The position numbers and the translations under genes are program-made. DNA of 61,002 nucleotides, filler included. It is 11 parts of 11 records of this genome, joined end to end, with 100 filler letters (N's around TTAATTAATTAA, not from the genome) between each part and the next. Parts side by side here need not be neighbours in the genome. Positions count along the whole stretch, not along the records: positions 12,702 to 16,006 come from SRR15195285_5577; 10 more parts are not named here. One strand, 5' to 3'. Under the pieces are notes generated by a model. The model was not told the DNA's origin. It worked only from the letters and a program-made list of their open reading frames with translations, and searched no databases. Of this stretch, positions 1 through 61,002 are shown piece by piece (position 1 is the first letter of the stretch; every line of letters begins with the position of its first letter).

Positions 1-3000
1 CAGCAGCAGCAGCAGCAGCAGCAGCAAGCTCTGGCATGGGACCTGAGACTGTTCGTGCAGACCGGGCAGCCTCACGCTCCAGCTCGGCAACACGCTCCAA
101 GGCGGAGCGAAGCTCGCCTTCTAATCTCGTACTGATAGTATCATTCGTCTGGGTGTGAGTACTAGAGAGCGACCGCTGCTGTTGCTTCCGGGCCTCTAGC
201 AGCTGTTTTCGCAACAACTGCAATTGCTCCCGGGTTTGCGTCTCATCGCTCCTCGCGGCTGCAATGGCAGCCTCTGCATCCTCGTGCTGCTGTTTGCTTC
301 TTGCTTCCATCTCAAGTTGCAACTCTGCCAGCTTTGCACGCAGCCGTTCTTGCTCGTCTTGATTCTCTTGCTGCAGCTTGGTGTGCCTCTCGACCATCTC
401 CTCGGTCGCTGCCTGTGCCTTCTGCGCAATCTTTTGCTCTAGCTCTGCGTGTGATGCAGTTGGACCCCTGGCTTCTGTGGGGGTCTGCGTCTGTGCCTCC
501 ATCAACTGAGGGCTTGCCAGCAGAGCTGTCTGCGTTGAGGACTTCGACCGCAGTTTCGCCGACTGTGAAATCTGATCCTCGCGCTGCTGTTTGCTTCGTG
601 CTTCTTCTACCTCAAGCTGCAACTCTGCTAGCTCTGCACGCAGCCGTTCTTGTTCGTCTTGATTCTCTTGCTGCAGCTTAGTGTGTCTCTCGACCATCTC
701 CTCGGTCGCCGCCTGTACCTGCTGGGCCTGCACAGCCGTCTCTGCAGCCGCAGCACGCTCAGACTGCAACTCACGCAGTAGCGCCTCGTGGCCTAACCGC
801 TCCCGCTCCCTCTCTTCGGCACGAATGAGTTCCGCCTGCCTCTCCTCTACTCGCTCTCTTTCTCGCGATTCTTCTCGTTCCTCCTCCTGTGCGGCTGAGA
901 TCTCGTGGGCAGCCTCCATGGTAGTAATCTGATTGCGCAGACGACGTATTTCTCCCTTCAGTGTGTTGAGATCTCCATTCGTGACAAGCTGTGTGGCTTC
1001 CGCGCGAGGTGTGCCTGCGACACCCGTGGTCGAGGACACATCAACAGCCGAAAGAGAACCTGAGATCGATTGCTGCCCTGATTCTGTTTTCAATCTTGCT
1101 TTCTGGGCATGAGACTGCACAGCTTTTGTTTGTGCGAGCGCTGCTTGAGCTAGCTGCTGTGCACGAGCTGTCTCTTCCCGCGCCGCCACCGCCGCCTGCT
1201 CAGCTCTATTGCGGGACTTCTTCTGCTCTACCACTTCAGTGCGTAGCTTCTTTGCTTCAGCACGCTCACGAGCTGCCTCCTCGGCATATTGTTTCACCTT
1301 GAGTTCACTTTCGCGGCGCAAGTTCGCTATTTCCTGCGATGAGGCCTCCAAGGTGCTGATGTCACTACGGGCTGCATTTAACTCAGCCAGTACATCATCA
1401 CGTGCAGCACTTGCACTGGCCGCTAGACCACGCGTACAGCTCAGTGACTCCTCTGCCTCTGCCGCACGAGCAACGGCAGCTTCCAGCTGCTCGCGCAGAT
1501 GCTCGCAGAGCGCGGCATCTTCTTCGTGCTGGGCAGTGAGCTGTTCAACACGCACTGCACCTTCGGTAGAGTGTGCTGCATCTGCGTCGGACTTTTGTAC
1601 GAGGGCGGCAATCTTGATGTGCGCCGCGTCACGCTCGTTCTCAAGATCTGCAATGCGGTTGGCTGCCACTTCAGCTGCCACTTCAGCTGCGACTGCTGCT
1701 GCTGTCGCTGCTGCTGCTTCACCTTCCTTCCTGGCTTGGTCGGCAGAACGCGCAGCTGCTTCTTCAAAACCTTGCTGGTCGGCGCTGCTGGCAGCTTCCA
1801 AGGCAGCCGCCGCCTCTTCAGCTGCCGATGCGACATCTTCTGCTTTCTGAAGCTCAGCCTCTACGGCACTGACCCGCTCGTCTGCTTCCATGAGCCGTTG
1901 CCGCAGCGCTGCTGCCTCACTCTCTGCAGCCATGAGCCCGTCTGCCAATTCTGCACCCTTTGCTTCCCACGCTGCAACGGACTCTTCAGCCCGCGCAAGA
2001 AGCATCTTTGTAGCTTCCGCTTCGGCCGAAGCAGCAGCAGCAGTTTCAAGGGCACGCTGTTCGCTCTCCGTTGCTTCGGACTTTGCAACTTCTGCACTCT
2101 CATGAGCCTGGTTCTCGGCTGCAGCGACAGCAGCCTTCGCAGCTTCAACTGCACTTGCAGATGCGCTTTGTGCTGCTGCCACGCGCGTGGCCGCGGCCTC
2201 CTGGGCTTCCTCGGCAGCTTTCTGCAGTGCCTGTATTTTGCGTGCATGTACCATCTCCTCCTCGTCACGCACAGCCACAGCAGCCTGCCTCTCCGCCTCC
2301 ACCTGTGCTCGAAAAGCCGCATGCGCTTTCGCTTCCGCCGAAAGTCTCGCTTCGCATTCACTGAGCGTCGCTCTTGCTGCGTCCCCCTCCTCGCGCGCAG
2401 ACTTTGCTGTCTCGGAGAGCTGACTCTCCAAGCTCGCCACCTTCCCACGCAACCGCTCCGTCTCTTCCATGCCCTTTCGTGTTGCCTCAGCAGCGACACC
2501 AAGGGCCATCTCTAGCGACACGGCTCGGTGGTGATCGCCCGCCGACGGGGAGACCAGCTGATCACCGACCTGTGCCTCAGCGCGAAGTAACTTGCGACCT
2601 TCGCTTCTGGCCGCAAGCTCCCGCCTTCTCTTCTCGCTGGTGCTGCCGCCGTTGCCGCTGCCGCCGCTGCTGACACTAGTCGCAGGCGACGGGGGCGAGG
2701 GCATTGCTTCCCAAGGGCTGCCGTCGAGACCGACAAAAGGAGAGTCCTCGGCAGCAGCCCGGCGCAAGGACCTCTGGCGCCGCGGAGTCCTTTGGGGTGT
2801 GAGAGCCGTGGGGCTCACGCGCCCGCGGCTCGGCGATAGAACTGGTTGCGGCACCGTTGGATGCGGAGACCGCGTGGGCGTCCCGCCTAGCGGCTCGAAC
2901 GGCAAGCCAGAGTGTCGCCGGAGCGCCGCCAGCACGTCTTTGTGTGCACGAACCTGTGCCCAGTCGTGGGCGGTGCGCCCGGTGTTATCGGCCTGCTCCG

Positions 3001-3273
3001 GATCTGCGCCTCGGCCGAGGAGCTCGTCCACACAAGTGGAGGCGCCATTTGCGGCACCAGAGTGCAGCGCAGTTGCGCCGCTGTTGTTTCTGAGATCTAG
3101 CTTCGCCCCTTGCTCCAGCAGCCAGCGCAACGCACCCAGGTGCTCCTTCGCGGCAGCCCAGTGCAGCGCACTGTTTCCCACCGCCCCGCAGCGGTGGTCC
3201 AGCAAGCCTTTCGAATGCCTTTCAACGAGCGCCTCCAGCATGCCGACATTCCCACTCTTTGCCGCGGCGACCC
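1..3273 (-). CDS. Ankyrin-repeat protein with long Ala/Glu-rich coiled coil (partial; frame runs open off the window edge)
   Basis: The minus frame reads GNSALHWAAAKEHLGALRWLLEQGAKLDLRNNSGATALHSGAANGASTCVDELLGLGADPEQADNTGRTAHDWA (about 2950-3190, ankyrin repeats), followed by about 800 aa of E/A/R-rich heptad-like sequence. The ORF track lists no stop-terminated ORF in this frame, consistent with it staying open to base 1. A likely acceptor cag lies at 3274-3276; the upstream exon is uncertain. Confidence 0.75.
278..720. repeat. Direct duplication of about 145 bp inside the coiled-coil CDS (copies at about 278-420 and 577-720)
   Basis: Both copies read tcctcgYgctgctgtttgcttc...gcacgcagccgttcttgYtcgtcttgattctcttgctgcagcttRgtgtgYctctcgaccatctcctcggtcgcYgcctgtRcct, with scattered substitutions. 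Confidence 0.9.
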
Positions 3274-3636
3274 CTGTCCAAGTCAATCGCAACCATCTTG
3301 AGCAGCGGCCACAGTAGCACGGGGTTCCAACACAAAGCGCAGGGGCGAAACCAGCCAGGCGCCCGAAACCAACAGCACACACACTGCTACACGGCACTAA
3401 CCGGCGCGCCCCTCCCACGCAGACGACTGGGCAGAGGAAGGATGCAGTGTATGGCAGCGAGCGGTGACGACGGTCGCGTGTTCTACATGGCGTGACAGAG
3501 ATCGTTTGCGCGGAGTGGGTACACGCCGACGACACCGCCTCGGACTGCGCCGCGCCGGCGAAGATCCGCGAAGGGTCGACCCGCCGAGTGCCGCCAGCCG
3601 CGCGTATGCTGCTGCTGCTGCTGCTGCTTCTGCTGC

Positions 3637-3736
3637 NNNNNNNNNNNNNNNNNNNNNNNNNNNNNNNNNNNNNNNNNNNNTTAATTAATTAANNNNNNNN
3701 NNNNNNNNNNNNNNNNNNNNNNNNNNNNNNNNNNNN
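3637..3736. other. Artificial contig spacer (N44-TTAATTAATTAA-N44); identical spacers at 12602-12701, 16007-16106, 20590-20689, 29595-29694, 33426-33525, 40867-40966, 48387-48486, 51722-51821 and 56049-56148
   Basis: Ten identical 100-nt blocks; TTAATTAATTAA puts stop codons in all six frames. Confidence 0.99.
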
Positions 3737-4543
3737 CCGTAGAGCCCACGCACGCGTTCTAGAGCGCTCTACAACGCGTGTGGGCTGTGCGCTGTTGTGC
3801 TACTGCACCACTCCACGTGCCTTGAACGGCCTGCCTGCTCCGTGGTTGTTGTCTGATTGTCGAAAGATAAGTGGTTGGTCATAGTACCTGCTGATGCCTG
3901 AAGCTGTCGATGGTATCACACCACCAGCAGCAGCTATGGTGGGGACTCGAAGCTAGGCAATTGGTGCCTTGTGCCCGAGCCACAGATAGAGCGCAAGGGT
4001 CAACGGTTGCTCGTACATTCAGAGCAAAGTGTGGCTGTTTCCGTGCAGTTGTGAATCAAGCACATTGCGTGTCATGCTCAAGGAGTTGGCGCTACTGACT
4101 AGTAAGTTTTCAGCTAACCGATAAGCGCCAAATAGTAGACATCGCAAAGTCTGTTTTGGCTGACAAAAACTGAAATTCATCCTGAATGCAAATGTTTTTC
4201 GGAACCCATGGAAATCATTATCGAGAAAGCATTTGCAATGTCACGTCTCCCGATAGATCTTGCGAACTCAAACACTTTCATTTCTGAGCGTCTAACTGCA
4301 TATTAAAAAAAGCAGGTGGAAATCTTGCCTGCATGCAAGCTAAATTTTCGGCACGGGCTCGTCTACGTCCCAGGACCACACATGTTCTTGTACCACTCTC
4401 AATTTCGCAGCCGTCGTTGCTCTTACCGTCGCTCGCTTTGTTGAATGCATGCAAGTCTCTGCCTGCGAGCCTATACATGTGCCATGCTTGAGCGAGCGCA
4501 GTCACAGTAGCTCGAAAACTTGCACGACCTACGGCAGCTCGAG

Positions 4544-7500
4544 CTATTGCTGGAACATAGGGTTGGCGACATGATTTCCACCTGCACCGGCAGCGTCGCT
4601 TTTGCGGAAGAAATGGTGCTTTTTCTCGGCAGTCACACTGCGGTGCTGCATCTTAACTCGATGCAATTGTGCAAACCCCTGTGCACTCGTCTTGCTCGTC
4701 CAACCACGCTTGCCGACTTTGAGCCGCAGTGTGCCGTCTCTCAGCACCTTAGTCTCAGTGACTTCGACTAGCTCACCAGCTTTGAGCTGGCCAGTCCTGC
4801 GTGAGCTGATTTCCGCCCCACCTTGCAACGGTGTGGCTTTAACCGTGCGGTAGTGGCCTGTGAACGCTTTTGGGTCCGACTTGATCTTCCCACTTTTGAT
4901 TTTCTGTGCGGTAGCGAAGGCAGCGAGTGGGTTGATCGAGGGTTCGGAAAGTGTTGTGGACGTCTCGGGATTCTTCATGGGTAAAGTCTCTCCAGTCCGA
5001 AGTTTCGCAAGTTGCGCTTGCTGATGCAGCTGTTCCGACAGAGACTTGCCTTTGGTCTTCTGCGACTTGGTCAGTTTCTGCTGCTCGTCGTTCGGACCCT
5101 TCCAGTGGAGGCCCAAGCTTTCAATTCTGGCCTTTTCATCCAGCTCTTCTTGTGTCATAGGGCGCATGTCTTCGCATAGTTCCACGGCATCAAAGTCAAA
5201 CATGTCCCATTCCCACTCATCCTGTGTGATTCGATCACCCAGGTCGAGGACTACTGACCCAAGGAGCCGTGGTGCCACGTACTCCTCGTCGGTTTTGTCC
5301 GCTGTAGCATCTAGAGCTGGGTCGCCCATGAATGCCTTGATAGAGATGCACTCGACCATTCCAGTGCCATCTGGATCAGCTGGGTCGGTAACGTCGAACA
5401 ACAGCGCTTGGCCGACGCCCTCGTTCCACGACGGGCCTTGAGAGTCTTCAGCTACGTCCATGAAAGTTGCACCAGCTGTCCGTTTTCTTTCTCTGTTCAC
5501 ACGCAGCTCGATAAATACTATTACCGCCCGTTCTTCTTCGTCAGCAACCTCGCCAATCGCCTCCAGAAGGAAGCGTTCAGACCAATCAATCTTCAGGATG
5601 TTGCAGCGTAGTCGTTCATCGTTACGGCGTATCTCTAGGTGTAGCTTGCCGATGCACGTCCCATTAACCATGTCCTGATCTGCCAGCTTAAAATGGCGCT
5701 TGCCGAATATACCGTGGTGATTGTAGCTGAACCATCCGTGAGGATCACCTTCCTGTTCACTTTGCTTATGCAAGCGCGCTACAGCCCCACCATTTTGAAA
5801 GATTACAGCCTGCGAGTTTACGGTCACCATCTGCCCGAAATCGATGCGTCCAACTGGCGGAGGTGGCTTCTCGCCCTTTGCAGGTTTCGCTCGGATCATG
5901 GCTTTGTGCATCGATACCCCGTCGACATCGATGCATTCGTACCGAGATCCGACTTTGCCCAGTTCGTATTTAAGTAAGTCAATGCGTACATGGTGAAGCT
6001 CTTCTGTGACTGTCACTACCAAGTCGTATCCCAGAGAGACCAACATGGGCGCATTTGCACCCAGCATGAACATGCCGATTATTGGCCGGGTTAAGTAAGC
6101 TTCACCTTCAAGATTGACGCGCAGCAGCAACGATACCATGTACGAAAAGACAATTAAGCTTTGACCCAGGCAAGCCAGTAAATTGCTGCGGCTGTGCGCG
6201 TAAGGCTCATATTCGAGCAAACATGACAAGACGAATGTAGAGATGAAAAGTCCGATGATGCTCTGAAGGATCGAACCACGGTCAATGAACGTCAGCATGC
6301 CGATCAGTGCAACTTTCTGGGCCATCAAATACACTTCCCACATGTAGCAGTCTGGCTTGTAATCTATGTACAGCGCCTCGTATTCGTGTGGCCCTTCATG
6401 CTTCATGATGGCATCTGCATGTTTACGCAGCACGCGTACCATACTGAGTGGAATGCCAAGTGGAATCATCAACATCAACGCCGAGCAGATGTATACGTGG
6501 CGTGAGTAAGACTCAGAGTGGCAAGACTCTGCAAAGTCTTCGAACATGTACTGCTGGTCGTAAATTCCCGTTTGGTAACACATGAAAAATCCAAACAACT
6601 TGTTCGTGATGCCTGGATATGCCAAAAATACAACGAACAGACAACGTGACACAGCAACTTGTTTAAGCGCAGCCTTCTTTTCCATTCGTTCATACCGTGC
6701 ACGAGCCTCGTGATCAGACATCTCTTCTTCGTTGTCATCTTCTAAACCGAGGAACGTGGCTCCCATGCTTTTCGCCAGTCTTTGCTCTTCTTTTTCGAGA
6801 TAATCTGCCCTCTCTTCCTCTGACATGTCGTTCACGTTTACTGCATCATGGCTTTCCACACCAGCGCGTGATTTCAACGGCCCATCTTTCCGATTCTGCT
6901 TGTGCTGCTTGGCTAGTTTTCCTTTCAGTTTCTCGTCTTGCTCCGGGTCGTGAACATGTCCCTGGTTTACAAGACCCAAGTCAACTACTTCTGCCTGCCG
7001 CACGTAAGTCACTGCAAAGTACACCACCATTAAGACAGGCAGCAAGAGCTGGAAGTACAGCTTGTGGTAATAGCTACTCGGTGCCAGACAACCAAGACCT
7101 GGCAGCTCAAAAATTTCAAAGCTGAGGTACTCTTTGAACGATGCAACGAAGTTCCGTACGATTTCGGGGAACTTGACATTCAATGTTACGCCCATTCCCA
7201 CCCAAATTTGGTAGACCTGTATCACAATTTTCACATCTTTCAGCATGGCTGGTAGAACTCGGTGAACGACTGTTACAATCTCACCCAGACGCGCGCTGTG
7301 TTTCAAAAATGGGATGAGATAGTAGAACCCGAAAAATATCGCAAACACAAACCCTGTCCCTTGCAACGCGAGCATAATGCCTGATTGGCACATTGTGCAG
7401 CCCAAACCTTTCTTCATGGCGAATCCGGGAGCGCAATATGCACATAGTGGACCATCGTATCCGACACCACAGCGCTCGAGACTGCTAGTGACATTCCTGT

Positions 7501-10500
7501 ACTCCAGCTCAGCATTGCACGATTCATCGAACCGGCATTTGAACACATTGCGTTCTCGGTTGACTTGATATGCAGGTTGCACCAGTGCAGACTCCCGTTC
7601 CGGAACTGCATCGTCCTGATCTATCAGGCTCATTTCAATGAATGTCCAATTTTGTGCAACGAATGGCTTCCCTTGATAATCCCACTGGGGGCCTGGACCC
7701 GCGCCACAATCCAGACAGTCAGGACACCTGATACATCGTTGCCGCATCAGAATTTCTTCGTAAGCGTTCTTGTTTTCCACAATTGTTTGTGGGGATCTCT
7801 CGCGGCCTTGTGGAAAGCACCAGATTGGATTGCCTCGGATTGCTTCTTTGTTAACACCGAGATACCAGGATTTAGGCGCGGAGTTCGGATCCACCATATC
7901 GCATCCTTTCGGGCAGTCCCCAGTGCCGTCTGTGTTTGCGTCCAAATCACATGTAGGAACGTCTGCAGTGCCAGTGCACGTGGTACCTTGCTTTGTGCAT
8001 CCCACAGTACACGTACCTGTGTCAGGGAAAAACTCGCAACGCGGCGTGTCTGCTGTCCCAGTGCACGTGGAGGAATCTGACATCAGCTTAGCACTGTCCT
8101 TTATGGTAGTAAAGAGGCTATAAACTTTCCCCACGCCGATAGGTTCTCCAACGTCTTGATAAATGATAGGTTGATCAGGCTCCCAGTATTCATCGGTTGC
8201 GTCGCGCCCACCGGAACTGGGGTCCTGAATGAGATCGTACTGCCCAGCCGGGCACATACAGTCAGAAGGCAGAATGCTTCCAGTTCCGTCAGCTGGTTTG
8301 GTGATCATTTCGTTCTCTCTGTCACATCGGATGCATGAAGCTCGAGCCTCATCGTAGCGGAAGCGCCCAATCTCACAGTTTACACATTCAGTCTGTGCTT
8401 GGTTCTGGTGCTTGCCAGGTGGGCAAAATGCACAGGCTCCATCGACCCCCGCACTACCTGTGTCGCATTGCATGCACCACTGTTTGTTCTCCGTTGGCAT
8501 GAACCCATCTGGGCAGTCAGTGCAAGTGCCATCCGACCCTGCCGATCCATCATGGCACGGATGGCACGGAAGCCCTTGGCCCAGAATCAGTTCCTGTCCT
8601 GGCGGACATAGCTTGCAGACTTGAGATACAATGTCGTAGTACTGAGATTGAGGGCATGGGATGCACTCGTCTGCGGTTGGATTAGGGGCTAGACCAATCG
8701 CACACTCTGCGCAGTTCCTGCCATCCGTCGATGCCGTACCTGGCTGGAAGGCGCAGCTGTCGCATCCTTGCTCTCGGTCGTTGTTTGGCTGTGAGCCAGG
8801 CAGGCAGCGATCACATATACCGGATGTCCGAGCGTACCCTACCCCACATAAGCACTCCGTACCACGCTCGTTCGGATAACTTTTAACCTCTTCTCCTGGC
8901 TGTGTGCAAACTACAGTCAGCACCACCGGGAACAATGACGGTGGAACTATTCGGTTATCATACTTGGTCATGATTAGCCATGGCCCCATCACAGGCATCG
9001 TGAGCTGAATGAAATACCCGTATTCTGGATCGTAGCTCGACGTAAACAGCAGCTCCACGTCACCTGTTACGCCATCGATCATTGTGTCGCTACGCCTGGT
9101 CACAGTGGCTGTGAAACTAAGTCCAAATTCGTGTATGTCGTTCCTGAACTTATCACGGGGCACCACACGCTGCTTGCCTGGCTCGCCAGCTGTTATCTCG
9201 CGCTCAAGAAAGTTTGTCGACATGGTCGGTTCAATTTCAGCTGGCACGACGAGAATTGAACATTCAATCACCCACTCTGTTGGTGCTAGATTGGAGAAAG
9301 TCAGAGGAGCACCAACAGGCTTCTCTGGCACAGGATCACTCCACCATGTTGTCACTGAAGCACCATAGATGGTGTTGAAAGCTGTATACTCACCAACCAA
9401 CATAGGAGCTGCAAACTTCACTTCTACCTGTGCTTGTTCTACCACCTCGAGCAGCCCGTTGGGTCGCCAGAACTGGTCATCTTTATCAATGTTGGAATAG
9501 AGGTACGTTTCTGCATCGTCCAGATTTCCCTTCTGTCGCAAGTACGCTTCGATTATCTTCCATTCTTTGAAAGGTACCCACTTGTTTGCATCCCAGAACC
9601 GCAAGCTCTTCAGAATTGCAAAGTGACTCTCGTCCACTGATGTGCCCAGCGCGCCATTATTTTCCCACCCGCCACACCGTGAAAAGCTAAACGGCGGGAG
9701 GCCCCCGACTGGTAATCCAACAAAGGCAGTACAATTGCTGATAGCCCACTGCGATGTGCTCCGCGGGTCAGTGTTGTAGACGGTGATGAACGTCGATTGT
9801 GACTCTCCGGCTGGCAAAGTCACCACTGGCAGAATGTCTGGGAACACCGTCACACGCACGCCTGATTGACCAACGGCAAATGACACTTCGAACAATGTCT
9901 CCCCGCTGCTAGAAATGATCGTGGCGTTCTGTCTGTTTATCCCAAACGTGGCAGAAGTACCGTACATGCGTAGCACGACCGTCAGATATTCCTCGGGCGC
10001 TATCGTCCAAGGAAACTCAATGTCCGACAGGACAGATGCCACGTCCTCGATGCCACTATCAACCACACGCTGCACCGCTAGCCATTCATCGACCTGGACG
10101 CGAAATATCGTTGCTGGTTGCCCACCAGTGTTTGTTACGAGCACTGGTGTATCAACGAACTCAGTCGATTCGCAAGCAGCCTCAACTACTGCAGGGTTGA
10201 TTGACAAACGTGCAGCAATTACATGAAGATGGACTAGACACTGCTCGGTCTTGTGAGAAGACACACCTACTATGGTGATATTCTGCTCACCTTCTGATAG
10301 CTGCATATCACACTCCGAGTCTGCACAAGTGCCGACTGCAGCACTTGCATCGGATACAGTTACAGACAAACCAGCACCACTAACAAATGTTGTGCCGTAC
10401 ATGCACAGGTCGTTGATGGAATTGAGCTGCAGTGTGGCTGCGCCTCGTGGGATGAACAGCTCGCTCAGTGTACAGCCCAATGCGACACAGGAATCGAAAC

Positions 10501-12601
10501 ACTGCCCTCCCCGACCAAGCTGGCCTACAGGGCATAGCTCGCAGCCATCTTGAGCAGGAAGAGGCTGCTTCCCTTCAGGGCAGCGCTCACACTTCGGCTG
10601 ACTGCTATCTCTGGCCCAGTTTGCTCCCAGATTACGGCATGGTTCGCATTCGGTGCCAGACAGACTGCTCATAGTACCAGGCTCACACAAATTGCAGACC
10701 CCATTTGTACTGTAATATCCATCTCGACAGAGGACGCATTCCTTCCTGTCAGAATCCGGTTCCCTGCCAGCTGGGCACGAAGAGCATCGAGTAGCCCCCA
10801 GCTCGGAATAGTAGGAGAGGTTCGATACAGCCCCCACACCCGGTAGCATCGAACAGTCCATACAGATTCCCGCGGAGCTGAATCTACCAACACTGCAGTC
10901 AACGCACGCACCACGGGACGCATCTGGCTCCTTCCCTGGTGCACAGACTTCGCAGCGAGCGCCACCGGGGCTAAATAGTGTCTCGCCAAGATCGGAGCAC
11001 GGCTCGCACCCAGTCAGGTCATCGTAGAGCTGCTGTCCTGGTGGACATGTGAATCTCAGCTCGTCCATGCCGCATGCGGCCCAATCTACAGAAGAGTACA
11101 ATGTGGAGTAAAGATCCATTGGGAAATCCTCTTGCACCTCCTGCCACAGCTCCACTTGGTCTTGTGGCAACCGGTCTTGTAAGGAGCACGGCACACAAAA
11201 CGAGCTACCGACTTGTGCGTTGGGTACAGACCGCAACGCCATATCCGGTTGTCCACTCGAACTTTCTGAGCGGACGCAAGGTCTACATCCTGTACCGTCT
11301 GGATTATGAGTAAACCGGCGGCAATCCACACACGTCGTGCGGTCCACTGTAGGCTCTTGTCCAGATGTACACTGAGTACATCTCCCTCCAGTTCCCGCCC
11401 ACCCAACTGGGCATGGAACCTGGTCGTCGCCGAGGGCAGTTGGCTGCATACCGTCATTGGCAACAATGCATGCAGTGTGGTCCAGCGTGTACGCAGTTGA
11501 ATTGCAATGCTCACATGCAAGTCCATCCCTGGAATGCTTCCCGGTTGCACATGATATACACTCGGTGCGTTCTGCATTGGGTTCCTTTGCAGCTGGACAC
11601 TTGGTGCACAGTCCTCCTACACCTCCGTATCCGTCTGCACATAAAACACATTCGCAGCCACTGCTAGCCGGCCGAAAGCCATCTGCGCACACTGAACACG
11701 AAACGCCACGACTAATTGCCCCAGCCGGGCAGGCCACACACTCACCACCACGAAAGCTGCCATCTGTGCCACATATGTGTGCTCCGCTGCCAGGATGGTA
11801 TCCGCAATCGCAGTTGAATTGGCACTGGTCTCCAACCACACCCTGGCAAAATGCTGACGAATTCTGAATTGTCAAACCATCTGTACAGCTGTTTGCAATG
11901 CACTGTCCGCCCTCGAAGCTGCGATCCACCGTACACACTCGTGGTCGCACCGGTGAGTAGCCGTGATCGCATTCAAACAAGCACTCGTCACCTGTACTGC
12001 CACTGCACACTGAAGGTGAGTAGTCCAACGTCAATCCTTCGATGCATAGCTGCGGGGTACAAAACGACTGAGCAGAAATTGAATCCTTCCCTTGGGGACA
12101 TTGTACACACGGAGTGGTAGGGTCAGAGTCCTCGTCGTACTGCCCTGCGCCACAGTCAACGCACCCAACTGAAGCACTCTCCCCTTGAAACTTGCCAGCA
12201 ACGCACGCGATGCAAGTTGTCTGCCCAGCGCTGTTTTGGAAAAAGCCAGGCGAGCATTCCTGACACTGCCACAGGGTGTCTCGGACAATATTGTGATCCT
12301 CGAAAGTGTTGGTATAGTCGTACGGATATGTATGGACAGATGAATACGCACGGCGAGTATAGTATCCATCAGGCTGAAAAGCAGACCGAATGGGGGTCGA
12401 CAATGCAGGCACGACAAATGCACTAGCAATGGACATAAGCGAACTGTAGAACCCAGCCGGGCAGTCTGAGCACTGTATGGACCCTGTCGCGTTTTGAAAC
12501 TGCCCAAACGGGCAGTCGATGCATGCAGGCTCAGCATCACGCCCGGTTAAGTTTGAGAATGTCCCAACAATACACTGGATGCAGTCTGTCTCTTCGTCAC
12601 T
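4544..12601 (-). CDS. Giant Cys-rich multi-pass membrane receptor-like protein (over 2630 aa, 5'-truncated): GCC2_GCC3/ephrin-receptor-like Cys repeats, sushi-like, Ig/filamin-like, about 7-8 TM, cytosolic SH3-like/C2-like/SH3-like
   Basis: One uninterrupted ORF that stays open to the contig end. It has dozens of CxxCxxG repeats, a filamin-like VVPRDKFRN and the pre-TM motif CGVGYDGPLCAYCAPGF. The TM block (about 6025-7380) includes LYIDYKPDCYMWEVYLMAQKVAL and YEPYAHSRSNLL, typical of protist Cys-rich multi-TM proteins. Confidence 0.85.
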   Translation of the reverse strand, partial: SDEETDCIQCIVGTFSNLTGRDAEPACIDCPFGQFQNATGSIQCSDCPAGFYSSLMSIASAFVVPALSTPIRSAFQPDGYYTRRAYSSVHTYPYDYTNTFEDHNIVRDTLWQCQECSPGFFQNSAGQTTCIACVAGKFQGESASVGCVDCGAGQYDEDSDPTTPCVQCPQGKDSISAQSFCTPQLCIEGLTLDYSPSVCSGSTGDECLFECDHGYSPVRPRVCTVDRSFEGGQCIANSCTDGLTIQNSSAFCQGVVGDQCQFNCDCGYHPGSGAHICGTDGSFRGGECVACPAGAISRGVSCSVCADGFRPASSGCECVLCADGYGGVGGLCTKCPAAKEPNAERTECISCATGKHSRDGLACEHCNSTAYTLDHTACIVANDGMQPTALGDDQVPCPVGWAGTGGRCTQCTSGQEPTVDRTTCVDCRRFTHNPDGTGCRPCVRSESSSGQPDMALRSVPNAQVGSSFCVPCSLQDRLPQDQVELWQEVQEDFPMDLYSTLYSSVDWAACGMDELRFTCPPGQQLYDDLTGCEPCSDLGETLFSPGGARCEVCAPGKEPDASRGACVDCSVGRFSSAGICMDCSMLPGVGAVSNLSYYSELGATRCSSCPAGREPDSDRKECVLCRDGYYSTNGVCNLCEPGTMSSLSGTECEPCRNLGANWARDSSQPKCERCPEGKQPLPAQDGCELCPVGQLGRGGQCFDSCVALGCTLSELFIPRGAATLQLNSINDLCMYGTTFVSGAGLSVTVSDASAAVGTCADSECDMQLSEGEQNITIVGVSSHKTEQCLVHLHVIAARLSINPAVVEAACESTEFVDTPVLVTNTGGQPATIFRVQVDEWLAVQRVVDSGIEDVASVLSDIEFPWTIAPEEYLTVVLRMYGTSATFGINRQNATIISSSGETLFEVSFAVGQSGVRVTVFPDILPVVTLPAGESQSTFITVYNTDPRSTSQWAISNCTAFVGLPVGGLPPFSFSRCGGWENNGALGTSVDESHFAILKSLRFWDANKWVPFKEWKIIEAYLRQKGNLDDAETYLYSNIDKDDQFWRPNGLLEVVEQAQVEVKFAAPMLVGEYTAFNTIYGASVTTWWSDPVPEKPVGAPLTFSNLAPTEWVIECSILVVPAEIEPTMSTNFLEREITAGEPGKQRVVPRDKFRNDIHEFGLSFTATVTRRSDTMIDGVTGDVELLFTSSYDPEYGYFIQLTMPVMGPWLIMTKYDNRIVPPSLFPVVLTVVCTQPGEEVKSYPNERGTECLCGVGYARTSGICDRCLPGSQPNNDREQGCDSCAFQPGTASTDGRNCAECAIGLAPNPTADECIPCPQSQYYDIVSQVCKLCPPGQELILGQGLPCHPCHDGSAGSDGTCTDCPDGFMPTENKQWCMQCDTGSAGVDGACAFCPPGKHQNQAQTECVNCEIGRFRYDEARASCIRCDRENEMITKPADGTGSILPSDCMCPAGQYDLIQDPSSGGRDATDEYWEPDQPIIYQDVGEPIGVGKVYSLFTTIKDSAKLMSDSSTCTGTADTPRCEFFPDTGTCTVGCTKQGTTCTGTADVPTCDLDANTDGTGDCPKGCDMVDPNSAPKSWYLGVNKEAIRGNPIWCFPQGRERSPQTIVENKNAYEEILMRQRCIRCPDCLDCGAGPGPQWDYQGKPFVAQNWTFIEMSLIDQDDAVPERESALVQPAYQVNRERNVFKCRFDESCNAELEYRNVTSSLERCGVGYDGPLCAYCAPGFAMKKGLGCTMCQSGIMLALQGTGFVFAIFFGFYYLIPFLKHSARLGEIVTVVHRVLPAMLKDVKIVIQVYQIWVGMGVTLNVKFPEIVRNFVASFKEYLSFEIFELPGLGCLAPSSYYHKLYFQLLLPVLMVVYFAVTYVRQAEVVDLGLVNQGHVHDPEQDEKLKGKLAKQHKQNRKDGPLKSRAGVESHDAVNVNDMSEEERADYLEKEEQRLAKSMGATFLGLEDDNEEEMSDHEARARYERMEKKAALKQVAVSRCLFVVFLAYPGITNKLFGFFMCYQTGIYDQQYMFEDFAESCHSESYSRHVYICSALMLMIPLGIPLSMVRVLRKHADAIMKHEGPHEYEALYIDYKPDCYMWEVYLMAQKVALIGMLTFIDRGSILQSIIGLFISTFVLSCLLEYEPYAHSRSNLLACLGQSLIVFSYMVSLLLRVNLEGEAYLTRPIIGMFMLGANAPMLVSLGYDLVVTVTEELHHVRIDLLKYELGKVGSRYECIDVDGVSMHKAMIRAKPAKGEKPPPPVGRIDFGQMVTVNSQAVIFQNGGAVARLHKQSEQEGDPHGWFSYNHHGIFGKRHFKLADQDMVNGTCIGKLHLEIRRNDERLRCNILKIDWSERFLLEAIGEVADEEERAVIVFIELRVNRERKRTAGATFMDVAEDSQGPSWNEGVGQALLFDVTDPADPDGTGMVECISIKAFMGDPALDATADKTDEEYVAPRLLGSVVLDLGDRITQDEWEWDMFDFDAVELCEDMRPMTQEELDEKARIESLGLHWKGPNDEQQKLTKSQKTKGKSLSEQLHQQAQLAKLRTGETLPMKNPETSTTLSEPSINPLAAFATAQKIKSGKIKSDPKAFTGHYRTVKATPLQGGAEISSRRTGQLKAGELVEVTETKVLRDGTLRLKVGKRGWTSKTSAQGFAQLHRVKMQHRSVTAEKKHHFFRKSDAAGAGGNHVANPMFQQ

Positions 12602-13141
12602 NNNNNNNNNNNNNNNNNNNNNNNNNNNNNNNNNNNNNNNNNNNNTTAATTAATTAANNNNNNNNNNNNNNNNNNNNNNNNNNNNNNNNNNNNNNNNNNN
12701 NACTCGATTTTCGCTGGACCCCTCTCCAATAGCAATACTCGAGGTGAACAGGTCTGGACCGTGCTGAAACGGGGAAGCCAACGCCCTCCTGACCTACAGG
12801 AGGCGTCGCGCGGGCACGGGGTGGTGGCAGTGGCAGCGTGAGTGGGGGGGAGCGGCAGCGGGGGTGGCTGGGACAGCGGCAGAGGCAGCGGCAGAGGCAG
12901 CGGCAGAGGCGCAGGCCTAGGTAGGTGCAGACTGAACTGGCTGAACTGACCAGGCCAGCTCGCTCCACGCCTGCAGGCGCGCGTGGCCAGTTGTGTCCGG
13001 CAGGACGAGTCCACGTTTAGGATCTCCTGTGCTCACAGGCTCCGCGTCTGTTAAACCCACCTGCGCTGCTGGTGCTCGTGGCATCTATCCAGTGAGCAGC
13101 ACCCTTGGTCTAAGGAGTTCGTCACGCAGGGAGCACTGGCG

Positions 13142-15121
13142 ATGGATCATCGGACCGAGAATCTTCACTTTGCACAAGAGCCTCTCGCTGCTGCTTTCGC
13201 ACTCGCGAAGGAGAAGTTGGCTCAGCATCGAAGTGACGAAGCCACTGATGCAGACCTCAGTACAGTGATTGATTTGCTCTCTTGCGAAAATCAGGCGACA
13301 CAAAGACTAGCTGTCACTACATTGGGTTGCTTCGCTACCGCTTCCGAGGCGCACGTGGCCGAAATGGTGCGGCTCGGAGCCCCAGCGGCTCTGTGGGAGG
13401 TTTACAAGCAAACGCTGCATCCATCTAAAGACGACGAAGCGGCCCGTCAAGCAACGAAATTGATGCTCGCAGAAACGATGCGTGACATGATGAGGACGTC
13501 CGAAGCACGAGGGGCGGTGGGTACTCTAGAGGGCTACAGCATGCTGCGAGCTGACATAGCGTCGGAGCCGCTGGTAGATGCTGATGTGGATGCAGCCTTA
13601 AGAATTATGCGCAAAACTTCGTGGGAGAATCAAGAGATGTTCATTGATGCAAATCTAGTAGCGCCATTGTTAAATGTGATCAAGGAGATCGGACCAACCG
13701 AACTGCGGGTGAGTGCGACAATCGTCGTAGCCAACTTATTCGAAGGTTCTCTTGCGGTTACGAAAGCCGCTGTTGAGGCTGGAGGACTAGAAATGATGAT
13801 CGCAGAGCTGGCTAACACCAGCTTGGATGCGGAGCTGGCGGCTGAAATGACACGGACCATCGAGAAAGTGACGCATCATGCCGAATTTGCGAAACGGCTT
13901 GTCGATGCGGGTGTCTGCGCATGGTTGCTGCCGACAATGTATTGTGCTGAGCCTGGCCGGTGCTTTACTGCTGCGTGCATCGTGGCGAACCTTCACCAAG
14001 ATCGCGCTGTGATTGATCAGATTCACGAAACTGGGTGCTTGGAAGATATTGAGAAGGTTGCTCGCACTCTTTACCCTGGTGCTCTGACAGAGCGATTCAA
14101 GGAAGAGTGCCCACAAAGGCCTGAATTTGAGGTTCTCAGGACTCTCATCTCAAGCGACCTGCCTTTGCCGGTGCGTCTGGTTGCAGCGATATGTTTGTGT
14201 GGGTACAGTGTACACGCCGGGGAGGATTCCGATGATTCAAGACAGGTTGTACGGATATACGAAGATCCAGAAATCATTCAGAGTCTCCGTGTGCTCGCAG
14301 CATCGACAGATGGCCACATCTATCTTCACTCCATCTTTGCTCTTCGAAATCTTGGGTTACCTGAGCCATATTTCAAGAAAAGCAATGGTTCTGAAACAGC
14401 GTCGACGCTTCCAGCAGAAGTGGCCGAGTGGAGCACAGATGACGTCTGCACATGGGTTGGGCAGCAAGAATTTAGCATGTATCGCAAGCAGTTCCGCAGC
14501 GGTCTCGTCAATGGAGCCGTGCTTATCAAGCTGGACACCGAACACCTGGAGGAAATGGGAATTTCTCGACGCGTGCACCGCACCGTCATTCTCACGGGCA
14601 TCGAACTCCTCAGCTCACGCATACAGTCTGAAGGAACAGCAGAAGGCACACTCGTAGAAGGTGTGCCTCCAGCAATGCGAAGTAAGCAGGCACTGCAAGT
14701 CGATGTATTCATTTCTTACCGTCGCAAAGGTGGTTCTCAGCTCGCGCAGCTCATCAAAGTTTTCCTTAAGCTGCGGGGCTATGCAGTTTTCTTGGACGTG
14801 GACAACCTCGGGCGGGGTGAATTCGACACAGCCCTAGAAGCCAACCTCAACGCTGCTCGGAATGTGGTTGTTTTGCTTACAGACGGTTGCTTAGACCGTT
14901 GCATTGAGGACACCGAAAACCAAGATTTCGTGCGACGCGAAATTGCCACCGCCTTGGCGAAGAAGAAGAATGTGGTGCCCGTTACAGCAGCTTTTACATG
15001 GCCAGACACTGAGAGACTTCCTCATGACATAAGAGAGCTCTGCCGCCAAAATGCAGTGGATTGGAGTCACCAATACCAGGATGCTAGTATCGAAAAGCTA
15101 TGCGCTTTTCTGCACAAATGA
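13142..15121 (+). CDS. SARM1: SARM1-like NAD+ hydrolase (ARM repeats - one SAM - TIR), 659 aa, intronless
   Basis: The TIR [42 protein letters not shown]...CLDRC...[11 protein letters not shown]...KNVVPV...FTWPD...LPHD...[17 protein letters not shown] parallels the animal SARM1 TIR almost residue for residue ([22 protein letters not shown]...DWVHKEIVTAL...WSHEYQEATIEKI). The SAM reads [13 protein letters not shown]...F..Y...F....VNG..L..L. ARM segments AWLLP, ACIVANL and IQSLRVL...ALRNLG match the SARM1 ARM. Confidence 0.92.
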   Translation: [659 protein letters not shown]

Positions 15122-15973
15122 CCCATCGTGCAGCGTGATTGTTGCTGCATGCAAAGCATTCAGGACTGCCGTCGGATCTGGCAAAACAGAAAGAGCAACT
15201 CATCAAGCACATACGAGCCAATCGGGATTTTCCATGTTGCTTCGTGAACGCCACATTGGATGAATGAATGTGAATTGATATATTGTAATCTCTCTACCCG
15301 AGGTCGATCTCAGGTCACGAGCCATGCTGGAATATGAGCCAGGCTTTGAACGTCGACTGAAAATGAAACCCTAACCTCGACCACTTCACGAGATCAGGCA
15401 CCACCAGCGCGCACCCCGCATACGCACCGCGGCGCAGCGCGCCGCCGGCCCCACGCGCGGGTGCCTGCGCGCCGGGCCTGCGCATCCTGGTGCCGTGGTG
15501 ACTGGACGATTTGTCGAATTTGACAGGCCAAGCTACAAATGTAGGAACTTCCTACTCTCTACATGTACTACTGTAGTACCTAGGTAGATTACTAGCTAGA
15601 CAGGAATTCCTACAGCCGGTGTACACAGAATCGCAATCGGGTACCAACTACTAATTACAGTTATTATAGGTGCTGGATCCTGTCAAAGGCGACATGCACG
15701 CTTGGCGCCATGGGGACCGTGGGCTGGACAGGGCCTACAGCTTGCTTAGGGTTTGTGGTCCACGGGGGAGTTTTGGCGACTGCCTAGCTTCGCTAGCAGT
15801 GTAGGCCAGCGGCGGCTCGCCTAGGCGAGCTGCAAGGGCAGGCACTTACTTTGCTTATCCCTCACTCAGAAAGAAATTGTTGTTGACTCGTGACAACGAC
15901 ACCGTGGCAATGTAGGTTCAATTAGACCAATTGCATTATATGCATATATTACATAATCACTTTTTCTTTTTCT

Positions 15974-16006
15974 TCTTCCCCTTCCCCTTCCCCTTCCCCT
16001 TTCCCC
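15974..16006. repeat. (CTTCCC)n microsatellite at contig end
   Basis: Tandem ttcccc units run into the spacer. Confidence 0.85.
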
Positions 16007-16106
16007 NNNNNNNNNNNNNNNNNNNNNNNNNNNNNNNNNNNNNNNNNNNNTTAATTAATTAANNNNNNNNNNNNNNNNNNNNNNNNNNNNNNNNNNNNNN
16101 NNNNNN

Positions 16107-17306
16107 CCAGATGATGGTCGAACACCCGAAGATCGCTCAAATTTCGTTCACTGGCTCCGCTGCGACCGGCAAGAAGATCATGGCAACTGGTGCCGCGACC
16201 CTCAAGAAGGTCACTCTCGAGCTCGGCGGGAACGATCCAGCCGTTGTGCTACCCGATGTTGATCCCAAGGATGCTGCACCCAAGATATTCCAGGGCGCGA
16301 TGTTCAACACTGGTCAGGTTTGCGTTGCGATCAAGCGTGTCTTCGTGCACGAGTCCAAGTAGGTGCTCCATAGAAGAAACGAGATCGTGCATGCCGGACA
16401 GATATTGCTCACAACCCCTGGTTCTGTTGGCAGGTACGAGGCGATGGTCGATGCTATGAAGGATGAAGCTGCCAAGGCAAAGACTGTGATGAACGATGGG
16501 CTCGACAAAGACACTCAATACGGACCTATCAACAATCGGATGCAGCTCGCTCGCGTAAGAGCCAGCCCTTCCTGTCTTTGCTATGTCAGCCTTGAGCTGC
16601 GGTTCTGTAGTGAGTCGAGCTGCATTAACTGTCGTGTGTGACAGGTTGAGGAACTCGTTGAGGACGCAAAGGCCTCCGGCGCCCGCGTGGTTGCTGGCGG
16701 CAACCGCTTCAACCCTAACGGAAAGGACGGGTTTTTCTACGAGCCAACGATTCTGGCCGATGTGCAGGAAGGCGTCCGCATCGTTGACGAGGAGCAGGTG
16801 AGTCAACTGAAGCCAGTTCGCCTTCTGCCTGTTCCGCCTTTCCTATCCGTAGTGATTCTGTTCCTTGCGACTGTAACATCTTACTGTGACCTGCCGTCCA
16901 GTTCGGGCCGGTTATGCCGCTCATTAAGTACACAGACGTCGAGTGAGTCCCTTTCACTGAAAACTGCCTTGCTTCCCATGCATACTGCCCCCCAATGACA
17001 CTGCTGATCACTCAAGCCGTGGTGGGCATTGGTTCTGCCAGGGACGCGATGGAGCGCGCCAACGCCACAGACTTCGGTCTCGGAGGGTCCGTTTGGACCA
17101 ACGACCTGGAGAAGGGCGCAGAGCTTGCGGCGCGAATCCAGGCTGGTGTCCGCGGCGTGAACGCTCACCCCGGCGGCGGCCCGGGGACCCCGTTCGGTGG
17201 CGTCAAGCAGTCTGGCATTGGTCGCGAGGGAGGCGGCACGATCGGCTTGAAAGAGTTCGTGGATGTCACCACGTTGCGCATTGCGAAGACCGGCCTCGCC
17301 AAGTAG
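16107..17306 (+). CDS. Aldehyde dehydrogenase (5'-partial), with introns 16359-16433, 16555-16644, 16798-16901 and 16943-17041
   Basis: Motifs FTGSAATGK, LELGGNDP (catalytic Glu), GQVCVA (catalytic Cys), EEQ|FGPV and PFGGVKQSGIGREGG. Removing four GT-AG introns gives one continuous frame. Confidence 0.95.
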
Positions 17307-17527
17307 ACGGCACGGCCCTAGGCAGGTGCCTTTGTGTTGGTCAGAAGTTCTTGGTCGGAATGCTGAAAACGTCCCTGCAGAGGCCAAGAGGAAGTTGCTA
17401 TGCTGTAGCTATTTGTATGCATGCGTCGAAATGCACGCTAAGTCGGAACAACTTTCTACTGCATTGTGGCGGGTTTTCACACTCGTGGAAGGAATAGCAC
17501 AGCCCGTCTAACGTAGCCAATCTCGAC

Positions 17528-20273
17528 TTACATTTCACCATGATGAAGCATGGCTTGCGAAATTGCCATCTCGCCATGGTGTCCGTACTGTGGCAAAAAA
17601 CATCAGCGGGCAAAACATCAGTCCAGATGGCAAATGTGGAATGGCTTTGAAACTTACAGTACTGTTCGTTACTGCTTTGACAAAGATCGTGACTCCGTTC
17701 ATCTTAGGAGGCGTGGCAAGGCCATCCTCAGGCCGACCCCACATACACGGGGGACTTGCAATGTAACCTGGTTCGTCAAAAACGGCTTTTCCGTCACGAA
17801 CCGTATCGTTGACATACCCATGCGTCCCCCCGTAAACAGGCTGCGTCCGACACAAAAGCTCGCCGGTGTCGTTCCTCCACGTTTCCATGTACAGGCAAGT
17901 CGGCGCGTGACAATGATGATGGATCGCCGCCAGGTATACTGGCGGCTCCTGTTCAGCCACAGGCGCCCATGTGCCGGTGATGGTGTGATTGCACAGCTTG
18001 CAGCCCTGTCCGTTCCCTCCACCACGACACTGTGGATTTCGTCGATTCTCTTCGCACTGGGGCACGTCATACTCGCAACCCTCGTGAGACCCAATGCACC
18101 AGTCTACTCGTTGGATTTGCTTATGGTGGCTTGGATTGTACTCTTGGAAGTACACCCGGAATTTTTTGTAATAGATCAGCGGTTGATCGGGCCACGGGAT
18201 CTTCTGATCGGCATCGAGCAGATGCCAGCCATGTCGACAGGAGTCTAGGCCCCCGATATATGATCGAATATCACACGTCGGATTTCGCTGCGCCAGCAGG
18301 TCTTCGCGAGGTTGCTCGTCGCAGCGCGGGCGGTCAAACTCAACCGTGCTACCTGTAGGCATGTACTCCAGAGAGCCTTTGCCTGCCCCGAACGGCGCAG
18401 CCGGAATGCTGCACACACAAACCGGGCTATTGGTCGGCCAGAGCCGCATCTCAGCAGCGCCATGTGGAGCAGCACCGTGTGGGCCGAAGGCAGAGCTGAC
18501 TCCGACGGCAGAGATGAAACCAAGGGAGAGGGTACTTGAACTGAAGGTATAGTGCGAAGCCGTCGCCCCCAACAGTGCGCGGCTGAGAACGACCGTACGA
18601 ACGCCATCAGAGACTGAGGTAGACAGAATGGAGACGCTGGGCTTGAGGAGCTCGCCTGGGACATGCTTGCCCAACTTGCGCTCAGAAACTTTCGTGCCTT
18701 CTACGATGATTGTGTAAGGGGCGTCCTGCATCAGCTGCGCATCAAAGCCCACACCAAACCAGACAGAGTCTGGTCCGCTCAGAGTAATCTGCACACTCGA
18801 GTTGGAGCCGGACACAGCAAGGCCTACGGTGACGTTCGCATTGACCAAGACGCCACTTAGGTCGGTGCTTTCACCAACGTCACAGCAAGCTGTCGAGCTG
18901 CCATTGGTGTTGTAAATCAGCCGCGCGCCACCATTCTTGTCAGCGGCGACACTGCATCCAGGCGGGAGCGCGCCTGATGACACCTCTTGCGTAGTGAAGG
19001 ACGCTGGTATCCCAGGCAACATCTTACCCGCAGAGAAACACTGCGCAGCACCAGAAACAGCATGTGTGCAACTGCCGTGGGCAGCCGTGGCGCAGCTTGT
19101 GGGCACTCCAGGAACCTGGCTGCCTCGGACCAGACGCCAGCCTGTCACGATACCAGCCTGGGCAGTCTCCGTTGCGGCACCACTCACACGCAGATAGCAG
19201 TCGTTATGCCACGCCACCTGACTGAACTTGGGGGAGATCCATGTGAATCCAATGCACGACATTTCTGCTGCGCACGCGGCCTCGCACAGTGTGGCGTTCG
19301 GGGTTTTACCGGCAGTGATCACGCCGGTGCCGTTGGCACCAGGCCTGAGCACAGCGCCAGCAATGCCGTTGACGCCTTGCTTGACACAGAATGGAGCCGG
19401 ATCGGAGCGTGGGCACGAGACAGCCTGAGCAGCGAAGCTGGAGTTGAAGCCAGCCGATCCAGGCGCGAAGGTCTTGCGTATACGAGTGGTGACAGGGCAC
19501 TCGAGCAACCCCGAGTAGATTGCGTCTGGACCAGAAGTGGGGGCAAGAGAGTTGCGCGGGTGCGGCCCCGGCACGAATGGCGATCCCGTCAGGTTCATCT
19601 GTTCGCGATTCCAAGTGTCGACCTGCATCGCTATCCCGTTGATCACAGTGGGGGAGTCCACGAGCTGGGCAAAAGGAGGGGCGTACACGTGCAAGCTTTT
19701 GCGATACTCCCCGCCGTTCCCGTCGTCAAACATGGCTGATGTGGGGACACCGTTGGCGGACGGCTCGTGCTCGACCGGCAGCCATACCTTGTTGGGGTCA
19801 GACAGCCTGCCGTACCTGTGCTCGCCGCTAGTGACCCGCGGGTCGAGCTTTGAGACCACTTCCATGTGCGAACCATGGCCGGTAATCAGAGTGTTATGGT
19901 GGTGATTGTACGCCACGTTGATCGGAACCGACACGTCCCCGCTTGGGGTGCGTCGCACCTGGTCCATCTCCACCGCGACAATCGCCATCACCTTACCAGC
20001 GAAGCGGTCCACGATCTGCTGCGGCAGGTCATCGCTGCTGGTCGTCCACCAGACCATGCCGTACGTGCTGTTGATCGGCCCGTGGTAAGCATCGAACGAC
20101 TCAACCCCACCCGGGTAGGACATCAGATTGGTGGGGAAGGATTTCTCCGAGGGCGCGTCGGGCGTCCTCCAGTACACGTAATCTCCGTTCATGTTCGGGG
20201 CGGCGGCCTCCGGCGCCGCTCCAGCGACACACCACGCACACCCAAGCAACGCGCCTGCGCTTCTGAGCAGCAT
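17528..20273 (-). CDS. Secreted SURNod19-like / Cu type-II monooxygenase-like protein with internal PAN/apple and DOMON domains; intron 17588-17657
   Basis: Signal peptide MLLRSAGALLGCAWCVAGA; VPINVAYNHHH; PAN-like CEAACAAEMSCIGFTW...CYLR; DOMON-like ITLSGPDSVWFGVGFDAQLMQD...RTVVLSR...GPHG; AIHHHCH...GELLCRTQPVYG...EPGYI. After the gtaag...cag intron the C-terminus reads YGHHGEMAISQAMLHHGEM*. Confidence 0.75.
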
Positions 20274-21332
20274 CCCACGTGCCTAGACACGTGCGCAGGT
20301 GGTGCAGCGACCGCGCACTGCCGTGCGGGCGGGTCCACGCGCGCGCACCGCGCCGCCGCCGCGGTCGGCGGGAAGCGTCGCACGCCGCACGCGCGCGCGC
20401 GACGCGCGGCGCGGCGCGGCCGTGCGGCGTTTGTCGTGCGTAATCGTTGAGAGCCCAGGTCAGGATTGAATCCACAGGCGGAACCACCATCGAGGAGGGC
20501 GTTTGCGCGTTTCCCTGAACGGCATCTGCGGCACCGCCCGGTTGGCCACTGATAAAGTAAGCAGACTCCGCGGACCGCCCCGAGACACTNNNNNNNNNNN
20601 NNNNNNNNNNNNNNNNNNNNNNNNNNNNNNNNNTTAATTAATTAANNNNNNNNNNNNNNNNNNNNNNNNNNNNNNNNNNNNNNNNNNNNGACAGGGTAGC
20701 GTGCAGGGAAGAGTAACAGTAGTCCCCCCAGCCTATGGCTGACAGCAGGGACGGGATGACGCCGACTAGATGATAGGACCCACAGAAGGAGACGCCCCCC
20801 CGCGCCCAACAATATAATGTTACACCGTGGTAGTGGGGGATTGGGCTTGACTCTTTTGTCCTTATTTCAGTACTGAGTGCTAAATACATCTTAAATGTCA
20901 ATGTCAATGTCAATGTCACACGTCGGCCGCCAGTCTCGGAATTCCCTATTCCCATCCATGAGCAAATGAGCATGTTCCTCGTCGGGTAGCGCTCATGGTA
21001 GCGCTGGCTCCAGGCCAAACGAATCAATTCGTGACGGACGCGGGAGTCGAAGATCCTCAGGAACGAGGAAGCCTTGATGGTCACAGCTCACGAACAGAAG
21101 AGCTCAGTTCCTCTCGATGCCTGAGTGTACCCCGTACGGGGCGTGAGTGGACAGCCGGGAGGCCTGTGGCGTGACCTTTGGTGCTACGCCGCCGTCTAGC
21201 CATCTGGGATGCACTGCCCAGCCACTGCCTAGGGCACCTATCCGTATATATCGTCTGCACAGCACGCTGCGTCCTCTGCGGCGCGCTAGTGTGCGTCGCC
21301 GCCCGGCCAGGGCGGTTGGCCTGGTGCCAGGG

Positions 21333-22052
21333 ATGGTGCAGGTGGAGGTCAACTGTGCGGTGTGGGTGAAGCAGGGCTCGTCGCGCTACTGGCCCTGCGT
21401 CTCCCGGGCGCTGGACGATGTGGGTGAGGACTCGCTGCGCCGAGAGCTGCAGAACCAGATTCGCAAGATACAGGCGAAGCACCCGGACCGCGTTGCCACT
21501 GGCCCGTCACCGACAATGGTGCTCGTCGAGTTCTTGGGGTCCCACGATTATGCTTGGGCTCAGATCCACAAGATCGAGCGGTTTCGTGGCGGGAAGGACG
21601 CACCAGACGGCCCGACAGTGTCCACCGACGAGTACCACGAGGCGGTCAATCGTCTCACAGGCTATAGCGGCGCCGTGAAAGAGGCGGAGGAATTCTGCAG
21701 GGAGCAACGCGAGGTGGAGCGGGTGGCGAAGAAGCCTCGGGCACGGAACGACAGCTCCAGCCAGGTCTCCAGAAGCAAGGAGAAGAAGAGCGACGATCGA
21801 AAGCGACAGCGCACGGACGAGAAGAAGAGGGAGAAAGCCAAGCCAGCAGCAAACGCTGCTGAGGTCAAGGAGATCGCCGCACTCAACCAGGCTCTTGCGA
21901 GGCAGATTAAAGCTGCGGAGAAGCAGCAGTCAGCTGCCGCCGGTGCGAGCGGCCGCAGTCGCCGGGCTTCCACTGCAGCTAGCTCGCGCGCAACGTCGCA
22001 GGCGGAGATGACGTGGGTGCTACAGCAAAAAATCAAGGAGGGCAAAGGGTAG
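21333..22052 (+). CDS. PWWP-domain protein with basic C-terminal tail
   Basis: VWVKQGSSRYWPC...VLVEFLGSHDYAW...I..F...Y..AV.EA matches the PWWP pattern; a K/R-rich NLS-like tail follows. The first ATG in the ORF is at 21333. Confidence 0.8.
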   Translation: MVQVEVNCAVWVKQGSSRYWPCVSRALDDVGEDSLRRELQNQIRKIQAKHPDRVATGPSPTMVLVEFLGSHDYAWAQIHKIERFRGGKDAPDGPTVSTDEYHEAVNRLTGYSGAVKEAEEFCREQREVERVAKKPRARNDSSSQVSRSKEKKSDDRKRQRTDEKKREKAKPAANAAEVKEIAALNQALARQIKAAEKQQSAAAGASGRSRRASTAASSRATSQAEMTWVLQQKIKEGKG

Positions 22053-22154
22053 AGCGTCTGACAGAGGGTAGCAGCGACTTTCGTATCAATCTGATCTGTC
22101 ATCAATCAGTACACTCGTGCCGGTCAGCTTACCAGCTGGTCTGTAGCGTGTCCA

Positions 22155-25100
22155 CTAGCGCGTCCACTCAACAGCGCAGTACTCGGTGGCGGACCGCTCT
22201 TGGTGGAGCCAAGTTGCGGACTCATCTAGCCACTCAAACTTGTGGTACTTCGCTATGTGGACGAAGGTCTGTAGAAGCTCAACGAACGACTGCCGACTGT
22301 CGCGTGGTCGGTATTCGCCGGAGCATGCGCAGCCTGCAGCCGTGAGCAACACGCGAGAAAGCATCCAGTCGCACGCACGTCGTGTCAATTGCTGGTCATT
22401 CAGACGCGACAAGCTCTGCAGGTCGGGACTCACGTGGCTGTAGATTCTCCGACGCGCCCTTGACATTCTTGCACTTTACACACACCAAGTCCGTCATCGA
22501 ATGTCCAACCGCGCGCCGTTGCAAGTAGCTGCGATACAAGAATTCGTTGCATTAGTCAGCCATCCGGTCAGCAGCGATTGGTTTGTTGCGGTGAGAAGCT
22601 GTCGAGCAAGTCTGAACTTGACACCAATGCACTCACGCAACGAGCTCTGACTCGATAGCATCTTTGCTGTACGGCGCCGTGCATTCCGGGCATAGCCACT
22701 CCTCTTCCGCATCGAGGTTCACGATGTCCGGCTCCCGCATCAGATCCAAATCGCGGCTGCAGAACAGATAGCCAGTTTAGACAAAGACCAGCACACAGGT
22801 CGAAGCATCGGATACTGACATGACCTACCTGAACTGGCATGACGTGCATATGACATCCGGGAGCGTGAAACCACGGCAAGGCGCGTGGAACTGCGACTCC
22901 GGCGCAAATTCCTTGACCTTCAGTAGTCGCAGCAACGTGCGGCGCATCGCTGCCACCTGCAGAACAAGCAAGACACAAATGCGAGCGCAGAGGTTACGTC
23001 AGCCGAACGTGCAGAATCGATCTGAGCAAATGGACACAGTGTGTGATCAAACAGGCTCAGGTTCATCAGGTACCTCTTTTTGAGCATCGTGGTCAAGACC
23101 AAAGACGTGTGAGACTGTCTTTACGAAATCAAGTGCGACGCGCCCAGAGCCTGGCACATCTCCCAAACCTGGTGGGCGCCGCTGCTTGCCTGCTGCCTCA
23201 TCCTCCTCCGCTTCCGCCTGGGCTAGCTCAGCGCCTGCCGCGCCGTCGTATTTGCGCTCAATATGATCCACCATCAAGCATAGTCGCCGTGTAAGCGATG
23301 TTTTCACCGCCTTTCCAAGCGCTTCTGCTACTGCATCGGCCTGCGATGATGCGTTGCCCGGCTCTTGACTGCAAATTCGAGCAGCTTCCAATGCACGTGC
23401 AGTTTGTACCGGCACCTGAATGAACTCCGCGACCACACGATGAAAGAATGTCTGCTGTTCGGTTGGAAGGTATTTGGCCACGTTGAAGTTGATCTCCACG
23501 CGGTCCTGCTCAACCTCTTGTGCAGCGCCGGCGTTGTGCTCAGGTGACGAACCTCCAGTTAGCATCGCGTGAGCATCATCCTCATCCATCGGTGCTGAGA
23601 CGTCGTCGTCTGCATCCATGGCATCAACGTCGTCAATCTCCTGCGGCATGGAATCTGCAGCGTCGTCGGCATCGACCTGTAGCCGAATGCCACCATAGTT
23701 CGCGCGGTCCTTGTAGAGCAGGCACCGCCACCAGCCACGTGGGATGAAGCTGACCCGATTGAACAACTGGTTTTCCCCGGTCTGGATTGTGTGGATCAGA
23801 TAATCGAGGTACTGCTGAGCAGTTGCGACATTATCTTTTCCTGTGCAAAGGATCACCTTGTTGAAGCAAGCAGACACTATTGTGGCACCTAGCGACCGAA
23901 GCTCCGCCATCAGTTGCAAGAACACCTTTTCGATCATATTGCGAACCGTCTGAAACAACCTTGGGTCGTACAGTTTCGAAGTTGGGCTGCGAAGCCAACG
24001 ATAAAAGTTCATCAACATTTCATCTGCTTGGGCACTGCCTGCCTGGGCCTGCTTGTACCAACGCTCGACCATAGTCTTCAGCACGCGGAATGCTGGGATT
24101 GTTGCGGATGCATCGTCAGCGTCATCAACCTCACCAGCTTCTCCGAACGTTGCCGCGCCTTCGATGTCATCCACAAGGTCAGCATTAAGCACAGTATTGA
24201 CTGCAAGGCCGAACAGGTCCAACTCGACACAAATGCTGCGGTACGAGCCTTCGACGTTTTTGACTGGGTCTGCAAAGGCAGTGATCCCTGTGTCTTCCTC
24301 GTTGCCACCGAGGTCCGGCAATGCCGCTGTGGAGTACCAAACACAGAAGTTCTGACTAGTCAATGAGCGGCCAAAGGCAACATCAGCAATGAAAGCTCTG
24401 CTGTCACCCTCGATGTTTCCGATGGGAATGCGGGCAAAGCGAGCCAGGTCAGTCTGGTCATCCCACCATTCATCCACCTCTAGCGACCGCTGCATCATTC
24501 GGCGGACGGTCGGAGTCTCCCACCCGAGTTGAGGGTATACGTCGTCACTCGCTATGGAAGGAATGCAAACAGCCGGCATATCAGCGAGGGCTGGAATGGT
24601 CGACAAGTGAGTTTGCAGTGTTTCTGACGACTGGAGCAGCAGCACCGTTGCCGCCGTTTTGTCCTTTTGCAGCCGTGCAAGCTCACGCTGCATCGCTTTT
24701 TGCGCCACTCCCAGAACGGAAGCGTAGGTCAAGTCGACCTCGAAGCCCTCTGGCATCCCAAGCTCACGCACTAGGCGGCGGGTGTTGACGCGATCGACGT
24801 TGCCCGCCTGTCGGCTGACAACGAACACCCAAGCCTTACGCTCGACCGCGTCAAAAAGGCCGAGGACGGCACGGTCTCTGCCACTGTGGCTATGGTACAT
24901 CCAGACGCGCCGCAGCTTGATCTGATCAGGTCGAAGATACGAGGCATCTGCATGTTCCACTTGCTCCAGAGTGAAGGCACCAGTCGCGTCTGGTTTCGCG
25001 TTCTTTACGAGTTTGCAGACGCTGCCAAGTTTCATAATCGCCTTGAAGATTTGTGGTGTTTGAGCTTCATACACACCCTCCACAGCGGAGTCACTCATCA

Positions 25101-28100
25101 TCATCTGCAACTCAGATTCGCGCTCTTCGGGTAGCTTTTGACGATATAGGTGCATGCATCGTCTCGAACGCGGTAGTGTCTTCCGTACTTGGCAATGCTC
25201 CATCCCAGGCTGATCTTGGAACGAGTTGACGTAGACCACGCGAGGAACGCTTAGGCGTAGCTTTTGCAGGTTCGATCCGCCAACCAGAACCCACGCCATG
25301 TATGTGGACGGAGCATCCTGGACGATCTGCAATATCTGCCAGTGTGACGTACCAGCTGCGATACTCTGCCGCTGGAAAAAGTCAGAGACACCCATGGCTC
25401 CTTTGCGGCCCGGCAAGATGCCAGCCTCGCGGCGACGTCTACGTTCTTTGCGCAACTCTTTCCACTTCTTTCTGCTGCTGGAAACCCACGCTTCGTAGTC
25501 CTGGTCGATATTGACCCGCGGACCGGCTGCGGCAGCTGCAGCAGGCTTCCGGTCGAGATGATCATGCAGCAAGTCAGTTCCAGCCGTCTTGAAAAACTGG
25601 CGGACCAGCGGTGCCTTCTTGGGGCCACCGGCTGCCGGCTTGCCAAAGTCCTCCATATCTCCATTGTCACCAGGAGTGAGCAATTTCTGCTCGTCGGGCT
25701 TGCCCGCAGTAAAGTAGTTTGTCAAACTGCTCTGGTTGACACCGCTCTTTCGCTGGCGAACCTGCTTGGCCAGCCAGTCTGGGTGCTCGACGCGCGGCAC
25801 GGGGTTCTCCAGGCCTTGCAGTGCAGCGGGGATCGTGACAATCTTTTGTATCGTGCTACTTAGGCGAGTGATATAGTACTTCCAGTCAATAATCTCCCGC
25901 ACGTCGAGGTCAACCGGAATCGAATTGTCCTTCAGCCATTTCTTAAGGTAGTGGTGACGCACAGTAGGTTCCTCTTTGAAAATAATGATTGGAATAGCGC
26001 GCTCAGTGATTTTTGCACCGAAAGGTTTCTTGCTGATGATGAAGTCACATGCAAGGCTGGCGCCTTCGATCATCTCTGGGCCCAGGAACTGCGCTAGGCG
26101 AAGTGCAGTGGTGATCGCTTGCGACTTGCGTCCACCGTATTCTTCCAGGGTCTTCGACATGGTGGTACGTTCGGTGAGCAGCTGAATTAGCTCCTCGTCG
26201 TCCAGATCTTCTCCTTGCGAGTGAAGAATGTCTAAATATTGATCGGCGATCACAGCGACCTGTCCGTACGTATTTTCCAGCGAATCGCCGTTTAGAAAAG
26301 GAGAGTTGGCAGCGAAAATCTGAGCCTGGAATACTTTGACAATTTCAAGCTCGCCGCGGCGCTTGAGCTCGAACCCCTTAAGCTCGGCAAGCGAGCCGTC
26401 ATCCTCGAATACCGCGTATCGCTTCTTGATGGACTTTCCTTCCTCCTGCGAAGCAGGCAGAATCATCGCTTTGTATGGACCATCAACCTCGAAGAAGATA
26501 GAGCACTCGGTTTTCTTGTCGTATTTTTTCGTTGCAGGATCCACCAGCGTCTGATACTGTGGGTTTTTGAAGTGCTCATCGCAGTCTGCATTGAGCATAA
26601 CGCATGGGTATGACACCGTGTGCTCGCCACCCTTATCGTCCTTGAAGACGACATCTTCCGGGAACGACTTTGGAAGAACACACCAGATGCCGTCTGTGTC
26701 AAGCTCCAGCGCCCGGCCAACGTGTTGAACGAGGTCTAATGCCCCTTTGATGATGCGAGCTCCGGTCAGCGTAGTCACTCCTGCCATCTCCATCGAGTAC
26801 CACCTCGCGCCCTTTCGCATAACATAACCATAGAACGAGTTGAGAATGCATTTGTGTGCAAGCTGCAGCGACTCGTACAGCACGACCATATCTGCGGCCT
26901 CTTGGATCTCTGCTGGGTCAGCGCCACGTTTCTTCGCTGCAATATGGGCCTTGAAAGCGTCTTTCGTCTTGGCCTTGTACACATATCGTCGGTCACGAAA
27001 CGCAAGCACAGTGTCAACGTAAAACCCGTTCTCACGCTGACACACGATTGCCTCACGGAGCTCTTCCTCAGTGTCCTTCACCCGCTTGTGGATTCTCCGT
27101 GAGTATTCCTTGACGCGAGCCTTCGTGATTTCCGACTGCTTCTGCGGCTTCAAGTCTGCGAACAGTACTTGAGATGACGTCCCTTCATCCTTGTTCTCTA
27201 CGAGAATGCGCTCAGACTCCAGCTGGCGTGAGATCATGCGTACAGCGTTTCGATCTGCTGGAAAGTAGTCGCCACGCCAGATCCATTCCAACTTGCGCTG
27301 GCAGTCGTTGCCGGCGCGATTGAAATCGCACGCGGCACATGTGGCTGCGGTCACCATAGACGATGGCTGCAGCCGATTAGTCAGAATGATATTGGGATAC
27401 ATAGCTCCGACGTCGAGGTGATAGATCACAGGTTTTTCTGTCCTGACCGGGTCTTGTTGAAGAGCCACGAGCTTGTCGATAATCTCCTTGCGAACCTCGT
27501 CGTAATTCGTAATTCGAGACAGCGGCATATTCTTCATCGCATTCTCGTCCTGCTCGACGGCAAATTTCAAGTCTGCGTCTATCTTGTCGATCAAAGTCTG
27601 AAACGCCTCGGGCTTCATGTCGAAGTCACAGTCCAAGTCCGAACGGAAAATACCCGACTCTAGAGCCTCTACGTGCCCGCCGATGTAAGTTTCCGAATCA
27701 AGCAAGTGTCCTTTATACGTTCGGTGGTGTTCTTCTTTGTGCTTGTTCGGGCACACGATCCTTTTGTTGAACGCCTCGACCTGAAGCAGAAACTCGCATA
27801 GCGTGCCAGATCCCTTCCGCAACACGTCGTCGGGGCCCATCGGAATAATGTTGCAAAGTGAGAAGATGAAGGGGTGCACATACTTCATGTACAGATAGTA
27901 CGTGGCCACTGCGTCGGACACTGAGTACGTGGCCAGGCTCTGCGGGTCCGTGGAGCAGAAGGTCATCATGTCCTCTGGATCCAGCTCCACCGGGTCGTAG
28001 CCCAGCTTGTACCGGGTCACCGCTTTCAAGCCCTGGCTCCCCTGTGGCAGGTAACTGTCTCGCTTCACCCAATAGAAGCAGTCCAGGTGAATCCCGCTGC

Positions 28101-29319
28101 GGCCGAGGCATTCCTTCGTGTCCTCGTTGCACCGCATTCCGATCTCGCCACCCATCCACATCTTGTGGATTCGCGCGCGCTTCTCTACGTAGGGCCAGTC
28201 GAAACCGTCGCCGTTGTACGTCACGAAAACGTGGGGCTTGAGTTCTTTGATGTGCGAGAAAAATTTGGCCAGCATGGCTGCCTCGTCTGGCTCATTGAAC
28301 ATCTCGAAAGGCCCCGGGTACTCCGGCTTGGGAGTGTACTCGAAGTCCTCGATGTCTTCAACGACGATCGCGCGATTAACAATGAGGTAGCCTTGTCCGT
28401 CGAACATGTAAGAGATCATCGTGATCGGATCCTTGTCGGCGTCTGGGAATTTCAGCTTGGCCTTGGATGTTTCGATATCGTACGCAAACACGCGAGGGCG
28501 CGGTCGCGATACCAGGTCCTCCCGGTGCGTTAGCGTCACCTCCCCGGTATCCGCCGTGACCTCGTACCACAAACCGATGCGCAGGAACAGGTCGATCGAC
28601 ACGCGCGAGACGTACGGCACGTCAAACTCCCGTATGTCGTTGATCGTATCGAAGTAGTCTGTCACCTTGTCGGTCTTCTCCGCGCCAAAAGGGTCGGAGT
28701 ACACGTCAGCCGCGCCCGCCTTCGACTGGTTCTTCTCCACGATGGGCAGCAGCTCGCGCTTGACCGTCATTAGATCGGTGACGAGGCGAAACGAGATCTT
28801 CAGCAGCGTCTTCTGGATACCAGACAGGTGGTTCTTCAGGTCGAGGTCTTCCATCGTCACGAGCTCGACGTCGAGGATCTCCTCCTCGAAGCGTCGCCGC
28901 AACAGCTCGTCCACGTTGCGCTCCATGCCTTCCTTGACGCCGAGCAGGAAGTACGGCGCGAAGGTCTTCTTGACCTTGAAGCAGTCGCCGTCGGCCTGCA
29001 GGAAGAAGAGGTCCACCGCGGCGGACTCGGTGCCCGTCTCGATGTCCACCACAGTGGTGCCCCGCATGTTCATCAGCCAGCCCACCTTGCGGTCGCCGTC
29101 GAAGTAGCGCTCAAATCCCATCGACGCGTCGAAGACGTCCTGCGCCGCCAGCTTCTGCTGCCGCTCCTGGATACCATCCTCGCCGTCCGCGAGCTTCCCG
29201 CCGGTCTGACGCGCCGCGAGACTGCCACCCTTCCCACCACCGCCGCCCCCACCGCCCGTAAACGCAGCGCGGTACTTCTCCTGCACCTGCGAGCGCGACT
29301 TGGGCTTCCGCCAGCTCAT
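22155..29319 (-). CDS. POLE: DNA polymerase epsilon catalytic subunit; introns 22957-23073, 22757-22828, 22529-22636 and 22334-22433
   Basis: ExoI AYDIETSK, YVEKR/DSYLPQGSQGLK, motif A LDVGAMYPNI, the Fe-S Cys cluster CAACDF...C...CQREN, LNSFYGY and motif C LELDTDGIW. Splicing four GT-AG introns restores the C-terminal zinc-finger cysteines (CTSC...CPEC; CVKC...CAC) and ends at TAG 22155-22157. Confidence 0.98.
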
Positions 29320-29896
29320 CCCGTCTGCAGCGCCGGCCGAGCTCGCCCTAGCCGATCCAGCCCGAGCACCCCCGCGCCGTGCGGCGGCGTCGGCGCCAGG
29401 CTGGGTTGCAGCCGCCGCAGCGGAGGGCGGGGCGGCAGCAGCCCGCGAGGCGCTGCAACAAAGAGGTAGCTGGTGTGTCTGTGTTTGCGCGGTTTGCGGT
29501 TTGAATGACCCGGCCTGAATTCAAGATTCATCGTCATAGACTTGCATTGATTCAGTATGATTCGTGATATTTATACCACTATGAGTACGAACTTNNNNNN
29601 NNNNNNNNNNNNNNNNNNNNNNNNNNNNNNNNNNNNNNTTAATTAATTAANNNNNNNNNNNNNNNNNNNNNNNNNNNNNNNNNNNNNNNNNNNNTCCGGC
29701 TACTACTAACACACAATTGCACACACGTACCCGCGGACTGGATCACTTGAGATTGAGCGAATCCACGACCACTGGCCATGCTGAGTTAATCTCTTATCAA
29801 AAGTATCAGTGTACTCTCGCTCGGCCGTGCGCTGCCCGGCCCTTCGCCCGCCTTGCTCCTGCTACTGCTCCATTTCACTTCATCTAATGCTGGATT

Positions 29897-32525
29897 TTAG
29901 TGACCTGCGTCACACGCTAGACCCAAGTCGAGAGCGCCTTGGTCGCGCATAACGGCCATCAAAAAGAAGAGCACGTAGGTGAAGATCAATATGATACCCA
30001 TGACAGGCCGGAGGACGAACTTGAAGGCCGAGAAGGCACCGACGACGATGATGAGCACGACGACGAGGCACACAAGGTAGACGGAGACGTCGTCCACACA
30101 CATGGTGACCGGCTTGCCCTCTTTGAGTGCAGACAGAAAGTAAGGGAAGCCAAGGCCGAGCAGGATGTCGAAGACGTTGGAACCGAGCGCGTTGGATATG
30201 GCCATGTCACCGAGGCCGCGCTGTGCAACAACAATGGAGGAAATCGCATCGGGGACAGATGTCCCGGCGCTGAGGACAGTGAGGCCCATGACGGTAGAGC
30301 TGATGTCGCACATCTGGCCGATGAGGATGGCGAACTCGACCATGCCGTAGCAGATAACGCCGATCCAGATGATGGAGTTCACGAAGGAGACCCCGTACCA
30401 GCTTTTCCACTTCTCGGACTCGCAGTCCGGGATGGTGATCATGAAGAATATGTACCACGGGTACGAAAAGTACGTGAAAATCTTGTCGCCTAGCTCTTCA
30501 GGCTTCGGTACGCCGAGGCAGTCCACCGGGTCGTCCTCGTCCTCGTCCTCGTCCTCCTTCTTCTCTTCGGCGGCGGCGGCGGTGGTGTTGTCCGCTTCCG
30601 GGTCCTTTTTCTCAGCTGCCTCGCCCTCCTCGTCGCCAGCGACGGACTTGCGGCGCACACGCTCTTCTGGCTCCTCATCTGTGACCTTATCGGCCGTTTC
30701 GCCTAGAATTGCTTCGTTGAAATGCATGAAAACGATGTATCCTAGGTACGCCAGCCACATGATCAGACCTTCCCACCACGTCACCACGCCAGTGCTAGAG
30801 ACAGTGTCCACTACTCCATCGCCGGTTGAGTCAAACATGATGTACTGGTTGTCGATCAGGAACTTGCATTTCTCTTTGCCTTCAAGGGGATCTCCGCAGT
30901 TGGGATCATCCCCGACCAGCTCCTTGAGGTCCTGAACGTCCTCCGGTAGCACAAAGATGATGAGCAGCGCGATCGACAGCGCGTACCAGCACGTGTCGCG
31001 GATCATTGGCTTCCACCCGAGCTGGAGCGCCTGCCCAGCCAGCATGCACGTGGCACCGATAATCACGAGGATATTGAAGATGGCGGAGCCGACGATCGTG
31101 CCAACGCCGACGCTACTGCGATTGGCGCACTCGTCAATGATGATGACGGAGGAGAGCGAGGTGAACAGTTCCGGTGCAGAAGATCCGGCAGCCATGAAAG
31201 TCGCGCCGGCAACGTCTTCAGACAGCTCGAACTTGATGGAGAGCGCCTCGAGTGAAGCCGTGAAGAAATCGTCGCAGACGATGGCGATGCCGCAGAAGAG
31301 GTAGAACGTGGCGAACACGTACCACAGGAACAGTCCCCAGTTGAAAATTGGCTTGCTCATCATTTTCCTGAAGTCGCTGCTGTCAAGCTCTCCTTTTGCG
31401 GCGTTTGCCTCATCATCGTGCGTCTCCCAGTCTGCCATCTCTGCCACCAGAGCCGTCGCGATGTCGCCGGTTTCATCCTTTGCATCACGGCCGGTTGCGA
31501 CCAGGAGATGGCAGATAGCAGCTTTCCAGTCGTTGACGAAAAGTGTGGAGTCTTTGACCTCGCACAACGGATTCGCCGCACAGTCGTCGGGATTATCATG
31601 CAAGGCGGAAACCTCGCAGGTTGCCTTGTGCACCGGTAGTTTGGCGACGCAGAATGTCTGTGTGGTCAAGAAGGCGCTGATCTGGTCGCTCACATCCTCC
31701 TGCTTTTCGGCGGTTGACACATCAATTGTATGCGGGGTGTAGGTACCCCCAGCGGTCGTACACTTGACCTTGTTGGAGCCTTTGAAGTTGCTTGCGCCAA
31801 GCGTGTTGGCAGGCAACGTTGTAGTTGCAGTGCATTTCTCCACCGTTGCGATGTAGTCAAAAAGCTCGCCCGTCTCCTGCGTGGCGCACTTGTAGGTTGT
31901 GCCCTCCGTGCCAGATTCGGACGTAGCTGGGACTGGGACATAGTACTCGCCGCCAGTCTTGGGGCCAAAGGGGCCTGGGTAGGACGTGTGCACTCTTTGT
32001 TCCTGCCCTTCGATCGTCGTTGTAGTGGCAGCAGCGCACTCCGTGGCAAGGCGCCGACGGGCAACAGAGGCTGGGCTGTCGACGGTAGCCCACGGCTGAG
32101 TTGCAGCGTGATACAGCGTCACAGATACTGCCAACGCGCCGAACACTGCAGCGAACCGTGCCGGTCGTGGGTGGTTGCGCTGCCGAAGCGATGCCTGGGC
32201 GGTAGCAGCACCAGCAGAGCGGTCAGTGCAGACAGAACAACAGCACGAGAGCGGCGGGCGCGGCAGCATGATCGGACGGCAGGTCGCTAGCAAAACGGCC
32301 AATCTAGTGTGCTTGCTGTGAGCCCAGTTCCCCAGGCCATGTTGCACGACTGCCGGTAGCCTTGGCAGCCTTTTAGTACAGCAAGCATGGCGCCGTGCCC
32401 TCGGCCCCGGTGTGCGGGGCGCCGTTGTGGAAATGCTTCTCGCGCCAACTTCCACGGCAAGCTATGGGGGATGCTCATCGAGGGTCAAGGCTCACCTTGC
32501 TAGATCTTGCAGCAGATGTCATCAT
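29897..32525 (-). CDS. K+-dependent Na+/Ca2+ exchanger (SLC24/NCKX family); predicted short first exon 32496-32525 and intron 32195-32495
   Basis: Alpha-1 repeat AGATFMAAGSSAPELFTS, GTIVGSAIFNIL; alpha-2 repeat GLTVLSAGTSVPDAISS, SNALGSNVFDILLGLG; acidic cytosolic loop. The first exon MMTSAARSSK|gtgag ... ctgac...cccag joins in phase to ASLRQR. Confidence 0.92.
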
Positions 32526-32841
32526 CGTCGTCTGGGTCGTGTCCTGGCCACAACCTGCCGGCTTATTGTTTTGCGACCGTCTACCTGGATTGTAACAGCC
32601 GCCGTGCCAATGGCGTCACTGAACGTGAAGCTGCCGCTGCTTGCCTCTGCGTGCACGGCCGGGCGTGAGCTGCCGGGGTCTTATCTTTCAGCCACGCAGT
32701 ACCTAGTACACGTGCGGCTCTCCGCAAGCCGCCCCGCTCCGCGTCTGTGCGAGTGCGCCGCCCCCCCCCTCTCTCTCTCTCTCTCTCGCCCTCTGCTTTT
32801 GGAGCTGTTGGGGACAAGAAACAGCCACCGCCCGCTGGCCT

Positions 32842-33425
32842 ATGTACTAAGGTCCTAGTGTGTACACTACTGTACTGTACCAGTACAGTACCGGTAATCT
32901 AGTACTGGTACTTCTCTAGTACAGTACATGCCAGAATCGGAATCAGCAGGGGTATTTTGTTTGCCGGTTTCACCCTCTCGAAGACTCTTGATCTGAATGA
33001 TCACGAGGACCCGCCCGCATTGTGAAACGAGTACCGTACTACTACACTGTAGATCTAGTACTAGTATACTATAGATAGTACCGGTACTGTACCGTACAGT
33101 ATACATATGATATTAGTAGTACTGGCACATGTACTAGTACCGGACACTAGAGCTAGATTCGCATTGCACTAGCTAGTATAGTACTATGAATAGCTATAAT
33201 GGTGCCGTACTGGTAGTGGCTGGCGTGTGTTGGAAAGAAGAGAAAGTGGGAACATCAATGAGAATGGCATCGGTGAGAAGGACGAAGAGAAACGAGAATA
33301 CGTGTACTATTATAGTACACGTACACGTATTCTCGTACCAGTACTAGTACAGTCAAGAAGGACCAGCGGGAAACCGACCATGTTCCTCAGTGGAAAAAGT
33401 CCTATTCTCAGGATTCTGCGTACTT
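32842..33425. promoter_or_regulatory. Non-coding block rich in GTAC/CTAG palindromes upstream of the NCKX gene (function unknown)
   Basis: Dense agtact, actagt, tgtaca, accggt, gtatac and agatct words, unlike the coding DNA. Similar blocks occur at about 15535-15660, 48845-48970, 53355-53610 and 57940-57972. Confidence 0.5.
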
Positions 33426-33825
33426 NNNNNNNNNNNNNNNNNNNNNNNNNNNNNNNNNNNNNNNNNNNNTTAATTAATTAANNNNNNNNNNNNNNNNNNN
33501 NNNNNNNNNNNNNNNNNNNNNNNNNACTCGAATTATCCGCACTTTGATTTGGAACACAGACATGATGCGTTCAGGGCGATCCCGGTGTTAATGCACTCCG
33601 GCGCTTTATTGTACATTACGAATCCGTACCGGTTCGCGCGCGAACGTATATCGGAACGCCATGCGCACGCTCACCGCGACCCGCCGGCGCCGCGCTAGCG
33701 CATGATCCGATCGCGATCGCGCCCCGCCGGCGGCGCGGCGCCGCGCCGGCGCACATCTGTGCGCTCGCGGGCGCGCCGCATCGCCGTACGTAGCGGCGAC
33801 GACGGCCGTGGGGGCTGGTCGCGCC

Positions 33826-35964
33826 ATGCTTATGGCGTCGGCACGTCTTGGCACAGGCAGCGCCCAAGCGACCTGTGCTGCAGGGTGGAGACCGCTCTGC
33901 ACCTTCCGTGGCGCCTTCATCACAGCGCAGCAGCGCGGGCGGCGGTTGTTCTGGGCACAGGGTCGATCGAGTGTGGCAGTGGCGGCGGCGGTCGCAGCTG
34001 GCGCGGGGGTGGCTGTGGCGGTGGTGGAGCCAGCGGCACCAGCTGTCTGCCTCGCCAAGACGGCCAACGAGCCGCTTGCTCGAAAGCACCGGGTGTCCAT
34101 CGTCGCCGGGGTGCTCCGCAACGCCGTGTGGGAGAAGGACCCGCGATGCCGCGACCTGCCGACACTGTTGAAGCACCTCAAGGCCGCCGGGTATGACGGC
34201 ACTGAGACGGGATGTGGCGACCTGATCATGTGCTTTTACCAGGATAAGTCGCCTGAGGAGGCGATACCGATCATTCGCGAGGAGTTCCATCGCGCTGGAA
34301 TGCAGCCGCTGGGGGCGAACTACCTCGTGACAGACGAGCAACGTGCTGTGGATGGCACTACCTCAAATACTTACCCACGTGGCAACGTGAGCGAGCCATC
34401 TTGCCGAGCCAGCACACACATAGCGTCGGCCTTCATGAGCTCGTGGCATAATTGTTGTGGTGCCGCGTTCTATTGGCTTCGTCTTATGCGTGGCGCATTG
34501 CAGCAATGGGGAGGCGCTGCTTCACCAGCTGACGGTCGACCTGGGAACCAGGGCAAAGGAGGCGAAATCCCACCCGCGAGTGTCGCTGGCCGTGGGCGAG
34601 GGGCTGGCTGGGACCACAATTTTCAGGACCACGACTGGCTTGCACGACTCCGCACAACTGTGCAGTACGATGCGCAGATTGGATGCCAGTGTACGTTGAC
34701 ATCCTTTGATTCTCCGACCTCCATGTGTGGTGCTATCAAATTCTTTCCAGTCTTCAAGGCTATCGCCCAAGAAATGTTAACCTGTGATTGTGTCAATGTG
34801 GCGTGCTCAGACATTACCTTTCAGATGTTCTTGCCCGACCATCATCAGGGCGTCGGGGGCGAGTACCGGAAAGACAAGGAATATCTTCGTTTGGCTGCCC
34901 GACGCATCGCAGAGGCACAGCGCGTGTGCTTCGAGGCAGGACTCAACATGTATGTTGAGACGCACATCCAGCGCGTGAGCGAAGACCCCGGAGCATTCGT
35001 CGAGATCATGGTACGCTTACAACGCACTCAATTTCCAACGCACTCAACCGTATGTGACTGCATCAAACTGGAATAGTAGTGTACACATCCCAATATCATT
35101 GTGCTCGGTTGCGTCCAGTCTGGAGGTACTCTTCAGTAGTCTTCAATATAATTATTGACGAATCGACTTCGTGGCACAGGATATTGCACAGCGGGAGTAT
35201 GGATGTTACTTTGAACTGAATGGTGATTTGAGCCATTATCTCTACAGAGGATATGCGAACGATAAGGGTTACTTGCCGGCGATCATGGCACGGTACTTGC
35301 CACACTGTACAGCTCATAGTCTGTAGTTACCTTTTGTGATTCGAATGGGTTGTGTCCGATGGTGGAGTCACAGTGGCAGCTTTGCTAGTCGGTGTGTGAA
35401 AGTGCTAAGGTCGTTTTTGGTGGACTGCGCAGCGTTAATCACATGCATCAACGGATGGCGAGGCAGCATGGTGACCTGAGCGCAGATGTACCGGACCCTG
35501 TTAAGGATTGGAACGACAAAGGGGTCACCTATCAGGCCTTCCAGTATGTCTTACATTATACCTCGCAACATCCTTTTGCACAATGACTTGCCGATCCGTT
35601 TCTCCTCCCATTTTCTCGAGACTCTAAATGGTTAGATTTGTGCCGAAGGTATGGACGACCTGCCTGGGACAATGGTGGACTCTCTAGCCGCACAATCAGC
35701 GGTGAAACACTGGGGATGTGTGATCCTGCGTTGGCTGGCAAGCACGGTGTCGCGCTGTCTCTTGACGCGACGCTCGTACCGCTTTGGCGTAAGATGTGCC
35801 AGTATGCCGACAGCAAGATCGGCAACTACTCGGCTCCTCCTCCTCCAACACAGTCGCCATCGTCAGCAGAGCCGCCGGTAAATCCTTGGAAATCTAGCCA
35901 CGGGCAAAGCAGCGAAGCTCAGACCAACGTGAGCGCTCACGTGGGGCCACGATGGTCACGGTAA
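33826..35964 (+). CDS. Xylose-isomerase-like TIM-barrel protein (sugar-phosphate isomerase/epimerase superfamily), multi-exon, with a possible organellar presequence
   Basis: LKAAGYDGTE, MYVETHIQRVSEDP, (F)ELNGDLSHYLY (about 35210-35245), NHMHQRM and ISGETLG give the metal-ligand E, D/H, H, E pattern. The N-terminus is Arg/Ala-rich. Several GT-AG introns are present but not all boundaries were resolved. Confidence 0.7.
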
Positions 35965-36099
35965 TTGTTGCATAAGTGAGTGTATTGCGGTTGATTGTAC
36001 ACCGGCGGAACAATTCTAGCACTGGCAACTGTCCCTCGGGTGGCAATTTACTGGCCATCGGTTTCGAGCCCTTTATCTTGGCATTGCATGCAGGTCAAA

Positions 36100-37639
36100 T
36101 CAGGGTGTGGTGCGGATGGCTTGAGCCATCGCGTACCAAGGCACGCTTCGATTCGCGTCAATTGCTCCATTGTATAGCCAAGTAGGCGCTCGAGTCACCT
36201 ACTCATACAACAATTATCAGCAGGTTGGATGGCATTGCTGACATGATCCAAGCGCATCGCACCGGGTCAAAAAGTAGCGCCGGCCGCTCCCTCCCACTAA
36301 GCGTAATGGCTGAACCATCATCAAGCTCCACATGATCCGTATAAAGTGAAGAGCAGTTGTGCAGAGATGGAGAGATTGGCTCGTGTGCGTCGCGACGAGC
36401 ACACTTGGGAAGCAAGGCGTCTGGTGCTTTGTGCCACGTACGTCCGTCCGCACTAAAGGCATGCAATCCATGATTCACGTGGCTGGAGCGGCCATTGTGA
36501 TAAAGACAGTGCATGCTGCCATCTGGCTGCTGCCAAACGAACGGATCCTCGTCGTTTCCGCTGCATCCACCAAGCATGGGAGTAAGAACCAGAGGTAGAC
36601 CAGCTGGACCCAAAGAAACAATGCAAAGTCACAGCGAGCACAGCTGATAGCGATCTTACTACTGCCAGGACAAGTTTCCAGTAATCGTGTATGGGCCTTC
36701 GATGCTATCACTCATCGCAAAACCGGTGTGCTCACCACTACCATAAGTCTCGTTCAGCTTGGATTCAATCTGCGGCCAGTAGCCTGCGTGCGACCGAACT
36801 GAGAGCAGACTTCGACCGTCGTGGAGTTGCACAAACGTCGGGTTGCTTGTTCCTATAGAGTGCAGAGTTGCGTTGTAAGGCGACCAGCCAGGGCCAACGA
36901 TATCAATCGGGGCGACCCGCCAAGGACCATCAGGCCAGTGCTCTGTTGATGCAGCATACACGCCAGAGTGGACCTCAGGGCAGTGCCGAGAGACCCGCGA
37001 GCAGAGGCAACTGTGACCGAGACTTGGCGCTTCGTCTGCACCACACGGTCGCAGGACAGGCTCCATTTGCGCTGCTGAACTGACGTCATCGCCTACGCAG
37101 ATTGAGGCTGTCGGATCTTTCGTCTGGTTGGCTGGATAGATCCCGGATGCCAGTGCGTTGAGGAACAGAGTGAAGGTTCCGTTGCCCAGTCTCTTCATGT
37201 GTGGGCAGTTCGTACCCGCAGGTCCGAGCCGCCGCTCGAACCTCCAATCCCCGTCAGGACGCACCGACGAGACCGCAGCTAGCCACACGTCAGCGCCCCA
37301 TTTATCACACACTGCTTCTACTGCAGCGATATACCGTTTGGTGACAGGGTCGAACGCGGGTGCGAAGCTCCAACCGATAGTGCCGTGCTGCTTCGTGCGA
37401 TCATGCGTTGCGTATGGCTCAGTTGTGCGCGGCCAAACACGACCGTGCGTCGCTGCTGGCACAGGCAGCAGATCAAGCTGCCCACAGGATGGTCCGCGGA
37501 AGCCCGTTGCACAGACACACCTGCCAGCCTGACAGGTACCCAGCAGCTCGCAGTCCAGGTGCGAAGTACATTGCGCCAGCGCGCTCTGTCCTCGTCCTGC
37601 CACCGCGACTGCGACGAGAATACTGAGCTTAATGGGCAT
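36100..37639 (-). CDS. Secreted glycoside-hydrolase-like five-bladed beta-propeller (GH43/32-like) with N-terminal EGF-like module; two 3' introns
   Basis: Signal peptide; CTSHLDCELLGTCQAGRCVCATGFRGPSC; SNPT; SDSIEGPY; after splicing, GNDEDPFVWQQPDGSMHCLYH and RERPALLFDP|VTRAPTWLYNG...TTP*. Confidence 0.7.
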
Positions 37640-38052
37640 CCCTGTACTCTACGGCTAGTGCCTCGATCGGGTTTGGCTGCGGGCTGCTGCAAGCCCCCGA
37701 TCCAATCGAGGCACTAGAGTTGATAGCGCGCGGGATCCCTGCTAGCTCCGGCGTACCGGCGACGTACGGTACCGGGGTACCGCCCGCCGGCGCGGCGAGC
37801 GGCGTCCCAGCTCCCGCGGCCGGCGACCACCCCGATCCCCGTGCGGGCCGTGGGGGCCGCCAGGCGGCCGGATGCGCACGCATGCGCGAGTCCCAGCCAG
37901 GCACCCGTGCATGGGTCAGAATTCAACACTCCGCGAGTGAAAACAACACCATTTTCAAGAGGGATCCCTACTGTAGCCGGAATGCGCAAGAAAAAGCGCT
38001 GAGCGACTCGAGGTGCACCTGCAGTTCTCAGTGAGTTTTCCCTAATCCCAAC

Positions 38053-38107
38053 GAATCCAACCCACCCTCTCGATGATCTAGAGATCGTCAGGGTCCGGGT
38101 TGGATTC
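38053..38107. repeat. Imperfect inverted repeat (hairpin)
   Basis: gaatccaaccc pairs perfectly with gggttggattc (11 bp); inside it accct pairs with agggt and gatgatct with agatcgtc. Confidence 0.7.
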
Positions 38108-38548
38108 TCGTCGAGTACTATAGAACGCACCAATAAATACCGCAGACTCCGCGGACCGCCCCAAGCCACCGGTTTTCTTCGCATACCAGTATTGATATCA
38201 GTATGGTTCTGAGGTTCTCGGCGGCCCCGCCTGTGAATGACTCATCAGCTCGCAGTTGTTGGAAGAGAGCCGTTCTGGGGGAGAAGGCGAAGGGCGGGGA
38301 GGGCGCGCTCTGCCGCTTGCTGATCCCGAGCACTGCGGAGGAGGCGGGGAGTGGGCGGGAGGGGCGGGGGCCCCCCGCCGGGGGGAGGAGGGGTTTGATC
38401 GGGCGAGAGGGAGAGAGCGTTGGTGTGAACGTTGGCCAACGCGTCGACGCGGTGGATGTCCACTATGTAGTGCAGTGACGCACTGACTTTTTTGGCCTTC
38501 GGGAGGGTGGACTTCTTGCGGGCGGTTGGGCGTTCAGGGAGGTGGGGA

Positions 38549-40866
38549 ATGGCGTCGCAGGAGACGCCGATGCGCTCTCCGGAGGCGATCCGGGACGAAC
38601 TGAAGGCGAGGCTGGATGGTCTGGTCGAGGCGAGCCTCGATGAGCTGCACGACTTTGCGGGTCAGCGGGAGCAGGGGGCAGATCCATCCATATCTGGTCG
38701 GCCTGACCGGCTGAGTCCGGAAGCACGCAATGTGGATGGGGCACGCGATGCGACTGCCCCGGGATCACGCTGGTCCGACGACGAGTCCTTGACCCTCGGA
38801 CTCAGTCCGCTTGAGCCCGATGACGACGATGATGGTGCGCTCTCTCGATACCAGTCGGTGGAGGAGCCTCACATGGACAGCAGCGATGAACTTGACGACG
38901 ACACGTACGAAGGAGTCAAGACCGCAATCGAACGGTCCTCGCAGCAGAGCAGCCCAATGTCCCCTGCGTCTGTGTCCCACGTGTCTGCCGCCTCTAGCTA
39001 CGAGCCGCAGGCCCCAACGGCACAGCCGCACAGCCCGTCCCCAGAGTCTGGGGAGGCGGCGTTTCTTGCCGCCACAGCGAAGGGACAGGCCAAGGCGAAG
39101 CACAAGACCCAGTTGATGCGCCAGCAAGCCGCAGCAAAGCAGTCCTGGGACCACAGTCCCAAAGCTACCACAACGGGCGGGGGGGGGCCAGCGTCAGTGG
39201 GGAGATCGCCGCGCGGAGCCGCGGGATCAGAGCCACCGCCTTCGGAGCGGCCCTTGCCGGCGTGGACAGAGCGTGGTCCACGTAAAGGTGAAAGAGTTTG
39301 CGTTGTCGACAGGGAGAGCCCCCACGTGCACAAGTTTGGGCAGGTCGTTGGGCATCGAACTCGGGAGGTGACATGTGACATCGCGTCGCCGAGCGACTGG
39401 CGACAGGATTCTCGTCACTCGCCGACGGAACGCACGCGGTATTCTCGTCGCTCGCCGACGGAACGCACGCGGTATGTCGGGACAGTGTCAATCCGACTCG
39501 AGGACAGAACAGGTCATATCTCAGAGGCTGACACGCCATTTGTGGTACAGCTATCGGCGATTGTACCGGCCGAAGCTGCCGAGGTGCAGAGCAGCTTCCG
39601 CCGTCCAAAACCCAGCACAGTTGAGCATGTGCCTCTGCCAAGAACCGCCCCGAGTCAAGAGCGATATGGCCTGGTGCAGCTCAACCGCGTGATCAAAGCG
39701 CTGCGGAAAAAAACGGGAGCGAACAATTTACCGCTCATGGCTGAGCAAGAGTTCAGGGACCTACTGCAGCCCGACTCATCTGTCCACGGGCTGCTGTTCC
39801 CAAAATTCTCCGAATGGTACGTGAGTAAAGTGAAGAACATCCAAGACGAAGATAAGAAGAAGAAGACTAGCGAGACCTTCAATTTAGCACGGGACATTAC
39901 TGCTAGTATGATTACCGAAGCTCTGCGGGCAGTGAAGCTTGCCGATCGGGAGAAGCAGGAGCAGGAGCTGGCCAGGACGATGGCTGCCGATCGCGAGAGG
40001 AAAGATCGGGAAGCGCAGGAGCGGCGCGAGAAGCAACCACGATTCGTGCAGGAGAAAAACAAGGAATTCAAGGTTTTGTATTCAAGAGTGTCAAGGGAAG
40101 AAGAGACGCAGCGGTTGCGCAAGGAGCTCGCGAGTAAAACCTCACCTGAGGAGCTGAGCAAGCAGTACCGATATCGAGATGCGGAGGCGCGACGAGAGCT
40201 TCACAGGCGAGGGCGTGAGGAAGCCATGAGCCCGGGCGGCAGGTCGCCGGAAGGGCGCGGCATTCGACTCACGATGAAAATGGCCGCAATGCATGCGTCG
40301 GCTGCCCAGTCCTGGGCAGGCATGGCCAGCAGACCGGATGGTGAGCAGGCAGACGTGGAAGTCAGTGCCGCAAAACCTCGCGGCCTCAATGGGGTGTCGA
40401 TCAGTTTTGAGTACGATGAGAAGCACATCGCAGCGCACGAGGAGCGAGCGACCTTGGTAGCACGACAAGAGCAGACACGTTTGTATGAGCTGGTAGACCT
40501 TAATCGCGTGATCAGAGCGCTGCGGAGAAAAACGGGGGCCGACAAACTACCGCTTGTGACGGAGCACGAGTTCAGCAAGCTTCTACAGCCCGAGTCTACT
40601 GTCAGCAGGGTGCCGTTCCGAGATTTCACCGAATGGTACGTGGATAAGCTTAAGAAGAAGACGAGCGAAAGCTACAATTTGTCGCGGGACATTTCCGCTG
40701 GTATGGTTGTCGATGCTCTGCGGGCAGTGAGGATTGCTGATCCAGATTTTGCTGAAGGTAGCAGCAGCAGGAGTCGGGAACGTGCCCAACCGGGAAGTAA
40801 GCAGAAGCTGCGCCCTAGGCGCTCCGGCCCAGGTCCGACAGAGCCGGAGCCGGAGCCGGAGCCGGA
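38549..40866 (+). CDS. Hypothetical protein (3'-partial) with a KOW/SH3-like segment, a coiled coil and two copies of an approximately 88-aa unknown domain
   Basis: Long open frame with KGERVCVVDRESPHVHKFGQVVG and the duplicated domain LNRVI(K/R)ALR(K/R)KTGA..LPL..E.EF..LLQP.S.V...F..F.EWYV.K.K...KKTSE..NL.RDI.A.M...ALRAV..AD; ends in PE repeats at the contig break. Confidence 0.75.
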
Positions 40867-41340
40867 NNNNNNNNNNNNNNNNNNNNNNNNNNNNNNNNNN
40901 NNNNNNNNNNTTAATTAATTAANNNNNNNNNNNNNNNNNNNNNNNNNNNNNNNNNNNNNNNNNNNNCATTGGCACCGATCATATATGGGCTATGGGCAAT
41001 ATTTTCCATTTCAGACTACGCAAATCAATCAAATGAAAATACCCCGGCGTTTGATTTTGCAATTGCATGAATGAGAATCCTTGCGGCCGACCGGTGCTGT
41101 GGCTGCTGGTCAGGACGGCTGATGATGCGGGGTAGAAGGGTGGCGGCAGGCGGCAGCCAGCGCCAGTGCCAGCGCCAGAGCGGATCTCTGTGGGCGGAGT
41201 GATCGTCCGGTAGCCCCGGGCGGATTACCTGCCGCCGCTCCGTCGCTGGAGCGGGAGCGAGGCCTCCGTCAGGCGGCAGGCGTCGCGACGACAGTTTTTT
41301 GGGGTGGGTTTTCTCTCTTTCTCTGAAGAAGGATACTGCG

Positions 41341-44300
41341 ATGCAGGCGTCGTCGCGCCTCGCCGAGGATGAGGCGGACGGCACGATGTGCACGCGGTTC
41401 TGCATGATGCAGTGCAGTGGCTGCTGCTGCATCGCGCTTGGTGTGATGCTCATCGCGATCGGTGGGGTCGCGCCGGTGCTCATCGACAGCATCATCGACG
41501 CCAACACGCGCCGCGCGGTGGTGCTCGAGTCGACGACAGAAGACCTGGACCACTTCGAGCGCTGGAGCACGTCACAGGCAGACGATGCATTTCTGAGCGA
41601 GAAGTTCTACTTCTTCAACGTCACAAATCCAGCCGCCGTGATGGCCGGGGATGAAGCTGCGCTGCACGACGTCGGGCCGTACGCGGTGCGCAAGGACAAG
41701 ACGCGACAGCTCAAACGTGCGCCCCAACGCTTGTCCGCCCCACTCTCCCGTGCGTCTGACTGACAGGGAGCGCGCCGCCTCCTAGGATTCGAGGATACTG
41801 CGGGCGAAATTACGTACGATGAGTGGCAGTACGTTGACTGGGACGCCGGCCGGACCGGGCCCGGCCTGGCGGCTGACGACAAAGTCACGACTGTCAACCT
41901 GCCGTACGCGATGATGCGGCGGTCGCTGCTGCCTGATGCGAGCGGGAACCAGGTCGAGGCCGACGCAGTCATACACGCGGGGCTCGGTTACTACCTACTC
42001 GAGCGAACGATCACAAGCGCGATGGGCGGAGGTGACAACAGCATATGGACCATTAATAAGGACCCGTCCGCCGACTTCTGCGACTCAATTGACTGTGGTG
42101 TTCACGGGACCTGCATCGACCTTGGAGTGTGCGAGTGCAGAGACGGCTATAGCGGCCCAGAGTGTAGGGATGCGCCGGATAGGTGCAAAGACATTGATTG
42201 CGGAACCAACGGGCTCTGCGATGGCAACACCGGCCAGTGTCAGTGCTACAATCGGTGGTTCGGTCCGCGCTGCGAATCGTACCCGCCGAGCGAGGACTGC
42301 GAAGCTTCTGAGTACGAGCAATCAACCTGTCGCAACTGCTGCATGCTGACTTGCGGCCAGACGAGTCAGAACTACGTTCAGAGCTCGTGTATCCAGACAG
42401 CGGCGGCCAGGGGACACTTTCTGGTGTCGGAATGTACGTGCGACTGGGCCCACCCGTGCAACATGCGGATCTGCTCAGACGTCGGTTCGAACTCCTGTAG
42501 TGGCAGTAGCTGCAACTGCAACACAGGCTTCGCAGGGACAAAGTGTGATCACTGCGCTACGAATCGATTTGGGGCGAGCTGTGACCCTCCGGCGGCTCGG
42601 CTAAACCCTCCGAATACCGCGCTCCAGGTCGAGTTTGACCACGCGGACATGCAGGCAATCGTAGGTGCTTTGCTTGTAGAACAGTGGGGCTACAGTGGGG
42701 AGGAGATCGAGGGAGCACGTCCAGGCACAGCGATCCAGGCATTCATCGAGTCAGACGGGGTGTCTTACCCAATCAGTGGTTTGTCCAACGAACAGAAGAT
42801 CTACCTGCGCCAATGGATCCTCTACCAAGTGGATCAGCTAGTATCGAATGAGCTGAAGAATGAGATGCTACTCACCACCAGGCCGGTGGCTGATTTCATC
42901 TATGGGTATAGCATGCACGATGCACTTGTGAAAATCTGTGCTGGGTGGTGCACCGAGCCGAGCCTTGTCTTTGGGTGGAAAGGGGAGGGTTTGATCGGGC
43001 CGTACCGCCATAATGACAACCATACGACCATAGGACGGCGCTCCCCTACTTTCGCTGTCAAGCGAGTGACTCGGCACAACACAGGAGTGAACGACTTATC
43101 GAGTGCGTGGATCATTACTATGCGCGACGGGGAGGCCACTGTCGATGAGTGGCCTGAGGACGAGGTTGTCCGCGGCAAAGACATTGAGTATGGCTACCTA
43201 GCGCCGCGCCTTACAGCAGAGGGCGTCGTCAAGGAGCCAGAGAAAGTCCATCAAGTGTGGGTAGAACGGGGCCTTCGTGCGGTGCCATTCGTTTACGAGT
43301 CCACAGAATCAATCAGCGGTCTTGAGGGCCTTTTGTACGCCATGGATCCAGATGCCTGGGTGGCTTCCGAATCAAATCAGCGAAGATATGGAATGAACGC
43401 AGACTGGGATCCAACCGGAAATGGAGGCACATGGCCGCTGCGACCGGCGAGCTCACCTAACTGTCCGGCTGAGGGCTGCTCACAAGGCTTGCGCTTACCA
43501 GGGTGTAGCTACTCCATGCCATACGCGTTTGCCAAGCCACCTCGCCGATCAGGGTACGTGTTTCAAGCAGGGCCAGAGCGAGTCGCGCGCCATCGTAGTA
43601 CGGGCACATCATCCAGCAGCGCTTTTCATTCTGTCCTGGTTGAGTCCGTGGACTACGATCACCGATTATCGCAGGCCGACGTTTTGCCTTATTCTCATGC
43701 AGGAGCAAGAAACGATTCCGACGCAATGCACCCGTCGTGGTCAGGACTAAGATCTTATATGCTGGTCGAGCCAATCACTGGGTTCATGCTGGAGGCGGCT
43801 ATACGCCTGCAACTCAATGTTGAATTGGCAGCAACGGGCGTCTGCATTCAACGAGCGAAGACCTGGGATGGGTCGGCATCCGTTCAAGAAGATGCAAGAA
43901 GATGCGCAGCTGTCGCCGATCTGGCGACTGCAACCGAGTGTGAGAGCGTTGAGACATCGGGAACTGACACGAACAATGGCGCTATTGCTTCAGTGGACGG
44001 CGGAGCGGCAAATAGTGTCACATTGAGCGTCGCCAATAGTGATATCTTGCCAGGACACAGGCTGCGCCTCAAGGAAGTTGAAGGCCTTGGTGGGTGTGCT
44101 GCGCGTCCGCTTGACCAAGAGCTGGTGGTGTCTGCCGTGAACGGTGCTGTCATTACATTCAGCACCGATCTAACTAGAGGCGACTCGGGCACCGCGCCTG
44201 CATGTCGGCTGACGAGAACAACGCAAGCGTGCACGTATAGTCCACACGGAAGTATATTTACTCGCGAAATGAAGCCGCAACTTTTTCCGATGGTGTGGAT

Positions 44301-44913
44301 TGATGTAGGCGGGCGGCAATCGGATCAGCAACTGGAGAGTTTTAGATCATCCGTGTACGGCGCAATCGACTTCGGCCAACGGCTTTCAGTTGTATTCATC
44401 CTTATGGGGGTGCTGCAGTCGGTCATTGGTGCGGCATGCTGCGTCTGCCGCTCGAAGCACATCTATGGGGGCGTCATCCCTGAAGTTCCGATCCAAGGGA
44501 ATAGAGCAGCCGATGCCTGGAATACTCCTGCTGTCGTGGACCCAACTGGCAAAGCGAGGAGAGGCAGCATGGACAGCCGACAAGGGAGAGGTCGATCGCG
44601 ATCACGATCGCGATCGCGTGGTCACTCCCGCGATCGGCCGTCTTCGAGAGCGTCGTCACGAGCTTCCTCTCGGTCTTCATCTCGCTCTCGCTCGCACGGG
44701 CGGCGCGACAGTGTCAGCAGTAGTCGTGGCAGAGACAGAGACGCCCGGGACCGAGGTCGAGACCGAGACCGTGCTAGTGTAAATGGTAGCCAACGTGGCC
44801 GAAAAGTCACGAAGCATCGATTGCCGAAGCAACCCAGGCCGCCGCGTGGGGAACGAGGAGCGCCGGGACCTAGAGGTAGAACGCACCAAGATAGACCATT
44901 GCAGGGATCATGA
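41341..44913 (+). CDS. CD36/LIMP-2 (scavenger receptor class B) family protein with inserted EGF repeats and an RS-rich cytosolic tail; intron 41717-41785
   Basis: N-terminal TM; KFYFFNVTNPAAVMAG...LHDVGPY; VTTVNLPY; LLTTRPVADFIYGY; SYMLVEPITGFMLEAAIRLQLN; PQLFPMVWID; C-terminal TM flanked by cysteines. Confidence 0.88.
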
Positions 44914-45105
44914 TGTTGCAAGGGCGTCCGATCGTCTGTAATCGATAAAGGAAAAGCCCGATCGACGATAATCGATAATGGATTTGGAAACAACTGATAC
45001 TAGTACGGTATATATCATTTTGCACACGCAATCTCGACAGACAGCCAAGCGTTGTCGAACTTGTCGAATAAACGGTATCTCTAGAGTAGAAAAACCAGGA
45101 TCGAA

Positions 45106-48100
45106 TCAGTGCCCTCCGCCGATGTGACACGCATTGGGGCCGCTCTGGCACTCGGAGCTGCACCGACCGGGTTGCCCGCGCCCTGCCGTGCACCAGCCGC
45201 AGCGCCCGTTGCACTCCTCGCACGAGGCCACAGAAGCACAACTGTCTGCTTGGCATGCTTTCAGGTCACCCCACGAGGCAGTGTCGCAAGACCGCCTGCC
45301 GTCAGAGCTGACGCTGAACTCGATCGTCGAGCTACCTGCTTCTGTTAGATCAATTTCGAAACAACTCATGCCATCATCTCCCTGCGCATGGTGCGACCAG
45401 AGCAAGGACTCATCACCATCGCCATCTCCTCGTATACGAAACGTCACAGATCCGTGGCCGTCGTTATGGCACCAGCCTTGCGTGCAGGTATCTTGCGAAG
45501 TACCACAGGTTGCAAGAGCGCAATCATCATCTGCGCAAAGCAACACAATCAGAAGCAGGTCAACAAGAGAGGTGCAAGGGGACGAGATGTGCAATGCGTA
45601 GAGATTGTATAGTGGCGTGGGGCGGACCACAGTGGCATCCCGAGGACGGGCCACACATTTTCGCGATTCCTGCACAACCTGAGATCCTGCATCACAACCA
45701 CATCACAAGAGTATCACACCAACAACTCCGAATTGCATTCAGTCATCACGTGGCAGGTGAGCAGTGCAGAGCTACGAGCCAGGCCGGCTGCAGCACGCTG
45801 CATGAAACAGCATGAGGATAATCTTACGTTTCCCACGTCGGATCGACATCGAACTGCAGCGTACTTGGAGCATGGGCAAATAGACCACGGGGAAAGGCGT
45901 GGTTGCCGATAATTAGGCCACCAGGCTCGAAAACTAGTCCGCCTGCGTCTCCCTGTGGGCCATCTAGCCACATGCCATCCACACCGTACGGCATTGGCCC
46001 GACTTCGACGCTCGTGGCCTCGACATCACTGCCAAGGTGGACACATGTCTCGCTCGACGACAGGTCGCCGGTATGATGCGTACAAATCCGAGCGAAGTCA
46101 CGCATTGCAGCCAACTTTTCTGGTTCAGATCCCCAGACAGTCTCACCGCAGTCTGAAAAGAAGGGTACAAATGTCGCTTCGCATCTCGCGGTACAATACT
46201 GTGGTATAAAGTCGATGGAGACTGCCACACCCGGCGCAGCATCGTCGTCACAAGAGCCATCGGTGCAGCAGTTGGTAGTAAACATTGTACCAAACGACGA
46301 CAACGCCGCCTGACATTGCCTAGTTACATCAACATTTGCAGTAGGTTTCCCGCTTCCGCAAGATGAAGGAGTCAACTGCGACCCTAGCAACTCGATGACG
46401 GGAGCAATCGTACTGAGTCCAACTGGCAGCGTGTCGACACAATTTCCTCGAGCTAGTGCGCTGGTAAGTTGTGCACATGTCGAAGAGCAGAACGCGTTTA
46501 CGGCCGTTGGCGAGACTAGCCCAGCGACGTCAGTGTCAGCACAAGCCAATGCTGCCTGTACAGCCAACAAATCCTGGCCTCAGTACCAGCTCACGTTTCA
46601 CTCAAAGCACTCTAACAGTGCTATTGATCAGCCGGACTGTTGCAAGAGGATAAGTGATTGGCAATGAGACTTACTGGCAGGACATTGTCGAAACTGCAAC
46701 TGTCGTCAGATTCGTGGCAGACTTTGAGGTCTCCCCATGATGCAGAATCGCAGTTTTGTGAACCGTCAGAGTCGGCGATAAAGTGAAGCTCTTCGACGCC
46801 GTCGAGCTCTATGCTGAAACAATTGGTAACGCCGTCCGCTGAGCCGCCGTCCATTGTAGAAGTCCACAAGTGCCGTGCGCCCGACACGATTGAGAACGTC
46901 ACTCTGCCATGATCAGCATCTTTGCCGCAGTCTGCCCAGTCGGCAAGTCCAGCACAACCGGATACTGTAGAATATTCTCTCAATCCAGAAAACACTACCT
47001 GATACGGGCAGCAATAATGTATAAGAGAGCGACAGAAGTAGGTGAGTTATGCATTATGTGTGCTACAAAGTAGGTACCTCAGAAGAGGCATGCGCAAAGA
47101 TACCCTTCTGGTACAGCACGCCACCGATGGTGATGGTTGGGGTGAAGATGTTTCCCCCTTCTGCCCCAGTTCGTGTGCCATCGACGACAAACTGCCCCCA
47201 ACCCACGTGCGTACTGGATGGAGCAATATCTGAACCTAGATAGGAGCAGGTCTCGGGATCTGCAGCCATCACGTCTGGGCGGTTGACGCACTGGGAAAAG
47301 AGTGGCGCTAGGGCAGTGTCAATTGTGTCATCCAAGCTAGACTCGCAGCCTTCGTAGAATGGCAAGAACCTGCCCGCGGCACGTATGATCAGCAATTGCG
47401 CCCATCCAAAGGAATAAGCAAAGGTTCCATAGGTTGCCAATTTAGGAGAAAGTGGCACGTCCACACAGGGACGCGCGCGTGTGAAACGCACTCGTTTGCG
47501 CACGCCTGCGTGCACGCATCTGGATATTGGTCGACGCAAGACACGCCGTCGCAGCAAACATCGTGGACTGTGGCGACGCTGCCAGCCACGGCGCGTCTTC
47601 CGCATCCGTGAACTGCAGCCCCACCACCTTCCGGAGAGGTGCACGCTTTGAGATCAGCCCAGCTTGCAGTATCACACGAGTGCGACCCCGCAGTGGCCGC
47701 CACAAACGTCAGTTCATCTACGCCCTCGACAGTCAGCTCGAAGCAAGCATGATCACCGCCGGCTCCGTACTGAGACCAAATCTGATCGCCGTCGGCTAGA
47801 ATACTGAATGTTGCGTCGCCATGATTGTCGTCCCGGTGCTCTCCTGGCCCTGCAAAGATGGCGATGGTGTGAGAATGAAAGGCGCGGATAGAAATACGCC
47901 CATCATTCGTTGCGATCCTGGCGACGCACGCATTGGTGTACCACAGTCCTCGAGAGTGGCGATGCCAGCGCAGCCAGAAACCGTCTGGTATGCTCCATCG
48001 AGGCTGAAGACGACGTTCGACGGTGCGTGCGCGAAAATCCCCTTCTTGTACTGGACGCCATCCAGCAGGATCCCGGACTGTCCAGGACCACGCTCAGCAG

Positions 48101-48254
48101 GCGTAAAGTCGACGTGGTAACTCTCCCACCCGACCTGAGCGCTACTCGCCTCCACGTCGCTACCGAGGTAATCGCACTGGACGTTCTGGGCATAGACTCC
48201 CTGCCCGACCAATGCCGCACCGGCGACCAGGAGCGGCACCCGTGATGCCAACAT
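45106..48254 (-). CDS. Secreted protein with three NPCBM/NEW2 carbohydrate-binding modules and a C-terminal PSI-like Cys module; multi-exon
   Basis: Signal peptide; three copies of (Y/H)LGSD...VG...G....G(I/L)FAHA(P/S)S (about 47990-48170, 47080-47250, 45850-46060), each closed by CD(T/S)ASW(A/G)DLK.C; terminal CASVASCEECNGRCGWC. Confidence 0.8.
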
Positions 48255-49058
48255 CACTGCGTTCACCCCTGGCTTACTAGTACCTGCGCCCCTGCGTGCA
48301 GTTCCCCTCTGAATGGCGTGCAGGGCGGCGGCTGGACCAGTAGGCAGTTAGTTGCCTGGACTGATTAGACTGTACGAGTGTGTACCNNNNNNNNNNNNNN
48401 NNNNNNNNNNNNNNNNNNNNNNNNNNNNNNTTAATTAATTAANNNNNNNNNNNNNNNNNNNNNNNNNNNNNNNNNNNNNNNNNNNNCGCGAGCAGCAGCA
48501 GCGCTGCTGGCAGCGCCCAGGTCATCGCCACGGCGGTGGCGACCACGACCGCTGCGGCAGGTCGCCCAATCTGCCTCAGCGCCTCGCCGCGCGCGAAACC
48601 CGGCTTACGGACGAGCTGGCGGTCTCAGCTCCTCCGTGAGGGGTCACGCAAGGGCGCTGATCCGCGCAGCAAGATTGGGCCTGCCGTCTCGTGCGGGCCT
48701 CCTGTCTCAGCCCCTACGCCACGCGGCCTTCCGCGCGCGGGACTGCACGCGCGCGCGCCCGCCGGGGCGCGGGTCGCGGTCGAAATCAGGAGTCAGACCT
48801 AAACCGCAATCCGCCCGGTGCTCTCAGCCGTTCTTAGACATTTTTACTGGTACAGTACTGGTACCGGTACTGTAATCACCGGTCCGGCTCCTACATGTAG
48901 GAATTCCTAAGGGGCGTGCTCACGCGGGTAGGATTATACCGTACTGGTATAATACTCGAGGTACCCGGGTAATCAGCGGTCTTGAATTATGAAATTCAAG
49001 TGAGATTCATGTCGCTGTCCCTCCGGCAGGCGGGGGCTGCTCGTGACACCGCTTGGCA

Positions 49059-51721
49059 ATGCCGCCCAAGAAGAAGCCGCGGGGGGAGAACGGCACTGCG
49101 CCGCACGACCTGCCGTCCGATGAGAACGAGCTTCGGGGCGACGCACCCCGTGCGCGGCGGGAAGCTCCCGAGCGATGTGCCGACGAGGAGGTCTGCAGCA
49201 GTCAGTCAACGCAGCCGATGTCCGACGAAGACGATTTCAGCACCGCAGCGGACGACGAGGTAGCAGAGGCGAAAGTTGGAGGCCCGCGGTCCGGGGACAG
49301 CACCACGGAGGATGACGACGCTACTGAGGAGGAGGACGAGGCAACGGCCATCGGCGCCGCTGCCGCCGCCGCCGCCGTACACCGTGAGGAAGGAGTGATT
49401 GGGGGAGACGACTGTGTTGTAGAGCAGGTCGTGACCGCTGCTCAGCGCGAGGTAGCGGCCCGTGCGGCTGCGGTTGATGTCGAGACTTCTTTGTCGCCGT
49501 CGGCTGCCCCTGTTGCCCCCGCTGCTGCGGCTGAAGAAGGCACCAGATCTGATGCGATCATTGACCTGACGGCTGACGAAGCGCTGCCGGAGCTGCCGCC
49601 GCTCCCGCCGGGCCGTCCGCTGACCGCGTCCGCCAGAGAGGACCTGGCAGCTCTGCGACGGACCTTCCACGATGTGGTTGGCGTGCGCCTCACGCGGACA
49701 ATGGCGGACGACGCTGCCTGTATGCGCGCCGCGATCGCAGCAGCGCAGGATGCGCAGCAGTGGCAGAATGGGCAGCGGCAGCAGACGCTGGTCGGAGCGC
49801 AGAGCGCAATCAAATTAGAGTCTGGCCGCTTGCCTGCAGCAGTAGCCTCGGTGCTGCCGCCGAACGCTCGGCGCATGCTGCAGCTCGATCCGCACGACGC
49901 AGTCACGGATGTGCGCTGCGCAAGAGCCACATTTTTCATCAGCACTCTCGAAGCAGCTCTCGGCCAACAGTCGGATCTATTCACGTCGTTCACCGGTATC
50001 CTCGAGGAGCACGAGAAGGGCCAGGTGACGATTGCTGGCGTGGTTGAGCAACTTAAGCGCCTGCTGCTGATCCAGGCTGACCCGCCGCGCAAGGATCTTC
50101 TCTTGCGAATGAACATGTTTCTGAGTGATGGGAATCGCATCACACAGGAACATGTGAAGCGCGTCCAGGAAACTGCGTTGCAAGAGAAGGCGAAGGCCGG
50201 AGATGCGGCGCAGACAGTCGCAACGCTGAGCGCGGAGCAGGAACGAGTTATCGCAGAGTTGCGCAGAGGCTGCAACGTCTTTTTTACTGGATGCGGTGGC
50301 ACCGGCAAGAGCCGTACCCTCAAGTCTGCACTGGCGTTGCTCAGAGACCAGTATGGCGATCAGTTTACCAAGCGAGTGGCTGTGACGGCCCCGACTGGTA
50401 TCGCAGCCAGTCACATCGGCGGCACAACCATCAATCTCGCAGCTGGAGTCGGGCTACCCAAAAAGCACGGTGACTTTGCTCGCATTTTTGGATTCCAAGC
50501 GCGCCGAGACCGACAACAAGCTGATACTGAAGAGGCCTCAGATCAACAGTTTCGAGGCGTCGACTTTCGCGCGCTGGAAGTGCTGATCGTAGACGAGGTT
50601 TCCATGTTATCTGGAGAATTTTTTGACGCATTAGATGCTGCTGTAACGAAAATGCGCGGAGACACAGCCCAAAAGAATATGAAACAGGCACAGTGTGCGC
50701 AGGACGATCCGGACGTACAGGATCCTTTTCAAGCATTTCCGGACTCTCTGCGGGATGGTGCGAAGATGGTGGCACTGTGCCAGGCGTATCAGCGGCTGAG
50801 CCTCGCTGTGTCACTTCATGATCGGCTGGGGGCAGACAGTGCACTATCTTTGCTTCCGCGGAACAACCTGGGTGGAGGTGATCTGCACGAGTCGATTGCA
50901 AGTAGCCTTGCCTGTATGTCCGGCTTGATGGCCGATAGCCGTTCTGACCCATCTGAGGCTGACGAAGGATTCCCAGCGGGCACTGCGGCAGGGACTAGAC
51001 AAGGCACACACCAGCAGGTTGCTACTGAAGGAGCAGGCCAAGGAGTAGACTCAGATATGGATAGCGAGGAGGAGCTGGCATCAGAGCTGGCTCAAGAGCA
51101 AGCTGCAGCGCGGGCCACGTCTGAGTTACACGCAGCTCAAACCCGACAGAACGAAAGAACAAAGCGTCCGTCTCTTCGAATATGCGCTCAGATGGAACGT
51201 ACTACCCGCCGGTGGCTTAAGACTGAGGTCGAAGGTGGCGCCGAGATTGTTGGACGTGTGCACTTTAAGTCCCTTGCCCTAGGGGGGATTCAACTGCTGT
51301 TCTCTGGGGATTTTTTCCAGTTGCCCCCAGTATCTCCACGTCTCCAGGTTCCAGCCGACAAGACCCGATTCGAGTACATTCGAGAACTTAGCGGCTTACC
51401 ACCTGCCGATATGCCCGTGGCAGAACGACCCAGCGAGGCACAGTGTGCTGCTGCGCGTGCATTTTTGTCACGAGGGCACGCGTTCCAGTCTGCAGCCTGG
51501 GGGCGCGCCGCCTTCGTAGATGTCGAGCTGCGGCATGTGTATCGGCAGGCTGATCGTGAAATGATTGAGCACTTGCAAGTGATCCGGACTGGTGGAGAAA
51601 TTGTTGGTGGGCTCAGTCGCAGAGAACGTGACCGCATTGCCGCAAACCGAAAGCGGGCGCAAGAGCGTTCAGCCCGGCGGCATCTGCTACGTGTACAGCA
51701 GCAGCAGCAGCAGCAGCAGCA
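49059..51721 (+). CDS. PIF1: PIF1-family 5'-3' DNA helicase (3'-partial) with an N-terminal PAH/harmonin-homology-like domain
   Basis: LSAEQ; NVFFTGCGGTGKS (Walker A); VAVTAPTGIAASHIGGTTI; LIVDEVSML (Walker B); GGIQLLFSGDFFQLPPV; AFQSAAW; LRHVYRQAD...LQVIRTG. Confidence 0.9.
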
Positions 51722-51821
51722 NNNNNNNNNNNNNNNNNNNNNNNNNNNNNNNNNNNNNNNNNNNNTTAATTAATTAANNNNNNNNNNNNNNNNNNNNNNN
51801 NNNNNNNNNNNNNNNNNNNNN

Positions 51822-53248
51822 CAGCAGCAGCAGCAGCAGCGGCAGCAGCAGAAGCAGCAGCAGCAGAAACGACTTGCATGAGCGATCCGACCTCAATCGG
51901 CACAAGTTGCATGCAGGTCTGTCCGTCTGATTTAGTGGACAAGCAAAACTTGGGGCTCGTTTTGCGGACGGGTACTACGTACCGTCGGATAGAGCAAGAG
52001 CGCCGCATACCGGCCGTGCAGCGACGCGTAGCTCAGCGTGCGTGTGAGCCACTCAGGCTCAAGTGCCAGGTGGTTGTCTCGAGCAGATATTGCAGGCGAG
52101 AAACGGTGCGAGAGGCTCCGACGTGATACGAGGTAGATCATGGCACACAGCAGCAGCGGGATGTGCCGGCTCAGTATCGCGCGCCAAAAGGCAGTGCCAT
52201 CCCTGCAAGCCGGAGAAACGCGCTCAGAATCACCTTCATCATTCCTGCTGTTGCTGACATTGCCCTTAGTCGTCGAGTCTGGCTGCAGCTTTAACTCTGG
52301 CTGCGCAATGTTGCCTCTGCCAACACAGCAGCAGGCAGTACGAAGCCGTCCCAGAAAATCTCCGTTGCGGAGGAGGTCATATGCCCACAGCGCCCCGAGG
52401 ACTGTGAAGCCTGTCTCTTTTGCGAGAGTGCTTAGTGTGAAGCAAACGCATGCGGCTGCGATAGCCGGCAAACCCCTTTTGAATCCGGCGCGGCGCCCAG
52501 CACGAGGGCAAGCGGCGGCGGTGAAACAGAGGAATGCGAGGAGTGAGAAGGTGGCAGACAGAAGCTCCGCGCGGCCGGCCACGTTGGCCACAGCCTCAAC
52601 TGGGCCACCATTACACAACACCGATGTGGAAATCAAAGCTTAGTGCACGCCACTAGCTTTGATACAAACTTGGTGCTCTTTGCGAGCAGACAACTGAGCA
52701 GGGAGCGCACCATGAACAGGGTGGACAGCAAAGAGCACACCACATAGTGCTGACGGCTGCCATTGCTGTCCACCGATCCCGCAGCGCTTAGCAGCGAGAA
52801 CGACCATCGCACACACGGATGCATGCAGAGCCAAGTTCACGGCGTGGTAGCCGCCGGGCTCCAGCTGATGCGTATGGAAATTCAGCTTCAGTGTCGCCAC
52901 AGTAACTGGGCGCCACGAAGTGTGAGAACGTGGGTCATCCAGAGAGGTGCCCCAGAAGTCGTGGAATAGAAGCGCTGTCCATGGAGTCGAAGGTCGCAGG
53001 TCTTCGTTCTTGATCACGAGGGCGCGGTCGTCGTAGAGAAGCCCACCGCCCAGCCCAGCGCCACTAGTCGCTGCGCCCAGCGCTCCTGCGAACGCTGCAG
53101 CGCGGCCGACGGATCCACAAGCACTCGCGCGCTCAAGCTGCACAGAGAGCCAGTCTGACGGGGCAGCGGTCGTAGTGGAGAAAGAGGAAGATGAGCCCAG
53201 AGATGTCTCGGCTGCTACTGTGCCCACGCCTGCCCGCCGCCGCCGCAT
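51822..53248 (-). CDS. TMTC-family protein O-mannosyltransferase (N-terminal GT-C/DUF1736 part; 3'-partial); intron 52600-52710
   Basis: YDDRALVIKNEDL...HDFWGT...SHTSWRPVTV...GYHAVNLALH...LFAVHPVH|VEAVANVAGRAELL...LAKETG...DNHL...LLLYP. Confidence 0.88.
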
Positions 53249-53824
53249 CGCTCTCGTCGCGCGCAATAGTATCCCGAACACGCACTCAAGAGTCGGACGC
53301 GTCTCCGTCGCACTGCGCGCGTACGCGTAGCGCGGCCCACCGCGGGCGCGCGAGTCGTCTATACTATAGTACTACGCGTACAATAGATGGCTCGTGGCTG
53401 GCACGCGCCGGATTTTTTGAGTGCATGTACGGTACACCCGCGTACCGTACTTATCCATAATCATAATAGTACCGTACAGTCACGGGAACTGTGCACATCA
53501 ACATGCATGAATACTCTACCATACCCGGCTAGTAGTAGTATGAAATACAGGTACGATTGATAGCTAGATCTACTAGTACACGGAATTCCAGTACACTGAG
53601 AATTCAGGATCATGCAATGAATGAGATCATCGCGCGGATATTGAGATGCGCGTGTTAAATATCGTCTATAATATACTGTATGTATGTCGTTCTATACCCG
53701 CCCGCGCGTGCCTCGCCCCGCTGCCGCCGACCGAAACCGTTTTGCCGAACGCTAGGTAAAGCACAATCGAGGCAGGCAGGCGCCACTTCGTCGCGCCCGC
53801 AGCACTGACGAAGCACCGAAAGAG

Positions 53825-55630
53825 ATGGCGTCGAGCGAGGAAGAACGCTCTGGAGGGCTACCACCTGGCTTCCGTGGGCGCGTGAAAATGTACTCGATGC
53901 TGATCGGATCGGTGCGGGCAGGCGCTGCTGGTGCGCTCGCGATCGCCTTGTGCAGCACAGCTAACAGCTGTTCGGGATGCCTCAGGTGATGGCGTTCAAG
54001 GTTCCACGCTTTGCGTACGTGCTCTCTTGCATGCCACGCCTCAACAATCCACACGACCACGCACCCGCCTGCTTTAACGACCTGTGCTGCCCACGCAGCA
54101 TCAATACGATGGTTCCGTTCGTGGTGTCCGATCTTGGGCTGCCACGCTCGGTTACTCCGAGCCTACTTGCTGCGTTTCACCCAGGCTACATTTTGACGCA
54201 GATTCCGTCCTCTTTTCTGGTCAAAAGCCGCGGCCCGAAGTTCGTCTGCTCATTCCAGCTGTTGGGATCGGCCGGGATGATGATGCTCGTTCCCGCTGCG
54301 TCCAACCTGCGAGGTACTCCTTCCCACCCACCTGTCTACCAGTTCAAAAGCGCTAACATGCAACGATTACTCACAGGATCGTCGGCACTCAAAGTCGGAG
54401 TCATGTCGGTGCTAATGTTTGTGATGGGGATGTTTCAAGGGCCAATGTCGCCCGTTGGTTCCCAGCTCAATCGCAACTGGATGCCGCGTGGCGGAGGGCC
54501 TGGCGGTGTCGAACGAGCGTGGGCTCAGCGCTTTGTGTCGCTCAGCCACAACGTCTGCCCTTTGTTAGCAGCGCTCTTTACTCCTCGGATCGCCGAACGA
54601 TACGGCTGGCGGGCCGTGTGTTACATCTTTTCTGGTGTGGGCGGTGCGTTTCTGGTGCTGTGGAGGTTGCTGGCGTCGAACAGTCCGGCTACGGTGGCGA
54701 CCTCTACCCCCGATGCCATTCCGCCCAACCCGAAAAGAAAAGCAAAGACAAAATCAGAGACAAATGCCACGGGAACAGACTGGCGCATCCTACGAACAAA
54801 GCCGGCGCTGGCGCTGGGGCTATTCCACCTCGCCTCCGACGTCGGGGATTTCACTCGGCACCAGCTCGCACCGACTGTGTTCCTCGAAAAGTAAGTTGCT
54901 AGTCGCCCTTCGCAAACACTTGCACGGCATGAGCATATTACCGGTTTTCGCCCATCGCTGCTGCCAGGTACAAATGTACACCTGTCCAGATGGGGTCATA
55001 TCTCGCCCTGGGAAACGCTGCGAACATTCCGGCTGGATTCATCTGGGCAACCCTAGAGTCTGTCCTCGTCAGCCGCAACGTTGACACGCTACGAATTCGT
55101 CGGATATTTGAGGCCATCGGCAGCAGCGCTGAAGCAGTATTGTTTGTCGTGTATGCCTTCGCTCCGAATCCTATCATTGCGACACTGGCGTATGGTGGGA
55201 TCACAGCCTTTGATGCAACACATACAAGTGGCGCGTGGTCGAACTATTTGGAGGTGGGTGGCGACGATACTGCGATGCTGAATGCTTGCTGGAACACGAT
55301 CTCTAGCTCCACGGCAATTGTCATCCCTTATCTGGTGCGCCGTCGTGCGCTCTGCAACTGCGTACCTCGGTCGCTTCGTTAACCGACTATTTCGGCTGCG
55401 TGACTGACTGTTTGTTGCGCTTGCTTTGCTGCGATTCTGGACACTCTCAAAACGATTCGAAGGGGTTTTGGTTGGAGCGCGTCACAGGAACATGGGCAAC
55501 GATGACAATGATCGCGGTTGGTTTCAAGGTCGCTTCTGGCTGCCTGTTCTGTGCGTGGAGTTCGACAGAAACGGCGCGCTCAATCCTCGACAAGGAAGAT
55601 GCAGCGAAGGAGCAAGTTCGATCTAGCTGA
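53825..55630 (+). CDS. MFS transporter (SLC17/anion:cation symporter-like), multi-exon
   Basis: LLAAFHPGYILTQIPSSFLVKSRGPK, GMFQGP, NWMP...ER, RYGWRAVCYIFSG and GAWSNYLEVG. Several GT-AG introns link ORFs 53977-54894, 54990-55382 and 55400-55630. Confidence 0.85.
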
Positions 55631-55737
55631 GTTTCCACCCATTCATGCAGCACATGTGCGAGCGAGAGAATGCTGCGCACCAAATTGAGTGAACCCGACT
55701 ACCATTCAGTGCGAACCGTTACGCCACCACAATGGAA

Positions 55738-56048
55738 TCAATTGCACCGCCTCACGAGTCTCGGCAGGTAACAGCCGAGCCCCAACGTTCGGACCACCAT
55801 CAAGAACATATAGGTGCACCATAGTCCTGTGTTTCCTAGGCTGAGCGTATTGATGAGCGCCTCTCCCACCCCCACTGTCAACAATAGCATCACCAGCATA
55901 GCGTTGCGCATCTCGGGGGTTGCGACGGCACCGATGAAAATCCCATCAAGCATAAATGCCCACACGGAAACCAACGGTGCGACCACTACGTAGCCAAGGT
56001 ATTCAGCAGCCTTCGTCCTCACCTCCGGGATGGTCGTCAACACCGAGA
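55738..56048 (-). CDS. MATE/DinF-like efflux transporter, C-terminal fragment
   Basis: LTTIPEVR..A.EYL...P......AFMLDGIFIGA.....MRNAM...LGNTGLW matches the DinF-type MATE C-terminus. Confidence 0.8.
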
Positions 56049-56323
56049 NNNNNNNNNNNNNNNNNNNNNNNNNNNNNNNNNNNNNNNNNNNNTTAATTAA
56101 TTAANNNNNNNNNNNNNNNNNNNNNNNNNNNNNNNNNNNNNNNNNNNNTGTAGTGATCTCGGGGTATAGCCCTTTTTTAAAAAAAGTGCTGCCAAAGCGC
56201 GAAAATACCGCTGTATCACGCCGGCCAGTAGTATATCGCTGTGCGTATGCGCAGAGGCGCGGCGCGGCGCGCCGCGCGGAACTCTCTTTTTTGAAACGCC
56301 GCACGTGCGGAATGTTAGGCAGG

Positions 56324-56968
56324 ATGATTGGGCGCAAGGGCGGGGAGCAGCAAGACGGCGGGTCTGCCGATGCTGGGGCTGCTGCAGCTGGGGCCGATGA
56401 ACAGCATCAAGATGTAGATGTATGCGAGGACTCTCAGCCGGTGGCGCTCATCCCCGGTGGGGCGGCCCGGGAGCGACCGGGCAGGCAGCGGTATAGGAAG
56501 CAGGCGGAGGGTGGTGACAGCCCGGCGCTGCTCTCGTTCCGGCCGTCACAAGTTGGGGTGCACAGCATCGCTGCACGGCGGCGCGAACACCAGGTCGCGG
56601 CGGAGTGGGACGAGACACGCTCTGCGTGGGAGCGGCAGATGGCCAACCTCCGCGACTCGATCAACGACGAGCGGGAGGCTTCAGCGAGCACAGAGCACAT
56701 TCGCAGCAGCGGGGTCGCGGAAGCTACGGTCAATGCGTTTCTCGCAGAGACAGATGTGCTCGAAAACATGCATATCGGCCGGCCGGCCTCGTACATGGCT
56801 CCCTCGCGGTCCGAGGCTGCAGCTGGGGTCGGTCGATCGTCGGGGGTGCCGGATATCTCGCCGCTCTCGGCACGGTCGGAGGCTGCACGGTCGGGGGCTG
56901 ACGGACAGCCTGCCATCGATGATGATGTCGATGTCCTCATGGACGCGATTCTGCTCGAGGCAGGCTGA
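56324..56968 (+). CDS. Hypothetical protein with a short coiled coil
   Basis: Open frame with coding-like composition (EWDETRSAWERQMANLRDSINDER); no recognisable domain; start codon uncertain. Confidence 0.5.
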   Translation: MIGRKGGEQQDGGSADAGAAAAGADEQHQDVDVCEDSQPVALIPGGAARERPGRQRYRKQAEGGDSPALLSFRPSQVGVHSIAARRREHQVAAEWDETRSAWERQMANLRDSINDEREASASTEHIRSSGVAEATVNAFLAETDVLENMHIGRPASYMAPSRSEAAAGVGRSSGVPDISPLSARSEAARSGADGQPAIDDDVDVLMDAILLEAG

Positions 56969-57837
56969 GCTCCCTCGTCCATCGAACTGGCGATCGTCAG
57001 TGATGTGCCCTGTGGCGACAATCTGATCCAACCCGGATCAAGGTGGCGGCAGCTGTCGCAGGAACGCCCCTCCGTGGGCCATGACCACACTGTCACGCTT
57101 ATTCTAGGACTGCCTGAGTCTAGCTACTCTGGTACTTTTGAGGGCCTTGCGCCAGGTGTCAAGGACCTGGTTTTGATGTTATGTCTGGGCCTAATCCTTC
57201 CAAATGAAAGACGGTTGCACTATACACACATGCAATGCACACGTGAATTAGGAGTCTGGCAAGTCCATGATCGTGCACCGGCATGCACACCCTGGCTAGC
57301 CCAGGTACCGGTACCGTCCGCATAGAAAACCTCACCGGCTTGACGACCCACGCTGACGTCGTTGCCATCGATCCACTAGTCGTCACATGCCCTGTGTGGC
57401 CGCTCCCCCTTTCGGCACATTTGCGCGACCGACCACGCCACGCAACACCTGTAGAGCGCTGCCCCCTCCGCATCTCAGAGGAGAGGACCACTTTGGGCAA
57501 GGACCCGTTGTGGTACTGACTTCCGGGGTGTTTTATTCATAGTGTTTGGAATCGGTCAAGACTGTATAATATTTGAGACCATGCATGCCAAGTGAGACCA
57601 GGTGGTGTGCGTAGTGGGCTAGGACTTCGAACAAGGTGGTCGGTTTTGGAATCGAGGAATAGGGACTTTGTAGGATCAGCTCGCAAAAAACCCTCTCAAG
57701 CGACACACACATACGATGCGGTCGGTGGTAGGGGATGGGTGAAAAAGAGGAGGACGAACACAAGTGGGTCGTAATGTAATGCTAACATTTTAGACACAAT
57801 TTTTTTTAAAAACAAGTCTTATCCGAACTGTTTCAGT

Positions 57838-57920
57838 GCACAATCTCGCACAATGTACTTGCTACTTGCACAATCTCCGCACAATGTCTGGTTGTATAGT
57901 ACTGCATTTCCGCACAATGT
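57838..57920. repeat. Cluster of five GCACAAT heptamers
   Basis: Copies start at 57838, 57848, 57868, 57879 and 57912. Confidence 0.75.
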
Positions 57921-58823
57921 CAGCAGTGCCGGGAATGGATTAGGAATTCCTACTAGTACATGTACCGGTAGCAGATGATCGATCGCTCCTCACGGGAACA
58001 CGAGGCATCAGTCGATCACTCCTCACGCGGGGACACATTCACCCCGACCGGGAGAATCACATTGTCGTCGCCCACGCAGTGCGATGCGGCGTGTGGACCA
58101 CAGCTCTCATCGACTCGGATGGCCACTGCGGGCAACGAAGTTGGTGGGCGCTGCTCCCTTTGTTTTTGGCCTTTGGCCTCTGCCGTTTGGCTTCCAATAC
58201 CCATGCCAGCGATGGGCTGCGGTGGTACCGCTCCTGAGCAGCGCCAGCGGACGGGCTGTATGTAACTGTGTGTATGCTAGTACCAGTACCACTGCCAGTA
58301 CCGGCGTAGTGTGCACCGACAAGGTGGTTGCGTTGCTGACTGCTGGTCGTATGGTACACCGCTAGCTCGTGTGTCACACATGTGGGCACTGTAGCCGCTG
58401 CAGGTGGCGCTGCTGACGGGGGGCGGCTCGTTGTTGATATCGATGGGTTGCGGTGCGAGCAGCGGCAGCGCGGTTGATGGCGTCGCCGAGCCGCTCGTGG
58501 CGGCGGGCTCGCCTGCAGCGGTGCGACAGTCATACATAGGACATGGGGTGTTGGCTTGATGTCATGGATAGGGAGGGAGGGAGGGAGCGCGTGGGGGTGG
58601 GTTTGGATTGATGCTTGCATTACATCACAATATGCGGTGCTTGAAGACCACTAGCACATCTCTCTCCCCCCCTCTCTCTTCCGCTGTCTGTCCCGCGCTC
58701 TCTCATGCAGTATACAGAGAGACAGGGCAGAGGAACAGAGGGACAGACAGAGGGACAGACAGACAGACTAGATGTCCAGTCCTGCTGGTATTTGGTGTGG
58801 TCTGATGAACATTTGCGGAGCAG

Positions 58824-61002
58824 GTGCGGCACTGGGTGAGCAACTGGAGCAGGTCTGTGGTGGGCGGCCCGGGCTACGGTGACAGCGGGCTGTGGCTGGT
58901 GGTGGACGGTGCGGGGTTGCAGCTGTATCGGGAGGGCGCGGTCGCTGGGGAGCAGCCTGTCGCGCGGCTGGACCTGTACACGATTCAGTCGTGGCGTGGC
59001 ACGCCGAGCCAGCTTCACCTGCAACTGACGGACGGTCAGGTCGTCAGCTTTGACGTGCAGGGCGGTGGGTACGAGATCGTCCGCGAGCTGGAGCACGTCT
59101 GCCAAACGCTTGCGGCGCAGCAGCCGGTTATGGCCACCGTCGTCGGGACCGCCCCGCCTGCGCACGTGATGACGGGTGCCGTGACAGGTGCCGTGGACAT
59201 CTCTGCGGTCCAAAGTGGCATCGCGGGCTGCGTGACCCGTCTACAAGAGCAGATGTCACTACGCTGGCTGGCGGTCTCGGCCGAGATCGCGCGGCTGCGC
59301 ACGGCTGCCGAGGCGACGGCAGCGAGCGTTTCGATGCTTGATCACCTTGCCTCTACTGGCGCGCCGGAGGGTTCGGTCTGCCTTGATGGCCGTGCTGGCA
59401 CAGACGGCGCGGCAGAGGGTGGACGGGGAGTGTGCGGCGCGTGCACATTCGAGAACGAGACGTCTGCCGAGCAGTGCACGATGTGTGGATGCTCACTCAG
59501 CCCGGTGGGAGTCTCGATCCTGGGTGGCACCTCACCCGGCAGCTCAGCCGCCGCCGCCGAGTTGGCGGGGGCGGCTGCAGTCCTGGGAGAAGCTGTTGAA
59601 GCAGAGGATGTGTCGTGGCTTGTGGGGGCGCTCACCTCGTTGCAAGCTGAGGCTGGGGCACGCGGCAGTTCCGCTAACGTGGGCGCGGAGAGATTGGCGA
59701 CTGTGGAGTCACTTGCGCGCTGGCTGGAAGTGGCAGAGGAGCGGTGCCTCGCCTGGAAGTGTGTCGGGGAATCGCTGCGGGCGGGGGAGCGTGAGGAGCT
59801 AGAGCTTTGGATGGAGATGTTGGCGGAAGCAAGTGCAACTGCCCACGCAGAAAACCACGCGGCAGGTGGGGCGACCAATTCATCCATCGGTGAGCCTGTC
59901 CTTCGCTTCGCATCTAAGCGTGTATCATTAGCAGTGCTGCCACGTCACTATCTGCATGTACGGGTTTCGCAGGCGTGATTGGCGACGAGCAAGTCGAGAT
60001 GGGGCTGCAGACGCAGCTTCGCGACGTGTTGGAAAGCTGGCGCGGCGGCGAGCAGGCTGAGCTCGTGCGTATTGAACAAGTGCGACAGCCACGCCATAAT
60101 ATGAACGACGCCTACATTCGTGTTCACTGATTGGTTCTAGAAGATTACGTTTTGAGGAGATTGGTGTTGTTTATGGTATCAGGAACGCACGATGTACAAT
60201 ACGATATCGCAGGCTCTGGAAGGTGGGATGGACAGACAGAGCGCGATGCAGATGCTCCAGGAAGTCGTCAATGAGGCGCAGCAGTAAGTGCTCGGTGGAC
60301 AGACTAAGCACACTGTAGAGGAGGGGGAGAGGATAATTTTGAGCTTTTCCATCGCAGAATTGATTCTTGCGCGCAACTGAGTTTACGTTGACCCACTGTT
60401 TCGTATGGCTCAGGTATGATGTCGACTTCACGCCAGCGCAGCTCGCGCTTGATCAGTTGGTAGACGATGAGGCCAGGCAGTTGGCGACTCAGCGTCAGCG
60501 TGATGAGGCAATGCGTGTGGCCGTCGGCGGCGACGAGACCCAGATGAATGTAGAGGCCGGGAGGCCAAGCGCAACCTCAGCACGTACCGCACTACCGCTG
60601 CCGGAGCCCCAGCCGGAGCCGGAGCAACAGCTGGAGCCAGAACGACCCATGAATGGGCTACCGAGGACAGCCTCAGGCGCCAGCACGCAGTCGGCTGCGG
60701 CGGACCTCTCCGCGGCAATGGTGTGCACCACTGAACAGTTTTTTGTGGGTGCATTTGGACACCATAGTTCAAATTTCAGAGCGGTTTCTGTTTCTGTGAC
60801 AGGATGACGTGGAAGAGCTCGACAAGTCGTTGCGAGAGCAAAACGAGGCGATGATGCGTGAGGAGGCCGCAGCGAGGTCGCGGCGTGAGGCGCAGGTGGA
60901 GCGAGAGCGGCGACGCAAGGAGAGCGAGAAGGCAGAGCGCGAACAGCATCTTCGTTCGCAGCACCAACGCCATCAACGTCAGCAGCAGCAGCAGCAGCAG
61001 CA
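58824..61002 (+). CDS. Multi-exon protein with a PH-like N-terminal segment, an NZF/RanBP2-type zinc finger and a coiled coil (partial)
   Basis: GLWLVVDGAGLQLYREG...LYTIQSW...LHLQL..G..VSF (PH-like); CGACTFENETSAEQCTMCG. Downstream exons are separated by gtgag, gtgcg and gtaag introns; the E/R-rich tail runs into a CAG repeat at the window end. Confidence 0.65.

Follow-up and report, generated by a model that had tools for sequence, protein, structure and literature searches.

The locus and its gene

The window, the whole stretch of 61,002 nucleotides analysed here, consists of 11 separate contigs joined via N spacers. The contig at 12702..16006 (3,305 bp, with N spacers at both ends) carries an intronless coding sequence on the plus strand (13142..15121), with an ATG start, 659 codons and a TGA stop. 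ORF listing and a stop check confirmed that this 659-aa reading frame, first described in a sequence-only reading of the window, is intact: internal stops are absent and the nearest upstream in-frame stop lies 31 codons before the ATG. A second long ORF with a family match was not seen on contig 12702..16006, where the ARM-SAM-TIR gene stands alone. A simple repeat of the GGCAGC/GGCAGA type can be read in the 5' flank of the gene (12813..12923). This repeat bin alone gathered a high summed depth (up to 339), contributed by many metagenome contigs that are unrelated and have loose ends, and we therefore regard it as a common low-complexity repeat outside the gene.

The encoded protein comprises an ARM-repeat region, the presumed regulatory domain (about residues 25-410; 13214..14371, plus strand), a single SAM domain (residues 429-490; 14426..14611, plus strand), a short flexible linker (residues 499-517; 14636..14692, plus strand) and a SARM1-subtype TIR domain (residues 518-659; 14693..15118, plus strand). 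Pfam assigned SAM_1 to residues 429-490 in one stretch (E 4.8e-10) and TIR_2 to residues 522-653 (E 1e-9), with a weak Arm hit (E 0.13). Together with HMMER and an AlphaFold model of the 659-aa protein (pLDDT 81, pTM 0.72), these assignments bear out the full-length arrangement of ARM repeats, one SAM and a C-terminal TIR that had been proposed from the letters. The four short motifs named in that proposal are present as well, namely AWLLP (residues 260-264), IQSLRVL (379-385), ALRNLG (400-405) and FVRREI (596-601). The N-terminus of the protein is acidic and, read as plain sequence, unlike a mitochondrial targeting peptide.

Similarity to SARM1

Among solved structures, human SARM1 (7ld0_A) was the top match by sequence (HMMER, whole protein, E 2.7e-56). 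The match falls into two stretches, one spanning ARM and SAM (query 139-478, E 4.6e-13) and one spanning SAM and TIR (query 434-657, E 5.9e-40), and is far beyond chance. Opposite AWLLP, IQSLRVL, ALRNLG and FVRREI, human SARM1 reads aEWLFP, IQSLKRL, ALRLLG and WVHKEI in the HMMER alignment. The best structural matches in Foldseek were full-length SARM1 and TIR-1 (E 2.3e-20 and 1.4e-19, respectively), and superposition gave Z scores of 31.1 (513 residues aligned) and 28.9 (531 aligned). In a word-index protein search with the whole protein, only the protein itself matched among 8,000 candidates; the TIR region alone matched 7 proteins. The closest database relative is 59% identical overall and 74% identical in the TIR.

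The similarity reaches into the ARM region, as had been claimed before. Searched alone, this region matched human SARM1 with an E value of 5e-7, query residues 139-406 being collinear with human 132-399 (268 residues). SARM1 ranked first among natural proteins, and importin-alpha reached only E 2e-3. In the AlphaFold model the ARM region is all-helical, with low confidence at residues 109-153. The ARM domain of Drosophila SARM1 (7lcy_A) superposed with a Z score of 25.4 (310 residues aligned, rmsd 4.8); since the ARM fold of ZYG11B follows close behind (Z 22.6), the fold alone is not specific for SARM1.

The allosteric NMN/NAD+ pocket of animal SARM1, which we take to consist of W103, R110, E149, Q150, R157, H190 and K193, was compared by means of a pairwise alignment with human SARM1 and a 42-sequence alignment. 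At these positions the query and 16 relatives have gaps or unlike residues, in a region that is poorly aligned and modelled with pLDDT below 50. The pocket residues do not seem to be recognisably conserved in the protein.

The single SAM domain

While two SAM_2 stretches were detected in 3 of 3 animal-clade proteins tested, all 7 non-animal relatives tested had one. The query likewise lacks the two tandem SAMs that are a feature of animal SARM1, in which the pair builds an octamer. A second SAM would have no room, because the AlphaFold model leaves just 19 low-confidence residues between the SAM helices and the TIR (pLDDT below 50 at residues 501-515); the count of one SAM in the sequence-only reading was right.

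Four copies of residues 418-500 were predicted to self-associate with a score of 0.51, compared to 0.00 for the best control. Agreement between runs was at least 100% of contacts, with a partner pLDDT of 82 or more. In the calibration of this mark, solved homodimers passed in 21 of 30 cases and single chains in 0 of 23. The pass of the SAM domain may stem from the predictor's memory of solved SAM polymers.

The TIR domain and its presumed catalytic glutamate

The TIR domain superposes closely on that of human SARM1 (6o0q_A; TM 0.94, rmsd 1.2 A, 47-48% identity, Z 25.4). Glu600 (codon GAA, 14939..14941, plus strand), within FVRREI, lies opposite chain index 615 of 7ld0_A in the HMMER alignment. 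Index 615 is presumably E642, provided that 7ld0_A starts at residue 28; with this inferred offset the letters of E149, Q150, R157, H190 and K193 all fit. The glutamate had been singled out from the sequence as equivalent to E642, the catalytic residue of human SARM1, and the alignment upholds this. All 13 sequences of the close-relative alignment have Glu at the position of Glu600, together with a DVFxSYRR box.

The two loops that characterize the SARM1 group are kept to a different degree. The BB loop reads DNLGRG (residues 554-559; 14801..14818, plus strand) opposite human EKLEAG, with 2 of 6 positions identical (the L and the last G) and N in place of K/R; the consensus across 13 relatives is ENLGxG. 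The passages of PMC7075850 on the SARM1 group give the BB-loop motif as E(R/K)LEAG, describe positions 1, 2 and 6 as important for SARM1 catalysis, and give the EE-loop motif as H(D/E)YQ. With D-N-L-G-R-G instead of E-K-L-E-A-G, position 2 of the BB loop is changed in the query. The EE loop, SHQYQ (residues 642-646; 15065..15079, plus strand), stands opposite human SHEYQ, and its HQYQ agrees with the group motif at three of four positions. The protein has the domain order of SARM1 and homology to it in all three domains, and the catalytic glutamate is kept across its clade.

Position in the SARM1-type family

An IQ-TREE tree of 80 TIRs placed all 54 that are SAM/ARM-linked in a single group (SH-aLRT 90), apart from 26 others (16 named bacterial and 10 TIR-only sequences). 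The alignment had 144 columns, and with so few the deep forks of this tree are weak. The query TIR was placed in a separate single-SAM clade of 24 rows (SH-aLRT 95), while the SARM1 TIRs of Bos and Nucella fell into another clade (FastTree support 95; IQ-TREE SH-aLRT 89). The label "animal" for this sister clade rests on Bos mutus and Nucella lapillus, for which alone cluster look-ups of 18 SARM-like relatives gave organism names, on the solved proteins of human, worm and fly, and on the tandem SAMs in 3 of 3 proteins tested. A FastTree tree of 138 rows recovered the same three groups, with a support of 85-86 for the query clade; here the non-animal branch holds 44 of 138 TIRs drawn from the best 150 cluster representatives. 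Within the single-SAM clade, the query and one relative (P0002) form a branch of their own.

At three loci (L025, L006 and L007) the relatives are split across reading frames by gaps of ~78-113 nt, which we read as short introns; this would suggest a eukaryotic gene structure. Two Atlas clusters were automatically named Armadillo/SAM/TIR (scores 0.94 and 0.93). Chlorophyta is the commonest known phylum in both, with a phylum assigned to 13 of the 57 members of one and 11 of the 59 of the other. The single-SAM clade probably includes the SARM1-like proteins of green algae and other protists, these clusters among them.

Domain order and TIR grouping fit, and the protein belongs to the broad eukaryotic family of SARM1-type ARM-SAM-TIR proteins. 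The sequence-only reading had gone further and called it a true orthologue of SARM1. SARM1 is indeed the best match by HMMER and by fold, but the TIR tree puts the query outside the animal SARM1 clade. The single SAM, the separate 24-row TIR clade, the DNLGRG BB loop and the pocket residues without a recognisable conserved counterpart argue against strict orthology, and we consider the protein a putative member of a non-animal single-SAM branch.

Host and contig membership

The host of the window was placed by means of its POLE gene (contig 20690-29594). POLE branches outside animals and fungi (support 98) and shares 57-59% identity with the majority of the named animals, fungi and plants in a list of 120, with a few rows at 48-56%. 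Its 90% cluster includes a EukProt protein labelled Picomonas judraskeda, which is 96.5% identical over 141 aa. With a POLE sequence that lies outside Opisthokonta and has its nearest match in a record labelled Picomonas (Picozoa), the host is not an animal. The expectation of a unicellular, non-animal host has thus held. Picozoa are plastid-lacking relatives of red algae that are known almost only from single-cell genomes; they are heterotrophic picoeukaryotes and take up virus-sized particles.

Two measures bear on whether the gene-bearing contig belongs to the same genome. The tetranucleotide signature of the contig correlates with that of the pooled rest of the window at r=0.75 (0.72-0.90 for the other ten contigs), compared to a median of 0.41 for 51 control metagenome loci, of which only 1 reaches 0.70. 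The codon usage of the SARM-like gene, however, is the outlier among 12 window ORFs. Its GC3 is 0.52 (0.58-0.72 in ten others), and its RSCU correlation is 0.24-0.49 with ten ORFs, reaching 0.67 only with a Cys-rich giant ORF, whose contig itself fits the window tetranucleotides (r 0.83). Membership in the genome, as assumed in the sequence-only reading, is therefore favoured by the tetranucleotide signature and opposed by codon usage. We gave more weight to tetranucleotides because that test has controls; the conflict between both measures stands. The assembly is fragmented and the gene is alone on a 3.3-kb contig, and we regard the link to the picozoan genome as good, though not proven.

Occurrence and natural variation

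The gene is present in several marine metagenomes. Pieces of the coding sequence were found at 97-100% identity in three DNA metagenomes, and three further pieces in one metatranscriptome run, where contigs of the RNA library may derive from DNA. A natural variant in run X2 (1,148 nt) has 31 differences, 21 synonymous and 10 changing an amino acid; 19 of 31 lie at third codon positions. This pattern points to purifying selection in natural variants. Contig parts without coverage in four runs, and matches in seawater runs that make up a small share, carry no weight for habitat or absence. No relative of the ARM-SAM-TIR protein was found among IMG/VR viral contigs, and an origin from a giant virus is therefore without support there.

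Proposed mechanism and alternative explanations

We think it probable that the product of the gene is a cytosolic ARM-SAM-TIR protein, that its host is a marine picozoan related to Picomonas, and that it belongs to the non-animal single-SAM branch of the SARM1-type family. Homology leads us to infer that the protein is an autoinhibited enzyme, and likewise to infer the size of its oligomer, its trigger and its role in the organism. The SAM domain would form a head-to-tail oligomer, in which the ARM domain would keep the TIR domains apart and inactive until a signal is sensed, probably via residues other than those of the animal NMN pocket. Freed TIR domains would then pair and cleave NAD+ using Glu600, with nicotinamide and ADPR and/or cyclic ADPR as predicted products. 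The outcome would be either a collapse of NAD+ (cell suicide upon stress or infection) or a nucleotide signal.

The gene could have reached picozoans by transfer from another eukaryote, such as a green alga, instead of by vertical descent from an ancestor in common with animals, in which case it would carry little information on how old SARM1 is. Its codon usage, unlike that of the rest of the window, the patchy distribution of the family among eukaryotes and the nesting of eukaryotic TIRs among bacterial TIRs would all fit such an event. The query and P0002, however, are not nested in the suspected chlorophyte subclade, the single-SAM clade has deep internal branches, and a donor is not identifiable, almost all relatives being without a taxon. 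We consider transfer possible, if on balance doubtful.

The TIR domain may also act in another way. It might make a cyclic ADPR-type second messenger for a downstream effector, a scheme found in Thoeris, in plant TIRs and, as work from 2026 reports, in many TIRs of eukaryotes, and not kill by NAD+ depletion. The BB loop, which is unlike that of vertebrate SARM1, would agree with this, as would the cADPR-producing TIRs of one choanoflagellate, one amoebozoan, one cryptophyte and one oomycete, mostly without NAD+ depletion, according to the portion of bioRxiv 10.64898/2026.04.20.719644 on these proteins, and the statement in PMC13455253 that invertebrate SARM1 mainly makes cADPR. On the other hand, SARM1 and TIR-1, the closest characterised relatives, can deplete NAD+, and the gene is alone on its contig with no partner or effector gene in view. 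A purely messenger-producing TIR therefore seems to us somewhat unlikely.

It is improbable that the contig stems from some other small eukaryote (prey, a co-sorted cell or a plankter) in a fragmented assembly, which would leave the protein the same and make the host claim wrong. The outlying codon usage, the single gene on the contig and the prominence of Chlorophyta in the Atlas ARM/SAM/TIR clusters speak for such an admixture, and contamination of picozoan single-cell assemblies, heavy in one case by a cryptophyte, is described in the relevant part of PMC8599508. Yet the tetranucleotide fit equals that of other short contigs and is matched by only 1 of the 51 control loci, the Cys-rich contig that shares the codon usage fits the window as well, and the protein lies outside the animal clade. 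As the closest database protein is only 59% identical, the source is not among known algae or animals. A non-enzymatic scaffold or adaptor, with TIR, SAM and ARM serving protein-protein assembly only, would agree with the Asn at the BB-loop position equivalent to K597 and with the remark in PMC7075850, in its passages on activity, that the conserved Glu is not always paired with reported activity, but is highly improbable given the invariance of Glu600 and the DVFxSYRR box in all 13 relatives and a TIR 46-48% identical to, and within 1.2 A rmsd of, an active NADase.

Implications

If the host assignment as a picozoan holds, the complete SARM1-type architecture, beyond a SARM1-like TIR alone, extends to Picozoa. 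Taken with the many relatives with one SAM that aquatic metagenomes contain, this suggests that the family has a non-animal branch of considerable size. Such a branch should help in dating the origin of ARM-gated TIR NADases, in asking if the tandem SAM was invented by animals, and in tracing the ligand that the ARM domain recognised prior to NMN. A more far-reaching reading, which we offer as speculative and rather unlikely in its entirety, is that the ARM-SAM-TIR module long predates animals. It would have been present in single-SAM form in an early eukaryote from which both the animal side and the plant/red-alga/picozoan side of the tree descend, and the tandem SAM of animal SARM1 would have arisen by a later duplication. 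In free-living protists such as picozoans, the module would act against infection as a suicide or alarm switch that is gated by a ligand and destroys NAD+. Animal axon death would then be the re-use of a protist immune executioner. We know of no protist SARM1-like protein whose in vivo function has been shown.

Comparison with known systems

The presumably picozoan protein has the TIR fold and the catalytic Glu in common with bacterial TIR NADases (Thoeris ThsB, TIR-SAVED and many unassigned proteins). Among prokaryotes, sampled at one genome per species, TIRs related to residues 474-659 are encoded in 109 stretches. Identity is 34-49% for the 78 loci listed, which come from Planctomycetaceae, Nitrospina, Clostridia, Pseudomonas and others; none of these 78 reaches into the ARM region, as no match begins before residue 474. 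Models of defence families matched weakly: PADLOC TIR-SAVED gave a partial hit of 81 residues (E 5.9e-12), and NCBIfam ThcB4 reached 31.9 bits where the cut-off is 220. A bacterial anti-phage TIR effector was rejected as a candidate: the protein scores below the family cut-off, there is no operon context, and the single-gene contig looks eukaryotic.

Eukaryotic relatives outside animals are in print, and the suggestion of a system undescribed outside animals was overstated. Choanoflagellate SARM1 homologues with the catalytic Glu are mentioned in a section of Richter et al. 2018 (PMC6040629). Like the protein studied here, these are non-animal, unicellular and SARM1-like and keep the catalytic Glu; compared by description, they differ in lineage, as choanoflagellates belong to Holozoa and Picozoa lie on the plant/red-alga side. 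Since Holozoa include the animals' sister group, the choanoflagellates, vertical inheritance is unproblematic there. Two reports of 2026 (PMC13142454, PMC13455253) describe SARM1-like TIRs from amoebae, green algae, dinoflagellates and oomycetes, and the architecture of these proteins is probably the same as that of the protein studied here. Picozoa are not among the lineages named for SARM1-like TIRs in the portions of these two reports that deal with them. Our search for literature joining Picozoa with a TIR domain, which covered texts outside the supplementary tables of the 2026 TIR surveys, returned none. The protein appears to represent no new kind of system and to bring a further lineage of protists into a family of which members outside animals had been reported before.

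SARM1 is the axon-death enzyme of animals. Compared to human SARM1, Drosophila dSarm and C. elegans TIR-1, the protein has the same ARM-SAM-TIR order with all domains homologous, retains the catalytic Glu and, with Q in place of E, most of the EE-loop SH(E/Q)YQ, and shares a predicted SAM self-association. It differs from them in having one SAM instead of two, a separate TIR clade, a BB loop reading DNLGRG and not EKLEAG, an intronless gene, a protist host and an N-terminus that does not resemble a mitochondrial targeting sequence.

Gene structure and natural variants

The window is not one genomic stretch but a chain of 11 contigs, each separated from the next by 44 N, TTAATTAATTAA and 44 N. 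The SARM-like gene is carried by the contig at 12702-16006 (3,305 bp), where a 659-aa ORF (13142..15121, + strand) runs from an ATG to a TGA; an in-frame stop lies 31 codons upstream of the start. The ORF listing and a translation check bore out the ORF and the motifs described in the sequence-only reading, namely AWLLP (residues 260-264), IQSLRVL (379-385), ALRNLG (400-405) and FVRREI (596-601), with the Glu600 codon GAA at 14939-14941 on the + strand. The 5' flank contains a GGCAGC/GGCAGA repeat (12813-12923), which draws many unrelated metagenome contigs, and at the far end of the SARM contig lies a (CCCCTT)n-like run (15960-16006).

Parts of the CDS were covered by short contigs of 97-100% identity in three DNA metagenomes. 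A natural variant of 1,148 nt had 31 differences, 19 of them at third codon positions. The 21 synonymous versus 10 amino-acid changes form the pattern of purifying selection and indicate that the gene is under such constraint. Three CDS pieces (248, 170 and 151 nt with 1, 0 and 0 differences) were present in a metatranscriptome run, which may include DNA. The gene is real and intact, and probably expressed.

All three domains are homologous to those of SARM1

Pfam assigned one SAM domain (residues 429-490, E 4.8e-10) and a TIR_2 domain (residues 522-653, E 1e-9). Compared with all solved structures, the top sequence matches were human SARM1 chains (E 2.7e-56), which aligned in two stretches, ARM plus SAM (query 139-478) and SAM plus TIR (query 434-657). 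Glu600 aligned with the Glu of human WVHKEI, which is E642 if the human chain starts at residue 28. The proposed likeness of the ARM region held when residues 1-415 were searched alone: human SARM1 was matched collinearly at E 5e-7 (query 139-406, human 132-399), only designed consensus ARM proteins ranked above it, and the next natural family was importin-alpha at E 2e-3.

An AlphaFold model built with 42 relatives as input reached a mean pLDDT of 81 and a pTM of 0.72, with low confidence limited to residues 1-9, 28-35, 109-153, 159-161, 415-422 and 501-515. The best Foldseek match was C. elegans TIR-1 (E 2.3e-20), followed by human SARM1 (E 1.4e-19). VIA-align superposed the model on full-length human SARM1 (Z 31.1, 513 aligned, rmsd 7.0), TIR-1 (Z 28.9), the Drosophila SARM1 ARM domain (Z 25.4, 310 aligned, rmsd 4.8) and the human SARM1 TIR (Z 25.4, 140 aligned, rmsd 1.2, 47% identity); the ZYG11B ARM came next (Z 22.6). 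The ARM-only sequence match and the fold matches therefore show that ARM, SAM and TIR are each homologous to their SARM1 counterpart.

The protein belongs to a non-animal single-SAM branch

An exhaustive protein search with the query returned 7,849 representatives at E <= 1e-3, of which 118 reached E <= 1e-30. After the query, the fourteen best matches were metagenome proteins (200-329 bits), outscoring the mammalian cluster representative P0029 (Bos mutus, 180 bits) as well as a molluscan one, P0053 (Nucella lapillus, 164 bits). A FastTree of 138 TIR domains resolved three groups: 24 TIR-only proteins; 44 rows (support 85), among them the query and the majority of ARM-SAM-TIR proteins whose SAM-TIR spacing is short; and 67 rows (support 95) with Bos and Nucella, where this spacing is ~100 residues. 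In an IQ-TREE of 80 TIRs, 16 of them named bacterial sequences, the 144 columns leave deep forks weak; all 54 SAM/ARM-linked TIRs grouped together (SH-aLRT 90) within the diversity of bacterial TIRs, with the query in a 24-row clade (SH-aLRT 95) and 23 animal-type rows in a separate one (SH-aLRT 89). By Pfam, the animal-clade proteins tested had two SAM stretches (3/3) and the non-animal relatives one (7/7). Among prokaryotes, at one genome per species, 109 stretches encode related TIRs (34-49% identical in the 78 loci listed); no match in this set starts before residue 474, and no counterpart of the ARM region was found there.

By these sequence comparisons, the query is a member of the non-animal single-SAM branch of the SARM1-type ARM-SAM-TIR family. 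The designation as a true SARM1 orthologue did not stand, given the one SAM and a TIR outside the animal clade in both trees. Relatives at metagenome loci L025, L006 and L007 are divided between frames by gaps of ~78-113 nt, read as short introns. One 29-kb metagenome contig (L008) encodes TIRs, 32-45% identical to that of the query, in three separate stretches spanning 4.5 kb (8111-12584). On another (L003, 13.7 kb, 75% G+C), an ARM-SAM-TIR relative adjoins a 2,736-aa ORF on the opposite strand (2692-13475).

The suggestion of an undescribed system outside animals was overstated. In PMC6040629, choanoflagellate SARM1 homologues retain the catalytic Glu, and a figure of PMC13455253 (Fig. 7B) gives a tree of SARM1 TIRs whose clades include oomycete, choanoflagellate, green-algal and prokaryote ones. 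Two protein Atlas clusters are auto-named Armadillo/SAM/TIR, Chlorophyta being their commonest known phylum. A literature search pairing 'Picozoa' with 'TIR domain', which did not extend to survey supplements, found nothing. The query is an addition to the SARM1-type family rather than a new system. It can help to date the ARM-SAM-TIR architecture and to address what the ARM domain responded to before NMN.

The host is probably a picozoan

All 19 listed public runs with any part of the SARM contig were environmental metagenomes, mostly marine/seawater, and none contained half of its words. On the other contigs the ORFs are long and for the most part unbroken, and one encodes a 2,090-aa DNA polymerase epsilon (POLE; 23047-29319, - strand, intronless). 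This POLE was 96% and 89% identical to its closest metagenome proteins and 57-59% to the majority of named animal, fungal and plant sequences among the 120 listed, a few rows standing at 48-56%. In a tree of 43 sequences it lay outside the animal and fungal side (support 98), grouping on a long stem with plants and metagenome sequences; two of these neighbours belong to clusters labelled Nemacystus (a brown alga) and Symbiodinium. Clustered at 90% identity, its nearest relative falls together with the window POLE itself (100% over 2,089 aa) and with a EukProt protein of 155 aa that bears the label Picomonas judraskeda and matches the window POLE at 96.5% identity over 141 aa. Picozoa are described in PMC8599508 as marine picoeukaryotes without a plastid that group with red algae and have been characterised through single-cell genomes, whose assemblies may be contaminated. 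The tree position and the Picomonas-labelled cluster member indicate that the window organism is a picozoan close to Picomonas and, in line with the sequence-only reading, not an animal.

The Pfam families PF23250 and PF22912, present in most named POLE listed, were missing from the window POLE and from the two metagenome proteins nearest to it; this lineage may have a divergent C-terminal module. An aldehyde dehydrogenase (16111-17306, + strand) is divided between two ORFs, one matching Pfam profile positions 200-280 and the other, 635 nt away and in a different frame, positions 377-460. The genome probably has introns, although none are present in the SARM-like gene, in POLE or in other long ORFs. 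A 1,000-aa ORF (41911-44913, + strand) joins teneurin-type EGF repeats to a CD36 domain, and a 906-aa PIF1-like helicase (49053-51773, + strand) has an N-terminal extension of ~390 residues without a family match.

Tests of whether the SARM contig belongs to this organism conflicted, codon usage speaking against membership and tetranucleotides for it. The SARM-like gene was the codon-usage outlier of 12 window ORFs, with a GC3 of 0.52 versus 0.58-0.72 in ten others and RSCU correlations of 0.24-0.49 with these ten. It correlated at 0.67 with one ORF only, a 2,630-aa Cys-rich ORF (GC3 0.54). That ORF (4544-12436, - strand) is uninterrupted, with Cys repeats, one Ephrin_rec_like match (E 3.9e-7) and a C-terminal half that appears hydrophobic and membrane-like by eye in translation. 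Composition-normalised tetranucleotide signatures, comparing each contig with the pooled remainder of the window, gave r = 0.75 for the SARM contig and 0.72-0.90 for the other ten, of which the three below 3.8 kb gave 0.72-0.77. Of 51 metagenome loci used as controls and trimmed to equal length, only one reached 0.70, the median being 0.41; by this k-mer check the contig fits the rest of the window. The lone matching control, L007 (r 0.80), encodes at 1608-2650 a SAM-TIR relative 35% identical to the query with one short intron, which may be a picozoan paralogue. Among 1.8 billion representatives no protein was closer to the query than 59% identity. We consider it quite probable that the SARM contig is part of the picozoan genome; a picozoan is the most likely host of the gene.

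Proposed function and comparison with animal SARM1

Across close relatives, Glu600 and the DVFxSYRR box did not vary (13 of 13). This invariance and a modelled TIR nearly superposable on an active NADase make Glu-dependent NAD+ cleavage the most likely function. In the proposed mechanism, the ARM domain would hold the TIRs apart, by analogy, until a ligand or partner is sensed, the SAM domains would associate head to tail, and the TIR would cleave NAD+ via Glu600. Four SAM copies (418-500) were predicted to associate in this way (score 0.51, best control 0.00), the runs agreeing in at least 100% of contacts with a partner pLDDT of at least 82. Calibration of the mark used two copies: among solved homodimers 21 of 30 passed, and among single chains 0 of 23. 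The SAM pass may stem from solved SAM assemblies already learned by the predictor. The output could be a cyclic ADPR signal or NAD+ collapse. According to recent work, cADPR-making TIRs occur in several protists (bioRxiv 10.64898/2026.04.20.719644) and invertebrate SARM1 yields mainly cADPR (PMC13455253).

The query has one SAM domain, whereas animal SARM1 has two. Residues that we take to be the NMN/NAD+-binding positions of the animal ARM domain, mapped onto the Bos sequence, were mostly kept in six animal-clade sequences; in the query and 16 relatives the same positions were gaps or unlike residues, but the stretch is badly aligned and poorly modelled, which makes this apparent difference tentative. 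The BB loop is DNLGRG in the query, with a consensus of ENLGxG in thirteen relatives, and EKLEAG in SARM1; according to the survey PMC7075850, the motif of the SARM1 group is E(R/K)LEAG, and its positions 1, 2 and 6 matter for catalysis. In the EE loop the query has SHQYQ, similar to the SHEYQ of SARM1.
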